Shown here piece after piece: positions 1 through 64,000 of a DNA stretch of 64,000 bases. The notes beneath the pieces were generated by a model. It did not search any database and was not told the origin of the DNA. It was given only the letters and a program-made list of their open reading frames with translations. The translations under genes were made by a program, and so were the position numbers. The stretch is taken from contig CAWCMR010000025.1 in NCBI GenBank assembly GCA_963796685.1, positions 960,001 through 1,024,000 of the forward strand, read 5' to 3'. The first letter of the stretch is position 1. The number at the start of each line of letters is the position of its first letter. This stretch comes from an uncultured delta proteobacterium. Lineage in GTDB: Bacteria > Myxococcota_A > Polyangia > Fen-1088.

Positions 1-1
1 C

Positions 2-1528
2 GCAGCCAAGGGCGGCGCCGGTGGCATGGGTGGCACGGGTGACGCAGCCAAGGGCGGCGCCGGTGGCGCGGATGCCTCGGTCCGCGACTCCTTCGGCGAT
101 GTGGCGGATGTAGCGATCATGGGCACGCGCGACGGCGCCGACCTCGGCGGCGGTGCTGGCGACACGACCTGGGACGGTCCCCCGCCGGGCGGCCCCTTGT
201 GCGGCGTCGAAACCGACAACGGCGTGCTCACGTCATCAACACTCTGCAAGGTCGCGCCACTCGATGCGATCCCGGTGTGCCAGGGCGCCGGTCCGTGTCC
301 ATTCGGCACCACCGCCTACAAGCTCACCTGCGGCGGGTACGGGCCTTGGCTCGTTCCGGCCGGCACCGACGGCGCCTCGATCATGTTCTCCGACGCTAAC
401 GGCCCCACCCACCTGTTCAGCCTCGCGCCGGGCGGGGCGAAGGTTGAAGACGTGCCGGCGTTGACCTCTGCCGCGAACGCGCTCGCGGTCGATCCCACGA
501 CCGGCAACCGCACCATCTTCGCAGGGGAGATGCCAGGGATCTGGCGCGTACGCGAGACCGCCGCTGGCTGGCGGCGCGAGTCCGTCGTCGAGGGTAACGG
601 GCCCGACCTCACTCTCGTCTCCGCCAAAGTCCTCGCCTCCGCCGCGCGGGTGCTAGACGCGGACCGGGCCATCGTCGCGTACTTCGCTCTCTCCGACTAC
701 CAGCCGCGCCTCGCGGTCCGCGAGGCTGGTTGCTGGCGGACAACGCCGCTCTCGGAGGGACAGACCCCGACCGACATCAGCCTCGATCTCGATGCGACGA
801 ATCGGCCGTGGACCACCTGGTACGAACGCGATACGAGCGGGATGATGGTCCGCATGGCCGGTCCTGACGGCACGACCTACCTGGCGTGGAAGTCGGCTTT
901 GTACTCCCCGCTCGGGTGGTCGGATCCGCCGATCTTGCTGGCGGGCGGCTTGGCGGGGACGGCAGCGTACCCCGCGATCGTGATCCAGCGCGACGACGGT
1001 GTCCACGTGCTGGTCCCCGATGCGACCGCCGTGAGCTGGACGGACCGCATCCTCGACGGGACCGCCATCGCCCAGACGCCCGGTTGCCTGGCGCCGATCA
1101 GCATTGCCCCGGCCACGGGCTGCGACACGACGGTCCACTGCACGACGCAGACCGCGGGCTCCATCAGGGGCTTCGCGGCAGCGCGCGTCGCCTCGGGGCG
1201 CACGTACGTCGCCTGGGTCGCGATCGCAGGGCAGACGACCTTCGGCTACATGCCGCAGGACCCGCTTTTCTGCGAGACCCCGACCCACCCGGCCAAGTGC
1301 GGCTGCGACGTCACCAGCACGACCAGCAATACCATGTCGCTCGTGCTCACCCGCGCCGATACCGGCGCGGAGGCGATGCGCTTCGCGCTCGACAGTGGTC
1401 GCGCGGGTATCTATACGCCGCTCGGGCTCGCGGCGCGCAGCGACACCCTGCTGCTCGCCGTGTCCCCGCCCAACGCCACCACCGCCGAGTACCGCTACCT
1501 GGAGATCGACACGACCCGCCTGCCGTAA
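2..1528 (+). CDS. Hypothetical exported protein (5' partial): Gly-rich linker, then Cys-containing beta-rich domain
   Basis: Frame is open from the window edge; GGAGG/DA linker typical of myxobacterial lipoproteins; 25-nt direct repeat at 1-25 and 43-67; ends in TAA. Confidence 0.7.
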   Translation, partial: AAKGGAGGMGGTGDAAKGGAGGADASVRDSFGDVADVAIMGTRDGADLGGGAGDTTWDGPPPGGPLCGVETDNGVLTSSTLCKVAPLDAIPVCQGAGPCPFGTTAYKLTCGGYGPWLVPAGTDGASIMFSDANGPTHLFSLAPGGAKVEDVPALTSAANALAVDPTTGNRTIFAGEMPGIWRVRETAAGWRRESVVEGNGPDLTLVSAKVLASAARVLDADRAIVAYFALSDYQPRLAVREAGCWRTTPLSEGQTPTDISLDLDATNRPWTTWYERDTSGMMVRMAGPDGTTYLAWKSALYSPLGWSDPPILLAGGLAGTAAYPAIVIQRDDGVHVLVPDATAVSWTDRILDGTAIAQTPGCLAPISIAPATGCDTTVHCTTQTAGSIRGFAAARVASGRTYVAWVAIAGQTTFGYMPQDPLFCETPTHPAKCGCDVTSTTSNTMSLVLTRADTGAEAMRFALDSGRAGIYTPLGLAARSDTLLLAVSPPNATTAEYRYLEIDTTRLP

Positions 1529-1602
1529 TGAGCCGCGCGCACAACCGGTCTCGTAAGGCCCCACCGAGGTTGAGTCCGTAGCAAGTGCCAAGCAATCGAC
1601 AG

Positions 1603-2064
1603 CTATCGGAGAAACACTGCGCCGGAGGACGCCGGGAGCGAGAGCGACGTGACGGTTGCCGTGCCGAGGCTGCCGGTCGTCGTGCCGTCGCTCCCGACCG
1701 CGCCGCCGTTCCTCGGCGTCACCTGCTGCATGGCCGCTTCCAGCGTCACCGAGACCGCACTCGCGCAGGGATTGAGCAGGACCATGCCGCGGACGAAGTC
1801 GCGTCGGTAGATCCCCTGCCAGGCGAGTGCATCGACGGTCGTGGGCGGTGCTACCGGCGGGCCGAGGTCGAGAGTCCACTCGGGGTACCACTCGAGGGTG
1901 CTGGCGGCGAAGTAGAAGAGATAGCTGCGGCTGCCCTTGGTGAGGAGGTAGTTGGCGCGATAGTAGAGGCGCCGCTGCACGTCGCCCGGGCTACCGAGGT
2001 AGTTCTGCAGGATCACGATCTTCCCAGCGCCCGCGATGGCGCTGATCTGGTTGGTCGAGGTGCC
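1603..2064 (-). pseudogene. 3' fragment of a putative glycoside hydrolase (GHL15-like)
   Basis: WYPEWTLDLGPP...GIYRRDFVRGMVLLNP resembles the GHL15 C-terminus; frame is closed upstream by TAG at 2065-2067 and has no signal peptide. Confidence 0.5.
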
Positions 2065-2134
2065 CTAGGATAGTCGAGGAGAGCGGGGAATGCTCTGACG
2101 ACTGCTGGTCCCGGGAAACTGTTCCCGTCACCAT

Positions 2135-3421
2135 GTGTACAGCAGGCGGGCGACGGCCGCGCCGCAGAACCATGCCTGTCGAGAGCCTCCGTGTCCGAAG
2201 TGGCGTCCACAGCGTGGCACGGGCCTGCGCACGTGTCGCATGTCTCCGCAGTCGCCGCTACCTCGCCAAAGGGACGCTGATTGGCCGGGTAGGCCGACAG
2301 GTGAATTGGCATCTTCGAGGGCGCCTGTGGAACCTCGGACCCGCAAAGCCTGGACGCTCGCGACACAGATGTCGCGAGCCCGTCGGGGATCGATGCATCG
2401 ATGGGGGGGGGCCGGGGATGGCGGACTGGGCAGCGAGCGTCCACGTGTGGGCACAATCCCCTGCGACCAGCAGCCGACGGAGGGCGAGGCCTGCGAGCCA
2501 CTGCCGGTGGGCTTCCACTGCCGACAAGGGTCTTGTTCCGGTGGCTGTTCTTCCGACTGCCGTTGTACCGAGGGGGCGTGGCATTGCGCTGTCCGGTGTG
2601 TTGACAACTCCTCACCTGTCCCCTTGGAGTGCGGCACGCCCCCGCTCTGTCGCGACCAGTGCCTCGAGGTAGCGATTCTCCCGGATGGAGGCATCGGCTC
2701 GGCGGATGGACCGATCACGATCGGCTATCGCTATTCGCTGCGCTTCACACCCCCGGACTCGACGACGCTTTGGGGAGACCAACCTCTTGCGGTGGTGATC
2801 GACAGCGGCCCCCAGCTCGACGAAACCTGGCTGTCCGACCTTGCCGCGCGGACGACGCTGCGCACGTGGCCCGAGTTGGACCTGGTAGCGGCCGACATCG
2901 TGCCACAAATGGTGCAGGATGCGTCTTACGCAAACGGAGCCAGGATCTCCGTCACGCCCCGTGCCCGGTTGGAGGATCGCTGGTATGCCATGCACATCAC
3001 CGCGCTTCCATTCTGGGTCACGGCCACGACATCCATTGCACCCGACGGGCCCGTCGTCTCCAGGTTCCGAACCGGGTCGGCACCGCAGGTGGCCTCGGTG
3101 ATCTTCGCAGGAGGCGCCACCAAGCACCGGCTCTATATCACGCCATCGGAATCGGTTGCGGCCAATGCCAGCCCGGCGCAGCTCATCCAGGTTCGGCAGG
3201 GTGGAGAGCTCGTCACCTGCTCGGATGTCGAGTTCACCTCTGGCCGGGCGTTGACCATCATCTCCCTCGACTGCCCCGGTCTGTCCGAGTTTCCCGACGA
3301 GATCTCGATCGCTGCGGGTTTCGCTTCCAGCACCGGGGCCGAGCTTCTGCCGATCGTGGTGGAGAAGGCCGGGCTGACCCTGACGTCGTGTGGACCATCG
3401 TGCGAGCAGGCGAACCTCTAA
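2135..3421 (+). CDS. Hypothetical Cys-rich / Ig-like exported protein; 5' end uncertain, probable frameshift at G-run 2403-2411
   Basis: The 3' part reads as real protein (CRQGSCSGGCSSDCRC; VSRFRTGSAP); an alternate frame upstream of the G-run gives ACGTSDPQSLDA...DASMGG. Confidence 0.5.
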   Translation: MYSRRATAAPQNHACREPPCPKWRPQRGTGLRTCRMSPQSPLPRQRDADWPGRPTGELASSRAPVEPRTRKAWTLATQMSRARRGSMHRWGGAGDGGLGSERPRVGTIPCDQQPTEGEACEPLPVGFHCRQGSCSGGCSSDCRCTEGAWHCAVRCVDNSSPVPLECGTPPLCRDQCLEVAILPDGGIGSADGPITIGYRYSLRFTPPDSTTLWGDQPLAVVIDSGPQLDETWLSDLAARTTLRTWPELDLVAADIVPQMVQDASYANGARISVTPRARLEDRWYAMHITALPFWVTATTSIAPDGPVVSRFRTGSAPQVASVIFAGGATKHRLYITPSESVAANASPAQLIQVRQGGELVTCSDVEFTSGRALTIISLDCPGLSEFPDEISIAAGFASSTGAELLPIVVEKAGLTLTSCGPSCEQANL

Positions 3422-3787
3422 AGCCCATTCGCGCGTAGCAGTTGCCAGGGCCCAGCCCGGCTCCGCCCCCCGAGACACCCCAAGGTCTAGCGGTCTACAC
3501 TATGATGGCCGAGCATCCCTCGTGACCTTCCCCTTCGTCGAGCTCGCGCTCGTCCGACTCGCGTGAGATTGTAGCTCCCGGCGTCCACCAAGTGGTGGAG
3601 CATGGAGAAAAGTGGGCTTGTTCTTCCTTCGCTCCCGTCTACCGTGAACCCTTTGGGCACGAATGGCATCCCAACAACAACCCGTGGTCGGGGCGCTCCC
3701 CGACCAGGAGCGCCTGTCTCTGACAAATCCTCGATTCAGAATTTGCATTCGGGATGACTTAACTTGCTCTTCTCCAGAAGGAAACTG

Positions 3788-4930
3788 ATGATTTCAGCAT
3801 GCAAGGTTGCGTCGGGCTTCATTGGTTTCGTTGTGTTGGTGACGGTCGGATGCGGTAACGGCTCCTCGGGCGGTGGGACAGGCGGTGGCCCCGGCAGCGG
3901 TGGCGTGGGTGGGAGCGGAACATCGATGGATGCTGCTGTCGCGAGCACTGGCGGGTTGGGAGCCGGTGGGGGCGGTACCGCTGGAACGACGGGTGGACCA
4001 GACGGCGGCGAAAGCGTCGACTCCGGGTGCCCCGTGAGCCCAACGGTCCTTGCGTCCGGCCAATCTTCTCCCACGTCGATCGTGTCCGACGGCGCCAACG
4101 TGTACTGGACCAACACCGGCACGGTGCGCGGCGTGATGAAAGTCCCCGTGACCGGCGGCACACCCGTGGCGGTTGCGACCGGTCTCCGCCAACCCGGCTA
4201 TCTGGCGATCGACGCCACCAACGCGTACTGGACCGACGCCGCCAGCACTTTCCCGAACGGTACGATCCTCATGTCGTCCCCACTTGACGGGAGCGCTGCC
4301 GTCGACGGCGGAGCGCCGGCCGTCCTCGTGTCGAGCAATATCGCGCTCCAGCAGTTCGTCGTCGCCGGCGGAAACATTTATTACTTCAATGGTTCGACGC
4401 TGACCGTCATTACGACGGCCGGCGCCGCTGTAAAAACGCTGACCCCCTCCTCCACGAACGCGGTCAACGCCACCGCCGATGCGGCGAACCTCTACTGGAC
4501 CAACAACATGCAACAGGTCCTCATGATGCCCTTTTCGGGGACGACGGCGACCGTACTGACGACGCTCGTCGCTCCGGGGGATTTTCTCGGTGGCTCGCAA
4601 CCAATCTCCGTCGACGCGACCGGCGTCTACGTGCCCGCCAACCCAGGCGCGGGCGTCGACGCCGTGTTGAGCGTCCCCCTGGCGGGCGGAGCACCCACCA
4701 CCGTGGCAACCTTCGCCTCGGCGTACAACGGAGTTCCAGGCATCGTATCCGACGGGAAGAACGTCTACTGGGCGAACAACTTCGGGTTCGCGGTGATGCG
4801 CGCTCCCGTCACGGGCGGAAAGGCCGTCACCATTTCGTGTGACGTCGAGAAGCCAGAGGGCATCGCGCAGGACGCTACCCACGTCTATTGGACCACCGAG
4901 GGCGGGTCGGTGAAGGCGCTGTCAAAATGA
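3788..4930 (+). CDS. Lipoprotein with Gly-rich linker and beta-propeller (DUF5050-like, D-x-x-x-V-Y-W blades)
   Basis: Lipobox VTVGC; repeated DGANVYWT / DATNAYWT / DGKNVYWA / DATHVYWT. Confidence 0.8.
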   Translation: MISACKVASGFIGFVVLVTVGCGNGSSGGGTGGGPGSGGVGGSGTSMDAAVASTGGLGAGGGGTAGTTGGPDGGESVDSGCPVSPTVLASGQSSPTSIVSDGANVYWTNTGTVRGVMKVPVTGGTPVAVATGLRQPGYLAIDATNAYWTDAASTFPNGTILMSSPLDGSAAVDGGAPAVLVSSNIALQQFVVAGGNIYYFNGSTLTVITTAGAAVKTLTPSSTNAVNATADAANLYWTNNMQQVLMMPFSGTTATVLTTLVAPGDFLGGSQPISVDATGVYVPANPGAGVDAVLSVPLAGGAPTTVATFASAYNGVPGIVSDGKNVYWANNFGFAVMRAPVTGGKAVTISCDVEKPEGIAQDATHVYWTTEGGSVKALSK

Positions 4931-5067
4931 CTGTTGCTATTCTGCCGCCGGGGATGCGGTCGCCGAGCTTGACCATCTGGCTGCGCTCTCTCTTGAGGGC
5001 GAGCCGAGCCAGTACTGCGAGTGCCTGACATGGACGCCGTCGCTGAGAATTGTCGGCAGCGCACGGC

Positions 5068-5226
5068 GTGAGCGAGATCCCAATCAGTGTCTCCTTTCCG
5101 CAGCTCGAGCGCGAAGTGATCGAGCGCTGGACCCGCGAGCACACCTTCGAGCGCTCAATCGAAAAGCGTGCCAGCGGTCCCACCTACCGTGTTCTACAAC
5201 GGCCCGCCGTTCGCCATCGCTCTCCG
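5068..5226 (+). pseudogene. ileS: 5' remnant of isoleucine--tRNA ligase
   Basis: SFPQLEREVIERW...TFERSIEKR..GPTY, then (+1) VFYNGPPFA, matching the IleRS N-terminus (FYDGPPFA); homology stops before the HIGH motif. Confidence 0.7.
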
Positions 5227-5255
5227 CCGAGCGACGTAGCAAGGTACCCTCGTAG

Positions 5256-5894
5256 GCCGACGCGGCCATCGACAAGCCGAATGGCAGCGGGGGCGCTGGT
5301 GGCAACGCGGACGGCGGTCGCAGCGGCACCGGCGGGAGCAGCAATCCCTCGACCTGCGGACACCCGGGCTCATCTTGTTGTCCCGGCAACAAGTGCTCCG
5401 GCAACGGCTGTTGCTACGACACCAAGTGCGTTGCCGAGAGCAGTGCCTGCACCAGCGCCACGGGCGGTAGTACGGGCAGCCCGGCCGGGATGTGCACGGC
5501 CGGGACGTGCTCGGGGTGCGGAGCCATGGGGCAGCCGTGCTGCGGGTCCTCGCAGACCTGCAACAACGGAATGCTCTGCTCGTCGGGCACCTGCACCACC
5601 TGCGGCGGGCTGGCCCAGCCGTGCTGTCCGTCGGCTACCGGCAGCAACGACGATCGGTGCGCGGCCGGGGCCAAGTGCAACGCGAGCACGGCCACCTCGA
5701 GCGGCTACTGCCAGGCTTGCGGCGGACCGAGCGAACCGTGTTGTCCGGGCAGCACGTGCAGCAACGGCGGCTGCTGCTTCGGCGGCACCTGCGTCGCCGA
5801 CGGCGCGGGTTGCCTGGCGGGCACCAGCTCCTCGCTCAACTACGGAATCTGCACGGACGGGCAGTGCGCGTGCGGCCAGACCTCGCCAGGTTGA
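5256..5894 (+). pseudogene. 5'-truncated Cys-rich repeat exported protein
   Basis: ADAAIDKPNGSGGAGG linker, then CGxxGQPCC repeats; TAG at 5253-5255 directly upstream, no signal peptide. Confidence 0.6.
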
Positions 5895-5949
5895 GCCCCA
5901 CCATGCCATTCCCTGCCATACCGGCGGCACCACGAGTTAGTCCGCGGCC

Positions 5950-6024
5950 TTCATCGGTCGACTTGAAGTCGACGATGGCGACCTCACCGGTGTCGACGCG
6001 GCGAATGAGGTCGATCCGACCGCG
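5950..6024 (-). pseudogene. Short fragment of a PD-(D/E)XK nuclease domain (helicase/nuclease C-terminus type)
   Basis: RGRIDLIRRVDTGEVAIVDFKST matches G-R-I-D...I-x-D-F-K. Confidence 0.55.
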
Positions 6025-7093
6025 GTGCTGGCCTGGTCCGGGCTGGCTTCTCGACCACGGGAGGCTTTGACGGGGCCTTGAGCCCGTACGCCAGGCGAGC
6101 GGCATTCCCGGTGACCAAAGCCTTGAACGCCTGCGACTGAGCGCGCGCCACCCACGGGCTGGGTAGCGCCTCGATGGCCAGCCTCAGGCGTGAGGGCAGG
6201 TGGTCGAGCGTGCGACGGATGACGACGTCGGGGATGTTGAGGTACTTGCCGAGAGCTTCGAAGTCGCGCCGTTCGAGGCGGTTTTTCCTGCCATTGATGG
6301 GCAATGCGAGCTCTTCCGAGTCATCCACGAGCAAGCGGACAGGCAAAAGGTCGTAGGCGGGCGAGAGGACGACGCGCCCGGCATCTCGCACCAGCGTCCA
6401 GTTCTTGAGGTGCATGTCGGAGTTGCCGACCAGGAAGGCGAAGACGGTCACCTCCAGCAGGCGCAAAGCATCGTCTCCCGGGGCCGTCGCGAGATCGCGT
6501 ACGAGCTTTCCGGCCTTCTCCATGCTCGAGCGATACTTGTGCAAGGTGGGGAGGCCGGAGAGCTGGCACAGATCTTCGACGTGAATGCGACGAGCGCCAT
6601 CACGATCAAAGCGCCGCGTGATAAACGCCGGCTGCCCGGAGGACAGCGGGATCAAGCCGGCCTCCGCCGTGCGTAGGCCCGAAGCTCGAGCGAGCACCAT
6701 GGTCCAGTGTTCGAGCTCTGGCATGCCTGGATACTCGGGTGCGGGTGGCTTGAGGATGTGCGAGCCGCCCAAGGCTCCGACGATGGTCAATCGTCGATCA
6801 GAGTCGTTTCCCATGAAGGACAGCGACAGCTTGCGCTGGACACCGGTCAGCGCCCATCGCCGGTTCACCGTCTCGATGGCCAGTCTCTCGACGTCAGCCA
6901 AGCCCACGTCCAGCCTGGGGGGAGAGGCCGAGCCGTACAGCGCCTGCGAACAGGCTGCGTGCACGTTTCCACCCTTGCCATGGGGATCGTGGGAGGGCTT
7001 CGAGGACTTGCTGCGTGCGGGCTGAGCCGGACTGAGACCAGCTTCGCCATCGGTCGGCGGACGCAGGCAGATGGGGCAGGCGGGCTTCACCAT
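5984..7093 (-). CDS. hipT: HipA-family Ser/Thr kinase toxin (HipT-like, lacking the N-subdomain)
   Basis: LTGVQRKLSL, HILKP, TRRFDR, EDLCQL, GNSDMHLKNW, LSPAYDL; N-terminal CxxC..HxxC; the C-terminal tail runs into the nuclease fragment. Confidence 0.85.
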   Translation of the reverse strand: MVKPACPICLRPPTDGEAGLSPAQPARSKSSKPSHDPHGKGGNVHAACSQALYGSASPPRLDVGLADVERLAIETVNRRWALTGVQRKLSLSFMGNDSDRRLTIVGALGGSHILKPPAPEYPGMPELEHWTMVLARASGLRTAEAGLIPLSSGQPAFITRRFDRDGARRIHVEDLCQLSGLPTLHKYRSSMEKAGKLVRDLATAPGDDALRLLEVTVFAFLVGNSDMHLKNWTLVRDAGRVVLSPAYDLLPVRLLVDDSEELALPINGRKNRLERRDFEALGKYLNIPDVVIRRTLDHLPSRLRLAIEALPSPWVARAQSQAFKALVTGNAARLAYGLKAPSKPPVVEKPARTRPAPRSDRPHSPRRHR

Positions 7094-7470
7094 GGCAGCA
7101 CGCGCACGGCTCCAATGCACTCAGAGCAGAGGTTGAGGAGCAACCCCACACGGTCGCGCGGGTCGAGCTTCCAGTTGCGTGTGGCGATGTCGAGTAGCCA
7201 GCCTTCAGGCACAAGCCCGTCGAAAAACGGGTGAAGCCCGATTGTCTCCACGGGCTCGACAGACAGGGGCAAGGTCAGCGAAACCGGCTCGGCACCCGGG
7301 CGTGCCAGGTACTCCGGCAGGTAGCGGAACACCACCGTGCCGTCAGGCTGCTCTTCGATCTCGCCGGCCGGGATGTCGCCGAACATCACCCGGCCGCGCC
7401 GCTCGACGACTGCCGGGGCGTGGTCCCCGCTTCGTCTTTTGTCAGTCCTCTTGCGGGTCGTGCGGGCCAT
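7087..7470 (-). CDS. hipS: HipA N-terminal domain protein (HipS-like antitoxin)
   Basis: AGEI...FRY...PVSLTLPL...LHPFFDGLVPEGWLL; overlaps both neighbours. Confidence 0.85.
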   Translation of the reverse strand: MARTTRKRTDKRRSGDHAPAVVERRGRVMFGDIPAGEIEEQPDGTVVFRYLPEYLARPGAEPVSLTLPLSVEPVETIGLHPFFDGLVPEGWLLDIATRNWKLDPRDRVGLLLNLCSECIGAVRVLPW

Positions 7471-7712
7471 CACCGTTCCCCCTTGGGACGCGCCACAACG
7501 CCTAGCCTGAGCCCGAAGTACGCCAGTACTTGTTCGACCCGATCCACCCGCAGGGTAGGCTTACCTCGCTCGAGCTCGCGCAGAAACCGAAGCCCCACAC
7601 CCACGCGCGCCGCGAGCTCGGCCTGTGTGTACCCGAGCTGACGCCGGTGCTCCCGCACCGTCCAGGCGATTTCGCCCACCTCAGATTTCAGCTGTTTCAG
7701 GCTGCGCCGCAT
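7470..7712 (-). CDS. hipB: XRE-family HTH regulator (HipB/y4mF-like)
   Basis: RRQLGYTQAELAARVGVGLRFLRELERGKPTLR; first gene of the three-gene operon. Confidence 0.85.
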   Translation of the reverse strand: MRRSLKQLKSEVGEIAWTVREHRRQLGYTQAELAARVGVGLRFLRELERGKPTLRVDRVEQVLAYFGLRLGVVARPKGER

Positions 7713-7717
7713 TGAAG

Positions 7718-7811
7718 TACCCGTACGGGTATTATGCCAGGCATATGAAGGTAAGTCACCCCGATAGGGTATCAAAAGTGACACGCATGCTATTAGCTAA
7801 CCGATCGGGTA
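7718..7811 (-). promoter_or_regulatory. hipBST promoter with three palindromic operators
   Basis: TACCCGTACGGGTA (7718-7731), ACCCCGATAGGGTA (7758-7771), TAACCGATCGGGTA (7798-7811), 40-bp period; minus-strand GTGACT-N17-CATAAT at 7759-7731. Confidence 0.7.
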
Positions 7812-7945
7812 GCAAAGACTGTGGCTCGCGCCGCGACCCGGGTGCCCCGCGCGGTCGGCATCCTGCTCGAGATGCTGACCCTCGTGCACAAGCTCCAACG
7901 ACCGTCCACCCGACACCGGCAGGGCAAGTCACATGGCAAGCAGAT

Positions 7946-8203
7946 TCACCGCCGGAACAAATCCGTGCGCGCCGTCTCCGTAATGGCGACAATCGCCGGG
8001 TGCTTCAGACGCCGTTCCACGGAGATAGCGTAGTAGCGCTCCCGAACGCCTTCGGCCAGTCCCAATGACACCACTCCGTACTGCCGGCTGACTTCCTTCT
8101 CGATGACCGAGGGAGCGGGGAAAAGTCCGACTCCGTCGTGCCCAAAGACGTTTAGCAGCGCGCCGTCCTCGAATTCGGCCACCACACGAGGTTTGATACC
8201 CAT
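7946..8203 (-). pseudogene. nhaR: 3' fragment of LysR-type activator NhaR
   Basis: GIKPRVVAEFEDGALLNVFG..GVGLFPAPSVI...ERYYAISVERRLKHPAIVAI; HTH domain absent. Confidence 0.75.
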
Positions 8204-8615
8204 CCTGGAACGCCTCGTCCACCTCAACGTCCGCCCGGAAACCTTGGCCGCGCTGGCCTTGGTTCCGCTCATCGAGGTCGTGTGGGCGGATGGCGAAGTG
8301 GACGACAAGGAGCGCGCCACAGTGCTTGAGCATGCCGGGAGCCAGGGCATCGCTCGTGACAGTGTTGAATACGAACTTCTAGTGCGGTGGCTCGCCCACC
8401 GGCCGGAGGACTCATTGCTGGCTGCCTGGCAGCACTACGTGCGGGGACTATGCTAACGCATCTCGGCGGAGGAGCGAGAGGCGCTCAAGCAGGAGCTGTT
8501 GCGGGATGTGCGCGAGGCCGCGAGAGCTTCCGGTGGATTCCTCGGCATGGGGAAGATCTCCAGCCAGGAGAAACAAGTTCTCGCCAAACTCGAATCCAGC
8601 TTCGGTATGGAGTAG
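8202..8615 (+). pseudogene. 5'-truncated TerB-like protein with an internal stop
   Basis: LVPLIEVVWADGEVDDKER...; TAA at 8454-8456; the same frame continues AARASGGFLGMGKISSQEK. Confidence 0.7.
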
Positions 8616-8646
8616 ACTGGCGCTGAGAGCTCAAGCGGACAGCACC

Positions 8647-9024
8647 ATGGCAAAATCAATGCGCAGCTTCCCTGCCGTCTTCGTGTTTGCCGTGCTCGTG
8701 TCCGTGATCGCATCCGCCGCAACGCCAACACCGGATCGTTTCTGTCATCATGAGGCCACGGAGCTTGCTGGCATCAACCAGGAAGACGCGGCCTTGAGCA
8801 ACGATGTGCCCGCTGGAACCCTGCAATTGCGGCCGCGCCTTCAAGGCGTCGCAGGAAGAATTCACCGGGCAACGGGCATGCACCCCGCGGTGATGGGCGA
8901 TCCCGCACCGACGATACAGGTTCCTCCGCCCCGACCAATCTCCGTATGCGCCAGCGGTCGGTTTTGGATTGATGATCCGAAAGCCCTGACCCAGGCATCG
9001 CCACGCGGACCTCCATCCGTCTAG
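8647..9024 (+). CDS. Small secreted protein ending in RGPP (DUF2946-like / candidate arrest leader peptide)
   Basis: Signal peptide AVFVFAVLVSVIASA; CHH; C-terminus SPRGPPSV*. Confidence 0.55.
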   Translation: MAKSMRSFPAVFVFAVLVSVIASAATPTPDRFCHHEATELAGINQEDAALSNDVPAGTLQLRPRLQGVAGRIHRATGMHPAVMGDPAPTIQVPPPRPISVCASGRFWIDDPKALTQASPRGPPSV

Positions 9025-9240
9025 TCGGCGCGCCACCGCCAGACAAAGCGCCGGGCCACACTGTGGCACCGGCACGGCGGGGGCGTGTGGCCTGGACGGT
9101 TCGTACACCGCTGGAAGCGGGAGCACCCGGGGATGATGCGAAGGCGGGACCCGGCTGGTGGTGGAATGCCGCAGCCCGTGCACGCCTCAAGCCGGGATTT
9201 TAGTGCATTCAGTTACGACACAGACACGGAGGTATTCATC

Positions 9241-10072
9241 ATGGAACGAATCAACCCCAAGCAAATGGGGACAGCTCGAGAAGCGGGTTGGTTGCTCGGG
9301 CCTGTAGTGGTTTCGTACTGTCCTGAGGAGAGCATCGACGAAATGCTCGCCCAGGCTCGCGATGTGGCTACGGCAGCCATGGTCGAAGTGAGATCCTGCA
9401 ATGGTGCCGACAGCCCTTCGGGCGACATTTCAGCCCTTGCCGCGGCAACCGGGGCGGGTCTCGTGGTCTTGCCTGGCTCACTGATGAACACTGTAGAAGG
9501 ACCACGCCATCTGCGCGCAGCCATGGCAACCGCACGCCCGGTGCTCCTGGCGCGAGCCAGCCCGGGTGGCCCGGTGATAACAGTAGCGGGCGCGCCGCGG
9601 GCAGGCCTGGGGGTTATGGCCGTGGCTGCCGATGAAGCGCGCCGGCTCGACCGCCCGTTTCTCGTGGTCCACGCAGCCGAGGGAACAGTCGGAGGCCACG
9701 AACGACGACTTGGGGCCGGTGAGTGCCATGAGCCTGAGGGCTTGCCTTGGAACAATCCGGCTGCGTTGGGGTGTGACGGCCGAGGCTCGGCCAATCCAAG
9801 GTCCGTGGGTCCCGTCGCTGTCGTCCTTGGCCAGGGCATGCAAGGCCCGCCTGATAGTCCTGGGGGCCTACGAAGGTGCCCGCACCGACGCTGCCAGCAG
9901 AACGCAAAGGATGCTGGAAATAGCCGGCGTGGCGCCATGCTCGGTCCTGCTGCTGCCCCACCTGCCGGAACAGGGGCAGTGGTTCGCGGAACCCACCAAG
10001 CCACCTGAGGCGTGGCCTCGCCCACGAATTGCTAACAACCCACTCACTCTAGCCCCCGGAGAAATCCAATGA
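9241..10072 (+). pseudogene. Universal stress protein-like, +1 frameshift near 9690
   Basis: GAGLVVL...RPVLLAR...FLVVHA, then in the next frame ARLIVLGA...APCSVLLL; SD GGAGG upstream. Confidence 0.55.
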
Positions 10073-10212
10073 CACCTGAGACACACGATGCAGACGAGAC
10101 GGAAGCGCCGGCGACCCAACATCAACCGACCCTGCCAAACCACAAGTTGACCATCGCTCTGATCGGGCTGGCCGTCGGATTCATCGTCCTCGTTGCCCTC
10201 AACATGAAGTAG
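10069..10212 (+). CDS. 47-aa single-pass membrane protein
   Basis: ATGA overlap with the preceding ORF; MTPETHDADE...KLTIALIGLAVGFIVLVALNMK. Confidence 0.55.
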   Translation: MTPETHDADETEAPATQHQPTLPNHKLTIALIGLAVGFIVLVALNMK

Positions 10213-10390
10213 GGCCCTGGCACCGAGCGACGGCACCAGCACGACCGCGCGGTTCGCGGCCTTGCCGGCTAACCTGGTCTTCGTGACGTCGAGCCTGTTC
10301 GCCGGCAACCTCGGCAGTGCCGCCGCCTATCAGACCCAGTGCAACCAGCTCGCGACGGCGGCGGGGATCAACAATGGGACGGGCGACGCC
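10213..10390 (+). pseudogene. Internal fragment of a DUF1554 / endostatin-like domain
   Basis: NLVFVTSSLFAGNLGSAAAYQTQCNQLATAAGI. Confidence 0.55.
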
Positions 10391-10609
10391 TCCCCGGGCC
10401 CAGGAGACGATGCACTCGTCGAATCCGACATCCTCGGGCCGAGTGAATCGTTGCGCGCGCGACTCGACTACTTCGCGCACGGGCGTGACCAACGAGCACA
10501 AGTCGAGCGTCTAGCTGCCACCGCCCCTCGCGTTCTCGCGTGCATGCACGGTCACGCCTGGGCGGGCGATGGTGCGGCCTTGCTACGAGAGCTCGCCTCG
10601 TTGATCTGA
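10391..10609 (+). pseudogene. 3' fragment of an MBL-fold (FprA/ODP-like) hydrolase, fused in frame to the DUF1554 fragment
   Basis: ALVESDILGPSE...ERLAATAPRVLACMHGHAWAGDGAALLRELA. Confidence 0.6.
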
Positions 10610-10737
10610 TGACCTTTCCAGCTGCTCCGCCGTCGCCTGGCAGAACCGGGCGAACGGAAATGCTGACTTGGTCCCACCCGCCACCCCCCACCCCGCTCGC
10701 TCCGCTCGGCATCGCATGATGGACCCGGATAGTTTGG

Positions 10738-11751
10738 TCAGATGTTGAAACCGAAATTCAACAATGGAAAGCCAAGGGGCAACACCTGGTAGAAATCGCC
10801 GCAGCCACCTTTGCAAATGGGGGCGGCGAACCCGATGTCGCCCCAAATGCTTTCCCCCTTGATGCGCAAGCCGTACAGCAAGAATTCGATCTCACCGAAG
10901 TACGATTTCTTGCTGTCAAACACCCCTGGCGCGACGAATTCGACGCCGAAGGAAGCCCTTTTCCCAATGGGAAAGGAGACACCTCCATAGGGCAGCACCA
11001 GTCCCACGCTCTCGTGGTCAACGAAGAGCCCGTACACCTCGGTGCCGAGGTTGAAGACAACATCCTTGCCGAGCGACAATGTCGGACCGCCGCCAAGGAT
11101 AAGCAGGCTCCAGTTGGCGTTGCCCACGATAGGAGCGAAGAAGCCGCCCAGGCCGTGAAAGGCGATAGCGCCACCCTCGAAGGGCATGGAGACCTTGAGT
11201 TGCGGCATCACGGCGAACAATCCGACAGGAGGACCGGTGCGCAGCCCGATCTCGGCGTTGTCGCTGAGGCCGTAGTTGATGTCCCAGTAGCCCAAATCCG
11301 TGGTCGAAAAGCTGACCTTGCCCTTTTCCGTGGTGTACGCGGTAGGGAATAGGATGATCCTGCCGCGGCCGGGATCGCGATGCTCTGGGGCCTCGGCGCT
11401 CACTTGTTCTATCGGCGGCTGCGCACCGCCGGACCGGCTGGGACGCGGCGGCGCCGGCACCCCATACAGTCGAACGATGGCACGGGCGGCGTGATCGTAC
11501 GTAGCCGGATCTGCCGCCATCCGGTACAGCGTCGGGCGCGCTCGGCCCTCCGGGTCGCCGTTCTCGGCCAGCACGTCGATGCAGTAGAGACGGGGCTGAA
11601 GATCCCGACTGGCGCACAGGGTGAGCACCCGGTCGATGGCCGCGTCAGACGCCGCACTCGTCGGCGGCCCGCCCTGTGCATGCGCGCCGATCGGCCACGT
11701 CACGACAGCAAGTACAAGAGCCAAACCAACTGCTGAGCCTTTTGCCATCAT
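10738..11751 (-). CDS. Hypothetical exported protein, probable outer-membrane beta-barrel C-terminus
   Basis: Signal peptide ending AHA; short HEAT-like segment; amphipathic strands ending LNFGFNI. Confidence 0.65.
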   Translation of the reverse strand: MMAKGSAVGLALVLAVVTWPIGAHAQGGPPTSAASDAAIDRVLTLCASRDLQPRLYCIDVLAENGDPEGRARPTLYRMAADPATYDHAARAIVRLYGVPAPPRPSRSGGAQPPIEQVSAEAPEHRDPGRGRIILFPTAYTTEKGKVSFSTTDLGYWDINYGLSDNAEIGLRTGPPVGLFAVMPQLKVSMPFEGGAIAFHGLGGFFAPIVGNANWSLLILGGGPTLSLGKDVVFNLGTEVYGLFVDHESVGLVLPYGGVSFPIGKRASFGVEFVAPGVFDSKKSYFGEIEFLLYGLRIKGESIWGDIGFAAPICKGGCGDFYQVLPLGFPLLNFGFNI

Positions 11752-12084
11752 GACCTCTGAGCGGACGTGTCAGCCTTGAACGAACAAGGCGGCTTCTCCA
11801 TATTGGCACGAAGTGTCTATTTTCGACAGAATATTGAGCGCGGCGCGAGAAGTGTTCTTCTACCCTTGCCGCTTGGGCCGCAGTGATACACGGCAGAGCG
11901 ATGCGACATCATGAAATCTAGCTTGCGGCACTTGCAAGGCCCAAGCCGGCGGCAAAGAGCCAGCATTCCCGACCAGAGCAGCCCCAACGCACGACGAAAC
12001 CGGGACAATCCGATCGCGGTGCTACGGGACGACCTTTGGGTCTCGGGCGCAACACGGCATACCCGATTGACCTGGGCGCCTAGC

Positions 12085-13356
12085 CTAGGATAGGTACAGC
12101 AGCACGTCTGCCCAAGTTTCATCGGGAACGGAAACCTTCGACTTGTAGGACATCGGCCACTTCTTCTGCGGTTGAAAACCCAGCTTGTTGGTTTGCAGGA
12201 ATCGGTTGGCCACAGCGCCGTTCTGAAAGAACGATGCCTTCGGCCACGCGGTTTGATGGGTGTTCAGGGTGGTCGTCAGACTGGATCCGCGCACCTGGTC
12301 GACGGAATCGCGCTGTTCCTGGGGTGGCGTTGCGTACAGCCGGTCGCCAGCGACATTGAAGGCGCTGTGAAAGTAGCCGATGGGCAGGGTCTCGATGGGC
12401 CTTTTCGCCACGTCTTCTTCGGACGTCATGTAGTCGACGCCGACGATATTCTTGCAGAACCAGCAATACGCGTAGTTGTAGTCCCATATCCGGAACTTCT
12501 TGTCCACGCACGTCGACCGTCGCGCATCCGGGTCGTCCTTGTGTTTGTACGTGACGACCTTGACGCCCTTATCGTTCAGCTCGTAATAGCCGATGTCGAT
12601 CAACAGCTCTTCGTATTTTGCCTTGTGAAAGTACGAGATCTGGCCCTGAGTGTTTCTGGATATTTGGCCGTGGACATAGGCTTCCATGCACCGGTCGTAG
12701 TCCTTGGCAGGCCAATTGTGGTTTCTGAACCACATCCAGCATCCGTTGGTGTTGTGCAAACCGTGGATGTAGTTCTCGTGCATCAAGTTCTGGCCGCCTT
12801 TGTCCGACAACGCGTGCCAAATCGAGTAGTGGGCCGCGTCCGCCATGGGACAGACCGAGAGCACGCACTTCTTTTCTTCACATTGGTCGAGCGACGCATT
12901 CGGCGCAAGGCGCTTCGGCTTGACCTTTGGCCAGTTGTCATCCGTGACCCAGAACCGCTGGGTGTACGCGACGAGCATGGCTTTCTCATTCGGCCGACAC
13001 CAGAACACGGCGCATTCGGCATTCGACCTGACGCCCTTGGCGTCCTGCGTTCCAATCGCCCCTCCCATGCTGCCCTGAAGCCCATCACTTGTCTTCTGGA
13101 TGAAGACGACCAGTCGGCCATCGGCTCCGAAAGCGTTGCTGCTCCGGTAGGAACGCAAAACGCCCACCTGTTGGGGCGTGAGGCGAGCGATGAACGCGGT
13201 GAGAGCATCGAGGTTGAGGTCGTAGTTGCTCAGCTGGTAGTTGCCACTGGACTTGGGCTTCGGGAACTCATGGATCATCACCTCGTGGAGGCCCCGGTCC
13301 GAGGTGACGACGATGTCGGCCGTGCCGACCGCGGGTATGGATTTTCCGTTTGCCAT
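12085..13356 (-). CDS. Hypothetical protein, possible L,D-transpeptidase-like (His/Cys) enzyme
   Basis: 423-aa ORF, no signal peptide; YIHGLHNTNGCW; 23 bp downstream of the OmpA-like gene. Confidence 0.65.
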   Translation of the reverse strand: MANGKSIPAVGTADIVVTSDRGLHEVMIHEFPKPKSSGNYQLSNYDLNLDALTAFIARLTPQQVGVLRSYRSSNAFGADGRLVVFIQKTSDGLQGSMGGAIGTQDAKGVRSNAECAVFWCRPNEKAMLVAYTQRFWVTDDNWPKVKPKRLAPNASLDQCEEKKCVLSVCPMADAAHYSIWHALSDKGGQNLMHENYIHGLHNTNGCWMWFRNHNWPAKDYDRCMEAYVHGQISRNTQGQISYFHKAKYEELLIDIGYYELNDKGVKVVTYKHKDDPDARRSTCVDKKFRIWDYNYAYCWFCKNIVGVDYMTSEEDVAKRPIETLPIGYFHSAFNVAGDRLYATPPQEQRDSVDQVRGSSLTTTLNTHQTAWPKASFFQNGAVANRFLQTNKLGFQPQKKWPMSYKSKVSVPDETWADVLLYLS

Positions 13357-13379
13357 CTTGTTCGTTCCGTTCGGGTCGA

Positions 13380-14825
13380 CTAGACCGGCCGGGTGGCGAC
13401 GCAGTCCTTGTCCTTGAAGATCTTGTTGAGCTCGGCCTTGGTGTCCTGATTGCTCGCCAACTTGTAGTCGGACCGGAAGGCCGACTCGGCCTCGGCATAG
13501 GTCATGTCCTTTTCGTCATAGCCGAGGTCGTGCAGTCGCTGCGTCGCGACCGCGTCCGAGGTGGTCGCGGTTGCATCGTCGATCTCCGACGCTCCACAGT
13601 CGATGTGAAGCTCGCGCGAGTATAGGTAGACGTCCTGTCCCGCCAGGCTGCCGAGTGTCTCCCATTCGACTTCGATGGTTGCAGGGCAAACCGACGGCTC
13701 GGGAACCTGCGCCCACCCGTCAGCGTCCGCTTGGTACGCGTCCGACCATTGCGCATCGCCGGGAAAGCGATAGCGGTAGAAAGTCTCGGGCATGAGCTTG
13801 CCCGCGTGATCGTGCAGCCGAACACGGACGAGGTTGGTCCCGGCCGGGAAGGGAGCCGATGGATCGAGGGGAAGGTTTTTGCGTTTGAATTTGGCCGTAT
13901 CGAACAGCTCGCAGCCGGCTGAAGCGCAGGTGCCGCTGTCGAGGCAGGGAATGGCGGGCTTCTCGTCGGGGTCCAGGAACATCACTTCGACGCGACGGTT
14001 GGTCTGGCTACGGTAGTTGTTTCTGCCCACCTCATCGATGGGCTTGCTCTCGCCGCACGCCACCAGGTGCTGCGCCGAATCGAAATACACGACTTGTTCC
14101 CGCGCGGTCTCGAGGCCTTGCTCGTCGGTTCCCAGCTTGGTCATCAAGTCGCGGCAGTAGCAGTCGTAGACCGCGCCCCAAGTCTCCTCGTTGAACGTCC
14201 CGTTTTCCCCGATCTTGGGATTGCTGCCACGCAGATCGCTGAGATTGTAGCTCTTCTGGAATTTCACCGTGGCGTTCCACAGCGTGGGATTTCCAGTGGG
14301 ATATCCGCAAGGCCAGACGAAGGTGGTCTGCGCCCAGTTGAGGATATCCTGATAGTCGTCCCACAGCACACCCTTCTTCTTGCCGCTGCCGCCGTCGGGA
14401 TAGCGCTGCTCCGCGGTCAGATGGGGTCCGAAGCAGGCATGGGCGAATTGCTGCCGGTCGCCGGCGAGCATGCCGTGCACGGCCTCGGCACGAAGGCGGG
14501 ACAGCGTGACGTTGTACTCGTCGCTGCCAGAGGTGTCGGTGTGACCGGCAACAAGGATGGTCTTTCCTGTGCGGGTCTTCGCGTACTGCAAGCAGGCTCG
14601 TATCACGTCGAGCCCGGGACGCGATTCTCCGTCTGCCGAGGGCGCCGTCTCTCCGGGCAGCAGGACCGCGCTGTTGAAGCGAATCAGCGTGTCGCCGACT
14701 TCGAGGAATTCTATCTCGGGGTCGCAAACCATGATTCGGTAGGCGTGACCACTCTCCAAGCTCTGGGTCAGCCCTTGCCCAGAGAGCTGTTTTCGCTTCA
14801 CGCGGATGACCACGTCGTCTGCCAT
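13380..14825 (-). CDS. OmpA-like domain protein with peptidoglycan-binding and transthyretin-like modules
   Basis: AGHTDTSGSDEYNVTLSRLRAEAV ... CGESKPI..NRRVEV; VRVRLHDHAGKLMP..ADADGWA; QRLHDLGY..AFRSDY. Confidence 0.8.
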   Translation of the reverse strand: MADDVVIRVKRKQLSGQGLTQSLESGHAYRIMVCDPEIEFLEVGDTLIRFNSAVLLPGETAPSADGESRPGLDVIRACLQYAKTRTGKTILVAGHTDTSGSDEYNVTLSRLRAEAVHGMLAGDRQQFAHACFGPHLTAEQRYPDGGSGKKKGVLWDDYQDILNWAQTTFVWPCGYPTGNPTLWNATVKFQKSYNLSDLRGSNPKIGENGTFNEETWGAVYDCYCRDLMTKLGTDEQGLETAREQVVYFDSAQHLVACGESKPIDEVGRNNYRSQTNRRVEVMFLDPDEKPAIPCLDSGTCASAGCELFDTAKFKRKNLPLDPSAPFPAGTNLVRVRLHDHAGKLMPETFYRYRFPGDAQWSDAYQADADGWAQVPEPSVCPATIEVEWETLGSLAGQDVYLYSRELHIDCGASEIDDATATTSDAVATQRLHDLGYDEKDMTYAEAESAFRSDYKLASNQDTKAELNKIFKDKDCVATRPV

Positions 14826-14990
14826 TGGAATCTCCGGTCCAGAATGGGCCTAACGGTCCACGAGCATGCTACACGTTGCCGATTGGCAAGGCCAGGCGAT
14901 CTGCCGACATCACGAGGCTTCCCGTCGCTTGCCGAGGGTGTATAGTCGGCCGTCTATCGAAGCGCGAACACGTCGGCATCCTGGGCAAGC

Positions 14991-15635
14991 ATGAGCGAAG
15001 ATCCGTACCGCACCCTGAAGGACGGGCAATCGGTGGAAAGCATCGCCGCCGCCATTGGCTTGCCGATCGAGACCATCTGGAACGCCCCGGAAAACCGAGC
15101 CCTGCGCGAGCTGCGCGGGGATCCACACGTGGTGAACCCGGGGGACAAGCTCTTCGTGCCACCGACCGCCCCGAAGACGTATACGTTCGAGACCGGCAAG
15201 CGCCACCAGGTCGTCATCCCGACTGTCAAGTCGAAGCTGCAACTTCAGTTCAAGCATGAGGGAAAGCCCCGTGCATTTCAGCCCTACGTGTTGAAGATCG
15301 ACGGGGGCAAGGAAAAGACCGACAAGACCGATGACCAGGGCAAGATGGAAACGGAGATTTCGGCCCTGGCCAAGACGGCAACCATCAGCGTGGGCCAAGG
15401 CAAGGACCAGGTGTCTTACACCCTGGAGCTTCGCGGTCTGCACCCGACAAGCGTGACCACGGGTTGGCAGGCGAGGCTGCACAACCTCGGGTATTCGGTG
15501 GGCAAGGTCGACGGCCAGCCCGGCCGGCGGAGCGAAGCTGCGCTCTGTGCTTTTCAAGAGGATCAGAAGAAGCAGCCCACCGGTAAGCCGGATCAAGACA
15601 CCCAAGACAAATTGAAGGAGCTCCGTGGCTGCTGA
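14991..15635 (+). CDS. LysM + transthyretin-like + PG_binding_1 protein
   Basis: LKDGQSVESIAAAIGL..TIWNAPEN..PGDKLFVP; KTDDQG; QARLHNLGY.VGKVDG..G..SEAALCAFQ. Confidence 0.85.
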   Translation: MSEDPYRTLKDGQSVESIAAAIGLPIETIWNAPENRALRELRGDPHVVNPGDKLFVPPTAPKTYTFETGKRHQVVIPTVKSKLQLQFKHEGKPRAFQPYVLKIDGGKEKTDKTDDQGKMETEISALAKTATISVGQGKDQVSYTLELRGLHPTSVTTGWQARLHNLGYSVGKVDGQPGRRSEAALCAFQEDQKKQPTGKPDQDTQDKLKELRGC

Positions 15636-16716
15636 CCGTCCGGCGTTGACTGCCGAGGAGCGTGACGCCCTGGCCAGCGCGGACGGCTGGCGGCAGGCCA
15701 CCCGGGACCAGCACTTTTGTCTGACCAACCGCCTGGTCGCCGATCTCGACATCGTCGGTATCGATATGGAGAATGCCGACTTCGTCGATGTCGTGTTCCG
15801 CAATGTCCGCTTCCGCGATACGCGCTTCCGGCGAACACGATTCGCCGACGTGACCTTCGACTGGTGCGGCTTGACGAACACCGGCTTTCACGGCTGCGAG
15901 ATGACGAAATGGGTGTTCACCGACAGCGAAGCCAAGCACCTCGAGCTTCGCGACTGCTCCGTCCGTGGTTGGTCGTCGCAGGGCTGCACCTTCGCATGCT
16001 GCGTCTGGCAGGACGTGCAAATCCATGGGTTCGTCGACCACATGGGCCTTTTCGAGGATGCGACGTGGACCAACGTTGTCATCGACCAACCGCACTGGAG
16101 GCGAACGCTGCTGCGCCGGCCACGGCTCAATCGAGTCACGCTCGTCCAGGGCAGCCTGATCGGCGTTTCGATGGTGAACGGCGAGGCCCAGGGACTTGCG
16201 CTGCGCGAAATCGATCTGGATGGTCTCGAGATCATGCTCGGCTCGTACCAGGGGCTCGCGTTCGAGCAGATGACGGGTGTCGGCTTGCGCTTGGCGGAAC
16301 TGCAGTGCCAAGGCATCGGGCTGGTGGGCAGCGGGCGACTCACGGGTGTAAGCGCGACTGGCATCGACTGTACCGGGATGGTTGTCCACGGCAACCTGGA
16401 CCTGTCGCTATTCGGCATCGGCTACTCCAACATTCGCGATCTCCTGATCGCTGAATCACGGATATGCGGGTTGGCCATCCGTGACACGCGCGTCTCCGGT
16501 GAAAGCCTGGTCCAGTCCTCTTGGCTGGACGGCGTGGATTTCGAAAGCAGTCAAGTCGACGGCCTCGCCGTCGAGAATGCCACCATGACCACCGTGCTGC
16601 GGGTACCTGGCGCGCATTTCCGGCGATTGCGACTGGCGGCCGTCACCTATCAGGCGCCCTTCGAAATCGAGGGGCATAGCGTGACCTACCAGGAGGGCGA
16701 TGCCTTTCAGCGGTAG
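15625..16716 (+). CDS. Pentapeptide-repeat protein
   Basis: ADFVD VVFRN VRFRD TRFRR TRFAD VTFDW periodicity; overlaps the upstream stop. Confidence 0.85.
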   Translation: MAADRPALTAEERDALASADGWRQATRDQHFCLTNRLVADLDIVGIDMENADFVDVVFRNVRFRDTRFRRTRFADVTFDWCGLTNTGFHGCEMTKWVFTDSEAKHLELRDCSVRGWSSQGCTFACCVWQDVQIHGFVDHMGLFEDATWTNVVIDQPHWRRTLLRRPRLNRVTLVQGSLIGVSMVNGEAQGLALREIDLDGLEIMLGSYQGLAFEQMTGVGLRLAELQCQGIGLVGSGRLTGVSATGIDCTGMVVHGNLDLSLFGIGYSNIRDLLIAESRICGLAIRDTRVSGESLVQSSWLDGVDFESSQVDGLAVENATMTTVLRVPGAHFRRLRLAAVTYQAPFEIEGHSVTYQEGDAFQR

Positions 16717-16736
16717 CTGGCGGCTGGACCAACACC

Positions 16737-19376
16737 ATGGCAAGGAAGCCCACTTCGTTCACTCTCTTCTGGCGCGCCGAGCACGCCGCGCCCCGGACCT
16801 TGCGAACCGGGCGCGTGGCCTTGCACCACCTCAATGTGCTCGACGACCTGCCACCGCTGCCCGCGATCGTGCTTTACCCCGCGTTTCTTACCCCTGCCGT
16901 CCACGTCGCCGGCGCGCACGAGGGCATGTTCGAGATCTTGATCTTCGCGCGCAAAGCTCCGGCGCTGACCGCATCGGATGTCAATTGGCATCTCAAGATC
17001 GCCCCGGGCATGGATCCGCAGAAGCATGCGTCGGACCAGCCCCTGTTCGCGAACCCCAAGGACAACATCCTTGTCGAGGTCGTCGTGCCGGATGGCAACG
17101 GCACGCTTTCCACCAAGAATGTTTTCCACGGACAGCTCCACCCCACGGTACGCAACCGATTGGCGACCGACCCGAGCACGACTCCGCTTGGGACGTACTA
17201 TGCGGTTCGCATCAAGGAAGGTTGTCTCACCGATCCCCTGGTGACGGGGGGAGGCGGGCGCACGCCGACGCGCGAGCTGCAGGACGAGCTCATCCAGGCG
17301 GTCTTGATGCGCCTCAATGGTCCCGCGCTCCGCGGTCGAGACGGACGCGGCACCCATTGTTTCGCGACCGCCGACGGCATCGTCGATCTGTCCCAGGTCG
17401 AGCGCAAGAAGCCCATCTGCGCTCTCCATCCCCTGTTTTTCTACCCTGCGGGCGGCCTGGCCCCCGCCAGCTTCGGACACGTCTCCGACGTTCATGTCAG
17501 CGCCCGCCAGGACGTATTGCGGCGCTCGCAGGCGCGCGTGATCGACGATGAACGGGCGCTTGCCGACTCGCCACCCATCGGCGATCTCACGAATGTATGT
17601 TCGCACAGCCTGACGGCCATCCTCCAGGCGCTCGGCAAGAGTGACCGCTGGGACATTCTTTTGGCCGGCGGCGACTACGTGGACCACAGTCGCAATGTCT
17701 ATCCCCACGCGGCCGGCAGCCCCGCCCTGGACCCGAACCGCCTGAGCCCGCTCGCGGTCTGGAACCTCATGGATCTGCGGCCAGATCACGGCTACAACGA
17801 CCACTACCAGGCCTTCGTGGATCTCGTGAGCTTCTTCACCCAGATGACCTGGTTTGGCGAAACCTTCGGCAAACCCATCTTCAGCGTCACCGGAAACCAC
17901 GATTGTTACGATGGCGCGTTCGGCATTTCTCCACGCAAGCTCCGCGTTCGCGCCAACGAGGGCATCCCTGCCGACCACAACCTGACCTTCTACGAAGCCA
18001 TTCTGGCCTTCGGGGAAACCTGGGATATCCTGCAGCGCAACAGCTCGCCGTTCACCGCCGCTCTATTCGAGTGGTACTACGCGGTCTTTACTCCCTTCAG
18101 CGATTACGCCGTCGAGCTTGTGAACCAGCGCGTGGTAGGGCTGGCCTGGGGGGAGGACGAGGAGATCGTCAGTGGACCTGGCTCCTACGGTCAGGGGCTC
18201 ACGCACTTGCCCAGGGCCAAAGAAGCCGTCACCGATGCGCAGCTCGCGGTCTTCAACCAGGGCTTTTCGGCCGAGAAGAAGACCGTGCTTTTCACCCACT
18301 TCACCTACCTCAGCTATAAAGAGGAAGTGAGTGAATTGCCCGCGCCCGTCGGCGATACGCGCGAAATCGACGTCGCCGGTCCCGGCGTCATGCGCAAAGG
18401 CGATCCCTTCTCGCACTTCGACATGGGCACCTTCGAGAGAAACCGACGAGCACTCTATGCCTCGGTGGCGGACGCTCAACGCACGCAATTCGCGATCACG
18501 GGCCACTCCCATCGCAAGGGGCTCTACTTCCTCGCGGCGCCCAACGGCGATCACTACCCCGCGGAGATGCATGGTTTCCGCCAGCCCCTCGCCATCGCCA
18601 GCCTGCCCAACAGCGCGAATCGAACTCCGATCGTGGTGTCCGACTCGGCGGGGCCCTTGCCTCGCCGGAACGTGAGAGGTGAGTTCGTCGAGTGGGGCAG
18701 CGATCGGCCAGGAGGAAGCCTGGTCGTGGTCGGGAACGACGGGCGCGTGGCGAGCGTGGAGGCTGTCTCGGTCCCTGACGACGCCCCGAACGTTCGCCGT
18801 GCCAAGCCGCGCCTGGCAGTCGTGCTCGAGTACCTCCACGTGACCAAGAACCACATTTTCGACGCGATCGAGAGCCTGCCGTTTCCCGCCAATCGGCCAA
18901 CCCAACCCCGGTACGGACATGGCCTCGACATCAAATTCAGCAGGGGCTGCCCTGCGCAGCGCTGCCGTCTGGTGTCCGTCGTACTCTACTGTCGCGCTTC
19001 CGCAACCGCTCCATGGCGGCAAATTCCACTCACGGTGGGCCAATGGAAGGGGACCGCCAATCCAGTCACAGTGCGCTGCCAGGCCAACCCGGCCGATGTA
19101 GCGCTCTTCCTGGAGTGGCTCACCATGACCCCCAAGTCTGGCCGCTTCATGTCCATGCGTTGGCAAACCACCGATCCCGAGATAGATGGCGTGTACGAAT
19201 CCAATAGTGCTTGGAACATCGAGGTCGATGCCCGGCCGTCGCGCACGAACTTCATGCACCAGGACCAATCCACATACGTCATCATTCCCACCGCCGCTTC
19301 GGACGGCACCAATCCTCGGCCCGTGGTCGAGGCGCCAAGCTTCGAGTGGCGTCGTCGTTTTCCACAATACCAATGA
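16737..19376 (+). CDS. Large calcineurin-like metallophosphoesterase (candidate effector)
   Basis: All five motifs present: SDVHV, GGDYVD, TGNHD, FTH, TGHSH; no signal peptide. Confidence 0.85.
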   Translation: MARKPTSFTLFWRAEHAAPRTLRTGRVALHHLNVLDDLPPLPAIVLYPAFLTPAVHVAGAHEGMFEILIFARKAPALTASDVNWHLKIAPGMDPQKHASDQPLFANPKDNILVEVVVPDGNGTLSTKNVFHGQLHPTVRNRLATDPSTTPLGTYYAVRIKEGCLTDPLVTGGGGRTPTRELQDELIQAVLMRLNGPALRGRDGRGTHCFATADGIVDLSQVERKKPICALHPLFFYPAGGLAPASFGHVSDVHVSARQDVLRRSQARVIDDERALADSPPIGDLTNVCSHSLTAILQALGKSDRWDILLAGGDYVDHSRNVYPHAAGSPALDPNRLSPLAVWNLMDLRPDHGYNDHYQAFVDLVSFFTQMTWFGETFGKPIFSVTGNHDCYDGAFGISPRKLRVRANEGIPADHNLTFYEAILAFGETWDILQRNSSPFTAALFEWYYAVFTPFSDYAVELVNQRVVGLAWGEDEEIVSGPGSYGQGLTHLPRAKEAVTDAQLAVFNQGFSAEKKTVLFTHFTYLSYKEEVSELPAPVGDTREIDVAGPGVMRKGDPFSHFDMGTFERNRRALYASVADAQRTQFAITGHSHRKGLYFLAAPNGDHYPAEMHGFRQPLAIASLPNSANRTPIVVSDSAGPLPRRNVRGEFVEWGSDRPGGSLVVVGNDGRVASVEAVSVPDDAPNVRRAKPRLAVVLEYLHVTKNHIFDAIESLPFPANRPTQPRYGHGLDIKFSRGCPAQRCRLVSVVLYCRASATAPWRQIPLTVGQWKGTANPVTVRCQANPADVALFLEWLTMTPKSGRFMSMRWQTTDPEIDGVYESNSAWNIEVDARPSRTNFMHQDQSTYVIIPTAASDGTNPRPVVEAPSFEWRRRFPQYQ

Positions 19377-20564
19377 GACCGCAAACGACAAGAGGGCACA
19401 CCAGTGTATTCGTGGGGGTGGCAATCATGGCTTTGACAGTGGATGCGCAGGCACGTCAGAACCTGTGGCTGTACCGCATGGATGCGAAACTACAGCAGAT
19501 AGGTGCGAAAAGCTGGGCCGTGCCGGAGGGCGCGGTGCTGGCACCGCTTTTCGTCATGCCAGGGGGAGAGATCGTGGCGCTGGTGCAGCCGCCAACCCCG
19601 GCCCCTCTTCTACTCATCCGCTGGAGCACAGAAGGCAAGGAACTGCTACGGCGACCGCTCCCGGCGCGCGAGGCGTTCGACGTGACGGCAACGGCCGATC
19701 GGAACCTGGTCATCGTGACAGGCTCCGAGCTGTTGCGCGTCTCGACTGCGGATGGGGAGGCCGTCGCACGCCGGTCGCTGCCTTTTCCGGCCAAGCCGGC
19801 CTCCACCGTGAAGGCCTCTGTGGGCGGCGCCTGGTTTGCCTTTTCCGATCGTCTCGTCCACGTGCGCTTCGACGCCCAGGACACGACCCTGACGTTTCCG
19901 CTCACCAAGTTGCCCGGAGGCGAGCTGCGCGCAAGGCGGCCTCTGCCAGAAGGTCGAGGCCGAGCACGGGATCCTTGCCCTCACAGACGACGGATGTCTC
20001 GTGACCGAGTACGTGACTCACGAATTCAAGGTGAAGGGGACATACTCGCCCGACACCGCGACCGTGACGGTCCTGACATCGGTGGCAGCCACGGGCAAGC
20101 CACAGGCGCAGATCCAGATCGGAAAAGTGACCAGTAGCCTCGAGTGGTTCTGGTCGGAGAAAGGAGGCCCGAGCAACCCATCTTTCATACCAAGCGACAT
20201 GGGCCTCGCGCGAACCAGATATGACAGCGATAACAGTGTTGTCAGTGCCGCCCCTCTCGCTGATGGCGGGGTTCTTCTATTAACGCGGCGTGATAGGGCG
20301 CTTGTTCGACTCGATCGCTCGCTTCGAAGAGTCTGGCTGCAGAAGGTCGACAGCCAATTCGGCACCGACTTCTCGCCACCTTGGACGAGCGGCATTCTCT
20401 TTCTCCCCGGAGGAAGCACGTTTTGCGAGATATCCCCCGACGGGCGCCGGCACCGCGACGGCTACTACTACGATGAAGTTCCCAAGTCCCGCACTGAACG
20501 GACACCGATCCGGGTCGCAGTTGGTCAAAACCAGGCGGATGAATGGCTGATCGTCAATTACTGA
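19373..20564 (+). CDS. Secreted beta-propeller-like protein, copy 1 (candidate immunity), +1 frameshift at ~19893-19943
   Basis: ATGA overlap with the phosphoesterase stop; signal peptide ending DAQA; the two ORF halves join as KLPEASCAQGGLCQKVEAEHG. Confidence 0.7.
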
Positions 20565-21752
20565 GCTCGCGCGCTCCCAGAATCTACGCAAGCATATGGA
20601 TCGGGGTTGCAATCATGGCATTGACGGTGGATGCGCAGGCACATCAAAACCTATGGGTGTACCGCCTTGATGCGAAGCTACAGCAAATCGGTTTGAAAAG
20701 CTGGGCCGCGCCGGAGGGCGCTGTGCTGGCACCGCTTTTCGTCATGCCAGGGGGAGAGATCGTGGCGCTGGTGCAGCCGCCAACCCCGGCCCCTCTTCTA
20801 CTCATGCGCTGGAGCACAGAAGGCAAGGAACTGCTACGGCGACCGCTCCCGGCGCGCGAGGCGTTCGACGTGACGGCAACGACCGATCGGAACCTGGTCA
20901 TCGTGACAGGCTCCGAGCTGTTGCGCGTCTCGACTGCGGATGGGGAGGCCGTTGCGCGCCACCCGCTGCCTTTTCCGGCCAAGTCGGCCTCCGCCGTGAA
21001 GGCCTCTGTGGGCGGCGCCTGGTTTGCCTTTTCCGATCGTCTCGTCCACGTGCGCTTCGACGCCCAGGACACGACCCTGACGTTTCCGCTCACCAAGTTG
21101 CCCGGAGGCAGACTGCGCGCAAGGCGGCCTATGTCAGAAGGTCGAGGCCGAGCACGGGATTCTTGCCCTCACAGATGATGGATGTCTCGTGACCGAATAC
21201 GCAACCCACGAATTCAAGGTCAAAGGGAAATACACGCCCGATACAGCGACCGTGACGGTCCTGACATCGATCACAGCCACGGGCAAATCACAGGCGCAGA
21301 TCCAGATTGGAAAAGTGACCAGTAGCCTCGAGTGGTTCTGGTCAGAGAAAGGCGGCCCGAGCAACCCATCTTTCATACCAAGTAACATGGGCCTCGCGCG
21401 AAGCCGATATGACAGCGATGATAGTGTTGTCAGTCCCGCCCCTCTCGCCGATGGCGGGGTTCTCCTCCTAACGCGTCAGGACAGGGCGCTTGTTCGACTC
21501 GATCGCTCGCTTCGAAGAGTCTGGCTACACAAGGTCGATGATGAGTTCGGAACCGACTTCTCGCCACCTTGGACAAGCAGCATTCTCTTCCTTCCCGGAG
21601 GGGGAACCTTTATTGAGATATCCCCCGATGGGCGCCGGCACCGCGAGGGCTACTACTACGATGAAGTTCCCAAGTCCCGCACTGAACGGACACCGATCCG
21701 GGTCGCAGCTGGTCAAGACCAGGCGGGCGAATGGCTGATCGTCAATTACTGA
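20543..21752 (+). CDS. Secreted beta-propeller-like protein, copy 2 (candidate immunity), same +1 frameshift at ~21081-21131
   Basis: Tandem paralog of copy 1 with the same signal peptide and C-terminus EWLIVNY. Confidence 0.7.
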
Positions 21753-21769
21753 AGGCCAAGTATCCCGGA

Positions 21770-22930
21770 TCAGGCTGCGCTTGCAGTGGCGTTCCGAAGC
21801 GACAAGGTGCAGGGGCCTTTCGGCGCCTCCTCGATGCGTAGCTGGTTCTTGTCCGTCGTGCCTTCCTGCTGGCTTCCATCGTTGAACTTGAGCTCGTAGT
21901 GCAGCCCCTCCACAGACTTGCCTTGCTCGTCGACGAAGACAAGCGACAGCAAAGCCGTTTGCACCTCGGGCGGACCAGCCGGGGCTGCAGGCGAAGGTGG
22001 CTCGTCGGGGACATCATCGTCGGGGGAGGACGGCGCGGCGCCGGATCCCACTGGCTCGTGCACGTCGAGCAGTCGGAGCTTGCACTGGCCAGGATCGATG
22101 TCGTGGTTCGCCCACAGCCCGCCGCCATCGCCGAAGTCGCCCGTCACGACGGTACCATCGGGCAGCTCGATCTCGTAGCGACCCGCGCACGCATGGCCTG
22201 CCTCGTTCACCGCCTCGATCTCGATCCACTCCGGCTTCCTCAGCATCGCCTTCATCCGCGACGGCGTGATGGGGTCGTCCGGCACCGAGCTCGAGAACGA
22301 TGGAGCGTTGCTGCGGCGAAGAAGAACCACGCCATTCGGAAACAAGGGTGGCCGCCAATCCGAGGCAAGCACGTCGCCAGCCCTGCGCAGCAGACTGGAC
22401 AGGTCCTTATCGGCGCCGGAGCTCTTGGCCAGCTCATCCAGAACCTGGACGGCGCTGGCATGGGGGACCACCTCGTAGCTATTTCGGTCGGGTAGGCGGG
22501 TCAGATCTTGGTCCGCGACCAGCTTGTAGTGTCGTCCGGCGTTGCTCAACCGACGGTGGGTTCTGCGCTCGATTTCCCGCACCAACTGGCGCTGCTCGGC
22601 GGTGCTGTCTTGCGCCACTGCCGAACCATCCGCCCTGGAAAGGACAACCAGGCTGCAGTTCCGAATGGCGTCACCGATCATGGCCAGAAGCGCCTGATCC
22701 GTGATCGACGAAAGCGGAAAGCTCGTCAGCCGAACTTCGCGTGCGAAGGTGCGGACGCTTACCAGATCTTGCCGCCTGATCTGAGCGACCAAGGGATATC
22801 CCCGCCTTGGGGACAAGGATTGAAAGGCGTCCCCTCGACACAAGCGTATGGCGTCGGTAGCTCGCACCAAGACGAGCTGCTCCGTGTGCCAAGATGGCGA
22901 CAGCAAGAGCGATGGACACTCGAGAGCCAT
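21770..22930 (-). CDS. Hypothetical protein with two C-terminal transthyretin-like (carboxypeptidase regulatory-like) modules
   Basis: WIEIEAVNEAGH...YEIELPDGTVVTG...IDPGQCKL and LVFVDEQGKSV...YELKFNDGSQQEGTTD...GPCTL. Confidence 0.75.
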   Translation of the reverse strand: MALECPSLLLSPSWHTEQLVLVRATDAIRLCRGDAFQSLSPRRGYPLVAQIRRQDLVSVRTFAREVRLTSFPLSSITDQALLAMIGDAIRNCSLVVLSRADGSAVAQDSTAEQRQLVREIERRTHRRLSNAGRHYKLVADQDLTRLPDRNSYEVVPHASAVQVLDELAKSSGADKDLSSLLRRAGDVLASDWRPPLFPNGVVLLRRSNAPSFSSSVPDDPITPSRMKAMLRKPEWIEIEAVNEAGHACAGRYEIELPDGTVVTGDFGDGGGLWANHDIDPGQCKLRLLDVHEPVGSGAAPSSPDDDVPDEPPSPAAPAGPPEVQTALLSLVFVDEQGKSVEGLHYELKFNDGSQQEGTTDKNQLRIEEAPKGPCTLSLRNATASAA

Positions 22931-23016
22931 GGCTGCATTCTACGCAATCTCCGGGCCGCTGGGTAGGGCTTGTGTAGGTGTCTCGAACACCGTCACAAGG
23001 GTGTGCTATCAGACAG

Positions 23017-23919
23017 ATGGAATTGAGCGCCCCTCGCCACTCGTCCGGTACCACCCAGCACGCCTCGCTAACTGCGCTGGCTTCATCCTGTCTGTTCGCC
23101 ACCATGGCCATGGTGGTACGCCTGGCATCGCACAACATTCCCGGTCCCGAGGTCGCGTTGGTGCGCTTCGCGGCTGGCATCGCCGCAGTCGTCGTTGCGC
23201 TCGCCGTTCTCCGCGTCGAGCTGAGGCCACAGCGTTGGGGATGGCTCATTTCACGGGGCGTGTTCGGCGGCACGGCGGCCCTGCTCTACTTCGCCTGCAT
23301 CGCGAGGATTGGCGTGGGCATGGCCACCCTGCTCAACTACACGGCGCCGGTGTGGTCCATGATGTTCGCCTGGTTGTTCCTGCACGAACGCCCAGGTAGA
23401 CAGGCCTTTGTTGCGCTTCCCATGACCCTGGTCGGAGTCGCGCTCGTGACCAGCGCCCGCGCCGGCACGTGGCACCTCGGGATTTGGGAAAGCGTGGCCG
23501 TGCTTTCCGCCATTCTATCGGGCATGGCCATCACCTCGATTCGTGCCACGCGCAGGGAAGGCACCGACGGGACCCCGCGCGAGAGCAGTTGGACCGTCTT
23601 CGCGTCGTTCACCACACTGGGTTTCTTCGCCGCGCTGCCGACGGTGTTTTCGCCGCTGGGTAGCTGGGTCTCCCCCACGGCACGCGAGTGGTTGCTCCTT
23701 CTGATGTGCGGCGGACTGAGCGTTACGGCCCAGCTTCTGATGACCAAGGCCCTGGGCAAGCTGACTGCAGTCGGCCTGGGCATCATCCAGCAAGCGACGG
23801 TCGTGCTGACCATGGTCGGGGGCATCGCCTTCTTCGGCGAAACCCTCACTCTACGCTCAGCCGCGGGCAGCATCGTCACGCTGACCGGCGTGGTGTGGTC
23901 CGTGCGTTCGAAGCGTTGA
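23017..23919 (+). CDS. DMT/EamA family transporter
   Basis: About 10 TM helices; ATLLNYTAPVW..FAWLFLHER; FFGETL. Confidence 0.9.
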   Translation: MELSAPRHSSGTTQHASLTALASSCLFATMAMVVRLASHNIPGPEVALVRFAAGIAAVVVALAVLRVELRPQRWGWLISRGVFGGTAALLYFACIARIGVGMATLLNYTAPVWSMMFAWLFLHERPGRQAFVALPMTLVGVALVTSARAGTWHLGIWESVAVLSAILSGMAITSIRATRREGTDGTPRESSWTVFASFTTLGFFAALPTVFSPLGSWVSPTAREWLLLLMCGGLSVTAQLLMTKALGKLTAVGLGIIQQATVVLTMVGGIAFFGETLTLRSAAGSIVTLTGVVWSVRSKR

Positions 23920-24040
23920 AACGCCCTTGGCGGGGCCGTGATGGGATAGACTGCGCCTTGTGGTATTCGCGAGGACCGCCGCCATTACCGAACACGAAGG
24001 CGGGCGAGAGACGCCAAACCGCTCGAAGAAGGAGATCACC

Positions 24041-25444
24041 ATGAACAACGCACAGCCACCGTTCGCCACGAACGCCTCCTATCCGATCAGGCTGACCAAT
24101 GACCTGGAGTTCTTTGTCGATGGCGAGGAGTCCTTCGCTGCGATCGCGGCGGCCGTCGAACAGGCGCAGAGGTATGTCTACATCACCTGTTGCTACACGA
24201 GCCTCAATTTCCGAATGCGGCCCCCTGCCCAGGAACAGCTGCTGGATCTCTGCCACCGAACGGCGACGCGCGGCGTCCGCGTGGCCCTGCTCTTTTGGCA
24301 GCCGGTGACCCTGACTGGTCAGCCCGACACGGGGGTTGGGGGAACCGTCCCCTACACGCTGCTAGGCACGATCAAGGAGTATGCGCCGGGTGTGCTTGCC
24401 CGCTGGGACCAAGCCAAGGGAATGGGAATTTACCCGGACAAAGCCAGCTGTCACCACCAGAAGACCTTCGTGATTGACGGCCAAGTAGCCTTCGTTGGTG
24501 GCATCAACATGACCCAGGAGTACTGGGACACTCCCGCCCACAAGCCCAACGACGAGCGGCGTATATCCTACGATCTCGTCGATCAGCAGCAGCGCCAGAC
24601 GCGGGCCCAAAGTCCACAGGTGCTCCCCCTACACGACATGTTCTGTCGCTTTGCCGGGCCGGCCGTGGGAGATGTCGAGGCCAACTTCGTCGAACGGTGG
24701 AACGGTGCCACCCGGAAAGAGGATGCACCCGACCTGTCCGACATTCCTGGTGGCGCACAGCCCCCGTCCGGGACCCAAATCCAGGTCCTTCGTACCATCG
24801 CTCCGCACACCTACCCCCATACCGCAGCCGGGGAGCAAAGCATCGAAGAAGCGATCGTCAATGCCCTGAGAGGCGCAAAGAGCTCGGTCTACTTCGAGAA
24901 TCAGTACTTCTTCGACCCCGACGTCGTTGGCGCGCTTCGGTCAGCAGCGATGCGTGGCGTTCGCATCGTGGGGCTTCTTACTCGAGCTCCCGACGCAGGC
25001 CAACTCATGGGTCGGGTGGAACACGTGCTCGAGTTGCCAGCAGTCCAAACCTTCCAATGGACCTTGGGCGATCCCCATATCAAGGAACAAGTGCAACTCT
25101 ATTCGCCCTATACCGAGGGCTCGGCCCCCAACAAAGACATCTACGTTCACGCCAAAGTGATGATCGTCGACGACCGCTACGTGATTGTCGGCAGCGCCAA
25201 TATCAGCTTCACCAGCATGGATTTTCACTCCGAGATGTGCGTATTGGTCGACGACGCGCGGCGGGCTCTTGCACTCCGACGACGCTTGTTTGCTGAGCAC
25301 CTCTGTCTTTCGGAGAGCCAAATTCCCGAGGAATTTGGACAAGGCGCAGACGTCTGGCACCAACACGGCGCGGCGAATGCTGTGGCTCTCCAGTCGGGCC
25401 AAGTACTCCGCAGTCGAGTCGTCCCTCTTGAGGCGTCCCTGTGA
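24041..25444 (+). CDS. Phospholipase D family protein (two HKD motifs)
   Basis: HQKTFVIDGQVAFVGGIN and HAKVMIVDDRYVIVGSAN; YFENQYF; SD AAGGAG. Confidence 0.9.
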   Translation: MNNAQPPFATNASYPIRLTNDLEFFVDGEESFAAIAAAVEQAQRYVYITCCYTSLNFRMRPPAQEQLLDLCHRTATRGVRVALLFWQPVTLTGQPDTGVGGTVPYTLLGTIKEYAPGVLARWDQAKGMGIYPDKASCHHQKTFVIDGQVAFVGGINMTQEYWDTPAHKPNDERRISYDLVDQQQRQTRAQSPQVLPLHDMFCRFAGPAVGDVEANFVERWNGATRKEDAPDLSDIPGGAQPPSGTQIQVLRTIAPHTYPHTAAGEQSIEEAIVNALRGAKSSVYFENQYFFDPDVVGALRSAAMRGVRIVGLLTRAPDAGQLMGRVEHVLELPAVQTFQWTLGDPHIKEQVQLYSPYTEGSAPNKDIYVHAKVMIVDDRYVIVGSANISFTSMDFHSEMCVLVDDARRALALRRRLFAEHLCLSESQIPEEFGQGADVWHQHGAANAVALQSGQVLRSRVVPLEASL

Positions 25445-25461
25445 GGCTCACGACTCCATTC

Positions 25462-26349
25462 CTACCAGGTCATGCAGAAGTGCATGTGTGATGCGTGTTG
25501 CACGATGGACTGGCATGTTCCGGCCGTGCAGTGCGTGCTCTCACAATCCGAATCGGCACTGCAATCGGACCCCACCGGCAAGTCATAGGTCCCGGCTCCT
25601 GGCGCGCACACGTAACCGGCATCGGGGGAGCAGGTATGGGAGGCGCACTCTTCACCGCGGTAACACCGCTCTCCATCGGCCAACAGGCGTACGCAGGCGT
25701 GCGGCGCGGACGAGAGATCCATGGGCCGGCAGACCAGGCCGTCGGCAACGGAGCAGTAGTGGCCGGTAGGGTTCGGGGAAAGGTAGTCGGAAAAGGATTC
25801 ACCGAGGGTGGCCGAGCACGAGTCGCCCTCTTTGCCCGGCAGCATCTGGTAGCAGGCGGCCCCGATTCCCGGTTTGCAATCCGTGGTCGCCTGGGGAATG
25901 CTCGCGCAATCAGCGGTGGCCTGGCAGGTGGCCCCTGGGGCGAGCACACCGTCGGGCTCGGACCACAGCCGGGAGCAGGCCGAGGTCGGGTCTGGGGGCC
26001 AGAACTCCGGCATGCAGGATGACGTGCTCGCGGATTGAGATAGTTCCGCGAGACAGGCGGACCGCAGACCAGGATCGTGGGAGAAGCCGTGCCCAAGCAG
26101 GTTCGATGTACAGACCGACTTGTGCTCCGCGGCGGTGTGCTGTGGCTCGGTGGCGTTGCGAATACGCCTGCAGCAGTCGGCCGCCTGAGCGCAGGCTTGG
26201 TCGACGAAATCCTGATCGGCTGCGGTCGGCTGCCAGCAACCACCATCGCATGCCACCGTGTTTCCAGGTTTTGTCGCGCTCGAGCCTCCACATCCGGCCA
26301 AGGCTCCCAGAGCGAATATCGCGGTCGACGCTGCCGAGAACGCTCTCAT
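25462..26349 (-). CDS. Cys-rich lipoprotein
   Basis: Lipobox LAGC; many Cys-rich modules. Confidence 0.75.
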   Translation of the reverse strand: MRAFSAASTAIFALGALAGCGGSSATKPGNTVACDGGCWQPTAADQDFVDQACAQAADCCRRIRNATEPQHTAAEHKSVCTSNLLGHGFSHDPGLRSACLAELSQSASTSSCMPEFWPPDPTSACSRLWSEPDGVLAPGATCQATADCASIPQATTDCKPGIGAACYQMLPGKEGDSCSATLGESFSDYLSPNPTGHYCSVADGLVCRPMDLSSAPHACVRLLADGERCYRGEECASHTCSPDAGYVCAPGAGTYDLPVGSDCSADSDCESTHCTAGTCQSIVQHASHMHFCMTW

Positions 26350-26579
26350 GGCAACCATTGTAGGCGAAAACGACCGCTGGTCCAAGACGCCTCGATGACT
26401 GGAAGTCTTTGCAGCGGGCGTTCCTGATCCGCGGAAAGCCCTCCCAAGACGAGTCGAGGTAGCGGCGGGTCGGCTCGGATGGATAGAGCAGACAAAGTCT
26501 ATATAGGTCTAGAATACTAACTGCATTCCCGGTACATTACCGTCGGGCCAGCACCTCCGCCCACGCAAAGGAAAATGTA

Positions 26580-27134
26580 ATGACAATGCTCCGTGCAGTG
26601 CTTGCCGCCGCCATCCTCAACGTTTCGGCTTGTGCATCTGTCCCTATGGCCCCTGACAATTGGGACTCCACGGCCAAGGCATTTGCTCCCCCGCCTCCTG
26701 ATCGGGCCCACGTCTATGTCTATCGAAACGAGTCGTTTGGCGGCGCCGTGAAGATGGATCTTTTCATGGACGGGTTGCCGGCCGGCACCACGGTATCGAA
26801 AACCTTTGCGCTCGTGCCGGTTCGGCCCGGACCGCACAAATTCGTGTCGAAGGCGGAAAATGACTCCGAGCTTCCTCTCATTGCCCAACCTGGACAGAAC
26901 ATCTTCATCTGGCAAGAGGTGAAGATGGGGTTTCTCTACGCGCGAAACAAGCTGCAACTGGTATCGCCGCAGCAGGGGCAAGCAGGCGTACTCGAGTGCA
27001 AGCTCATCGCCGCGCCACCGCCGCAGCTCCCACCGTTGCTGCCGGCGGCCCCCCCTCCCGCGGCACCGCCGCAGCCGCCCGCCATGCCGCCACCGCCTTC
27101 GGCAGCGGTGATTCCTGCCGCGCCAAATTCCTAG
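26580..27134 (+). CDS. DUF2846-domain lipoprotein with Pro-rich tail
   Basis: VSACASVPMA...RAHVYVYRNESFGGAVKMD...IWQEVKMG. Confidence 0.85.
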   Translation: MTMLRAVLAAAILNVSACASVPMAPDNWDSTAKAFAPPPPDRAHVYVYRNESFGGAVKMDLFMDGLPAGTTVSKTFALVPVRPGPHKFVSKAENDSELPLIAQPGQNIFIWQEVKMGFLYARNKLQLVSPQQGQAGVLECKLIAAPPPQLPPLLPAAPPPAAPPQPPAMPPPPSAAVIPAAPNS

Positions 27135-27211
27135 CGTGGAGATCCCCCGGCTCCCCTTCTGACGCAACAACGGGTCCCTCCTCAGGAGCGAAACCTGCTT
27201 CCGAAAGGGAC

Positions 27212-28143
27212 ATGCACATGCATCGAGAACGCAATTACGTCTTCGCCATCGCATCGACCTTCGTTGGATTCCTCGCCGCTGCGCCTGTGCATGCCGGGAC
27301 GGGCACGTATGGCAAGATCAACCAAAGCGACTGGCAGCAGGAGCGCAACCCCGACAGGAACCGATCAGAACACGCCCTCGAGCGGAACCACGCACCAGTC
27401 CTGGAAGAACAGTTGCTATACGGTCTATGAAACCTTCGCGTTGTCCGGTGTCGGCCACGCGGTGTCGGTGGATGGAGCCACGCTTGCCGCCTACTTCGGC
27501 ATCGGCAAGGCCGGCAACCAGGATCGAGAAACGGCGGCTTGTCCCGGTGCCGTTCCCGGCGGCGGCAGCGGCGGTGGCACGGGTGGTTCGACGGGAACGG
27601 GCGGTTCGACCGGCGCAGGGGGGGACGACCGGAGCTGGCGGGGCCAGCGACGGCGGGGCCGGCGGAACAGATGGTGGGCGTGACGCCAGCGCGCAAGGTA
27701 GCGGCGGCACGCAAGGGACCGGTGGCACCAGCTCGGACGGCGGGAGCACCGGAAGCGGTGGCGCCAGCTCTGGCGGTGGTGGCGTCCAGGGGACCGGCGG
27801 CACCAGCCCTGGCGGCGGAAGCACCGGAAGCGGTGGCGCACAAGGTGGAACCGGCGGGAGCGGCGGCAGCGGCGGCAATGGCGGCCGCACCGGCAGCAGT
27901 GGCGCATCTGAATCTGGCGGCAGCATGGGCAACAGCGGCGCATCCGCCAAGGGAGGAGGCAGCGGCGCGGGTGGAACCGGCGCGCAAGGTGGAGCCCCAG
28001 GAACCGGCGGCGGTTCGGTCGCCGAGGGAGCGACCAACAGCGGATGCAGTTGCACGGTCGGCGGCCGAGCCGAGTCCTCGGTTGTCCAGATGGCGTCGCT
28101 CCTGATCGCGCTCGGCCTACTTTACCGACGGCGCCGCGGGTAG
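27212..28143 (+). pseudogene. PHB-depolymerase/CE1-type esterase with MYXO-CTERM tail; catalytic core deleted, two frame breaks
   Basis: Signal peptide and KINQSDW are joined directly to the C-terminal [25 protein letters not shown]; no GxSxG; ends GCSC..LLIALGLLYRRRRG. Confidence 0.6.
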
Positions 28144-28243
28144 ATTGTCGCGGGTTGTGCTTCGCCCGTCGAGGGGCTTGGCGGGGAGCCAAGTTCGGCG
28201 GACAATGGACGCGTCCACTCTAATGAATCGGCCGGAGAACCTC

Positions 28244-29563
28244 ATGGGCAAGGCGAAGATCGTGAGCTTCATCCTACTCGGCGCTCTCCTCGGCGCGGGA
28301 TGCAGCAGTGGCAGCGACAACCGGCAAGGCAGCGGCGGCACCACCGCCGTGGGCGGCGCGCTGTCCTCTGGCGGAATCCTCGGCCAGGGCGCGTCCGGCG
28401 GCGCATCCAGCACCGGCGGTACATCAGAGCGTGGAGGCTCATCGAGCTCAAACGGTGGCGCGCCGGGCACGGGTGGCTCGAAGGGATCAGGGGGGACTGC
28501 GGCAGGTGGCGTTTCTGGGAGCGCCACGGCAGCGTGGTCCATGGGCTACTACGCCAGCTGGGCACCCGACCAATACCCCATCTCGGAGATCGAATGGTCC
28601 GGGCTGACCCATATTGCGATGGCGTTCTACCTGCCCAACCAAGACGGCTCCATGACCCTTGCTGGAGGCAACGCCAAGCTCGCGACCGATCTCATCGCGG
28701 CGGCCCATGTCCACGGCGTGAAGGCCATCGCCTCCATCGGCGGCTCCGATTCTCAGACCGCCTTCAAGCAGGCCACGGCGAGCGGAACCGCCGCCACGTT
28801 CGCGGCCAACCTCGTTTCATTGTTGACGACCGCCGGCTACGACGGCATCGACATCGACTGGGAGCCCATGGACAAAACCGACGAGCCGGCGGTGATCGAC
28901 CTTGCCAATCGCCTCCGCAAGGCCCAGCCCGGCGCGCTTCTGACCATTCCCATCGGCGAGATCAACGTCAACTTGGGTGCCGACTTGTCGGGCTTCGCCG
29001 CCATCGCTGCCGTCTACGACCAACTCAACATCATGTCCTACGGCCAGGCCGGGGCGTGGCAGGGCTGGAAGAGCTGGCACTCGAGCGCGCTCTACCAGAC
29101 CGACTCGGCCACGCCCACGTCGATCGATTCGACGGTGAAGCTCTATCTCGCGGCATCCGTCCCGGCCGCCAAGCTCGGCATCGGTATCGGCTTCTACGGC
29201 CTGTGCTATTCGTCGCCCGTGACCGGTCCCGACCAGACCCTCGACGGTTCCACGCTGGTCGCCGGCGACGGAACCATTTCCTATGCCAATATCGTGACCG
29301 AGTACTACGGCGCCGACGCCCGCCAGTGGGATTCCCTGGCCCGGGTTCCCTACCTGTCTTTCACGTCGGCGCACGCGCCGGACGGCTGCACCTACATTTC
29401 CTACGACGACGAGCAGTCCATCGCCGAGAAGGGCGCCTACGTCAAGGCCCAGGGGCTGGGCGGCGTCATCCAGTGGGAGCTTAACGAGGGCTACCTCTCG
29501 TCGGCACCGGCCGGGCAACGCAATCCCTTGCTCAAAGCCGTCTCGGCAAGCGTCCTTCACTGA
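28244..29563 (+). CDS. GH18 chitinase-like lipoprotein
   Basis: Lipobox GAGC; ASIGG; YDGIDIDWEP; NIMSY; ISYDD; GLGGVIQWEL. Confidence 0.9.
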   Translation: MGKAKIVSFILLGALLGAGCSSGSDNRQGSGGTTAVGGALSSGGILGQGASGGASSTGGTSERGGSSSSNGGAPGTGGSKGSGGTAAGGVSGSATAAWSMGYYASWAPDQYPISEIEWSGLTHIAMAFYLPNQDGSMTLAGGNAKLATDLIAAAHVHGVKAIASIGGSDSQTAFKQATASGTAATFAANLVSLLTTAGYDGIDIDWEPMDKTDEPAVIDLANRLRKAQPGALLTIPIGEINVNLGADLSGFAAIAAVYDQLNIMSYGQAGAWQGWKSWHSSALYQTDSATPTSIDSTVKLYLAASVPAAKLGIGIGFYGLCYSSPVTGPDQTLDGSTLVAGDGTISYANIVTEYYGADARQWDSLARVPYLSFTSAHAPDGCTYISYDDEQSIAEKGAYVKAQGLGGVIQWELNEGYLSSAPAGQRNPLLKAVSASVLH

Positions 29564-29744
29564 GAAGCGGGCACACGCCTGCGAGCAACCGGACCGCTCG
29601 TTCCTGCTGCGCCTCCCAGACCTTGGCCGTCGTCCGCGCGCGTTGTTTGCATTTCTTGGGATTCCGCGAGGCCCCCACGCGAAGGCCGTAGGCAAACCAT
29701 CTGAGCTCGTGTGTTCTTTCACCAAAAACCAAGGAGACGAACGC

Positions 29745-30705
29745 ATGATCCGCAGAGGAACGATTCTCGCACTGTTGGGCTTGTCCACGATCATTTCCGC
29801 GCGCGCGATGGGCATGGCCAGTGCCGAGCTGTACGCCACGCAGTCCTACACATACGGGCGTTTCGAGGCTCGTATCCAGCACGCGCCGGGTGACGGCGTC
29901 GTCAGCTCCTTCTTCTTGTGGAAAGACGGATCCGAGGTCGCGGGGGCGTACTGGAACGAGCTCGATTTCGAGAAGGTCGGGGCCGACTGCAGCATGACCA
30001 CCAACGCCCGATACGGCACCGCTGCTTCGAATCACTCGAAGACCAACGCCATGCCAGGCAACAGCTGCGCGGAATATCACACCTACGGAATCGACTGGAC
30101 GCCAAGCTACATCGCGTGGTCGGTCGACGGCAGCGAATTCCGTCGCGACACGGGCGACACGGCCACGGCCTTCAGCGAGAACGCGTCGGCCGGTATGACG
30201 ATTCACTTCAACATCTGGCCCGGCAACTCCAGCTTCGGGGGAAATATCGACAACACGACCTTGCCGGTGCGCGAGTACATCGAGCTGGGTGCAGTACTCG
30301 TCGTACGACAACGGCGCGTTCCAAGTGCAGTGGCGCCAGGAGTTCCAGGATCCGGGGATCCCGACGGGCTGGGCAGTCGGTAACTGGGCCTCTGCGTACA
30401 ACCTTTCGACCCACAATCCGCAGAACGTTGGCCTCGTCGATGGCATCGCGGTATTGTCTCTGACCGCAGACGGTGCGACGGGTGACCCAGGAACCCCGCC
30501 AGCCGACGACGGCACCACCTCCATCGGCGGCACGGGCGGGTCCACGAGCTCGACGGGAGGTTCTTCGGGCGCCGGCAACGGTGGTAGCTCCGGTGGCTGC
30601 AGCGTGGAACCCGGTTCGAGAAGAGTCGGGCTTGGACCGCTTTCACTCCTTATGCTTGCGGTTTGGCCGTGGCTGCGAGTCCGGCCGAGACGGAGGCGAT
30701 CCTGA
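29745..30705 (+). CDS. GH16 beta-glucanase with MYXO-CTERM-like tail, +1 frameshift at ~30282
   Basis: YGRFEARI..GVVSSFFLW; WNELDFE; YHTYGIDWTP; corrected frame YISWVQY; ends GGCSV...RPRRRRS. Confidence 0.8.
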
Positions 30706-32320
30706 CCCGGGCAGACCTTGATCGTCTTCGTCGCCGTGTGCTTCGGCATCCGTCGGAGGGGCAAGCGTCGTCTGACCGCGCACAACCAGCGCCACCCATG
30801 CGCGCGGCCATCCTATCCCGAACCCTCCGCCTGCGCCGCACAAGCCCGAGCACGCCGAGAATATACAGCGGGACGCCGATCGACGCAGGTCCGGAGTATC
30901 CGCCGAGGCTGCACGAGCAACCGGGAACCTGCGGTGCAAAGCCACAACTGGAATCGGCATCGAGGCCGCTGGACCCACCACTCCCCAATCCGCCGTCGAT
31001 CGATGAAGTGAAGCGGATCCAGTTCAGCCTGAAAAGGTTCCCCGTTCCGCCTTTGAAGACGAGGAAGACATCGTGAATGCCCGCGACGGCACCACTCAGT
31101 CCGGTAGCAACGGTCGTCCACGTCTCGTCGCCAGCGGCGACATCACACGTCCCGACCAGGTTGCCGTTGACGCTGTCCATTCGGATCTCGATGCTACTTC
31201 CGCCTGAGCTTGCGGATACCCGCACCTGAAACGAATCGGCTCCGGTCCCCAGATCGACCTGCTGGAACTTCAGCCAACTATCGCTCGTGATGGTGGTGAC
31301 GTCGAAGCCGTTCCCCGCATCGGTGCAGTCTTCGTAAGAGATGCCGGGCGATTTGTCGAAGTAGTTCTCGGCCTCGATCTGCTTGTTTCCATCGTAGCGC
31401 CCCACACCGTAGTCGGTCGGATACACCCTGGGAATGTCGCCGTCGTCCGTGTAGTGAATGAGCTCGAGTTTCGTCTTACGATAGAAGTCGGTAGGGTAAA
31501 GATCGTGGTAAGCGACGTACCACTGTCCGTTGAATTGAAACACGCTACCGTGCTCGTTGCCGAACTTGCAGTGCCCGATGATTGTCCCCCTATACGTATA
31601 GGGCCCCTTGAGCGAGCTGGCGACGCCATAATCAAGAGTGTCACGACAGGTGGAGCCGCATCTCGAATACAGCAGGTAGTATTTACTGCCGTACTTCCAG
31701 GCAAATGGCCCCTCCATGTATCCTTCTGACCCCGAGATCGTAATCTTCTGGGGTGAGGTCTTGAACGACTTCATGTCATCGTTCAGTTGGGCAATGTAGC
31801 AGCCGCCATTGCCCCAGATGAGATAGCGCGAGCCATCGCTGTCCTGGATCGCCATCGGATCGATGTTGTAGATCGGTGCCGTGGAGCTGTCGACCAGCGC
31901 CTTTCCGAGGATGTCGGTGAACGGGCCCGCCGCCGAGGCACCTGAGGCCACGCCAATGGTGCCGTCGCCGAGCGGGAAGTAGAAGTAGTACTGGCCGTTG
32001 TAGAAAATGGCATCTGGCGCAAAGTCCCTATCGGTCACGCCGCGCCAAGGGAGTGCGTTGTCATCGAGCACGACGCCATGGTCTGTCCAGGTCACGAGAT
32101 CGGCGCTGGAAAACACCTTCCAGTCCTTCATGACCCAGGTCGTGTTGCTGGGGGAAAAGTCGTGCGAGCCATAGATATACGCCCGACCGCCGAAAACTTT
32201 CACCGACGGATCGGCGGAACCCTGATCGATAATCGGGTTTTGCGCCCGGGCGTCCATCGGCGTGACGAGGACGATTCCCAGCGTGGCGGTCACCAACCAC
32301 TCTCTACGACTATCGTGCAT
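30650..32320 (-). CDS. GH43 glycosidase + CBM6 with MYXO-CTERM-like tail
   Basis: ADPS, FAPD, NIDP, YMEGP, EHGS; IEAENY..WLKFQQVDLG..HDVFLVF..LNWIRF; GCSCSL..LVRRRRR. Confidence 0.9.
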   Translation of the reverse strand: MHDSRREWLVTATLGIVLVTPMDARAQNPIIDQGSADPSVKVFGGRAYIYGSHDFSPSNTTWVMKDWKVFSSADLVTWTDHGVVLDDNALPWRGVTDRDFAPDAIFYNGQYYFYFPLGDGTIGVASGASAAGPFTDILGKALVDSSTAPIYNIDPMAIQDSDGSRYLIWGNGGCYIAQLNDDMKSFKTSPQKITISGSEGYMEGPFAWKYGSKYYLLYSRCGSTCRDTLDYGVASSLKGPYTYRGTIIGHCKFGNEHGSVFQFNGQWYVAYHDLYPTDFYRKTKLELIHYTDDGDIPRVYPTDYGVGRYDGNKQIEAENYFDKSPGISYEDCTDAGNGFDVTTITSDSWLKFQQVDLGTGADSFQVRVSASSGGSSIEIRMDSVNGNLVGTCDVAAGDETWTTVATGLSGAVAGIHDVFLVFKGGTGNLFRLNWIRFTSSIDGGLGSGGSSGLDADSSCGFAPQVPGCSCSLGGYSGPASIGVPLYILGVLGLVRRRRRVRDRMAARMGGAGCARSDDACPSDGCRSTRRRRRSRSARVRIASVSAGLAATAKPQA

Positions 32321-32421
32321 CGATCAGGACACAAATTGCATTTTGTACGACATGCGCATTTTCCTTGACTGCGAATTGAACGGCAACAAGGAAATCGAGG
32401 AGACTTCCCGAGGAAGCAAGA

Positions 32422-32808
32422 CTACAGGTAGCGACCGGTGATTCTTAGACCAGGCACTCGCTCGAAGTGCTCCGTGTTGCGGGTCAGGAGCACACCGCCG
32501 TTGGCCAAACAGACGCCGGCGATGAGGTAGTCCGCCGTCCCGATGCCCTGTCCTTCCCTTTCGAGCGCACGCCGCGCTTCTGCCGCCCGTTCGCTCGCCG
32601 CCGCGGAAACAGCGAGCACCGTTAGTGCCGCGAGCAGGCGCGATACCTTCTCCTGCTCCGCAGCGCCCTTCGCGCCGCTCAGCAGCTCGAAACTGTTGAT
32701 GGCAGTCGTGGCCAGGTGACCGGTTTCGATCTCCAGCCTGATTCGCCCAGCCCAGGGTGCGTGGCCACGCAGATAGTCGATGAGGACATCAGAATCGGCA
32801 ACCATCAT
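32422..32808 (-). CDS. vapC: PIN-domain toxin (VapC family)
   Basis: VADSDVLIDYL; FELL; TADYLIAG; LLTRNTEHF. Confidence 0.9.
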   Translation of the reverse strand: MMVADSDVLIDYLRGHAPWAGRIRLEIETGHLATTAINSFELLSGAKGAAEQEKVSRLLAALTVLAVSAAASERAAEARRALEREGQGIGTADYLIAGVCLANGGVLLTRNTEHFERVPGLRITGRYL

Positions 32809-33044
32809 CGCCAAGTGCTCCGGATGCGCACCACCGACGCGAGCAACTCGTCCGCCTCCTTGGCCCCCATGGACCCCTCAAGCGCGAGCGCCGCCTTCGT
32901 GCGAACCTCCCGCGAATCGTCCTCGGCCAACAACCGGTCAACGGCCTCCTGAACCAAACGAGAAAACCCCTTCTCTCCGCGCCGGGCGGCGAGCTCGAGC
33001 AAACGCGCCCGCTGCACATCGGGGATTTCTACCGTCGTTCTCAT
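32805..33044 (-). CDS. vapB: Ribbon-helix-helix antitoxin (VapB-like)
   Basis: MRTTVEIPD..LLELAARRG...SRLVQEAV; ATGA overlap with vapC. Confidence 0.8.
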   Translation of the reverse strand: MRTTVEIPDVQRARLLELAARRGEKGFSRLVQEAVDRLLAEDDSREVRTKAALALEGSMGAKEADELLASVVRIRSTWR

Positions 33045-33059
33045 GCTCTTGAGCATTCC

Positions 33060-33080
33060 ATACATGCATGTGCATGTCTA
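33060..33080. promoter_or_regulatory. Probable vapBC operator
   Basis: Palindrome ACATGCATGT at 33062-33071 within tandem CATG units, in an AT-rich stretch upstream of vapB. Confidence 0.45.
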
Positions 33081-33305
33081 TAGAAAACAGCAATACTTAC
33101 AGCATATTATGTCAATGTAGCGCCGATTCCTGGAGCGACAGGTCAATACCAAGTGCTGTACCGCCTGCGAACCGCGACCTCTCGACGGCGGCACGGGTTG
33201 CGCGCCGTCGGTATGCACCTCGGTGGCCCCCTCGAGCGCTAGGACCGGCGTCTGTCCGCAAACCGGCGAGCGCGGCAAGGCATCGAATTGCGGGGGCTGC
33301 GATTC

Positions 33306-36227
33306 CTATCGGCTTCCGCCGTCCAGGCTGACGCTGCCGCCCGCGCCGCCGCCCTCCGGCGCGCTTCCGCCGGCCCCGCCGCTCGAGGCCACGATGGCGG
33401 AATGGCAGTTGATGTCGCAGATCTGGCCCGCCAGCCCGTTGGCCGCGCCCAGGTCACAGGTCTCGCCGAGCGATGGGTCCACGAAACCATCCCCGCAGAA
33501 GTGCGGTTTCAGGCAGCCGAGGGTGCATCCGTCGGTTCCCAGGATGGTGTCGCCGTTGAGCTTGCCAAGGTCGCACTGTTCGCTTGGGTCTTTGCGGCCG
33601 TCGCCGCAGTAAGGCCCAAAAGTGCATAGGGTGTTGCAGCCGCCGTAGGTGGCATCGTTGTTGGGACCAAGACACCCGGCCGGAAGCGGCCCCGTTCCGT
33701 CGCCGCAGTCGCATTGCTCGTTCACGGCGACGAGACCATCGCCGCAGCGAGGTCGGCAGTCGGATCGCTTGGCGATCGGCCCGGTGAGCGTGATCTGGAG
33801 GTCCGACACCGGCGGATGCCGGTTGGCGCCGAAGATGGCAAGCTCATAGACCTTACCCGTGGTAAGGCCGAGCGGAACGGTGCGCACCCGGAAATCGTCA
33901 GGCGTCGCGGCACCTGGGCTCGTCGTACTGGCAGGCGCGCATGCCTTCGACCCCACGGTGGTGCCCGAGATGTTTCCAGCCGTATCGAGACAGCCGCCTT
34001 CGGTGACCTGGGCATCGCCTGGGTTGCCGCTGACCGTGACTTTGCCGGGCAACAAGGTGTGGGTGCCGCCCAAGTCGAGGACCAGGATTCCGTTGATGAA
34101 AACAAAGAGATCGTCGCCGCCGAGAACACCGAGGCTCATGCCGGCGGCCCCGTCGTACACGAAGTTGTGGCGGGCTTCCTCGGTAAAATAGAAGTCGTGC
34201 TTGATACCAGGCACCGCCGTGACCCAACAGCCGTCGGCCACTGCATCCCCGGCAACACAGTCGGACTGGGTCACGCGGGGCGAATAGAGATATTGATCTC
34301 CCGTGCAAGTGCTCCAGATCGGATTTCCATCGTAGCGATTCCAGTAGGGGGTCAAATTGCACAGCGTGGCCTGGCTGGCATCGAGCGTGTCGAGGGGAAA
34401 GAAACCGCCGGCGGCGAGGTGAGACTTGCTGGCATATTGGTAAAGGTTGGTGCCGATCGCGGGCAATTCGAGAGCGGCGGGGAAGGTCTTGTTGACCGTG
34501 CTGTCGTCATTGAACCATTGGTCGAAGCTGGCGGCGTTCTTGTACGCGGGCACGGTTCCATTCCAGAGCGGAATGGAAGGGCTGCCGGCGGACAGAATGG
34601 CATCGCTCCTGAAGCCGCCATTGCCATCAGACAAAGGGCTGTCATTGGCGGCCTCGGTGTAGCCACCTTGAATGCGGCTGGAATTGCCGATGTTCCAGTC
34701 GCTGAGCTGGCACGCGCAGGTCATCGTCGAGCCGGGTTGCGGTTTGCCATTCGAGAGGGTCGGTCCCACGATACCCCAGCAGCGCGCGGTCGAATCGCCG
34801 CCCTTGGCCGGCCCGCCGGATTCGGGAACACACCAAGTCGTGGGGGCCCTGGCGCCACCTGCCCTGGTGCCGAGAAAGAAGAAATCCGGGTGTCCGCCCG
34901 ATGCCGCATTTTCGGGCTGGAAGTCTCGGTAGATGACGGGCAACTCGAGACATTGGCCCGAACCCGATTGGCACGTCGAGAAAACCAGTGAGGTTGTCAC
35001 CGAACAGGTGAAGCCATCCTCCACCTTACACGTCGACGAACAGCCATCGCCGTCCACCAAGTTCCCGTCGTCGCAGTCTTCCCCTGGATCCAGATTGTCG
35101 TCGCCACAGGCCGTGGTGCAAGCCTGGGTCTTGCCGCTGCCATCCTTGCACACCGGCTCCTGCGTGCAGGTCCTGGAGCAGCCTTTGCCATCGCCGTAGA
35201 ACAAGCCATTGATGGATTTGCAGCCACTCGGAAGGTTCATCGGGTCGAGCCCACAGTCACACTGTTCACCGGTTTCGAGCTTGCCATTGCCGCAGAGTGA
35301 CATGGTGCAGTCCTTGCCCGGCGTGAGGCATTGGTCCCCGGGCTCCACATGGCAGGTGCTGGAACACCCATCTCCGCTGGTCGAGTTGCCATCGTCGCAG
35401 GCTTCCGAGCCGATCACCTTGCCATCCCCACAAAGCGGCGAGCAGCTTCTCCCCGGCACGCGACACTCATAGCCGGCTTCAATGGCCTGGCAACCGGCGG
35501 AGCAGCCGTCGCCAGAGACGGTGTTGCCGTCATCGCAAGTCTCCGGCCAGACCAACACGCCATCACCACACCCGAGGAGGTGGAGGCACCTTTCTCCAAG
35601 CACCGGACATGCCCATCCGTCCTCGACCTGACAGCTCGAAGTGCAACCGTCGCCCGAAACCCTGTTGGCATCGTCACATGCTTCGCCTGGATCGAGCCGC
35701 CCGTTTCCACACAACGCCGGGTCCAGCTTGGCGTCGAACCTGGGGCCAGCATCGGCCTGCGTCGTTCCGCCGCCTGCACCGTCGGCCTTGACGCCGCCCG
35801 AGCCACCCGTGCCGGTCGCAGCCCCGTCCATACGTGTGCCGCCCGAGCCAAGTCCGCCCACATCGGGGTTTCCATCGACCCTAGCATCGAGATGACTTCC
35901 GCCTGCTCCCCCGTTACCGGCGGTGTTTGTTCCGGCGGCTCCAGCGTCGCCGCTGCCGCCAGCACCTCCCGCACCGCCAGACCCGGTCGTGGCCGCGGGA
36001 GAGCCGCCTGTGCCCCCTGTGGCGGAGCCGGCGCTGCCAAGGTCAGCCCGTCCGTCCGTGGAAGATCCCCCGGTCGTCCCGGAGTCGCTCATGGTGGGCC
36101 CATGTGGGAGGCCTTTGCTGGACGAGCAAGCCACCCCGGCCAAGACGACAAAGCCGGCAAGGACGAGTGTGGCGAGCCTGGGCAGACGATGGCGCAGGCT
36201 GCGTGCGCGGTGGTCGAGTGAGAGCAT
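33306..36227 (-). CDS. DUF4215 (Myxococcus cysteine-rich repeat) + fibro-slime domain lipoprotein
   Basis: Lipobox GVAC; CGNG..EACDDxN..GDGCS repeats; YRDF..HPDF; DDLFVFING.LVLDLGGTH. Confidence 0.9.
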   Translation of the reverse strand: MLSLDHRARSLRHRLPRLATLVLAGFVVLAGVACSSSKGLPHGPTMSDSGTTGGSSTDGRADLGSAGSATGGTGGSPAATTGSGGAGGAGGSGDAGAAGTNTAGNGGAGGSHLDARVDGNPDVGGLGSGGTRMDGAATGTGGSGGVKADGAGGGTTQADAGPRFDAKLDPALCGNGRLDPGEACDDANRVSGDGCTSSCQVEDGWACPVLGERCLHLLGCGDGVLVWPETCDDGNTVSGDGCSAGCQAIEAGYECRVPGRSCSPLCGDGKVIGSEACDDGNSTSGDGCSSTCHVEPGDQCLTPGKDCTMSLCGNGKLETGEQCDCGLDPMNLPSGCKSINGLFYGDGKGCSRTCTQEPVCKDGSGKTQACTTACGDDNLDPGEDCDDGNLVDGDGCSSTCKVEDGFTCSVTTSLVFSTCQSGSGQCLELPVIYRDFQPENAASGGHPDFFFLGTRAGGARAPTTWCVPESGGPAKGGDSTARCWGIVGPTLSNGKPQPGSTMTCACQLSDWNIGNSSRIQGGYTEAANDSPLSDGNGGFRSDAILSAGSPSIPLWNGTVPAYKNAASFDQWFNDDSTVNKTFPAALELPAIGTNLYQYASKSHLAAGGFFPLDTLDASQATLCNLTPYWNRYDGNPIWSTCTGDQYLYSPRVTQSDCVAGDAVADGCWVTAVPGIKHDFYFTEEARHNFVYDGAAGMSLGVLGGDDLFVFINGILVLDLGGTHTLLPGKVTVSGNPGDAQVTEGGCLDTAGNISGTTVGSKACAPASTTSPGAATPDDFRVRTVPLGLTTGKVYELAIFGANRHPPVSDLQITLTGPIAKRSDCRPRCGDGLVAVNEQCDCGDGTGPLPAGCLGPNNDATYGGCNTLCTFGPYCGDGRKDPSEQCDLGKLNGDTILGTDGCTLGCLKPHFCGDGFVDPSLGETCDLGAANGLAGQICDINCHSAIVASSGGAGGSAPEGGGAGGSVSLDGGSR

Positions 36228-36374
36228 CAGGGCGGTAGCGATGGACTGGGCGCACATTGTCGTATTGGACCCGCAATCGGGCCCAATCGCAATGGTTTCT
36301 AGGCTGTGCGCTCGATCGCAGCGCGGGCTCGACTTCGTCGCGATCGTGGCGGACAATGGAAGGCGGGTGAAAGG

Positions 36375-36833
36375 ATGAACGTCATGACCAGACGTGGGGT
36401 TGCGTTTGCCATGTTGCTCGGGCTGTTCTTGCCGTCATCGGCGTGGGCCGTTTTCCAGGGTGGCGCGTGTCGGACTGGCGCCCACCCTCACAAGCACAGC
36501 GCGGGCATCACGCTGCTGTGCTGGGGTTCCCAAGACCCGCGGCAAGACTGCGGCGAGGATCCCTGGCAGCTCGATTCCCGGGTTTCGTCCAGCGACGCAT
36601 TCTCGGATCCCTGGCAGGACAGCGCGGATCCTTGGCAGCCCTTTGCGGCTGCACCCAGTGCCAGACCACCGGCCCGAGCGCGGCCAGCCAGCGCTCCAGA
36701 CCCGTGGCAGACGATGCAGGTGCGGGTGGTGAGGACATCCAGGGTTGCCGCTGTCCGCGATTCCGGCGAGGATCCCTGGCAGCCGGTATTCGCGGATCCT
36801 TGGCAGGACAGCCTCGAAGAGCCCCGGCCGTAG
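36375..36833 (+). CDS. Secreted low-complexity protein with DPWQ repeats
   Basis: Signal peptide ending AWA; six DPWQ and one DPRQ with synonymous codon variation. Confidence 0.7.
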   Translation: MNVMTRRGVAFAMLLGLFLPSSAWAVFQGGACRTGAHPHKHSAGITLLCWGSQDPRQDCGEDPWQLDSRVSSSDAFSDPWQDSADPWQPFAAAPSARPPARARPASAPDPWQTMQVRVVRTSRVAAVRDSGEDPWQPVFADPWQDSLEEPRP

Positions 36834-36955
36834 CAACAGTCTACACGCTGCATCCGACCATGGCGTCGCCGTGGGCACGCCCGAAGGAGCGGCCCGTCGT
36901 AAATCTCCGCGCTATGGGACCTTGTTCGAAGCCATAGACAGCGTAGCTTTTCACG

Positions 36956-39391
36956 ATGCGCCCTCCGCCGCGGGCCGCCCGCACCTGCGCGTTCCTCTTT
37001 CGCCACGCGAGCGGGATAGTCATCGCCAGCCTCGTGCTCGGGCTCGTCGCGTCGGCGTTCGCGTCGCGCCTCGAGCTCAAGACCGACTTCGCCGAGCTTC
37101 TGCCCAGCAACGACCCGGGGGTGATCGCGCTCGAGAAGACCCAGCGGCGAATGGGAGACATCGCGCTGCTGTTCATCGGTGTCCATTCGCAGGATGCCAA
37201 GGCGAATCTGCGCTACGCGCGCATGCTGACCGATGCCCTGCGGCGCCTTCCCGCGGACCTCGTGTCGTTGGCCACGGACAATGTACGGGACATCGAGGGT
37301 TTCTTCAGCAAACACAAGTGGCTCTACGCCGGGATGGGCGACCTCGAGACCTTGCGCGACCGCTTGCGCAAGGAAGTCGCACGGCATGAGAACCCCTTCT
37401 TGCTCGACCTCTCCCAGGCGCCCGAGGAATCGCTCGAAGCCTTGCGCAAACACCTGACGGAAGGGCACGATCCCGTGGACCAGCGGTTCCCGAACGGTGT
37501 CCTGGGCAGCACAGACGGACACTACGTCTGGGTGGCGGCCCTATCGCCGGCGGGAGTTTTCGCCGAGCATGGGGGTGAGCGTCTGTACGCCGCCGCCCAA
37601 CACCTGATCGAAGATCATCCCCCCCGTGACTACGACCCGGCCATGACGGCCTACGTGGGTGGCCCGCTGGCAACCGCCATCGCGAGCCGCCGGGCTATCG
37701 AGCACGACATCGTCTGGGTGGCGGTCGTGTGCCTGGTAATCGTCGGACTCTCCGTCTGGGCCTTCTTCGGCAGGCTCCGCGCGCTGCCGCTGATTGCGAC
37801 CCCGGCGGTCATCGGCACGGTGATGGCGTTTGCCGTGGCCGACCTGGTCTTCGGCTACCTGAGCTCCTCCACGGCCTTTCTCGGCAGCATCATTCTCGGC
37901 AACGGGATCAACCACGCCATCATCTTGATGGCGCGCTACCAGGAGCGACTGGCCGCAGGCGACACCCCCTCGACGGCGATGGAAGAGGCCATCGCCGGCA
38001 CCGCCCGCGGAACCGGCGTGGCCGCGATTTGTGCCTCGGCGGCCTATGGCACGCTGATGGTGACCACCTTCCGGGGCTTCTACCAGTTCGGCGTGATGGC
38101 CGCCGTCGGAGTGCTGTTTTGCTGGCTCCTCACCTTCACCCTCCTGCCGGCCCTCTTCTTCCTCATGGACCGCGGCAGGACCGGGAAATCGCGAGCATCC
38201 GTGCGCCCGCCGCTCCGGTTATCGTTTCTCGGCCGCTGGCTCGGCCGACACGCTGGCGCCGGCGCGAGCGGGGCGGCGCTGCTCACCGTGCTTGCCGTCG
38301 TGGGCACGCTCCACTTCGCCCACGCTCCCTTCGAGTACGACTTCCGCAAGCTCAATGCAAACCTGCAAAGCACCGCGAGTGCGCAGGCGTTCAACCGAAG
38401 CATGGAAGACCTCTTCGACCGCTGGCCCTCCCCCATCTTCGTGCTGGCCGACCGCCGCGACGAAGTCGAAGACATCCGTGACGCCATCTGGAGGCAAGAT
38501 CGGACCGAGCATGTCATCGGTCGCGTCGTCACCATCAACGACGTGCTGCCGGGCACCCCTGCCGAGCAGGCGCACAAGCTCGTCCTGCTACGCGAGATCC
38601 GCCATTTGACCCATCTCTCGGTGGTGAAGGCGCTGGGCGGCCATGAGCGCGACGCAATCGCCCAGATCGACATTCCCGAGCACCTGCGCGTGCTCACGCC
38701 CGAGGACTTGCCACCGTTGGCGCGACGCCCCTTCACCGAAGTGAACGGAGCCATCGGCCGCGTCGTGCTCGTGTACCCCACGACCAAGAACCTCTCGGTC
38801 TGGAACGGACGCGATCTCCTTCGCATCGCCGCCGTCCTTGAATATCTGCACCTCCCTAGCGAGCACGGGACCATCGTGACCTCGGGCGGAGCGGTGGTCT
38901 TCGCGGCAATGATTCGCTCGATTCTGCACGATGGTCCACGGGCCACGGGAGCATCCCTCGCCGCCGTCCTGTTGCTTTCCGTTCTGCTCATGCGACCGCG
39001 CGCTGCCGCGCTGTCCGCCATCGGCACGCTCATCCTGGGCGTGCTGTGGATGGTGGGCATCGCCGGCCTGATCGGGGTGAAGATCACCTTCATCAACTTC
39101 ATCGCCCTGCCCATCACCTTCGGGATCGGCGCCGAGTACGGGCTCAACCTCGCGCAACGCTACCGGTGGTCGGACGACATGGCGCAGGCCATCGGAGCGA
39201 CCGGAGCCGCGGTCGCGCTGTGCTCGTGGACCACCATCGTCGGCTACGCGTCCCTGCTGGCGGCGAGCAACCGGGCCTTGCGCGGCTTCGGGATGATGGC
39301 CGTCCTGGGCGAGATCTGCTGTCTCGCCGCCGCTCTGCTCGCCTGGCCCGCAGTCATCCTCTACTGGAAACGAAAGCGCAGGCCACCGTAG
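36956..39391 (+). CDS. MMPL/RND-family transporter
   Basis: LKTDFAELLP; two TM bundles; SIILGNGINHAI; ITFGIGAEYG. Confidence 0.9.
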   Translation: MRPPPRAARTCAFLFRHASGIVIASLVLGLVASAFASRLELKTDFAELLPSNDPGVIALEKTQRRMGDIALLFIGVHSQDAKANLRYARMLTDALRRLPADLVSLATDNVRDIEGFFSKHKWLYAGMGDLETLRDRLRKEVARHENPFLLDLSQAPEESLEALRKHLTEGHDPVDQRFPNGVLGSTDGHYVWVAALSPAGVFAEHGGERLYAAAQHLIEDHPPRDYDPAMTAYVGGPLATAIASRRAIEHDIVWVAVVCLVIVGLSVWAFFGRLRALPLIATPAVIGTVMAFAVADLVFGYLSSSTAFLGSIILGNGINHAIILMARYQERLAAGDTPSTAMEEAIAGTARGTGVAAICASAAYGTLMVTTFRGFYQFGVMAAVGVLFCWLLTFTLLPALFFLMDRGRTGKSRASVRPPLRLSFLGRWLGRHAGAGASGAALLTVLAVVGTLHFAHAPFEYDFRKLNANLQSTASAQAFNRSMEDLFDRWPSPIFVLADRRDEVEDIRDAIWRQDRTEHVIGRVVTINDVLPGTPAEQAHKLVLLREIRHLTHLSVVKALGGHERDAIAQIDIPEHLRVLTPEDLPPLARRPFTEVNGAIGRVVLVYPTTKNLSVWNGRDLLRIAAVLEYLHLPSEHGTIVTSGGAVVFAAMIRSILHDGPRATGASLAAVLLLSVLLMRPRAAALSAIGTLILGVLWMVGIAGLIGVKITFINFIALPITFGIGAEYGLNLAQRYRWSDDMAQAIGATGAAVALCSWTTIVGYASLLAASNRALRGFGMMAVLGEICCLAAALLAWPAVILYWKRKRRPP

Positions 39392-39398
39392 GCGTACT

Positions 39399-39686
39399 TC
39401 ATTTAGGCCGACGCGGACGAGGTTCGGCTGTCTCGTCCCCTCCATTTTCGATGAGGGGCACGAAGCGAACGCCACCCAGAGAATCGTGCCGGAAATCGTC
39501 CTGCCCTTCTCGCGTCACCCGGATCAGCTCCTGGGAGGTTTCGTCAGGACCGACAGGGATGACCAGCCTCCCTCCCAGTCGGAGCTGGTCAAGAAGTGCC
39601 CGCGGGATCTGCCTCCCGCCGGCCGCAACCGCGATGGCGTCGTAGGGCGCATGCTCCCCCCAGCCGAGCGTTCCGTCGGACCAGCC
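39399..39686 (-). pseudogene. pcm: 3' fragment of protein-L-isoaspartate O-methyltransferase (not in the ORF track)
   Basis: My translation: DGTLGWGEHAPYDAIAVAAG..IPRALLDQLRLGGRLVIPVG...GVRFVPLI; TAG upstream, no start codon. Confidence 0.8.
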
Positions 39687-39724
39687 CTATGGGGCGGGCG
39701 CCCATGTCATCGGACGGGTCGGCC

Positions 39725-40567
39725 TCAACAGTTGCCTTGCCGACGGGAGAGGTTGCTCGCGACTTCCTGCCAGAGCTCGTCCTCGGCGCTATCCATCTCG
39801 ATGGGGGAGTCTTCCAGGTCGCCAGCGCGAAACAGACCGTCCTGCGCCAGGAGCGACTTGGCCGCGGCGATCACGCGGCCGCGCACCCCGGGCAGAAGCG
39901 GCAGCAGCGCTTCCTGACAAAAGATCGCATCCAGCGGCCCGGTCATCGGGAATGGCGGCTGGGCGATATTGAGACGGCGGAACACCACGCGCGACCTCAC
40001 CTCCTTACGAATCGCCGAGCCCTCGCTTGTCTCGGTGAAGAAGCGCGCGAGCAGGTCCTCGGACACACTCGATAGTTGAGCCTCGTCGAACACGCCCTTC
40101 CTGCCTCTGTCCAGGGAGCGCGGGGAAGAATCGCTGGCCAGCACCTTCCAGTCCACCAGCGCGTGTGACAGTCGTGCATCCTCGATGGCTTGGAGGATCG
40201 TGAGGGCCATGGCGTACGGCTCCTCGCCCGAACCGCAGCCCGCGGACCACAATCGAAATCGCCGACGGCCAGCCGCCAGCCAGAGGCCAAGCCGTGCGCG
40301 AAGAAGGGCGAAATCGGCCTGATGTGCAAAAAGACGCGCTGGCCTAGGACGCATGACCTCGAGGAAGTCGGCGATCTCCTCGCAGCTTTGGTCTTCCTCC
40401 AGGCGACTCAGGTAGGCCTCCAACGGTAGTTGGAGAACCTTGAGTCGTTTGGCGACCCTACCCGCGACCAATGCCTGCACTCTGGCATCCATGCCGACCC
40501 CAAGACGACGAGTCGCGATGTGGCAGAAATGCCGCACGACTTCTACGGGAACAGCTTCATCGAGCAT
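39725..40567 (-). CDS. cheR: Orphan CheR-like methyltransferase (divergent)
   Basis: RLWSAGCGSGEEPYAMA; KVLASD; VVFRRLNI; DAIFC. Confidence 0.8.
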   Translation of the reverse strand: MLDEAVPVEVVRHFCHIATRRLGVGMDARVQALVAGRVAKRLKVLQLPLEAYLSRLEEDQSCEEIADFLEVMRPRPARLFAHQADFALLRARLGLWLAAGRRRFRLWSAGCGSGEEPYAMALTILQAIEDARLSHALVDWKVLASDSSPRSLDRGRKGVFDEAQLSSVSEDLLARFFTETSEGSAIRKEVRSRVVFRRLNIAQPPFPMTGPLDAIFCQEALLPLLPGVRGRVIAAAKSLLAQDGLFRAGDLEDSPIEMDSAEDELWQEVASNLSRRQGNC

Positions 40568-40834
40568 CAACAACCTCGGGAAAAGGGTACGGGTCTCTTC
40601 TCCCCCACGCGATGACATCTGACAAGGGCGGATTGCATTTGCCCATCGCAAGCATGACCTTCGGCTGGGGGCCGTGGTCGCGGGTCGCCCTGAACAAGGT
40701 CGACCAAGACGAGCCGGCAGTGCCCAAGCGCGCAAAGGTGACTTGCGCGCAATATCGAAAGACGTGAAGAAATAGCATCGGGGACTCCCGGTCGTTACCG
40801 GACTGTTGCACAATAGGGGTAAGGGAGCTCCGCA

Positions 40835-42181
40835 ATGAAGCCATGCCAGTCCGCACGTCCGCGCAGCACGCCCTCTTGTTTGGAGAAGGGGTGTCGGGCA
40901 TTTCTGCTGTTTGCGCCGGTCCTGCTTCTGGGCGCGTGCTCAGTCGACCTTGGCAGGCTACGGACACCTGCGTCGCCGTCGCCTGACGGAGCCGCAGATA
41001 TCCCCGTCGTGCCCGATGGTGCTCGGCCCGGTGGGGACACGGACGCTGCGGGGGTAGGGCCAGGCGTGGATGGCACGTCGACTTCTCCCGACTCGCGCAC
41101 ACCGAACGAGGTCTTGCCGCCCGACGGCGAAGCTTCCAAGCCGGACGTCCCGATGGCTGCCGAGGACGCGCGCAACGACGCAAGCCAGGTTCCTGGCGAC
41201 ACCGGCGGTCGCGACGATGTCCTTGGCGATGGCGCCGGGAGCGGCGGCGCGGGCGGCGGCGGTGGAACGGGGGGTGTGGATGCAGACGGCGCCGGCGGCA
41301 GCGGCGGGGCTGGCGGTGCGGATGCGGATGGAAATGGCGGGGCTGGCGGTGCGGATGCGGATGGAAATGGCGGGGCTGGCGGTGCAGACATGGGCAACGG
41401 CGGATCCGCGGGAACCGACGCCGAGGTCGATTTACCCTTCGGCGCCGACGGTACCGGCGGTGCGGATCCGGATCTGGTCCTTTGGTACAAGTTCGACGAG
41501 AGCTCGGGAACCGTGGCGTCGGATTCGTCCTCCCTGGGTGGCCACGACGGCACGGTGAGCACGGCCGGCACGAGCGGCAGCGCGACGTTCTCCACCGACT
41601 GCCAGGTGGGCACGCACGCGCTCAGCCTGGCACCGTCGACCTACTCGCCTTCCTCATCGGGCGGTTATGTGTCGCTGCCTGCTCCGGAGGCGTTGGCACC
41701 CGAGGCCGTCACCATCGCGATCTGGGTCAGGCTTGCGTCCGTCTCGTCCAGCCAGAACTGGGCGCGCATCTACGACTTCGGTAGTGGCACCACCGCGAAG
41801 ACATTCTTCTACTTGACCTCACGGGCCAGCGACTCTCCCAACACACCCGTGCGCTTCGGCATCTCCAACACGGGACACACCTCCGCCGCCGAGGAGCGAC
41901 TCGAAGGCTCGACCACCCTCAGCGCCAACGTGTGGCACCACATCGCAGTCGTGCTGCCTGCCGGCGCAGCCTACACGGGGACGCTCTACATCGACGGTCA
42001 TGCCGTGGACACCAACAACGCCATGACCCTGCACCTCTCGGACATCGAAACCACCACCCAGAACTGGCTCGGACGTTCGCCGTTCACGAGTGATCCCTAC
42101 CTGAACGGTTCGCTCGACGACTTCCGCATCTACAAACGAGCCTTGTCGGCGGCCGAGATCCTCGCCCTCGCATTACTCTAG
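40835..42181 (+). CDS. LamG / concanavalin A-like domain lipoprotein
   Basis: Lipobox LGAC; LVLWYKFDE; WARIYDFG; WHHIAV; GSLDDFRIYKRALS. Confidence 0.85.
   Translation: MKPCQSARPRSTPSCLEKGCRAFLLFAPVLLLGACSVDLGRLRTPASPSPDGAADIPVVPDGARPGGDTDAAGVGPGVDGTSTSPDSRTPNEVLPPDGEASKPDVPMAAEDARNDASQVPGDTGGRDDVLGDGAGSGGAGGGGGTGGVDADGAGGSGGAGGADADGNGGAGGADADGNGGAGGADMGNGGSAGTDAEVDLPFGADGTGGADPDLVLWYKFDESSGTVASDSSSLGGHDGTVSTAGTSGSATFSTDCQVGTHALSLAPSTYSPSSSGGYVSLPAPEALAPEAVTIAIWVRLASVSSSQNWARIYDFGSGTTAKTFFYLTSRASDSPNTPVRFGISNTGHTSAAEERLEGSTTLSANVWHHIAVVLPAGAAYTGTLYIDGHAVDTNNAMTLHLSDIETTTQNWLGRSPFTSDPYLNGSLDDFRIYKRALSAAEILALALL
41303..41385 (+). repeat. 33-bp coding tandem repeat, 2.5 copies (GGAGGADADGN)
   Basis: ggcggggctggcggtgcggatgcggatggaaat twice plus a partial copy. 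Confidence 0.9.
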
Positions 42182-42329
42182 TTGTCGCGGTGCTGCCGGA
42201 ACGGTGGGCGTTGACTTGGGGAACATTCCAAGACAACCTGAGTGTGGCGCGGCGGTGCGAAGAGAACATTCCACCTCCCAAACGCTGTACCCAGGACACT
42301 CCACGTAGCGACGAAGCGGAGGGCATGCA

Positions 42330-42653
42330 ATGACTCGAACATTCAAGCTGATGACCCTGATGGCGCTGGGGGCTTGGCTTCTGACCAGCGCCGGCTGCGA
42401 AGACAAGGTCTGCAAGGAACAGCTGCAGACCTGCAAGAAGGACTCGGATGAGCAGCGCAAGGAATGCTCCTCCAACCTGAGCAAGCTCCAAGAGCTGAAG
42501 GGAGAGCTGGCCGAGGCCCAGGCGAAGGTCGACACCCTTACCACGGAGAACGAGGAGCTCAAGAAGAGCGCCGAGGCTTCAACGAAGGGCAAGGGCAAAA
42601 CTGCGAAGGGCAAGTCCGCGAAGGGCAAGCACAAGAAGAGGGGCAAGCGGTAG
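42330..42653 (+). CDS. Small coiled-coil lipoprotein with Lys-rich tail
   Basis: Lipobox SAGC; heptad pattern; KGKGKTAKGKSAKGKHKKRGKR. Confidence 0.8.
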   Translation: MTRTFKLMTLMALGAWLLTSAGCEDKVCKEQLQTCKKDSDEQRKECSSNLSKLQELKGELAEAQAKVDTLTTENEELKKSAEASTKGKGKTAKGKSAKGKHKKRGKR

Positions 42654-42858
42654 CGACCTTCCCCGCCTCCGACCGGGGCGTGCGCGTGCAGGAAGGGCAA
42701 GCGTTGGTCGCCGCTCGAAGATGACTTAAGCAGGCCCGCGGCCGCTTCATCCCGGCTGGCTGCGTTGCTCACCTACCGACGGGTATGCTCGCTCCTCGCT
42801 CCTTGCCATCCGGGCGCCTCGGCCGCGCTCTTTGCACAAGTTATCTTTTCGCGGCTCC

Positions 42859-43881
42859 TTAGGGACAGCAGAAGGTGTTGGTGACATCGCCAATGCTGAG
42901 GGTCGCGCATGGGGCCGCGAGCATGGTGAGCGTGCAGATATAATAGTGCGCGGGCCGGCTGCCTCCGCAGTTGGTGGCATCGCCGCCAGGTTGCGCGGTG
43001 CAACCGTTGGAATCCACGCCCGGCCCGGCATCCCCGCCTTCCTGGATGCACCCGTATCCGACCGGCGCGCACAGACTGGTCGCGGGGTTGCAGCAGTATT
43101 CGCCTGCGCCGCAGGTCGCGCTTCCACAGGCCACATTGCTGTCTGGCCCGGCATCCGCCACGGTTCCGCTGCTTGCACAGCCGATCTTGGTCGAGAAGCA
43201 CTCCCCCTGAGGACACGAGCAGGTGGCGACCGTGTGACTGTTGCCGGGCGAGCAGCCGCAGGCGCCGGTCTGGCAGGAATCAGGAAAATCGCCGACGCTC
43301 GCGCAGCAGAGCCCACTATCAACTAGCCCGCCGGTCGAGGTGCACAGCGCGGCCAGGTCCTGCGCGTCGGGGCTCACCTGGACGTCAGGACCTCTCACGT
43401 CGTCGCTCTTGCTGTCGCCCGTGCCACTCGTGCCGCCCGTACCCGGCCCCGGGACACACGAGACGGGACATCCTTGGGCATCCGTGACATAGCCATAGGG
43501 GCAATACAGGTTGGTGAGCACGCATTGGGCCCCATCGAGGGCGGCATCGCGACTGCCTTGCCCGCCCGAGCCCGCCGCACCGCCTGCCGCCGATCCGCCG
43601 GTTGAGCTCGCCTTTCCTCCTGCGCCGGAGCCGCCCGTCGCGGTTTGCATGCCGCCGACACCCGAAACACCTGCGCCCCCGCCAGAGGCTACGCTGCCGC
43701 CGGCACCCGAACCGCCCGCGCCGCCGGAACCGCCCAGGCTACCGCCCGAGCCCGCATTTCCGCCGTCGGTCAGCCTGCCGATCGAGTCGGAGTTGCTGCA
43801 CGAGGCAAAAGGCAACACGGCAAGCAGCGACGTGACAGGAACCATGCGAAGGATGGCGGTGAGGCAACTGTGGTTGTTCAT
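42859..43881 (-). CDS. Gly/Cys-rich lipoprotein
   Basis: Lipobox FASC; GGSG linker; small Cys modules. Confidence 0.75.
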   Translation of the reverse strand: MNNHSCLTAILRMVPVTSLLAVLPFASCSNSDSIGRLTDGGNAGSGGSLGGSGGAGGSGAGGSVASGGGAGVSGVGGMQTATGGSGAGGKASSTGGSAAGGAAGSGGQGSRDAALDGAQCVLTNLYCPYGYVTDAQGCPVSCVPGPGTGGTSGTGDSKSDDVRGPDVQVSPDAQDLAALCTSTGGLVDSGLCCASVGDFPDSCQTGACGCSPGNSHTVATCSCPQGECFSTKIGCASSGTVADAGPDSNVACGSATCGAGEYCCNPATSLCAPVGYGCIQEGGDAGPGVDSNGCTAQPGGDATNCGGSRPAHYYICTLTMLAAPCATLSIGDVTNTFCCP

Positions 43882-43942
43882 TGCGGATCTCCCATGAAGT
43901 GTTTCCCTCTTGCTTCCTGGTGACGGATGCGCCGCCAACCTT

Positions 43943-44818
43943 TCAGGGGCAGCTCGCCATGGCGCGAGCGGCCCGCTTGCCGAGGTCGTCGTCGCCGCCA
44001 CCGCCAAGCACGCGGGCCAAATCTGCGCGTGCCTCCTGACAACGTCCAGCGCGTGCACGCAGCTCGCCGCGGATGGTTTCGAGCTCGCGGGCACGCGGAA
44101 GCTTCGCCAAGCCGAGTGAGTCGAGCACCAGCAGCGCCTGATCGCGGCGCTCCAGCGCCAGCAAGATCTCCGCCCGCGCGACCTTCGCTTCGACGGAAAG
44201 TGCTCCCCCTGCAAAGCGACGTTCGTGCGCGCTGAGCATATCCAAGGCGGCCTCGGCCTTGCCGTCGCGTCGCCAACAAGCCAAGGCCTCGGCCAGGGAT
44301 CGCGCCTCGATCGACAACGCACCTTCGGCTTGCGGAAGCTCGCCGGGGGAATGCAGCGAGGCCGGCGAGTTGTCGGCACGGGCTATCCGCCTGAGCGCAG
44401 CTTGCGGACGGGGGGCGGGATCTTTGCCGGGTACCTGGGGCGCGGAATACTCGGCGTTGCCGCGCGGAACAGCGGGCGGCTCGACGCGAATCTCCGCGTG
44501 CGCCTTGGGCTTCGCTTGCCGCGAAGGCGCGGGGGCGCGTTCCATGAAGGGCAGGCGAGGACGCCAACCGCCAACCACGGCCAACCCGCTGCCAGCGACG
44601 AGCGTGACCGCGAGCGCCGCGAAGACGGGCAAGAGGCGAATCCGTCGCCGGGCGCGTGCCCCTCCGAGCAGCGCCCCTTCGATGCTGGCGATGTCGGTTT
44701 CACGCAGCCCGGTTGTCGGGCGCGCTTGGTGCAAGAAGGCGCCTGCCCGCGCCTGCAACGATGATGGGGGTTCGCCCCCCTCGCCGAGTCGATCCAGTTT
44801 CATTTCATCAGCCTGCAT
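43943..44818 (-). CDS. Membrane protein with C-terminal TPR-like helices (putative anti-sigma factor)
   Basis: One TM segment, Pro-rich linker, EARSLAEAL..HERRFAGGALSVEA; overlaps the sigma gene. Confidence 0.7.
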   Translation of the reverse strand: MQADEMKLDRLGEGGEPPSSLQARAGAFLHQARPTTGLRETDIASIEGALLGGARARRRIRLLPVFAALAVTLVAGSGLAVVGGWRPRLPFMERAPAPSRQAKPKAHAEIRVEPPAVPRGNAEYSAPQVPGKDPAPRPQAALRRIARADNSPASLHSPGELPQAEGALSIEARSLAEALACWRRDGKAEAALDMLSAHERRFAGGALSVEAKVARAEILLALERRDQALLVLDSLGLAKLPRARELETIRGELRARAGRCQEARADLARVLGGGGDDDLGKRAARAMASCP

Positions 44819-45392
44819 GGCCGCACCTCCCGTCGCCGGCTCGGCGTGGCGCCTCCGCGTCGCCGAGCATGGGTTCGATGTCTTGGAACGCCTTGAGGAA
44901 TCGCCCGCGCGCCCGATGCATGCGCACCCACACGTTCGCCACCTTGATGCCGAGCAAACGCGCGATCGTCTCGCCCGGTAGCTCCTCCAGCTCGAACAGA
45001 ATCAGAATTTCCCGATCGCGCTCCGATAGCCGATCGAGCACGCGGTAGATGAGCGCGACACGCTCCTTCTGTTCGAGGCATTCATGTGGCCCAGGTCCCG
45101 GCGCCGGCACGTGTCTTGCCGCATCGCTGGCCGAGCCCGAAAGCCAATGGCGCAGACGATCCTTGCGCCGCCGGTGGCGTACGACCTTCTCCGTGATACC
45201 GAACAGCCAGGTCGCCAGGGTGGAATCGCCGCGGAACGCGGGCAGCTGTCGCTGCACGATTTCGAACACTTCGTGAACCATGTCGGGAAGGTCGAACCCC
45301 GGCCCCGCCAAGCGCTCGGCCCAGCGGGCGACGTCGCGGACGTGGGTCCGATAGATGTCGGCCAGGGTGGGGATATGCGCGGACACGGGCAT
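44808..45392 (-). CDS. ECF sigma-70 factor
   Basis: DMVHEVF..FRGDSTLATWLFGI; REILILFELEEL...IARLLGI..VWVRMHRAR. Confidence 0.9.
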   Translation of the reverse strand: MPVSAHIPTLADIYRTHVRDVARWAERLAGPGFDLPDMVHEVFEIVQRQLPAFRGDSTLATWLFGITEKVVRHRRRKDRLRHWLSGSASDAARHVPAPGPGPHECLEQKERVALIYRVLDRLSERDREILILFELEELPGETIARLLGIKVANVWVRMHRARGRFLKAFQDIEPMLGDAEAPRRAGDGRCGHAG

Positions 45393-45444
45393 GCCTATCA
45401 GCTCTGGTGACGGATCAGCGCCCAACCTTTCACGACCATGCTCT

Positions 45445-46324
45445 TCAGGGGCCCAAGGACCACAGCAGACCCGCACCCACCTGGACGTCCCAGCGGGGCA
45501 GCTCGGCCATGGGCGCGGCGCCCTCGATGGTCAACGTCTCCTTGGTCGACCAGTAGGTTCCGCCGAGGGCAACGAGCGGCGAGAGGTGTCTCCCGGTGAA
45601 GAGCAAGCGCAGGTTTGCGGCGATGCCGGTTGCGGTGCGGGTCTTGACGTAGGCGACCGGCAGCTCCTTGCCGCGCAGGACGAGCAGGCCCGCCAGACCG
45701 GCGACTCCGAGCTTCTCCGCGGATCCGGCCGTGCCCGACCACCAGCGCCGCCCCCAACTCCAATGCCGGGCGCGTGTAGCCGGCGCGCCACGAACCGACG
45801 TCCTTGTCGCGTTCGGCGGTCGCGGTCAGACCAACCACCCCGCGCAAGGGACCGCTCAGGGCCAATCTGGTCTCGATGGTCGCGCCCGGGCTGAAATCGT
45901 TGCCGTCGTAGACGCCGGCCAGGACCAATCCGATCTCCGTGCGCGACGGACCGGGTTTCTGCGCCTGTAGGGTCGGTTCGGGCTCGACCCTCGCCGGTGG
46001 GGACGGCAAGGCGGGCCTGGGAGCTTCCGGCCAGATCCCCATCCACGTCGCCACCAGCACCGCCGCCACGGTCGCGCGTTCGTGGCAGCTTGCAGGCGCC
46101 TCGACCTCCCGGCTGCCGACGGTGGCTCCATCGGGGCCGCGCAAGATCACACGCATGGTGTCGCCTTCGATGCTGATCTCCGGACGCTCGCTTCGCGTGG
46201 CTCCGAGTCGAGCAAGCTCGGCATCGACGTCGCGTTCCTCCGGACAGCGCGGTCCGCTGGCAGGCACCGGACGCCCCGCCACCTCGGCAGCCATCACCAG
46301 AGCAAGAGCCATCCCGGCCAGCAT
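45445..46324 (-). CDS. Exported protein of the myxobacterial ECF cluster, +1 frameshift at ~45712
   Basis: CP..DV...REV..ASCHERATVAAV; the corrected frame continues ELGVAGLAGLLVLRG...QVGAGLLWSLGP*. Confidence 0.6.
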
Positions 46325-46451
46325 GCTGGCGACGATACAGGGGCAAGGTGGCTTGGGCAATGACTGCAACCCGTGGCTGCTTCGACTGCTTCATGGATGC
46401 GCTTGACACGCCAGGCGTCCGGCGCGACAGTAGCCCCGGAGGGCGTACGTC

Positions 46452-49400
46452 ATGCGTTTGCCAAAGACAAGCTTGTTCGGCCTCGTAGTGTCCATCGCTC
46501 TTGCTTGCTCCCCCACGAGCACGGAAAATCAAAGACGCATCGGTGCCGATGAGTGCCCGTGCACGTCGAGCAGCGGGTGCGACCCGGGGTTGAGCTGCAC
46601 CGCCGGTGTATGCAACAACGAAGACGGCGGCTCGACGTATGGACCCCAGGCTCGCCTCAAATCGACGGCGGCGAATCCACAATGGGTACAGACCAACTGG
46701 TTGGCGAACAATAGCTTCTTCAATCTCTTCAGCAGCCAAGACCGGGCCTTTGCCCGGACTTGGGACGCTCTCAATGGCGGTCGTGTGTTTCTTACCGCCG
46801 ATGACGGAACGACTTGGACCCAGATCAGCTCCGCCGACAGCGACATCGACATCCTGTCCATGGTTATGTCGAACGGCAACATACTCGCCGGCACCTGGAA
46901 CGGTTTCTATCTATCCACCTCGGGGGGCGCGACCTGGAGTGCCGTATCCCCCACGGGAATCCCTGTCGATGCCGCTATCCGGTCAATCGCCGCGATGGAT
47001 ACCACCCTCTTTGCCGCGACAGCGGGACATATTTACAGATCCTCCAACAGCGGCAGTACCTGGGTCGAAGCGAGCTCGGGCATACCTGCGAACGCCACGG
47101 TGACCTCGATGGTCGCAAATGGAAACGTCATTCTTGCAGGGAGCGACAGCGCCGGTGTCTTCGTGACGACGAACAGCGGAACAAGCTGGACCGCGGTCAA
47201 TTCCGGGCTTACCGACATGCACGTGTCCCAGCTCGCGGCCGTGGGTACCAGGTTGTTTGCAGCCACCTTGAACGGTGTCTTCGTATCCGGCAACAATGGC
47301 ACGAGCTGGGCAGCGGACAGCTCCGGCATCAGAAACGTCAATTGCTTTCTCGTCGCAAGCCCCCAACTGTTTGCTGGAACCGATGACAGCGGGGTCTACC
47401 TCTCCCTCGACAGCGGCGCGACCTGGACATCGTTCAACTCCGGGCTGCCCGATGGCACCCGCGTTTGGTCCCTGGCGGCAAACAGCGACAGCATCTTTGC
47501 CGGGACGGATTCCGGCGTCTGGCGCACACCTTCGACGACCACGCCGAATGCCGCGCCAACCGTGGCGACAGCCGCGGCCGCGAGCTCCAATCCGGTGGCC
47601 GGCAAGACCACGAACCTGAGCGTGCTTGGAGACGATGATGGGGGCGAGGCAAACCTGACCTACACGTGGGCCGCGACCGGGACGCCGCCGGCCTCGGTCA
47701 TTTTCAGCGCAAACGGCACCAACGCGGCCAAGAACACCACCGCGACCTTCGGCGCGGCCGGCAGCTACTCGCTCCAGGTGACCGTGCGCGACCAGCCGGG
47801 GCTCACCATCACCAGCACCGTCGCGGTTACGGTCAATCAGACCCTGACCGGCATCTCCGTGGCGCCCGCCAGCTCGACCCTTCTGCCCCTGGCGACTCAG
47901 CAGTTCGTCGCGACGGCATGGGATCAGTTCGCCGCTGCCCTGGCCCCCCTGCCGACCTTGGCCTGGAGCGTGACTGGCGGCGGAACCATCGACGCCAACG
48001 GTCTGTTCACGGCGGAGACCGCCGTGGGTGGGCCCTACACGGTCGTCGCCCAAAGTGGCGCGGTCAGCGGCACAGCAACGGTTTCCGTGGCGATCCCCAA
48101 TCTTGGGCCAACCATCGACTCCCCGGCCGCGGCCGGCCCCAATCCCGTCGCGGGAAATACCACCTCGCTGTCGGTGCTGGGCAATGACGATGCTGGCGAG
48201 GCGGGCTTGATTTACACCTGGTCCACCATCGGCGCGCCTCCGGCTGCGGTCTCCTTCAGCGCCAACGGCAGCAATTTCGCCAAGAACACGACCGCCACCT
48301 TCACCAAGGCCGGGAGCTACACCTTCCGGGTCACCGTGGCGGACCAGCCAGGGTTGACCACGACCAGCTCGGTCACCGTGACGGTCAATCCGACATTGAC
48401 GGGCATCGTGGTCTCGCCAACCAGCGCCGCGCTCGGCGCCTCCGCCAGCCAGCAGTTCAGCGCCACGGCCCGGGACCAGTTCGGCACCAACCTGGCCACG
48501 CAACCCGCCTTCGCCTGGACGGTGAGCGGCGGCGGAACCATGGCCGCCAGCGGTTTGTTCACCGCGGCTGCGGTTGCGGGCGGCCCCTACACGGTGACCG
48601 CCACCAGCGGTGGGATCAGCGGCACCGCCAGCGTGACCGTGTCCTCGACTCCGAGCACGGTCTACCGAATCAACTGCGGCAGCAGCAGCGCGGCCTCGCC
48701 CTTCACGGCCGACCAATACGCGAGTGGCGGCACCCAGCACACCGTCACCAACACCATCACCACCAGCGGCGTCACGAATCCGGCGCCCATGGCCGTGTAC
48801 CAGAGCGAGCGCTACGGCAGCAGCACCTACACCCTGCCCAACCTGACCCCCGGCAGCCAGTACACCGTTCGCCTACACTTCGCCGAGCTGTATCAGACCG
48901 CCAGCGGCAAGCGCGTGTTCGACGTCGTGCTCAACGGCACCACGGTATTGCCGAAGTTCGACATCTACGCAGCGGCCGGCGGCAACTACAAGGCAGTCGT
49001 ACGCGAGCTCACCGCGACTGCGAGCGCGTCGGGCCAGATCGTCATCAAATTCAATACCGTCACCGACAATGCCAGCATCGAAGGCATCGAGATCGTCACC
49101 TTGACGCCCAACAGTCCGCCCGGCATCGTGGCAGCAGCAGCCGCCGCGCCCAGTCCCGTGTCGGGCAGCACGACCTCGATGTCCGCGCTCGGTGCGGACG
49201 ACGGCGGCGAGGCGAGCCTGACCTACACCTGGAATACCCTCGGCACACCGCCTGCCGCGGTCGCCTTCGGCGCGAACGGCACCAACGCCGCCAAGAACAC
49301 CACCGCGACCTTCAGCAAGGCCGGCAGCTACTCGCTGCAGGTGACCGTGAAGGACCAGCCTGGCCTCACCGCTACCAGCACCGTCGTGGTCACGGTCAAT

Positions 49401-50660
49401 CAGACCCTGACCAGCATCGTGGTGACGCCCGCCAGCGCGACCCTTGCGCCGCTCGGGACCCAGCAGCTCGTCGCGACGGCACAGGACCAATTCGCCGCTG
49501 CCCTCGCGGTCCAGCCAACCTTTGCCTGGAGCGTGACCGGCGGTGGAGCCATCGATACCAACGGCCTGTTCACGGCCACCGCTTCCGCTGGTGGTCCCTA
49601 CCTGGTCACCGCATCCGCGGGCGCCGTCAGTGGCACGGCGACCGTCTCCGTGGTGGTCCCCAACGCCGCGCCAACCATTGCCCGTGCGGCCGCCGCAGGC
49701 CCCAATCCTGTCGTCGGCACCACGACCGCTCTATCCGCGCTCGGCGCCGATGACGGTCCCGAAGCGAGCTTGACCTACACCTGGGCCACCATCGCCACGC
49801 CACCGGCCTCGGTCGCTTTCAGCGCCAACGGCACCAACGCAGCCAAGAGCACGACGGCCACCTTTACCAAGGCGGGAAGCTACACGTTCCAGGTGACGGT
49901 CAAGGATCAGGGCAACTTGACGGCCACCAGCTCGGTCGTGGTGACGGTCAATCCAACCCCGACGAGCATCGTCGTTTCTCCGAGCAGCGCCACGGCCAAC
50001 ACCTCGGCAACGCAGCAGTTCGGCGCCGTCGCCAGAGATCAGTTCGCGGCGAGCCTGGCCGCCCAGCCGATCTTCACCTGGAGCGTGAGCGGCGGGGGCA
50101 CGATTTCGTCGAACGGTCTGTTCACGGCAAGCTCGAGCCCGGGCGGGCCCTACACGGTAACCGCACAGAGCGGCGGCCTGAGCGGCACCGCGAGCGTCAC
50201 GGTGGCCCAGGCCATGGTCTATCAGATCGACTGTGGCGGCAGTGCGGCCACCCCGTATGCTGCGGACAAGTACTACAGCGGCGGAACAGCGCGAACGGTC
50301 ACAAGCAGCATCGGCACGACCGGCGTGACGAATCCCGCTCCGCAGGCGGTGTACCAGGCCGAACGATACGGCGCGGTCACCTATACCTTCCCGAGCCTGA
50401 CCGCCGGCGCCTCGTACACCGTACGCCTGCACTTCGCCGAGCTGTACTGGACCGCAACGGGCAAGCGCAAATTCAATGTCGCGATCAACGGAACGACGGT
50501 CCTGTCGAACTACGATATCTATTCGGTGACCCGCGCGAGGTATGCGGCGGTGGTGAGGGAGTTCACCGCAACCGCGAACACCTCCGGACAGATCGTGATC
50601 AAGTCGACCAACGTCACCGACAATGCCACCATCGAGGGCATTCAGATCCTCGGGCAATGA
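46452..50660 (+). CDS. Large surface lipoprotein: BNR/VPS10-like propeller, four Ig-pair repeats, two malectin domains
   Basis: Lipobox ALAC; S-x-D/N-x-G-x-T-W repeats; LSVLGxDDGGEAxLTYTW x4; INCG..VYQSERYG..YTVRLHFAE x2. Confidence 0.9.
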   Translation: MRLPKTSLFGLVVSIALACSPTSTENQRRIGADECPCTSSSGCDPGLSCTAGVCNNEDGGSTYGPQARLKSTAANPQWVQTNWLANNSFFNLFSSQDRAFARTWDALNGGRVFLTADDGTTWTQISSADSDIDILSMVMSNGNILAGTWNGFYLSTSGGATWSAVSPTGIPVDAAIRSIAAMDTTLFAATAGHIYRSSNSGSTWVEASSGIPANATVTSMVANGNVILAGSDSAGVFVTTNSGTSWTAVNSGLTDMHVSQLAAVGTRLFAATLNGVFVSGNNGTSWAADSSGIRNVNCFLVASPQLFAGTDDSGVYLSLDSGATWTSFNSGLPDGTRVWSLAANSDSIFAGTDSGVWRTPSTTTPNAAPTVATAAAASSNPVAGKTTNLSVLGDDDGGEANLTYTWAATGTPPASVIFSANGTNAAKNTTATFGAAGSYSLQVTVRDQPGLTITSTVAVTVNQTLTGISVAPASSTLLPLATQQFVATAWDQFAAALAPLPTLAWSVTGGGTIDANGLFTAETAVGGPYTVVAQSGAVSGTATVSVAIPNLGPTIDSPAAAGPNPVAGNTTSLSVLGNDDAGEAGLIYTWSTIGAPPAAVSFSANGSNFAKNTTATFTKAGSYTFRVTVADQPGLTTTSSVTVTVNPTLTGIVVSPTSAALGASASQQFSATARDQFGTNLATQPAFAWTVSGGGTMAASGLFTAAAVAGGPYTVTATSGGISGTASVTVSSTPSTVYRINCGSSSAASPFTADQYASGGTQHTVTNTITTSGVTNPAPMAVYQSERYGSSTYTLPNLTPGSQYTVRLHFAELYQTASGKRVFDVVLNGTTVLPKFDIYAAAGGNYKAVVRELTATASASGQIVIKFNTVTDNASIEGIEIVTLTPNSPPGIVAAAAAAPSPVSGSTTSMSALGADDGGEASLTYTWNTLGTPPAAVAFGANGTNAAKNTTATFSKAGSYSLQVTVKDQPGLTATSTVVVTVNQTLTSIVVTPASATLAPLGTQQLVATAQDQFAAALAVQPTFAWSVTGGGAIDTNGLFTATASAGGPYLVTASAGAVSGTATVSVVVPNAAPTIARAAAAGPNPVVGTTTALSALGADDGPEASLTYTWATIATPPASVAFSANGTNAAKSTTATFTKAGSYTFQVTVKDQGNLTATSSVVVTVNPTPTSIVVSPSSATANTSATQQFGAVARDQFAASLAAQPIFTWSVSGGGTISSNGLFTASSSPGGPYTVTAQSGGLSGTASVTVAQAMVYQIDCGGSAATPYAADKYYSGGTARTVTSSIGTTGVTNPAPQAVYQAERYGAVTYTFPSLTAGASYTVRLHFAELYWTATGKRKFNVAINGTTVLSNYDIYSVTRARYAAVVREFTATANTSGQIVIKSTNVTDNATIEGIQILGQ

Positions 50661-50705
50661 GCATGGTAGCGAGATTCGATAGCCCGCCAACAAAGGATAC
50701 CATTC

Positions 50706-52067
50706 ATGCGTAACTCGAACGGAAGAGAGATGGGCCCTTCATCCATGGGCAGACGCGAGTTTCTGCGTGCCCTTGGCGCAACGACAGTCGGGGCGGCAAC
50801 GCTCACCGGCACGATGGGTCCCTTCGGTTTCGCCAGGGCCGCGATATCCCCGGGCGAAAAGGGCATCTACATCACCGATCTGTGCACGGCGACCATCACC
50901 GGATTGAACAGCAATTGCACGATTATCCGGCTCGATACGAACAAGGGAATTTCGGGATACGGCGAATGCCGCTGCGAGGACACCAACTCTCTCAGCGAGC
51001 TGAGGGCCCTCAAGCCGACCATCCTGGGAATGAACCCGACTCAGGTTGACAAGGTCTTCAACGCAATCAAGACCTACGGCGACCCCTTCAGTCACCGGAC
51101 GGATACGCCTCGACATACCGGCGCCATGAGCGCCATCGAGTGCGCTTGCTGGGACATCACCGGAAAGGTCTACAATGTCCCGGTGTGGAAGCTCATCGGT
51201 CCCAAGCTCAGAGACAGCGTTCGGATGTATTGCGATACTCCGCAACAAAGCAGCGTGTCCGGTTTGCAATCCCTCATCCGCTCCCGTTTGAATGAGGGGT
51301 TCACCTGGTTCAAGATCGATCTTCAACGGACGTACCTGACAAGCGGCACCGATTACGTCGTGCAAAACCTGGCCGGTTACCCCTACCAGTGCATCACCAT
51401 CAACCAGTCGGGCTATAACAAGTGGGCCCAATACGTGGCCGCGTGCCGAAGCATGATCGGAACCGCTCCTCTTTCGACCGACCATTACCAAAACTGGGCC
51501 AGTGCCGCGAACCTCGATGTCCCCTCGGCCATCAAGCTCGCCAATCTCATGTCGGGCTCGAGCTATCAGGGCACCTACGGAGGTTGGATGGAGGATATCA
51601 TCGCCTGGTACTATCCCGACCAGCTCAAGCAGGTCAATGACGGCACCGACATGCCGATCCTGACCGGCGAAGACATGTATTGCATGGATGAGCTGCAGCC
51701 ACTGGTCAACGCGGGGGCGATCAACTATTTCCACCCGGACCAGTCCACGTTCGGAGGGATCCACCAGACCAGGCTTGCCGCCGAGTGGGCCCACACCAAG
51801 GGCGTTCGCACGGCGCTGCACATGTCGGGGTCACCGTTCACGTTCGTGTGCAGCCTTCACATCGCGGCCGGCATCCCGGATTTCCTCGCCATGGAGCACC
51901 ACTACAGCGATCTGTCCTGGTACGATTCCTTGATCGACGGCATTCCCAAGCCGCTGCTTCAGAACGGGTACGCGGCTTTGCCGGAGGGACCCGGGCTGGG
52001 CATAACCCCGAACGAGACCGCAATCAGGGCGCATCTCACCGGCAGCTACTTTGCCTCCCTGACTTGA
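50706..52067 (+). CDS. Tat-exported mandelate racemase / muconate lactonizing (enolase superfamily) protein
   Basis: GRREFL Tat motif; GYGE; SAIECACWDITGK; FKID; WMED; TGED; EGPGLG. Confidence 0.9.
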   Translation: MRNSNGREMGPSSMGRREFLRALGATTVGAATLTGTMGPFGFARAAISPGEKGIYITDLCTATITGLNSNCTIIRLDTNKGISGYGECRCEDTNSLSELRALKPTILGMNPTQVDKVFNAIKTYGDPFSHRTDTPRHTGAMSAIECACWDITGKVYNVPVWKLIGPKLRDSVRMYCDTPQQSSVSGLQSLIRSRLNEGFTWFKIDLQRTYLTSGTDYVVQNLAGYPYQCITINQSGYNKWAQYVAACRSMIGTAPLSTDHYQNWASAANLDVPSAIKLANLMSGSSYQGTYGGWMEDIIAWYYPDQLKQVNDGTDMPILTGEDMYCMDELQPLVNAGAINYFHPDQSTFGGIHQTRLAAEWAHTKGVRTALHMSGSPFTFVCSLHIAAGIPDFLAMEHHYSDLSWYDSLIDGIPKPLLQNGYAALPEGPGLGITPNETAIRAHLTGSYFASLT

Positions 52068-52135
52068 TTTGCGTATTCCTCCGTAACGACGCCACGCCCG
52101 CCGTCATGGCTGGTTTGAGGTAACCTCGGAGGACC

Positions 52136-54244
52136 ATGGTGCTTCGCAAGCGCGGAATCCTGCTTCTCCTCCTGGCCACGAGCTGTGGGGCCCCGCGTGG
52201 GCGCGCTCCGGATGGCGGGATGGTCTTCGATTTCGGCGCCCTGGATCCCGGAATTCTGAGCGCGCCGGGAACCCCGGGCAGCAGCGATGCCGCCGTCAGT
52301 CGCACGGCCGCGTTGCTGGGGACGCTCAACCCGGAAGACAAGATCCAGCTCGTGCACGGGATCGACGGAGCCTACGTCGGCAACGTGGCCGCCGTGGCGG
52401 GACTTTCCGCCCTGACCCTGCAGGACGGTCCCGCCGGGGTTGCGCGTTTTGGCGACGTCACCGCATTCCCGGCGCCCATCACGCTGGCCGCCAGCTGGGA
52501 TCGCGACCTGGTGGAGCGCTGGGGCGCCGCCATGGCCGCCGAGGAGCGCGGCAAGGGCGTCATGATTCAGCTTGGACCCATGATGAACCTGGTGCGCTCG
52601 CCGGCGGCCGGGCGGAACTTCGAGAGCTTCGGCGAAGACCCTTTCCTGTCGGCGGAGCTGTCGGCCGCGGACGTGGTCGGAATGCAGAGCCAAAAAGTCG
52701 TCGCCACGGCCAAGCACTTCGTCGGCAACGAGCAAGAGACCAATCGTATGGGCGTGGATTCGCGGATCGACGAGCGCACCCTGCACGAGCTCTACTACGC
52801 CCCCTTCGAGGCGGCCGTGGGCGCGGGCACGGGCGCCGTGATGTGCTCGTACAACAGGCTCAACGGCAGCTACGCGTGCGAGAACGCCGCGCTGGCAGAC
52901 CTCAAGGAGGGCATGGGTTTCACGGGCTGGGTGATGTCGGACTGGGGTGCCACGCACACGACCGTCGAGGCGGCGAACCGGGGCCTCGATATGGAGATGC
53001 CGGCCGGTGACTTCTTCGCATCGCCGCTGGCCGCGGCCATCGACGCGGGCAGCGTGGCACAAACGCGCCTTGACGACATGGTCGCGCGCCTGCTCGGCGC
53101 CCTGGTGCGCATCGGCGTGCTCGACGATCCGCCGAGCGGCAATCCGAATGCGATCGTGACGTCCCCCGAGCACGATGCCCTGGCCAAGGAAGCCGCCAGC
53201 GCGGGGATCACGCTGCTGCAGAACAAGGGTGCGGCGCTGCCCCTCGACGCGAGCGTCAAGTCCATTGCCGTGATTGGCTCGGCCGGTGGGGACAGCCCCT
53301 TTGCCACGGGCGGCGGCTCGGCCCAAGTCAACACGCGCTACGTAATCTCACCCTTCTCGGCCATTCAAGCGCAGGCACCGACTTCGACCAGCGTCTCCTA
53401 CGCGCGTGGCGACAGCGGCGGGGATCGGGGCTTGGCGGTCGCCGCCGCCGCCGCCGCGGACGCGGCCGTCGTCTTTGCGGCGGTGGACTCTGGCGAGGGC
53501 TATGATCGAGACTCGCTGGCGCTGGCGCCCGACGTGGACGACCTTATCGCCGCCGTCGCGGCAGTCAACTCTCGCACCATCGTGGTCCTGCACGTTCCCG
53601 GCGCGGTGCTGATGCCGTGGCTCGAAGACGTGAGCACTGTGCTGGTGGCCTGGTATCCGGGAGAGCAGAACGGCAGCGCCATCGCCCCGATTCTGTTCGG
53701 GACCGCCAATCCAGGCGGCAAGCTCCCCGTCACCTTTCCCCGCAGCGCCGGCGATCTGCCGCAGGTGTCCACCGACATGGAAGTGCCTTACGGCGAAGGA
53801 CTGGCCATCGGTTATCGCACCCTCGATGCGCGCGGGATCGCGCCGCTGTTTCCCTTTGGCCATGGACTCTCGTACACGACCTTCGCGTACTCGGGGCTCG
53901 GGTTGCGCCCGGGCGCCGCGTCCGGTTCCATCGACGTCGTCTTCACCCTGAGCAACACGGGAACGCGCACCGGCAGCGAGGTGGCGCAGCTCTACCTCGG
54001 CTTTCCAAAGGCCGCGGGCGAACCGCCGCGCCTGTTGCGCGGTTTCGAGCGCGTCTCCCTGTCCCCCGGCGAAAGTCGCCAGGTCACCCTCACCCTCGAC
54101 CCGCGCAAGCTCGCCTGCTGGAATCCCACCGTCCACGCCCGCTACGTTCCGAGCGGCACCTACACCATCGCGGTCGGCGGCTCTTCCCGCGACCTGCCTT
54201 TGCAGACCTCACTGCAAGTGGTGGGATTCGGCCCGCAGGACTGA
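52136..54244 (+). CDS. GH3 beta-glucosidase lipoprotein
   Basis: GRNFESFGEDP; AKHF; VMCSYN; VMSDW; YPGE; PFGHGLSYT; Fn3-like C-terminus. Confidence 0.95.
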   Translation: MVLRKRGILLLLLATSCGAPRGRAPDGGMVFDFGALDPGILSAPGTPGSSDAAVSRTAALLGTLNPEDKIQLVHGIDGAYVGNVAAVAGLSALTLQDGPAGVARFGDVTAFPAPITLAASWDRDLVERWGAAMAAEERGKGVMIQLGPMMNLVRSPAAGRNFESFGEDPFLSAELSAADVVGMQSQKVVATAKHFVGNEQETNRMGVDSRIDERTLHELYYAPFEAAVGAGTGAVMCSYNRLNGSYACENAALADLKEGMGFTGWVMSDWGATHTTVEAANRGLDMEMPAGDFFASPLAAAIDAGSVAQTRLDDMVARLLGALVRIGVLDDPPSGNPNAIVTSPEHDALAKEAASAGITLLQNKGAALPLDASVKSIAVIGSAGGDSPFATGGGSAQVNTRYVISPFSAIQAQAPTSTSVSYARGDSGGDRGLAVAAAAAADAAVVFAAVDSGEGYDRDSLALAPDVDDLIAAVAAVNSRTIVVLHVPGAVLMPWLEDVSTVLVAWYPGEQNGSAIAPILFGTANPGGKLPVTFPRSAGDLPQVSTDMEVPYGEGLAIGYRTLDARGIAPLFPFGHGLSYTTFAYSGLGLRPGAASGSIDVVFTLSNTGTRTGSEVAQLYLGFPKAAGEPPRLLRGFERVSLSPGESRQVTLTLDPRKLACWNPTVHARYVPSGTYTIAVGGSSRDLPLQTSLQVVGFGPQD

Positions 54245-54326
54245 CAGGTGAGACGATGGTTACCGGCGGTGCTCTGCACGGTGGTGGCGGCGCATCGTTG
54301 TCCGTGGCAGAGGACTCGCGTCCTCT

Positions 54327-57300
54327 TCACTCCACGCGCTCGGTCCAGGTGGTGCGGGTGTAGCGTTCGATGCCGTTGCCGTTCAGCGCCTGTTGCGAGG
54401 TGCTGAAGCTCTCACCGAGGTTGATCGACCCTGGTATCTGGTCAGAGGTCACCCCGATGCCGTCGATGAACAGGCCGGTGCCGACGAACGTACCGCCGGT
54501 CAGTACGGCGTCGTTGATCGTGACGCCTCGTAGCTGGTAGTACGCCCCGTCGGAGCGGAACTCGTGCACCGTGATGTAGCTCGTGCCGTAGCCGAACCCG
54601 CTCGGATTTCCACCCGGACACGCGTTCACGATCTGGCTGGCATCGTACCAACCCGTGATGACCTGGAAGCCGAGGCCGTCCGACCGCAAGATTACCGTCG
54701 GCGTTCCCACCGGCCGCGCCCCCTTCGGCAAATTCGCGCCACCGGACGCGGCGCACCCCTGCGTGGATAGCTTGGCGCCGCCGTTGAAATCGCTCACCAC
54801 GGTGCCGGCCACATCTTGAACGCAGATGCAGTCGCTGCCGGTCTCGGTGTCGTCACACATCTTGAGGATGATCTGCCCAGGGGAGCTGCCTGACGAGTTG
54901 AACGTGGTGTCGAGAATCGGCGAGCTCGAGCTCGCGTCGACCCTGGTCACCACCAACTCGGATCCAGGGTAGGTGGTCGAATACGTTTGAGTTGCCGGGT
55001 CCAGGTTCGAATTCGTCACCTGGGCCAGGTAGATCTTGTTCTTCGAGGAGGGATCCGACGTGGGCAAGCGGTCGAGCTGCACCACGGCCGGCGAGAAATA
55101 GATGGGCTGGCCACAGTGGAGCGAATAGAGCAATCCGACTGTCGACGCCGAGGGCACATACTGGTAGGCGTTGCCCCAGGTATCACCGGTATAGGCCGCC
55201 TTCGCGTATTGCGTGCTCGTCGCGGACGAATAGTCATGGGCAAGCGCGATGTCCGCCATGATCGTCCGCGTCTGCGGGCATGAAGAGTCAGACGTCTGGC
55301 TAGTCATATCGTTGGCAGGTAATTTGATTGCGCCACTCGTCGCGTCTGCGTCCACGATCCACAAGCCCTGATGCGACGCCGTACCTGTCGGATAGCCGGA
55401 GGCAAAGATCAGGCGATTGTTGGCGCTGCCGCTACTGTACCCGTTGAAGTAGAACGCCGGCACCGAAGTCGTTTCGCCGAGGTCGGCCCAAGCGCCACCG
55501 ACAAAGCCCGCGCTCCATTTGAGGCTCAGGTTTCCCGGATTGAGGCCAAGCGTCGCGTCGACGACGTTGGTGATGTCGAGCGCGAAGGGCTTGTTGCCAC
55601 CCGGGCCTTCCGTCATCACCAAGATCGTCCGCCAGTTGCTGCCGGTCTGGTCCGTATCGCAAGTCGACCCGATGCACATGTCCTTGACCTTGGGCGATCC
55701 GGCCAGACCAAAGATGTGCTGGCCCTTGGCAGGGGACAGCGGTTGCCCGCCCTGGGCGTAGAGCTTCGTGATCACGGGCAGCATGTCGTTGGGAATGAAA
55801 GCGAAAGCCTCCTCGCCGCCCTGGTAGATCTGTCCTGCCAGGGTCAGGCTGCCATCCTGGGCAAAGAAGGCGTGCAACATACCGTCATCGTCCCCCACGT
55901 AGACGAGTGGTGGCCGCTTCCAGGTGCTCGCCGAGTATTGCTTGCCGCCAACGAGGCCGTTGTCGGGTGACTGGCCGACCACGATGGGCGTGGACGAGCT
56001 GACCGGTCCCATGAGCGGCGCGGGGTTGCCCAGCTCGGGCTTGCCCAAGAGCCACTGCATGATGCGCTCGGCTTCATCGGCCGTGGCGCCTAGGCCAGCG
56101 GAATTGAGGGCTCCCTTGTTGGTGACGGAGCCCGTGTCGCCGATTTGGACTTGCGTGATGCCAGCGCTCTCGTTGCCGAACCAGATTCGGCGCTTGGTCC
56201 AGTCGGCCGGGTGGCCGTTGGCCGCGACGGTCGCGGCATCCCACAAAAGCTGGGCCCCCCCCGACGCCGTGTCGTACGCGCGCACGGTGCCCTTCCACGA
56301 CGGGTAGCTGCTGCTGGTGTCGTAGAGGTAGGTGCTGTTGCTCACCACCAAGGTGGTCGGATCCTGGATATTCGCCCCCGGCACCGGCGCCGTGGTCGTG
56401 TACGACGGCAGAGGATAGGCCGCCAGGGCGATCTTGTCCGAGATACCCTTGTAGACCTCGTCTTCCGTGGCGCCGAAGGTGGGCAGGCCGTCGAAGTGCG
56501 GGCTGCCCGCCACGGCCAGGTTCCACAGGAACGCATAGGTGTAGGGGTAGCGAACGCTCCACCTCGACCCGGGCACGCTGACCACGACATGGGTCTGGAT
56601 GGGCGCACCCGCAGCCGGGTGAGCCAGGTTATAGGCCTTGGTGATCGCCCCGCACTGGCAACCTGCCAGGGTTGGATTCGAATCCGGGTTGTAGGCGCAC
56701 GCGGTGGAGGCACAATCGACCGCCGGGCCCATGTCGCCGGGACCGTCGGAGTGGCCATCGACCACCAGCACGATGTTGTTGCTCCAGCACGGGGTCTTGT
56801 TGCTGTTGTTGGTGGTGTCGTTGGCCTGTACGGCCGACATGTAGCCCGCGGCACCGTGGTAACTGTCCGGCACGACGTCGTTGTTGAGTGCGCAGGCGAT
56901 GGGGGAAGTATCACCGGTCGCAGTGACGCCACCGAACGAGGCCTTTTCGAGGCGGGCCGCGATCATCAGGGCTCTGTCTGTCGGCGAGATGGTCTTGCCG
57001 CCGAAGGTGGAGACGTTCATCATCGGAACCACGTTCTGGTTCCAGGTAGCGCCAGTCGTGGCCCCACACGAGGCACCCGCGCTGGCGCCGGCCCAAGGCG
57101 GGGCGACCGTCGATTCCTTGCTCGCGTCAGGTGCCACGACCGTGGTCGTGGTCACCCCGGTGGACGTACCGGCCGCGGTGACGATGGACCTCGTAACGGC
57201 GGTATAGGGTGAGGAAGGATTGGCGAGACTGACGGGAGTGTAGGCGGGCCGGCCGTAAATGCCGTCGTTGATGAAGTCCGTCCGCTCGGCGTCGATGGCG

Positions 57301-60300
57301 TTGTACAAGATGCCGCCGATGGTGGGCGACTTGCCCTTGTAGGTCGTGAAGTATTCCGGCTGGGCCATGCTGCCCAGGCCGGAGGTGTTGGGAATGGGAG
57401 CTCCCCGGGTGTACTGGAAGGTGTAGTAGGTGCCTTCGTAGACGCCCGTGCCCTGACCCGAGAAGGCGCACAAGGGCAGAATCGACGGCGCCGTCGAACA
57501 AGAGGACCAGGAGGCCTTGATCTGGTTGTACTTGCCGCTGCCGTCGCCGCGGCGGATGCTCCACAAACTGTCACTCCCGCCCACCTCGGTGTAGGTGACC
57601 CTGTTCAGCGTGGCGTCCGTGTTGATGGCGCCATTGCCACCGTAGTCGATCGTGCAGGGAGAAACCGGACCGGTGACCGGGTCGAAGCACCCGGCGTTCT
57701 TGAGCTCGCCCTGGGTGAGAAGCTTGGTCTCGGTCGCGGTCGTGCCGTTCGTCACCCTCACGTAGGGGAAGACCGCCGTGCTGGCGTCGGTACCGGTCGA
57801 AGGGATGCCCCGGCCCTGGTATGTGCTCATGAACCCGAAGCTCACCTGGTTCGCGTAGTCGGAGACGGCACGGCGCAGGGCGCGCTTGACCGTCATCATC
57901 TTGGACGTGGCCGGCACGCAGGACTCGGCCAGCATCTGGTACGAGCAAGTCCCTCCGCTGGGACAGTCCGCGTCCTCGGTGCACAGATTCCCGTTGTTGC
58001 TGCACCTGGATGAAAGGCAGTCAGCATCGCTGGCGCACCAGATCCCGCTCTCCGAGCACATCTTGGCCGGCTTGCCCTCAGCACAGAAGTCGCCGTACAG
58101 ACTAGCCTGGCACACGCCAGTGGTGTAGCCGCAAGCCGTGTTCGAGGTGGCAAGGCCACGCTTGCAGGTGCCCCAACTGGTACTGGTCGCGGTGGAGGTG
58201 ACGGTGCTGGTGCCCCCGATACACTGCTCGGATTGCTCGCGTCCCGAATAGTCGAGCTCGGAGATGTAGCGACAGAAATCGCCCTTGGTTCTGCTGGTGC
58301 AGGGCTCCTCCGAGGAACAGGGCACGTAGGCCGTTGGCAAGGTGGCGGTGTTGGTGCTCGTGGAAGTAGCGGAGTAGGTCGAATAGTTGCAATAGCCGCG
58401 GTTGGTGGCTTCGCCGCCGATCGAGAGGCAGTCGCCGGGATCGGGAGCCCCCGGGAAGGCGCAGGCCCCGTCCGTCTCCGTACCGGTGGCGGTGATGGTG
58501 GTCGTGTCTTCGAACGATTGGGTGTCGATCAGGGTCATCGTCTGGGTGAAGGTGCTCGTATCGTAGCTGGTCACGGATGCGGTCCCCGTGCCGGTCTGGG
58601 TCGACGTGGAGGTCACCGAGCCGTAGGCCGTCGAGGTACTGGTGCCATAGGCCGTGAAGGTCGAGGTGCCGAGGGCGGTGCTGGAGTTGGTCACCGTGTT
58701 CGAGTTGGTTAGCGTATTCGAGTTCGTCACCGTGTTCGAGCTCGTCACCGTGTTCGATCTCGTCACCGTGTTCGAGTTCGTCACAGTGTTCGAATTCGTC
58801 ACCGTGTTCGATCTCGTCACCGTGTTCGAGTTGGTCACCGTGTTCGAATGCGTCACCGTGTTCGAGTTCGTCACCGTGTTCGAGTTGGTCAGCGTGTTCG
58901 AGTTCGTCACCGTGTTCGAATGCGTCACCGTGTTCGAATTCGTAAGCACGTTCGAGCTGGTCACGGTGTTCGAGTTCGTCACCGTGTTCGACTTCGTCAC
59001 CGTACCCGAGGCGGTGAGCGTGTTGTGCCAGGTGACAGATAATGCGTTGCCATAGGCATTGGTGAGGGTGGCGGTCGAGGTCTGGGTTGTGCTTGCCGCT
59101 GGCCCTTGACAATACCAAGGGTTGGCCCCCCACCCTCCGGTCTTCGTCGCAGTCATGGTGGTCGTCGCAGTTAGCGAACCTTGGACAAGCACGGTCCCTG
59201 TCACAGTATTGGTTTCGGTGCTAAGCGGGCTTGTAACTGTTGTCATCAGGGTCTTCGTACAGTTGTTGTCCCAACGCTGACTCGTGACGATCCCAGTGGT
59301 TATGGACGAATTACTGACGGTCCACTGAGGGCTGTCATTCCACGCTGTGCTCGTTACCGTGGTGTTCCCTGTGAATGTTACATTCACGGTCTGCAGAAAC
59401 GTACTGGTGGCCAGATAGGTGGCCGTCGTTGTCCCTAGGGCAGTAAAGGTGGTTGATGCATATGCCGTCGACGTGCTCGTCCCATACGCCGTGTACGTGT
59501 TCGTTCCGTACCCTGTCGACGAGGTCGTTCCGAGCGCGGTCGAGGTGACCGTGCCGTAGGCCGTGTTAGTGACCGTGCCGTAATTCGTATGGGTCACCGT
59601 CCCAAGCGCTGTCGTGGTGGTCGTTCCATACGCCGTGGTCGAGGTTGTTCCGAGCGCCGTGGTCGTCACCGTTCCATACGCCGTGGTCGAATTGGTTCCG
59701 AGCGCCGTGGTCGTATTGGTGCCGAGCGCCGTGGTCGTCACCGTGCCGAGCGCCGTCGACGTCACCGTCCCGACTGCCGTGGTCGTCACCGTGCCGACCG
59801 ACGTCCCCGTATTCGTGCCGAGCGAGGTGGTGGTCACGGTTCCGTAGGCCGTCGCCGTGTTGGTGACGGTGTTCGACTTGGTGACGGTGTTCGAGTTGGT
59901 GACGGTATTCGAATTGGTCACCGTGTTGGTATTCGTCACGACGGTCGAGCCCGTCAGGGTGTTCGAGCTGGTGACCGTGGCGCTCGGGTTCAGCCACGTC
60001 TGCGTGTTGGAGAACGTCTCGGTATCGCTGACCGTGTCCGTGTACGTGTTGGTGCAGGTGCTCGCCGCGGTACCGAAGTACATGCCCTTCGACCCCATGC
60101 CCGAGAAGTCCCAGCGGCCCCTCTGCCCGACCAACCGGCAGCTCGAGCTGCCCTCCTCGCAATCGGCGCCGACGGCGTTGTAGCGGGCCGTGTTTTCGCC
60201 TGGAAGCCCCTGCATCGACTCGGCGGACTCCAGGACGATGAGCACGTTCGGCTTCAGCGTGTCCACGATGGTCTTGACTTCTTGCAGCGGGTTCGCGTCC

Positions 60301-60392
60301 GCATACGTCCGGCCCGGAAGCGCCCAGGTCACAGCCAGGAGCGCCAAGGCTAGGCACTGACGGCGGAATGCGGCAGACGGGGCGGACCTCAT
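54327..60392 (-). CDS. pilY1: PilY1/PilC-like type IV pilus tip adhesin with vWA-like domain and large Thr-rich insertion
   Basis: Signal peptide; KPNVLIVLESAESM (MIDAS-like); NNIVLVVDG; WKGTVRAY; LVYVGDDDGMLHAF; EEAFAFIP; GSPKVKD; YTGDTWG; WTE C-terminus. Confidence 0.8.
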   Translation of the reverse strand: MRSAPSAAFRRQCLALALLAVTWALPGRTYADANPLQEVKTIVDTLKPNVLIVLESAESMQGLPGENTARYNAVGADCEEGSSSCRLVGQRGRWDFSGMGSKGMYFGTAASTCTNTYTDTVSDTETFSNTQTWLNPSATVTSSNTLTGSTVVTNTNTVTNSNTVTNSNTVTKSNTVTNTATAYGTVTTTSLGTNTGTSVGTVTTTAVGTVTSTALGTVTTTALGTNTTTALGTNSTTAYGTVTTTALGTTSTTAYGTTTTTALGTVTHTNYGTVTNTAYGTVTSTALGTTSSTGYGTNTYTAYGTSTSTAYASTTFTALGTTTATYLATSTFLQTVNVTFTGNTTVTSTAWNDSPQWTVSNSSITTGIVTSQRWDNNCTKTLMTTVTSPLSTETNTVTGTVLVQGSLTATTTMTATKTGGWGANPWYCQGPAASTTQTSTATLTNAYGNALSVTWHNTLTASGTVTKSNTVTNSNTVTSSNVLTNSNTVTHSNTVTNSNTLTNSNTVTNSNTVTHSNTVTNSNTVTRSNTVTNSNTVTNSNTVTRSNTVTSSNTVTNSNTLTNSNTVTNSSTALGTSTFTAYGTSTSTAYGSVTSTSTQTGTGTASVTSYDTSTFTQTMTLIDTQSFEDTTTITATGTETDGACAFPGAPDPGDCLSIGGEATNRGYCNYSTYSATSTSTNTATLPTAYVPCSSEEPCTSRTKGDFCRYISELDYSGREQSEQCIGGTSTVTSTATSTSWGTCKRGLATSNTACGYTTGVCQASLYGDFCAEGKPAKMCSESGIWCASDADCLSSRCSNNGNLCTEDADCPSGGTCSYQMLAESCVPATSKMMTVKRALRRAVSDYANQVSFGFMSTYQGRGIPSTGTDASTAVFPYVRVTNGTTATETKLLTQGELKNAGCFDPVTGPVSPCTIDYGGNGAINTDATLNRVTYTEVGGSDSLWSIRRGDGSGKYNQIKASWSSCSTAPSILPLCAFSGQGTGVYEGTYYTFQYTRGAPIPNTSGLGSMAQPEYFTTYKGKSPTIGGILYNAIDAERTDFINDGIYGRPAYTPVSLANPSSPYTAVTRSIVTAAGTSTGVTTTTVVAPDASKESTVAPPWAGASAGASCGATTGATWNQNVVPMMNVSTFGGKTISPTDRALMIAARLEKASFGGVTATGDTSPIACALNNDVVPDSYHGAAGYMSAVQANDTTNNSNKTPCWSNNIVLVVDGHSDGPGDMGPAVDCASTACAYNPDSNPTLAGCQCGAITKAYNLAHPAAGAPIQTHVVVSVPGSRWSVRYPYTYAFLWNLAVAGSPHFDGLPTFGATEDEVYKGISDKIALAAYPLPSYTTTAPVPGANIQDPTTLVVSNSTYLYDTSSSYPSWKGTVRAYDTASGGAQLLWDAATVAANGHPADWTKRRIWFGNESAGITQVQIGDTGSVTNKGALNSAGLGATADEAERIMQWLLGKPELGNPAPLMGPVSSSTPIVVGQSPDNGLVGGKQYSASTWKRPPLVYVGDDDGMLHAFFAQDGSLTLAGQIYQGGEEAFAFIPNDMLPVITKLYAQGGQPLSPAKGQHIFGLAGSPKVKDMCIGSTCDTDQTGSNWRTILVMTEGPGGNKPFALDITNVVDATLGLNPGNLSLKWSAGFVGGAWADLGETTSVPAFYFNGYSSGSANNRLIFASGYPTGTASHQGLWIVDADATSGAIKLPANDMTSQTSDSSCPQTRTIMADIALAHDYSSATSTQYAKAAYTGDTWGNAYQYVPSASTVGLLYSLHCGQPIYFSPAVVQLDRLPTSDPSSKNKIYLAQVTNSNLDPATQTYSTTYPGSELVVTRVDASSSSPILDTTFNSSGSSPGQIILKMCDDTETGSDCICVQDVAGTVVSDFNGGAKLSTQGCAASGGANLPKGARPVGTPTVILRSDGLGFQVITGWYDASQIVNACPGGNPSGFGYGTSYITVHEFRSDGAYYQLRGVTINDAVLTGGTFVGTGLFIDGIGVTSDQIPGSINLGESFSTSQQALNGNGIERYTRTTWTERVE
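58608..59978 (-). repeat. Coding tandem arrays: 18-bp (TVTNSN) and 24-bp (TAYGTVTT) units in four blocks
   Basis: 6-mer x~7 (59853-59978), 8-mer x19 (59397-59852), unique 125 aa, 6-mer x19 (58680-59021), 8-mer x3 (58608-58679). Confidence 0.9.
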
Positions 60393-60563
60393 GGTGTGGC
60401 TTTCCTGGTTTCGCATGTAGCAAGCCGGCGGCCATCTCCGGGAACCCGGAAATGGTCAGTCATTTCATGGCTAACCAGGCACATGGCTGGTGGGGATCTG
60501 TCGGTGCCTATGCTGCATTGGACCACCTCCACGTGCGCACGCATTGCGGACCACGCAACTTTT

Positions 60564-63032
60564 TCAGGCCTTTCGGCCCGAGCGACGGCGCCGCGTTTGG
60601 GTCATCCAAATACTCGCGAGCACCACCCCCCCAAGGCCGAACAGCACCAGCCCCTGGTAGAAGCTGGACGGTTGATAGGTGAATTTCAGGATCCACGAGC
60701 CCTCGGGAACCACGACCCCGCGCAGGGCATGGTCGGCGCGCAGGATGGGCACGGGCTCGCCGTTCAGGCGGGCGCGCCAGCCCTTGTTCCACCCGTCCGT
60801 GAGCACGACCAACCCCGGCGTTTCCATGGCCAGCGAAAGCGTGACGTCCGAGGGCGTCTCCGCGATGACGGTTGCCCGCCCGCGCGCGTCCTCGGGCAGG
60901 GCCACGGGCGTCTCGACATAGGCCACCGCGCGCGGGTCGAAGTCGGGCGACCCCAGTTTTTCCAGCCGCTCCTTGGCGTCGGGGACACTCTCGACGTGGC
61001 GAGGAACGAAAGCGCGCGGAAGTGCCGACGGATTTCTCAAGGCCCAGTAGTCGGGCGCGACCAGGGGCGGCTTGAAGGCCCCTTGCACGGCGCCGCGGAT
61101 GATCTGGTACTCCACACCGAGCAGGTCGAGGATGGGGGAGAGCTTCACGGTCGAGAGCGTGGGATAGCTGACCTTCGGCTTCAGCCATTCGGTCCGGCCG
61201 TAGACGAAATCGTTCTCCTTGGGCTCGCCAGCGAGCAACAGAAGCTGCACGTAGCGCATCGGATCGACCCCGTCGTAGCCGCGGACGTCGCGCAGCCCGG
61301 CCACTTGCGCGAGGGTCGCGGGTAGGCACTGGAACGCGATGATCCGCCCGGTCGAGGTCTTGGCGATCTTTTCCAGGAGCGGAACCGGGGGGTAGTAGAA
61401 AGCCGGGTCGCCCTGGGCGCTGCGGTCGTGCGCGAACCACAGCATGTCGATGAACATGACCGTGCCCACGAACACGGTCGCCCACGAGCGCCAGGTACGA
61501 AGCCGCGCCAGCAGCAGCCAGCTCGCGCACGCCGCCAGGCCGAGCAGACCACCCACGACATAGAGGTGCGCAAACGTCGACTGAACCCGGCCCACGCCAG
61601 AAGCTTCGTGGATCCAGCGCGCGGCCTTGCCCTCCGTGAACAGGGTCACGATTTCCGTGGCGATGGGCTCGGGCAGATGGCCGGCGCGGTAGAACCACCA
61701 CATCGAAAGGGCCCCCACGAGCGCGGCGGGCACGTAGAACCAGCCACGGCGGCCGCCATCGTCGGGCTCGGCGAGCGAGTCCAATCCCGCGGCGGCCATG
61801 GCCAGGATGGCGAAGGAAGCGGCGAACACCATCCGGTTGTGCGACAGCAGGTTGAGGCCCGGCAGCCTGAGGATCATCACGATGCCCCCGATGTCGAGGC
61901 ACCACGCGAGCGCGACGAAGGTGAGGCTCGTGGCGAACACGGCAAAAGACCGGTAGCGACGGTTGCGCCAAGCCAGAGGCGCCAGGAAAAGCGTCGCGAG
62001 GAGGCCGGCGTAGGCGGCGGACATGCTCTCGATCTCGTAGGGGCCGGGCAAGGGATAGCTGTCCTTGCGCGTACCCCCGTTGGCATCCGGCAACACGAGC
62101 AGCGGCAGGGCCGAAAAATCTCCCGGCACGCGCTCTTCGAACCCGGCGGCGCGCTCCGCGGTTCGCGCGCCGGTCCTCGCATACTCGGCGACGGGCAGCA
62201 CGTAGGGAGCGGCCAGTGAAAAGCCGAGCAACCAGCCTGCGATGACGAGCAGCCCCGCCTTGCGCGCCGGCCGGGTCAAGCACTGCTTGCCGTAGGTCTC
62301 GTAGGCCCGCCACAGCCCATAGAGCCCGCAGACCATGAGCACTTGCGCGGCGATGTCGAGCTGCCGGCTGCACAGCACCGCGCACGTCGCCAAGGCGAGC
62401 CCGGCCATTCCCCGCCAGCCGGGCTTACGAACCACCCCATCGACCGCGAGCACGAGCCAAGGCAGATAGTAGACTGGGGCGCTGGTGGGGAAGCCCAGCC
62501 AGAAGACGAAGAACCCCGTCATGGGATAGCTCCACGCCGTGATGACCGCGGGCCAGAATCGCACCCCGAGGGCCCGGCGACAGAACAAGTAGAAACCGAG
62601 GCCCGCGATGAGCGCGGCCACGAGCTGGTGCCAGGCCAGAACCACCGGCGAAGGGATCGCGGCCAGCAGGATCGACAGGGGCGACAACCACGGCCATTGC
62701 AGCACCGGCTTGCCCGCGTACTGGCCGGGAACCCACAATGGCCACCGGCCGGCCCGAAGCTCCGAAGCCACGAACATGCGCTCGGGCTCGATGACATACG
62801 CCAGATCGGACTGGATGGCGTCGTGGGGAATCAGGTTCACCGTCTCGGGCGTCACCGGGATGTAGACGTCGGACTGGGCGAGCAGGTCTATGGGCAGCAG
62901 GATCTTCGTCCCGATCAGGGACGGCCCGTAGAGGATGACCTGCGACGCGAGGATCCCCGCCAGCAAGATCGCCATTCGCGTGCTCTTCGAGGTTTCGATT
63001 CTGTCGCGGATGGCGTCAGCGGCTGTCGACAA
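60564..63032 (-). CDS. YfhO-family (GT-C fold) membrane protein
   Basis: GRWPLWVP..YAGKP; many TM segments; DVRGYDG; ALPRAF; GLVVLTD.W..GWRA..NG; TTG start with AGGAG SD chosen. Confidence 0.85.
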   Translation of the reverse strand: MSTAADAIRDRIETSKSTRMAILLAGILASQVILYGPSLIGTKILLPIDLLAQSDVYIPVTPETVNLIPHDAIQSDLAYVIEPERMFVASELRAGRWPLWVPGQYAGKPVLQWPWLSPLSILLAAIPSPVVLAWHQLVAALIAGLGFYLFCRRALGVRFWPAVITAWSYPMTGFFVFWLGFPTSAPVYYLPWLVLAVDGVVRKPGWRGMAGLALATCAVLCSRQLDIAAQVLMVCGLYGLWRAYETYGKQCLTRPARKAGLLVIAGWLLGFSLAAPYVLPVAEYARTGARTAERAAGFEERVPGDFSALPLLVLPDANGGTRKDSYPLPGPYEIESMSAAYAGLLATLFLAPLAWRNRRYRSFAVFATSLTFVALAWCLDIGGIVMILRLPGLNLLSHNRMVFAASFAILAMAAAGLDSLAEPDDGGRRGWFYVPAALVGALSMWWFYRAGHLPEPIATEIVTLFTEGKAARWIHEASGVGRVQSTFAHLYVVGGLLGLAACASWLLLARLRTWRSWATVFVGTVMFIDMLWFAHDRSAQGDPAFYYPPVPLLEKIAKTSTGRIIAFQCLPATLAQVAGLRDVRGYDGVDPMRYVQLLLLAGEPKENDFVYGRTEWLKPKVSYPTLSTVKLSPILDLLGVEYQIIRGAVQGAFKPPLVAPDYWALRNPSALPRAFVPRHVESVPDAKERLEKLGSPDFDPRAVAYVETPVALPEDARGRATVIAETPSDVTLSLAMETPGLVVLTDGWNKGWRARLNGEPVPILRADHALRGVVVPEGSWILKFTYQPSSFYQGLVLFGLGGVVLASIWMTQTRRRRSGRKA

Positions 63033-63092
63033 CGGGGCGTCTCCTGTTCGAGCCGGGTATCGTATCACCATCGCCCCGCGGCGTCCCGAACA

Positions 63093-63324
63093 CCCCCTCG
63101 CCCCGCGCAGCGAAGCGGGAAGAGGGTTGGGGTGAGGGGCAGCCCTTTCAAGGTGTTCGCTGGGGCCCAGATCCTCGCCTCTCCCCGACGGTCCCCGACG
63201 GGGAGAGGCCGACGACGTCTGCGTCGGCGGGTGAGGGGGCACTCGCGAAAGGGCGACTTCTTCTGCCCCTCACCCGCCGCGCTTCGCGCGGCGCCCTCTC
63301 CCCGCGTGACCGCGGGGCGAGGGG
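63093..63324. repeat. Three palindromic REP-like elements (CCCCTCACCC...CTCTCCCC...GGGGAGAGG family)
   Basis: Copies at about 63093-63139, 63173-63240 and an inverted one at 63266-63324; each can form GC-rich hairpins. Confidence 0.75.
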
Positions 63325-63486
63325 ATGTGGCCGCTGCGCGACCTCGGAGCTCCCCCGCGTGCCGCTCGCAGGCCGGGCACACGGCTGGCGGCTCGCGCGA
63401 GCCACCCACGCCAACCACGACACGTGCTCCCGCACGACCGTCGCTGCGGCTTGCCCAACTCTTCCATGATAGAGTCCGCCCCCGAA

Positions 63487-64000
63487 ATGACCGCTGCCTC
63501 GCCGAGAGAGAAGACCTTCTGGACCCCTCAGAACATCGTTCTGGTTCTCCTGCCGGTGCTGTCGCTCACCCTGCTCCTCGGTAACGGCAAGTACGTCGAG
63601 CCGATGTTCATTCACGCGACGTATTACCTGATGCTGCTCTTGGTGGCTTCCTGGGCGACGGTCTACCTGCTCTCGGCGCGTAACCTGACCAAGGCCACGG
63701 CCTGGGAATGGGTGAAGGAGAACCGGGCCGGCATCCTCACCGCGGCGGTGGTCACCGTCATCACCGCGCTCGCGGTGCACCCGGCCTTGCGCATCCTCGC
63801 CGACGAAACCAACCTGCTCGGGACCTCGAAGAACTTCTTCCATCAGAAGACGGCGACCTTCACCGTGTCGGGCAAGTACTACTACGACGCCTTCTGGGAC
63901 GCCGGCGTGGTCATCGACCGCCGTCCCTCGCTCTTCCCCTTCCTGGTCAGCCTGATCCACGTCGTGCGCGGCTACAGCTACACCAACGTCTTCCTTTTCA
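63487..64000 (+). CDS. GT-C (ArnT/PMT-like) membrane glycosyltransferase, 3' partial (not in the ORF track)
   Basis: My translation: MTAASPREKTFW..., about 3 TM segments, then RILADETNLLGTS and IDRRPSLFPFLVSL; open to the window end. Confidence 0.7.
   Translation, partial: MTAASPREKTFWTPQNIVLVLLPVLSLTLLLGNGKYVEPMFIHATYYLMLLLVASWATVYLLSARNLTKATAWEWVKENRAGILTAAVVTVITALAVHPALRILADETNLLGTSKNFFHQKTATFTVSGKYYYDAFWDAGVVIDRRPSLFPFLVSLIHVVRGYSYTNVFLF

Follow-up and report, generated by a model that had tools for sequence, protein, structure and literature searches.

Candidate toxin cassettes with wall-binding, transthyretin-like loader proteins that probably serve a type VI secretion system encoded elsewhere

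In the window, the whole 64,000-nucleotide stretch of DNA analysed here, positions 12085-22930 hold two gene cassettes. Judged by comparison with related proteins and loci, they are probably a stand-alone kit for loading cargo and anchoring it to peptidoglycan, serving a type VI secretion system (T6SS) encoded elsewhere. This reading was proposed in an earlier note on the same DNA, and it is now supported by T6SS core genes on another contig, vgrG or PAAR-like neighbours in relatives, fusions to Hcp and PAAR-like domains, a repeated gene order and a modelled complex. The alternative given there, an uncharacterised predation system, is not needed. If the reading is true, an uncultured soil myxobacterium keeps toxin cassettes with wall-binding loaders and immunity genes far from its T6SS genes.

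Cassette 1 is on the reverse strand and consists of B (13380..14825) followed, 23 nt downstream, by A (12085..13356). Cassette 2 is on the forward strand and has the order C (14991..15635), D (15625..16716), E (16737..19376) and two copies of a gene FG (19373..20564 and 20543..21752), with H (21770..22930, reverse strand) convergent at its end. GC3 values of 0.75-0.79 support A, B, C, D, E and H as coding, and we found no errors in the genes and coordinates of the earlier note for 12085-22930. About 330 nt downstream of A, on the same strand, a 337-aa protein with a signal-peptide-like start is encoded (10738..11751, GC3 0.75). It has no family match in Pfam, NCBIfam or PADLOC and is possibly an immunity protein or an unrelated envelope protein, its membership in the cassette being uncertain. 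Profile searches find none of vgrG, hcp, PAAR or sheath within 12085-22930, in agreement with the earlier note, which recognised no such gene. At a distance of 4 kb, a variable region holds a HipBA-type toxin-antitoxin module.

B, C and H carry small beta-sandwiches, and these modules are transthyretin/CnaB-like. The predicted structure of H (pLDDT 84) contains two of them, at residues 232-294 and 321-384, and an HMM of the first module recovers the second with E 5.6e-8. The module of C (approximately residues 78-150; 15222..15440, forward strand) is supported by a profile match. In the profile-profile comparison of the C family (alignment A5, 18 sequences) with the H family, hhalign pairs it with the second H module at a probability of 97.8% and E 7.5e-13, a score that comes partly from the PG_binding_1 columns. 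In B, strands in the predicted structure (pLDDT 85.5) form a sandwich at residues 328-411 (13593..13844, reverse strand). By sequence it does not match the H modules, with an hhalign probability of 3.4% and an iterated HMM that leaves B unmatched; it appears to be tied to the C and H sandwiches by predicted fold alone.

In the structural comparison, 3e8v, 4zjh, 8b73, 6rpt, 3kls and 8qox are small sandwiches matched by both the B and the H modules, B aa 328-411 reaching Z 6.8 with 3e8v_A and Z 6.2 with 4zjh_A (VIA-align). The top match of the second H module is 6sjl_A, the TTR domain of EAEC VgrG1 in its complex with Tle1 (Z 6.3, rmsd 1.8, 56 residues), tied within 1 Z with SpyCatcher; every sandwich match has Z below 8, and such scores can reflect a common arrangement. 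The matched part of 6sjl_A is residues 778-834, with a low sequence similarity of 18%. The earlier note had described four copies of one transthyretin-like module in three proteins without signal peptides. The fold assignment and the number of sandwiches stand (two in H and one in B in the models, that of C by the profile match), but a shared sequence module is seen for only three of the four. On the signal peptides, a crude hydropathy script used in place of a dedicated predictor agrees: it shows no hydrophobic N-terminal signal in B, C or H or in the B-family proteins (0/81). The same script detects no Sec signal in the families of B, E or H, despite their wall-binding domains.

B is the head protein of cassette 1 and matches Pfam OmpA with E 2.4e-7. 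Its OmpA-like part (aa 35-287) holds an inserted PG_binding_1-like helical domain (aa 123-226) and is followed by a Cys-rich linker, the beta-sandwich and a C-terminal three-helix unit (aa 424-471). VIA-align matches B to 9uu2_A (Z 11.3) and to TagL, 5m38_A (Z 10.3), and its insert to the N-terminal wall-binding domain of the phiKZ gp144 endolysin, 3bkh_A (Z 6.6, rmsd 2.8, 72 residues). Of the fusions to OmpA, LysM or PG_binding_1 claimed for the modules, the OmpA in B and the PG_binding_1 in C are confirmed; the LysM belongs to C, not to B. A (423 aa) has zero matches in Pfam, NCBIfam and PADLOC, with no recognisable toxin domain, and no usable match in the ESM Atlas. Among 5.8 billion proteins only two distant homologs were found (30% and 28% identity), and they have conserved His/Cys-containing motifs in common with A. 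We regard A as a candidate for the orphan toxin of cassette 1.

C, the head protein of cassette 2, has a PG_binding_1 domain at aa 157-210 (E 2.2e-10) and a LysM-like N-terminus at aa ~6-57 that is sub-threshold (13.4 bits against a cut-off of 20.9). Its family gives 41 matches spread over 12 of the genus's 13 genomes. D, a 363-aa protein whose gene shares 11 nt with the end of C, is the pentapeptide protein already reported (Pentapeptide_4, E 1.2e-14). D-like genes are found at the equivalent position in L034 (28% identity) and L036 (27%) and are missing from the otherwise equal cassettes of L033 and L035; D is a candidate chaperone or accessory protein. H (386 aa) precedes its two sandwiches with a family-specific N-terminal domain, from aa 1 to about 207, with the motifs DWRPP and LTPSQ. 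This domain has no Pfam family and no clear fold match (best Z 4.2-5.1). H has 61 homologs and its family occurs throughout the genus (13 of 13 genomes, with G000 among them) and in 16 of the 89 genomes of the order, at 1-10 copies per genome with hypervariable partners. Relatives carry H and a C-like head as one polypeptide before D and E (L034:14361-15956, L036:1113-2750). For none of the proteins of the two cassettes is a match reported to the T6SS adaptor families DUF4123 (Tap/Tec), DUF1795 (Eag) or DUF2169.

E is an 879-aa protein with a Metallophos domain (E 1.2e-7) from a family of 379 cluster representatives, and it has no sequence relative in the PDB. The motifs D251/H253, G312/D313, G386-N387-H388-D389, H521 and G589-H590-x-H592 do not vary among 33 sequences. 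By its motifs E looks like an active metallophosphoesterase and is a candidate effector of cassette 2 that may act in the periplasm. Two candidate enzymes had been proposed for the locus; E retains all metallophosphoesterase motifs, while A, lacking a family match, is not demonstrated to be an enzyme. In fused relatives of E a head stands in place of the first ~175 residues of E. Among 22 relatives that were scanned, three have an N-terminal OmpA (P0087 and P0094 together with PG_binding_1, P0178 with OmpA alone), three an N-terminal LysM (P0090, P0095, P0096) and two an N-terminal Peptidase_M23 (P0156, P0185).

Complex modelling of the modules with the enzymes, suggested in the earlier note, gave a positive result for C with E(1-230). 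The median score is 0.86, compared with 0.00 for the best of three controls; among solved complexes 116 of 157 attain this mark, among mismatched pairs 2 of 215, a calibration that is rough due to self-made alignments. The predicted contacts join the first strand (81-91) and the last strand (140-151) of the C sandwich to E 20-40, with a contact agreement between runs of at least 97% and a partner pLDDT of at least 66. The model supports binding of the E N-terminus to the edge strands of the C sandwich, with E aa 16-40 (16782..16856, forward strand) as the segment predicted to add a strand.

The heads could instead be toxins themselves, i.e. injected wall binders that clog or cross-link the target peptidoglycan, with the nearby enzymes as independent effectors. 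This would fit the metagenome protein P0269 (573 aa), in which Hcp (E 9.1e-15) is fused to a domain resembling B (31% identical to its residues 38-308, E 4e-36): the B-like OmpA/PG_binding_1 part is the sole passenger behind Hcp, and no other Pfam domain is present. There are also many head copies, some apparently without a recognisable enzyme neighbour. We find this reading unlikely. E-family enzymes are fused to such heads in a single polypeptide, the complex model sets E on the C sandwich, and the gene directly after the heads is an enzyme, not an immunity-like gene. It also overlaps the cargo-loading reading, as one head could do both.

The two FG copies form a tandem repeat of 1188 nt with 91% nucleotide identity, and the ATG of the first overlaps the stop codon of E (ATGA). 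Copy 1 has a signal-peptide-like start. Each copy is split into an F and a G frame by a matching one-base frame change, between 19893 and 19912 in copy 1 and between 21081 and 21100 in copy 2. What had been described as duplicated secreted genes is indeed duplicated, but the frames are halves of one split gene present in two copies. In G034 the relatives are unsplit proteins of 403-459 aa that span F and G and stand in arrays directly after E-like genes. Between the copies, the F part has a dN/dS of 0.52 and the G part one of 0.18 when read in their own frames, compared with 0.63-3.3 in wrong frames. Since the frame change is present in both copies, immunity may be broken or translated in two pieces, or the change may be an indel error of the assembly. 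FG is presumably the periplasmic immunity protein of the producer.

The T6SS core was expected elsewhere in the genome, and Hcp, TssC and TssF are found on another contig, C15, together with a stand-alone DUF6484 gene and a PAAR-like gene. The TssC match there is, like FG, spread over several frames, in this case three. The ten Phage_GPD matches include none in the window. In the genus the H N-terminal domain occurs at 56 distinct places in 13 genomes (58 rows, two of which are second pieces of one gene). Four of these (G033:C29, G036:C43, G041:C33, G041:C42) lie at most 3.1 kb from a Phage_GPD match, where a rough chance expectation is about 0.4, and a fifth lies at 11 kb; the adjacent VgrGs were verified with Pfam. 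C-like genes adjoin vgrG in L027 and L055 and a PAAR-like+TTR gene in L054. In this genome, L062:7432-8640 joins a Tox-PAAR-like domain (E 4.1e-11) to a head similar to C (27% identity, E 6e-17), and a 714-aa gene lies downstream. In L016 the gene after an H-like one belongs to DUF6484, a family described as the T6SS accessory protein TvpC in a 2026 preprint (bioRxiv 10.64898/2026.02.23.707444).

The genes directly downstream of the heads are hypervariable. Cargo-like genes there include a Tle1-like lipase, Amidase_2, YkuD, PLD (three times) and a GH5-like enzyme, and Imm71/Imm72 immunity proteins stand behind two of the H paralogs of this genome. The co-occurrence for which the earlier note proposed a check of homolog neighbourhoods is seen as well: the C-(D)-E-FG order is repeated in two genomes of the genus, as C-like, E-like and FG-like genes at three loci of G034 and as an H/C fusion followed by D-like and E-like genes at G034:C23 and G041:C239. 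TssC is present in all 16 genomes of the order with the H N-terminal domain and in 38 of the 73 without it, although these genomes are kin and not independent.

Delivery by another route, through a Tad-like Kil apparatus, outer-membrane exchange, outer-membrane vesicles or lysis, would make the T6SS linkage incidental. Neither the window nor the four H paralog loci of this genome have an adjacent vgrG, hcp or PAAR gene, and 52 of the 56 H places in the genus have no Phage_GPD match nearby, many of the contigs being short. We consider this quite improbable: the fusions to Hcp and to the PAAR-like domain tie B-type and C-type heads specifically to T6SS parts, and both the tight vgrG adjacency in relatives and the TssC distribution speak against it. 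Very improbable, finally, is that these are phage-derived or housekeeping wall enzymes, endolysin-like lysis or remodelling modules and not injected effectors; PG_binding_1 or LysM with a hydrolase and no signal peptide is also a phage endolysin architecture, and the gp144 match of the B insert, the Amidase_2, M23 and LysM domains of relatives, a phage integrase at one related locus (L022) and the nearby HipBA-type module would agree with it, but the ORFs scanned hold no phage structural, holin or terminase match, and the copy number with hypervariable partners, the signal-peptide FG arrays behind E, Imm71/72 behind the paralogs and the Hcp and PAAR-like fusions all argue against it.

For the T6SS cargo-loading reading we infer loading, secretion, site of action, toxicity and immunity as follows. 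C would be a free-standing head whose sandwich captures the N-terminal strand of E by edge-strand addition, much as the TTR domain that ends some VgrG spikes does in cis. H would most likely link head to spike through its genus-specific N-terminal domain and two further sandwiches; relatives carry H and a C-like head in one polypeptide, and genes of this kind adjoin vgrG. D, a pentapeptide beta-helix, may be an optional accessory protein. After injection of E into the periplasm of a neighbour, the peptidoglycan-binding domains would keep it on the wall. FG, which has a signal peptide and forms arrays behind E-like genes, would shield the periplasm of the producer. B would be a head of another type, in which the OmpA-like part with its inserted PG_binding_1 precedes the sandwich, and A its orphan toxin candidate.

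As in VgrG1-Tle1 and VgrG17-Tae17, a small beta-sandwich would serve as the cargo socket. In the Acinetobacter baumannii VgrG17-Tae17 model, as described, the effector contributes one strand of its N-terminal region, which completes one sheet of the TTR, and Tae17 has a LysM beside its docking region (PMC11796386); here E 20-40 is modelled on both the first and the last strand of the C sandwich. The sandwich is also outside VgrG in our case, on free-standing LysM/PG_binding_1/OmpA-like proteins or on a PAAR-like protein, and the VgrGs that adjoin the relatives are ~740 aa long with core domains only according to Pfam.

The TsxE/TsxI pair of Myxococcus xanthus is described as orphan and vgrG2-linked, apart from the core cluster; TsxE joins an amidohydrolase 2 and a LysM in one polypeptide directly after vgrG2, and the immunity protein TsxI is presumed periplasmic (PMC5801462). 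Our locus resembles that account in combining myxobacterial wall binding with a hydrolase and presumed periplasmic immunity, encoded off the core cluster. It differs in dividing the wall-binding part and the enzyme between separate genes, in having a metallophosphoesterase as that enzyme and in lacking a neighbouring vgrG.

T6SS adaptor and accessory families described so far include DUF4123, DUF1795, DUF2169 (TvpA), the pentapeptide TvpB and the DUF6484 or DUF3540 TvpC (PMC7714669; bioRxiv 10.64898/2026.02.23.707444). They too are small genes between spike genes and cargo, needed for loading, one class is pentapeptide, and a DUF6484 gene follows the H-like gene of L016. However, B, C, D and H match none of these families, and D has no DUF2169 partner. 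Known adaptors are described as helpers in the cytoplasm; by contrast, the heads here carry peptidoglycan-binding domains, which point to a role outside the producer's cytoplasm. Polymorphic toxin systems, as presented by Zhang et al. 2012 (PMC3482391), likewise combine a conserved trafficking element, either N-terminal or upstream, with a hypervariable toxin and tandem immunity arrays, and their table lists Imm71/Imm72 with Ntox48. In our cassettes the trafficking element and the toxin are mostly separate genes, and the H N-terminal domain has no Pfam family match.

The genes between 12085 and 22930 are arranged in two cassettes. In cassette 1, on the minus strand, B (13380-14825, 481 aa) is followed after 23 nt by A (12085-13356, 423 aa). 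Cassette 2, on the plus strand, contains C (14991-15635, 214 aa), D (15625-16716, 363 aa), E (16737-19376, 879 aa) and two tandem copies of F/G (19373-21752, each a frame-interrupted gene of ~400 aa), with H (21770-22930, minus strand, 386 aa) convergent. C runs 11 nt into D, 20 nt separate D from E, and the start of F overlaps the stop of E in an ATGA; these short gaps and overlaps at the gene junctions suggest operons. Gene support comes from the ORF listing and third-position GC. Pfam assigns OmpA to B, PG_binding_1 and a sub-threshold LysM to C, pentapeptide repeats to D and Metallophos to E. A, F, G and H have no Pfam match; NCBIfam and PADLOC gave nothing informative for these four, and in the window added only the OmpA domain of B. 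In the anti-phage defence set of PADLOC only this OmpA part touches a model (ZorB, E 4e-6), and the rest has no match. The host genome (G000) is 7.3 Mb in 26 contigs and 88.6% complete, the window being C25:960001-1024000 in it, and the related loci come from MAGs of uncultured Myxococcales, delta proteobacterium or Polyangiaceae.

The earlier note had proposed that these genes are a stand-alone kit, loading cargo and anchoring it to peptidoglycan, for a T6SS encoded elsewhere. Such a system is present in the genome: contig C15 carries TssF (G000:C15:54663-56522) and Hcp (G000:C15:58061-58450) of a core cluster and TssC (G000:C15:58933-59784, matched in three frames; L001, L002, L004), as well as a stand-alone DUF6484 gene and a PAAR-like gene. 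Ten Phage_GPD matches, our vgrG indicator, are found in the genome, none of them in the window. The canonical TssC of the host genome is in three pieces in different open frames, and its relatives have a single frame of ~500 aa. Together with the frame change in FG described below, this hints at assembly indel errors or at real decay of the sheath gene. Most genomes of the genus also have, at a single place, a second, divergent TssC-like gene (G000:C23:904-1722 in the host; E 1e-27 to 1e-41, against ~1e-135 for the canonical gene), and this recurrence suggests a second contractile system.

To relate the heads, i.e. B, C, H and their homologs, to the spike we compared their neighbourhoods. Among 56 distinct H-type places in the 13 genomes of the genus, four have a Phage_GPD match at a distance of 3.1 kb or less, where chance would give ~0.4 by a rough estimate from genome size and vgrG number; for a fifth the distance is 11 kb. 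Two of the four places seem to be orthologous. In the retrieved loci, full VgrGs beside heads were confirmed with Pfam. The VgrG is divergent from the H-like gene at L018 and L029 (in the latter followed by a B-like OmpA+PG_binding_1 gene), in tandem after it at L030, two genes after it at L031 (G041:C42) and divergent from a C-like gene at L027. At L055 a VgrG C-terminus precedes a C-like gene and two unknown genes, and at L054 a Tox-PAAR-like gene with a sandwich precedes a C-like gene and an 841-aa unknown one. Two fusions are the strongest evidence for a T6SS link. One, encoded in the host genome at L062:7432-8640, consists of a Tox-PAAR-like domain, a sandwich and a C-like head that is 27% identical to C (E 6e-17). 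The other, P0269 from a metagenome, has an Hcp domain (E 9.1e-15) fused with a B-like domain that shares 31% identity with B 38-308 (E 4e-36). TssC is found in 16 of the 16 genomes with H-N, the family-specific N-terminal domain of H, and in 38 of the 73 that lack H-N; since the genomes are kin, this lends weak support. The neighbourhood analysis is favourable to the proposal in that heads adjoin vgrG or PAAR-like genes, or are fused to Hcp or PAAR-like domains, in relatives; the linkage to vgrG, hcp or PAAR holds for the family in relatives, though not in the window, which has none.

Two of these loci have further features. At L031, pentapeptide and DUF5122 beta-propeller genes (7210-9724, minus strand) lie upstream of the H-like gene and vgrG, which echoes D. 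At L062 (G000:C1:145000-157052), the minus-strand segment 5291-8640 encodes the PAAR-like/sandwich/LysM-like/sandwich/PG_binding_1 fusion and then, with a 4-nt overlap, a 714-aa protein without any Pfam match, a candidate for a further effector in the host genome.

The 61 homologs of H all stem from metagenomes or MAGs and share the first ~230 residues with the motifs DWRPP and LTPSQ. After this region they continue with one to three sandwiches, with a B-like OmpA-like block or with a C-like LysM-sandwich-PG_binding_1 block. Of the 89 genomes of the order, 16 have H-N: all 13 of the genus (G000 included), with 1-10 copies each, and three from two other genera; the host genome has four paralogs of H. 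Using a 20-sequence alignment to search for H-family loci, we compared 18 of them and found that the gene directly following the H-like one hardly ever recurs at another locus. The Pfam matches downstream are a Tle1-like phospholipase (L023), Amidase_2 (L017), YkuD (L024), FGE-sulfatase (L027) and DUF6484 (L016), and some loci have HEAT or TPR proteins farther downstream. At two host genome paralogs (L012, L013) the H-like gene is followed by an unknown protein (470 aa in one, 498 aa in the other) and then by Imm71/Imm72, described as immunity to Ntox48 by Zhang et al. (PMC3482391). These neighbourhoods carry the signature of polymorphic effector-immunity cassettes. At L047 (G041:C107, 1076-7215, minus strand) a C-like head has no hydrolase after it; instead there are genes for a carrier protein, for two radical SAM proteins and for ketosynthases, either by chance or as an unusual cargo set.

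According to the AlphaFold model of H (36-sequence alignment, pLDDT 84), an alpha/beta N-terminal region (1-207) is followed by beta-sandwiches at 232-294 and 321-384. Within this model H-N has weak fold matches only, among them split-barrel flavin-binding-like folds (all at Z 4.2-5.1), and residues 1-230 gave no usable match in the ESM Atlas. The best local Foldseek matches of H are to SpyCatcher/CnaB2 (TMt ~0.6, rmsd 2.5 over 64 columns, E ~0.009). With the whole models of H and B, Foldseek gave no match at E 0.001 or better. In the exhaustive VIA-align search the top match of H is residues 778-834 of 6sjl_A, the TTR (transthyretin) domain of VgrG1 in its Tle1 complex (Z 6.3, rmsd 1.8, 56 residues), tied with SpyCatcher (Z 5.8). 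The B sandwich (328-411) matches 3e8v_A (Z 6.8) and the MG1 domain of E. coli alpha-2-macroglobulin (4zjh_A, Z 6.2), chains that recur in the match list of H, and the Salmonella TTR-like 2gpz with a TMt of 0.40; all sandwich matches of H and B have Z below 8, and such values may reflect a common arrangement. At the sequence level, an HMM of the first H module finds the second (E 5.6e-8), and the C and H family alignments match with 97.8% probability (E 7.5e-13), a comparison that includes PG_binding_1 columns, present in some H relatives. An iterated HMM from the H module reaches the C module only at E 0.005 and does not recruit B, whose module shows no significant similarity in profile comparison either (3.4% probability). 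CarboxypepD_reg and SpaA matches in Pfam fall on homologs and on none of the window proteins. The observation of the earlier note therefore stands, with one caveat: the modules of H (two) and C are linked by sequence, that of B by fold only.

In C the LysM domain (PF01476) scores 13.4 bits, below the cut-off of 20.9; a homolog (L018:19140-19793) reaches 20.2 bits, and the pattern G..N..R..GD..P is conserved in the 18-sequence C-family alignment. The search for C-like genes gave 41 matches, spread over all but one of the genus's 13 genomes. To model the complex we combined C (18-row alignment) with residues 1-230 of E (31 rows) in three runs and three controls. The runs scored 0.84, 0.86 and 0.86, with at least 97% contact agreement and a partner pLDDT of at least 66, and all three controls scored 0.00; of 157 solved complexes 116 attain the mark applied, and of 215 mismatched pairs 2 do, a calibration that holds only roughly for a model built on own alignments. 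In silico, the sandwich of C is thus predicted to hold the N-terminal region of E (median 0.86 vs 0.00 for the best control). Confident contacts join C 81-91 and 140-151, the first and last sandwich strands, to E 20-40, with additional contacts to the PG_binding_1 domain of C. The model supports binding of the N-terminal region of E to C by strand addition.

E belongs to the calcineurin-like metallophosphoesterases (PF00149, 32.8 bits, cut-off 21.5), and every residue of the motifs DxH, GD, GNH(D/E), H and GHxH is invariant in a 33-sequence alignment. The family has 379 representatives at 50% clustering, and its profile found no match among PDB sequences at E up to 1. We scanned 22 relatives of E for domains, 18 of them picked for extra length. 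An N-terminal OmpA is found in three (two of these with PG_binding_1), an N-terminal LysM in three (two with BACON_2) and an N-terminal Peptidase_M23 in two, and in the head-fused relatives whose ranges were compared the extension replaces the first ~175 residues of E. Stand-alone members (P0065-P0076; 16737-16900 in the window) have an aromatic-N/D-L-F/V-W motif near residues 8-12 and 'ILYPALLTP' near residues 45-53, which flank the predicted docking strand; the two motifs could be a loading signature of the family.

Within the genus, G034 has three full copies of an E-like gene, and G041 has one as well. All four have a C-like gene or an H-N/C-like fusion upstream, with a D-like pentapeptide gene in between at two (L034, L036). 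In G034 the genes after each E-like gene align with their first half to F and with their second half to G, and L034 has an array of five FG-like genes and E fragments. Since single genes in G034 span both halves, F and G of the window are one interrupted gene of ~400 aa. The frame of copy 1 changes between 19893 and 19912, and the identical change is found 1188 nt further on in copy 2. Between the copies, F has a dN/dS of 0.52 and G one of 0.18 in their own frames, and wrong frames give 0.63-3.3. Both halves have been constrained in their own frames since the duplication, and therefore either the split gene is expressed or an assembly error has occurred twice. F starts with a signal-peptide-like segment; because of this, and because the heads bind the wall, E would act in the periplasm.

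For B we used a 40-sequence alignment (pLDDT 85.5, pTM 0.74). Pfam gives OmpA (PF00691) 31.5 bits against a cut-off of 27.2, and the fold search found 27 chains at Z of at least 8. Residues 35-287 are OmpA-like (9uu2_A, Z 11.3; the wall-binding domain of T6SS TagL, 5m38_A, Z 10.3), interrupted by a helical insert (123-226) that resembles the wall-binding domain of phiKZ gp144 (Z 6.6), and the C-terminus consists of three helices. By profile and predicted fold, B has an OmpA-like peptidoglycan-binding domain. In a crude hydropathy script none of the 81 family members has an N-terminal hydrophobic signal. According to their source names they reach beyond the myxobacteria, including Chitinispirillaceae and Planctomycetota, and the domains found in members include Amidase_2 and the prealbumin-like CarboxypepD_reg or SpaA. 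A has only two distant homologs, with common conserved His- and Cys-containing motifs, and no usable match in the ESM Atlas; it is a candidate toxin by its position after B only. A 337-aa signal-peptide protein (10738-11751, minus strand) lies further downstream of A and may or may not be a member of cassette 1.

The left flank contains small ORFs without assignment and a HipB/HipA-type module of three overlapping minus-strand genes (5984-7784). They encode an HTH_3 protein (7470-7784), a protein whose one match is to the N-terminal domain of HipA (7087-7473), and a kinase with HipA_C (5984-7120), an arrangement that resembles the three-part HipBST toxin-antitoxin more closely than the two-gene HipBA. 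To the right are EamA and PLD-type genes and, 5-9 kb from the cassettes, a chitinase-like gene of GH18 (28145-29563) and one with GH43 and CBM6 (30650-32323), which belong to polysaccharide degradation and have no relation to the cassettes.

We consider it probable that the cassettes are T6SS cargo. A full scheme of modular, trans-acting spike loading is a tentative proposal that we hold to be rather doubtful as a whole: free-standing proteins made of a TTR-like sandwich and wall-binding domains would be sockets that capture an N-terminal 'plug' strand of unrelated cargo enzymes, the genus-specific H-N would couple the sockets to VgrG, and the sockets would travel along with the cargo and pin it onto the victim's peptidoglycan. 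E would then be the first metallophosphoesterase family of T6SS effectors, and its substrate would be a phosphoester associated with the wall, for instance in a lipid-linked precursor or in a polymer with phosphodiester links. How the spike recognises diverse cargo is partly understood, through a few adaptor families and C-terminal VgrG/PAAR extensions. Here the socket has seemingly shifted to separate small peptidoglycan-binding proteins, which, if so, would allow many enzymes per spike and wall targeting after injection. H-N, as a lineage-specific marker, and two head types flag new effectors in uncultured predators, the metallophosphoesterase family, large (379 cluster representatives) and unstudied, comes with a candidate immunity partner, and the predicted C-E interface is concrete to the residue level.

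Compared with known systems, the window genes appear to be neither known T6SS adaptors nor Tvp class III. DUF4123, DUF1795 and DUF2169 are absent from Pfam scans of A-H (E up to 10), and of the Tvp class III set (DUF2169, pentapeptide, DUF3540, PAAR) the cassettes have the pentapeptide protein D, but no DUF2169, DUF3540 or PAAR match. Orphan effector-immunity islands and TTR sockets on VgrG or PAAR are already known. So are LysM or PG_binding_1 on T6SS effectors, e.g. M. xanthus TsxE (PMC5801462), and pentapeptide and DUF6484 T6SS accessory proteins (bioRxiv 10.64898/2026.02.23.707444). No free-standing LysM-TTR-PG_binding_1 protein was found in the T6SS adaptor and VgrG literature, judged at listing level, and no T6SS effector of the metallophosphoesterase or calcineurin-like kind in titles and abstracts. 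As far as these searches reach, the new elements are the socket with wall anchors on free-standing proteins of three types, H-N, and the metallophosphoesterase family with its FG partner. The predicted docking geometry of C and E is the one reported for VgrG17-Tae17 of A. baumannii (PMC11796386), where a strand from the N-terminal region of the effector completes one TTR sheet and Tae17 also carries a LysM.

What the first reader, a model, noticed from the sequence alone, without database searches (positions are those of the whole stretch)
58460..60056. PilY1 insertion with nested, count-matched repeats: a possible stalk-and-knob extension
Seen: inside the vWA-like region, between two cysteines, the order is 6-mer block (TVTNSN, ~5-7 units), 8-mer block (TAYGTVTT, 18 plus 1 degenerate), a unique 125-aa segment with its own Cys pair, 6-mer block (18 plus 1 degenerate), 8-mer block (3). 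The two long arrays differ in sequence and unit length yet have the same unit number; the short outer blocks match only roughly. Inference: the chain runs out and back as an antiparallel hairpin in which each 8-mer pairs with a 6-mer (14-residue rungs), forming a length-tunable stalk that displays a small disulfide-bonded tip domain beyond the pilus tip. I know of no described PilY1 with this architecture.
Basis: partly seen in the sequence, partly recalled or inferred. Interest (0 to 1): 0.85.

Follow-up and report, generated by a model that had tools for sequence, protein, structure and literature searches.

The report
Matched-repeat stalk in pilus-tip adhesin
A pilus-tip adhesin gene of an uncultured myxobacterium carries a 530-residue threonine-rich loop made of two different short repeats on either side of a small unique domain, and the two repeat arrays keep nearly the same number of units in the only two related genomes that share it, which suggests a paired, length-adjustable stalk.

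Summary
One ORF (window 54327-60416, minus strand, 2029 aa) holds, between Cys121 and Cys652: 6-mers (7 units, 43 aa), 8-mers (18 units), a unique 133-aa middle, 6-mers (18 strict + 1), and a 72-aa 8-mer-like tail. The C-terminus passes Pfam's PilY1 threshold, and PilW and pilin genes lie 7-9 kb upstream.

Two same-genus genomes keep the layout. Long-array counts (8-mer/6-mer) are 18/19 here, 18/18 and 13/14, while the outer blocks stay at 43 and 72 aa. One ortholog has replaced both unit sequences but kept the periods and counts. Across the gene family this site is a hot spot: Thr-rich arms flank interchangeable middle domains, and in the seven single-knob proteins the arm lengths correlate (r=0.73, permutation 96/5040).

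AlphaFold2 folds the 8-mer array alone as a regular beta structure and leaves the 6-mer array unmodelled. The knob's Cys pair is not conserved.

Verdict: an out-and-back matched-arm stalk is the best reading (about 0.5). The 14-residue-rung geometry is unproven. The main rival is a pair of glycosylated flexible spacers. This is a new variant of PilY1, working like streptococcal AgI/II stalks. This scan had already noted (Thr-X)n tracts in acidobacterial PilY1.

The parts
54327..60416 (-). Whole gene, 2029 aa: signal-peptide-like N-terminus, split vWA-like domain carrying the insertion, Cys-rich module, PilY1 C-terminal domain
   Evidence: Full-length homologs are 49-58% identical over residues 840-2029. 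Orthologs are 77% and 73% identical.
60216..60254 (-). KPNVLIVLESAES (residues 55-67): vWA beta1 plus a degenerate MIDAS motif (ExAxS where distant relatives have DxSxS)
   Evidence: distant family members read LVVLDTSGS here and ..TDGE.. later. Motif level only; no Pfam VWA hit.
60054..60056 (-). Cys121, at the base of the N arm
   Evidence: A Cys sits at this junction in all 20 insertion-bearing homologs printed. It is absent in the insertion-less P0093.
59853..59981 (-). 6-mer block A (residues 146-188; 7 units NTVTNS-like; 43 aa)
   Evidence: Also 43 aa in both orthologs. TRF period 18 at 59860-59927.
59421..59852 (-). 8-mer array A (residues 189-332; 18 units, skeleton T-A-[LYV]-G-T-x-T-x)
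   Evidence: TRF periods 24/48/72. AF2 strands of 5 plus turns of 3, pLDDT 73-84 and 84-91 falling to 58.
59022..59420 (-). Middle segment (residues 333-465): 3 degenerate 8-mers, then a unique Thr-rich knob of about 110 aa with Cys386 and Cys436
   Evidence: No relatives outside 3 genomes. AF2 pLDDT 25-48.
58680..59021 (-). 6-mer array B (residues 466-579; TLTASG plus 18 units T-V-T-x-S-N)
   Evidence: TRF period 18, 17.8 copies, score 444. AF2 pLDDT 22-33.
58464..58679 (-). 8-mer-like tail (residues 580-651; 3 clear units plus 6 degenerate; 72 aa)
   Evidence: Also 72 aa in both orthologs. TRF period 24 at 58620-58670.
58461..58463 (-). Cys652, at the base of the C arm (first Cys of C..G..DP..C)
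57912..58460 (-). Cys-rich module (residues 653-835), conserved in the family
   Evidence: sequences read; 78% identity in A3
56397..57911 (-). Rest of the vWA-like domain (about residues 836-1340), including NNIVLVVDGHSDGPGD
   Evidence: motif. Atlas nearest named cluster is 'VWFA domain-containing protein', score 0.92, a lead only.
55503..55928 (-). Stretch matched by Pfam PF05567 (PilY1 beta-propeller domain)
   Evidence: 29.8 bits against a cut-off of 28.1; 31 bits in the genome search
60564..63242 (-). Upstream neighbour: YfhO-like GT-C membrane protein (892 aa). Possibly linked; not shown to act on the adhesin.
   Evidence: PF09586, 31.8 bits against 28.5. Neighbour conserved in G001 and G007. 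Not adjacent in 5 other genomes of the genus.
63325..64000 (+). Start of a PMT_2-like membrane protein (627 aa, runs off the window)
   Evidence: PF13231, 24.4 bits, below the cut-off of 26.1

Best explanation
The gene encodes a PilY1-family type IV pilus tip adhesin of an uncultured myxobacterium. In the loop that follows the first strand and MIDAS-like motif of its vWA-like domain, the chain leaves the domain at Cys121. It runs outward through an amide-rich 6-mer block and then a Gly/Ala-rich 8-mer array, forms a small unique knob, and returns through an amide-rich 6-mer array and a Gly/Ala-rich 8-mer-like tail to Cys652. The two arms lie side by side as a regular, beta-rich stalk, each short unit being one strand plus a Gly or Asn turn. 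The arms therefore have to match, and the stalk can only lengthen or shorten if both arms change together. The stalk holds a fast-evolving binding module away from the pilus tip.

Shown: the anatomy, PilY1 family membership, the co-variation of the arms in the available orthologs, and the use of this site for interchangeable modules across the family. Inferred: that the arms touch, the unit-to-unit pairing, a Cys121-Cys652 clasp, and the adhesive role of the knob.
For: 1. Counts taken between homologous landmarks. The 8-mer/6-mer arrays are 18/19 (window), 18/18 (G001) and 13/14 (G007). The outer blocks stay at 43 and 72 aa and the middle at 133/127/133 aa. Between the window and G007 both arrays differ by exactly 5 units.
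2. G001 has replaced both unit sequences (TVTAVGTH for TALGTVTT; TTTAQN for TVTNSN) but keeps periods 8 and 6 and the counts. Gly in the 8-mer and Asn at position 6 of the 6-mer stay fixed.
3. G007's 13-unit 8-mer array is spanned without gaps by contigs of three runs from three studies. Depth ratios of the unitigs in its 6-mer array (2.7/1.7/2.6/1.4/0.7/1.0) do not exceed their multiplicities in the genome (3/2/3-4/2/1/1), so there is no sign of a collapsed array.
4. Among 23 distinct insertions of the family, the 7 with a single small core have N/C arms of 253/283, 243/252, 303/320, 274/174, 216/187, 172/155 and 204/179 aa (r=0.73; 96 of 5040 permutations do as well).
5. Facing segments are of opposite type in the window. 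Proximal N has N+Q 0.19 and G+A 0.04, proximal C 0.04 and 0.18. Distal N has 0.04 and 0.24, distal C 0.25 and 0.02. G007 shows the same and G001 largely so. P0008 and L028 have an amide-rich N arm and a Gly/Ala-rich C arm.
6. There are 0 Pro in 373 arm residues.
7. A Cys brackets each arm base in all 20 homologs printed.
8. AF2 gives the 8-mer array a regular strand-turn structure.
Against: AF2 folded the 8-mer array by itself and left the 6-mer array and the knob at pLDDT 22-48, both with one sequence and with three. No arm-arm contact was predicted.

Only three genomes carry this layout (3 of 89 in the family; the same two others among 185,579 species genomes). The co-variation is therefore two comparisons, and permuting three points has no power.

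Unit counts and whole-arm residue lengths (187/186, 187/180, 147/156) fit about equally well, so 'one 8-mer per 6-mer' is not singled out. The proximal blocks are 7 against 9 units.

Arms are unequal in L030 (274/174) and in the multi-domain insertions (for example 151/96, 163/94, 133/94), although my segmentation there is crude.

P0034 and P0035 are identical except for +3 units (48 aa) in one arm and +10 units (120 aa) in the other: same direction, but matched neither by count nor by length. All genomes are metagenome-assembled. The window's own arrays were not checked against reads.
Confidence: 0.5

Rival explanations
1. The Thr-rich arms are flexible, probably O-glycosylated, mucin-like spacers that merely tether the knob. 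They do not pair, and the similar unit numbers reflect shared ancestry and chance.
For: Thr+Ser make up about half of every arm segment. Three GT-C-like membrane proteins lie between the minor-pilin genes and this gene: YfhO-like (31.8 bits against 28.5), PMT_2-like (24.4 bits, under the cut-off of 26.1) and PTPS_related (36.8 bits against 26.4). The YfhO-like neighbour is kept in G001 and G007. AF2 gives the 6-mer array and the knob low confidence.
Against: There is no Pro in 373 arm residues, whereas the Pro/Thr linkers I recall are Pro-rich (recalled, not tested). Unit length, a fixed Gly and a fixed Asn survive complete turnover of the unit sequence in G001. The arrays differ by the same 5 units between the window and G007. 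The YfhO-like gene is not adjacent to the homolog in 5 of 5 other genomes of the genus whose homologs also have Thr-rich arms; the nearest are 44 kb and 147 kb away. Glycosylation and pairing do not exclude each other.
Confidence: 0.25
2. Each array folds on its own as a separate beta-solenoid or rod, strung in series with the knob, without lateral contact between the arms. The equal counts are coincidental.
For: AF2 models the 8-mer array alone with pLDDT up to 91. The weak Foldseek matches of both models are beta-helices (Awp1, LpxA/LpxD, MpAFP, tapirin), but none is significant: best E is 3.0 and 0.35, and 0 matches reach E <= 0.001.
Against: The 6-mer array is not modelled as any fold. It gives no Pfam hit, hexapeptide-repeat families included, at E <= 1. 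An insertion in a loop has to return to its starting point, so rods in series would still have to fold back. The matched counts and the opposite composition of facing segments are left unexplained. No 2- or 3-unit super-period stands out.
Confidence: 0.15
3. The flat Thr-ladder faces of the arms are themselves the binding surface, for an ordered substrate such as crystalline polysaccharide, mineral or ice. The knob is secondary.
For: Thr/Ser alternate far above chance (0.330 against 0.230 in shuffles). The weak Foldseek list includes a beta-helical antifreeze protein (not significant). TxT ladders as ice-binding faces is recalled knowledge, not tested here.
Against: There is no significant structural or sequence match to any such protein. 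In relatives the same arms flank obvious carbohydrate-binding-type modules (PF00754, PF16841, PF13385), which suggests that the middle module does the binding.
Confidence: 0.05

Closest known systems
PilY1/PilC type IV pilus tip adhesins (Pseudomonas aeruginosa PilY1; Myxococcus xanthus PilY1.3-like clades with an N-terminal vWFA domain, PMC13190605)
   Same: C-terminal PilY1 domain over Pfam's cut-off. vWA-like motifs. Many cysteines. PilW and a pilin gene upstream on the same strand. A variable N-terminal part on a conserved C-terminal part, which is the theme of the 2026 survey (abstract and section 2.5 read).
   Different: About 530 residues of nested Thr-rich 6-mer and 8-mer arrays with a knob, inserted in the loop after the MIDAS-like motif. 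The MIDAS motif is degenerate (ESAES). Three genes separate it from the pilin genes. The survey text has no occurrence of threonine, repeat, insertion, low complexity or stalk; its supplements could not be seen.
Streptococcal antigen I/II adhesins (SpaP/P1, SspB, BspA)
   Same: As described in passages of PMC7732690: a variable globular domain flanked by two different repeat regions that associate with each other to form a stalk lifting that domain away from the surface, stabilised at its base. This is the same out-and-back logic proposed here.
   Different: There the arms are an alanine-rich alpha-helix and a proline-rich helix with long repeats, in a cell-wall-anchored Gram-positive protein, and the association is solved experimentally. 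Here the arms are Pro-free, Thr-alternating 6- and 8-residue units, inside a vWA loop of a pilus protein, and the association is inferred. Homology is neither implied nor tested.
Fibrillar adhesins with repeat or Ser/Thr-rich stalks (bacterial fibrillar adhesins, PMC9210967; fungal Als/Flo/Awp adhesins)
   Same: A stalk-plus-adhesive-tip design and fast-evolving repeats. Seen only in the search listing and abstracts. Awp1 is the top, non-significant, Foldseek match.
   Different: Those stalks are single-pass, from the cell surface to a terminal tip. Here the stalk is a double pass inside a domain loop, with two arm types that match in number.
(Thr-X)n tracts in PilY1-like vWA domains of Acidobacteriota, noted earlier by this scan (e1-4896442, e1-1368981)
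   Same: Thr at every second residue, inserted in the MIDAS loop of a PilY1 vWA domain (notes as listed; unchecked AI notes on other DNA).
   Different: Those notes describe one plain tract. Here there are two arms of distinct unit types, a knob, nested order, and counts that co-vary between orthologs.

Membership tests
PilY1/PilC family (type IV pilus tip adhesin) | C-terminal PilY1 beta-propeller domain (Pfam PF05567) | tested here: met
   29.8 bits against a cut-off of 28.1 when residues 1250-2029 are scanned alone; 31 bits in the genome search. The whole protein gave no Pfam or NCBIfam hit. Many homologs carry PF05567 and one is named a PilC/PilY family protein by its source.
PilY1/PilC family (type IV pilus tip adhesin) | Genomic link to minor pilin genes | tested here: inconclusive
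   PilW (PF16074, 48.5 bits) and an N_methyl pilin lie 7-9 kb upstream on the same strand, just beyond the window edge. A 695-aa ORF, a PMT_2-like gene on the other strand and the YfhO-like gene intervene.
PilY1/PilC family (type IV pilus tip adhesin) | N-terminal von Willebrand A domain (in the vWA-bearing PilY1 classes) | tested here: inconclusive
   No Pfam VWA hit. No PDB sequence match at E <= 1. The motifs LIVLESAES and VLVVDGH align with LVVLDTSGS and ..TDGE.. of distant relatives. The Atlas's nearest named cluster is 'VWFA domain-containing', score 0.92, a lead only.
PilY1/PilC family (type IV pilus tip adhesin) | Location at the pilus tip and a role in pilus priming or adhesion | not testable with these tools
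   Needs genetics or microscopy.
AgI/II-type out-and-back stalk (architecture, not homology) | A variable domain flanked by two different repeat arrays | tested here: met
   different middle modules in homologs
AgI/II-type out-and-back stalk (architecture, not homology) | The two arrays are matched in extent | tested here: met
   18/19, 18/18 and 13/14 units. Single-knob family members r=0.73, 96/5040 permutations. Exceptions are listed in the Against line.
AgI/II-type out-and-back stalk (architecture, not homology) | The two arrays physically associate | not testable with these tools
   AF2 models show no arm-arm contact, but the 6-mer arm is unmodelled. Needs experiment.
Left-handed beta-helix hexapeptide repeat (for the 6-mer array) | Match to hexapeptide-repeat profiles, or a confident beta-helix model | tested here: not met
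   No Pfam family at E <= 1 for residues 120-655. AF2 pLDDT 22-33 for the 6-mer array.
Mucin-like O-glycosylated linker | Ser/Thr-rich, Pro-containing, disordered tract carrying glycans | tested here: inconclusive
   Thr+Ser about 0.5 and GT-C-like neighbours, but 0 Pro in 373 residues and fixed unit lengths. Glycans cannot be tested here.

The most novel reading that the evidence does not exclude
A previously undescribed protein architecture: a heterotypic two-arm beta stalk. An amide-rich 6-residue array zips, unit for unit, onto a Gly/Ala-rich 8-residue array running the other way, clasped at its base by a disulfide. The stalk can change length only by co-ordinated gain or loss of units in both arms. 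In this myxobacterial genus it serves as a general platform at the type IV pilus tip on which binding modules (unknown knobs, discoidin-, CBM- and LamG-like domains) are swapped.
Probability: 0.3. Interest if true: 0.85.

Novelty: new variant of a known kind. Interest (0 to 1): 0.62.

Why it matters
PilY1 is the part of the type IV pilus that touches the world, and how its variable N-terminal half achieves specificity and reach is poorly understood. If the matched arms really pair, three things follow. First, there would be a simple, genetically tunable way to set how far a binding module projects from a pilus tip. Second, this would be a beta-strand counterpart of the alpha/PPII stalk of streptococcal AgI/II adhesins, arisen independently. 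Third, it would be a rare natural case in which two unlike tandem arrays must change copy number together, which is directly testable by counting units in more strains. The family-wide pattern also marks a hot spot where uncultured soil and bioreactor myxobacteria exchange adhesive modules.

Tried and rejected
- Complex prediction with the 8-mer arm (residues 187-342) and the 6-mer arm (residues 464-582) as two chains: no verdict (score 0.00, controls not run). It counts neither for nor against binding.
- Search for more carriers of this layout. The knob profile found nothing in JGI metagenome contigs, nothing by word search among proteins of 1115-3551 aa and nothing among 1.84 billion representatives. 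The base/Cys-region profile found nothing in metagenome contigs and only the same two genomes among species genomes. The N-terminal region search added one insertion-less relative only.
- Locating the 5-unit indels by unit-level alignment of the DNA: ambiguous, because the units are too alike. MAFFT puts both gaps at the knob-distal ends, but end gaps are its default preference.
- Looking for a 2- or 3-unit super-period in the arrays: none stands out, although TRF lists periods 48 and 72.
- Homology between this knob and the knobs of other single-knob relatives: hhalign probability 0.9%.
- Atlas search with the insertion: no usable hit.
- Whether the YfhO-like neighbour is a family-wide partner: rejected. 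It is not adjacent in 5 of 5 other genomes of the genus.
- Run X5 covered only 17 of 30 bins of the G007 stretch, and the other runs held small shares. They are not used for any claim about habitat or absence.
- Earlier notes of this scan on this genome or on look-alike sequence: none.
Full report
**What is in the sequence.** The finding lies inside a single ORF, window 54327-60416 on the minus strand, 2029 aa. Its two limits are Cys121 and Cys652. Laid in register, the stretch between them reads as follows:
- a 24-residue leader;
- a 6-mer block of 7 units (residues 146-188, 43 aa, NTVTNS-like);
- an 8-mer array of 18 in-register units (189-332, skeleton T-A-[L/Y/V]-G-T-x-T-x), of which 17 pass a strict pattern;
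- three degenerate in-register units and a unique Thr-rich segment (333-465, with Cys386 and Cys436);
- a 6-mer array of TLTASG plus 18 strict units (466-579, T-V-T-x-S-N);
- a 72-residue tail in 8-residue register (three clear units, six degenerate).

Tandem Repeats Finder reports the corresponding 18- and 24-nt arrays in the DNA. Thr/Ser recur at i and i+2 far more often than in shuffles (0.330 against 0.230 +/- 0.011). The 373 arm residues contain no proline.

**What the gene is.** The whole protein gives no Pfam or NCBIfam hit. Residues 1250-2029 scanned alone pass the curated threshold of PF05567, the PilY1 beta-propeller domain (29.8 against 28.1 bits; 31 bits). A search with residues 840-2029 returned 91 proteins at E <= 0.001 among 7997 scored candidates. 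Many of them carry PF05567, and a few are named by their sources as PilC/PilY family or as coming from Polyangia or Deltaproteobacteria.

Pfam does not see a vWA domain, and there is no PDB sequence match. However, KPNVLIVLESAES (residues 55-67) and NNIVLVVDGH (from residue 1216) sit where distant relatives have the canonical LVVLDTSGS and ..TDGE.. motifs. The Atlas's nearest named cluster for residues 836-1345 is a VWFA-domain cluster (0.92, a lead only). So the insertion sits in the loop after strand beta1 and the MIDAS-like motif of a split vWA-like domain, and that motif is degenerate here.

The gene has no pilin neighbour inside the window. Just past the window's right edge, on the same strand, lie a PilW gene (PF16074) and an N_methyl pilin gene. 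A 695-aa ORF without a Pfam hit, a PMT_2-like gene (below cut-off) and a YfhO-like gene separate them from the adhesin. The genome is a 7.3-Mb metagenome-assembled genome in 26 contigs and holds one 36%-identical paralog.

**Orthologs and the co-variation test.** In 41 related genomes, 28 had a match to the C-terminal part, and all 12 of 12 genomes of the genus did. Only two of them share this insertion: G001 (77% identical) and G007 (73%). The knob profile finds 3 of 89 genomes of the family, and the base region finds the same two among 185,579 species genomes.

Counting between homologous landmarks gives:

| Block | Window | G001 | G007 |
|---|---|---|---|
| 6-mer block A (aa) | 43 | 43 | 43 |
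| 8-mer array (aa = units) | 144 = 18 | 144 = 18 | 104 = 13 |
| Middle segment (aa) | 133 | 127 | 133 |
| 6-mer array (aa = units) | 114 = 19 | 108 = 18 | 84 = 14 |
| Tail (aa) | 72 | 72 | 72 |

The two long arrays thus differ by the same five units between the window and G007. G001 has different unit sequences in both arrays (TVTAVGTH, TTTAQN) but the same periods and nearly the same counts. The Gly of the 8-mer and the Asn at position 6 of the 6-mer are retained.

It is still only two comparisons, and a permutation of three points cannot be significant. Whole-arm residue lengths also match (187/186, 187/180, 147/156), so the data do not separate 'one 8-mer per 6-mer' from 'equal arm length'. 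In the distal pair the length ratio (1.26, 1.33, 1.24) is close to 8:6, which leans towards unit counting.

**Are the counts assembly artefacts?** For G007, the least contiguous of the three assemblies, contigs of three public runs from three studies span the 13-unit 8-mer array with no gaps. One of these runs may be the source sample. The 6-mer array is broken into short unitigs in all runs. Their depth ratios (2.7, 1.7, 2.6, 1.4, 0.7, 1.0 in X1; 2.0, 1.3, 2.1, 0.9, 0.7, 0.8 in X3) do not exceed the multiplicities of those words in the genome (3, 2, 3-4, 2, 1, 1). A collapsed, under-counted array is therefore not indicated. The window's own arrays were not checked against reads.

**The wider family.** Relatives in the same genus carry, at the same site, other insertions of 460-900 aa. 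These are Thr-alternating arms (TNTNT-type and TGTAT-type) around different middles: unknown small knobs, or one to three modules that the database annotates as PF00754, PF22633, PF16841 or PF13385. An insertion-less relative (P0093) goes from the GMG motif to the Cys-rich module within about 20 residues.

I segmented 23 distinct insertions with one rule. These were 25 with both anchors, minus the near-duplicates L027 and L029. Thirteen database proteins longer than 1500 aa had no anchors and were dropped, as was the duplicate L026.
- The 7 insertions with a single core of at most 170 aa have N/C arms of 253/283, 243/252, 303/320, 274/174, 216/187, 172/155 and 204/179 aa (r=0.73; 96 of 5040 permutations do as well). 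Three of the seven are the orthologs above, so they are not independent.
- Multi-domain insertions have unequal outer arms (for example 151/96, 163/94, 133/94).

Facing segments tend to be of opposite type. In the window, G007 and largely G001, amide-rich segments lie opposite Gly/Ala-rich ones, both proximally and distally. P0008 and L028 have an amide-rich N arm and a Gly/Ala-rich C arm. L025 is weaker and L030 shows no contrast.

A Cys sits at the start of the N arm and at the end of the C arm in all 20 homologs printed. A basal disulfide clasp is an inference.

P0034 and P0035 are identical apart from +48 aa (three 16-mers) in one arm and +120 aa (ten 12-mers) in the other. The direction is the same but the amounts are unmatched, and assembly collapse cannot be excluded.

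**Structure prediction.** AF2 on residues 110-665 with a single sequence had mean pLDDT 43.9. Only the 8-mer array was confident (73-84), as strands of five residues separated by three-residue turns with period 8. AF2 on residues 187-582 with the three orthologs aligned raised the 8-mer array to 84-91, falling to 58 towards the knob. It left the knob at 25-48 and the 6-mer array at 22-33. Foldseek against the PDB gave no significant match for either model (best E 3.0 and 0.35). The weak list is dominated by beta-helices.

So the prediction says that the 8-mer array can fold by itself, and it says nothing useful about the 6-mer array.

**The knob.** It is 70% identical between the window and G007 and 37% identical to G001. 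It has no detectable relative elsewhere and no profile similarity to other single-knob middles. Cys386 is absent in G007, and G001 has a single Cys at another position. A disulfide-bonded tip is therefore not a conserved feature.

**Most likely mechanism.** An insertion in a domain loop must leave and return at the same place. The non-trivial observations are these:
- the two arms match and change together;
- unit length and turn residues are conserved through sequence turnover;
- proline is absent;
- facing segments are complementary in type.

Together these favour two arms running side by side as a regular beta-rich stalk that projects an exchangeable module from the pilus-tip adhesin (confidence about 0.5). 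The geometry is open: stacked strand-turn meanders, two rods of equal height, or true unit-to-unit rungs.

The main rival is a pair of flexible, O-glycosylated spacers (0.25). It is favoured by composition and by the GT-C-like neighbours. It is weakened by the features just listed and by the absence of that neighbour in five other genomes of the genus. Glycosylation could also coexist with pairing. Independent rods without contact (0.15) and arms acting as the binding face (0.05) follow.

**Comparison with what is known.** By membership this is a PilY1-family protein. By mode of action the closest described system is the streptococcal AgI/II stalk, in which alanine-rich and proline-rich repeats on either side of a variable domain intertwine and lift it from the surface (passages of PMC7732690). 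The chemistry, unit size, host protein and phylum are all different here.

A full-text search for PilY1 with 'von Willebrand' and 'threonine-rich' listed 15 of 114 papers, and no PilY1 paper listed holds 'threonine-rich'. The 2026 survey of 150 myxobacterial PilY1 proteins does not contain the words threonine, repeat, insertion, low complexity or stalk (abstract, section 2.5 and a term search read).

This scan had already noted plain (Thr-X)n tracts in the MIDAS loop of acidobacterial PilY1 proteins (e1-4896442 and e1-1368981; unchecked notes on other DNA). The Thr-alternating insertion as such is therefore not unique to this window. What is new here is the nested two-type arms with a knob and counts that co-vary between orthologs.

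**Verdict.** This is a new variant of a known kind, with interest 0.62.

Noticed in passing
window 60564-63242 (-), 63325-64000+ (+); L038:10320-11942 (-): Three GT-C-like membrane proteins lie between the PilW/pilin genes and the Thr-rich pilY1-like gene: YfhO-like, PMT_2-like (below cut-off) and PTPS_related. This raises the possibility that the adhesin or the pilins are glycosylated in the periplasm. The YfhO-like neighbour is kept only in the two closest genomes.
   Followed up: partly
L038:7363-9227 (-) = genome C25:1027362-1029226, just beyond the window's right edge: A PilW gene (PF16074) and an N_methyl pilin gene on the same strand as the adhesin. A similar pilin cluster lies on contig C1 (about 32.7-35 kb), and further pilin-like genes lie on C1, C15 and C26.
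   Followed up: partly
window 60216-60254 (-): The MIDAS-like motif reads E-S-A-E-S in this subfamily, where distant relatives have D-T-S-G-S. Metal-dependent ligand binding by the vWA-like domain may be lost.
   Followed up: no
L030 and L031 (G004:C13:296800-311500): Two tandem copies of the gene in one relative carry different insertions: one has a long Thr/Ala/Gly-rich insertion with a small core, the other has three discoidin/CBM-like modules. This suggests duplication followed by module exchange.
   Followed up: no
P0034 vs P0035 (database proteins): Two otherwise identical LamG-type relatives differ only by 3 extra 16-mers in the N arm and 10 extra 12-mers in the C arm. This is either allelic copy-number variation in both arms or assembly collapse.
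   Followed up: partly
P0004, P0005, P0021 and other 1160-1300-aa database entries: These entries start at the internal MM[TI]VKRALRR of the vWA-like domain, one of them on a 249-kb contig. They look like gene calls that lost the N-terminal Thr-rich part, so database entries under-represent the insertion.
   Followed up: no
genome C13:159071-161644 (-), L033: A paralog, 36% identical over the C-terminal part, in an open frame of 1698 aa. Its N-terminal part and neighbours were not examined.
   Followed up: no
window 46452-50660 (+), 40835-42181 (+), 52136-54244 (+): Neighbouring genes encode a 1402-aa malectin/PKD protein, a LamG-like (Laminin_G_3) protein and a GH3 glycosidase. This is a polysaccharide-oriented neighbourhood.
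   Followed up: no
L023:2300-4000 (G007): Near-identical sequence (0.77-0.94 of sampled words) is held by runs labelled bioreactor and soil metagenome, from three studies.
   Followed up: partly
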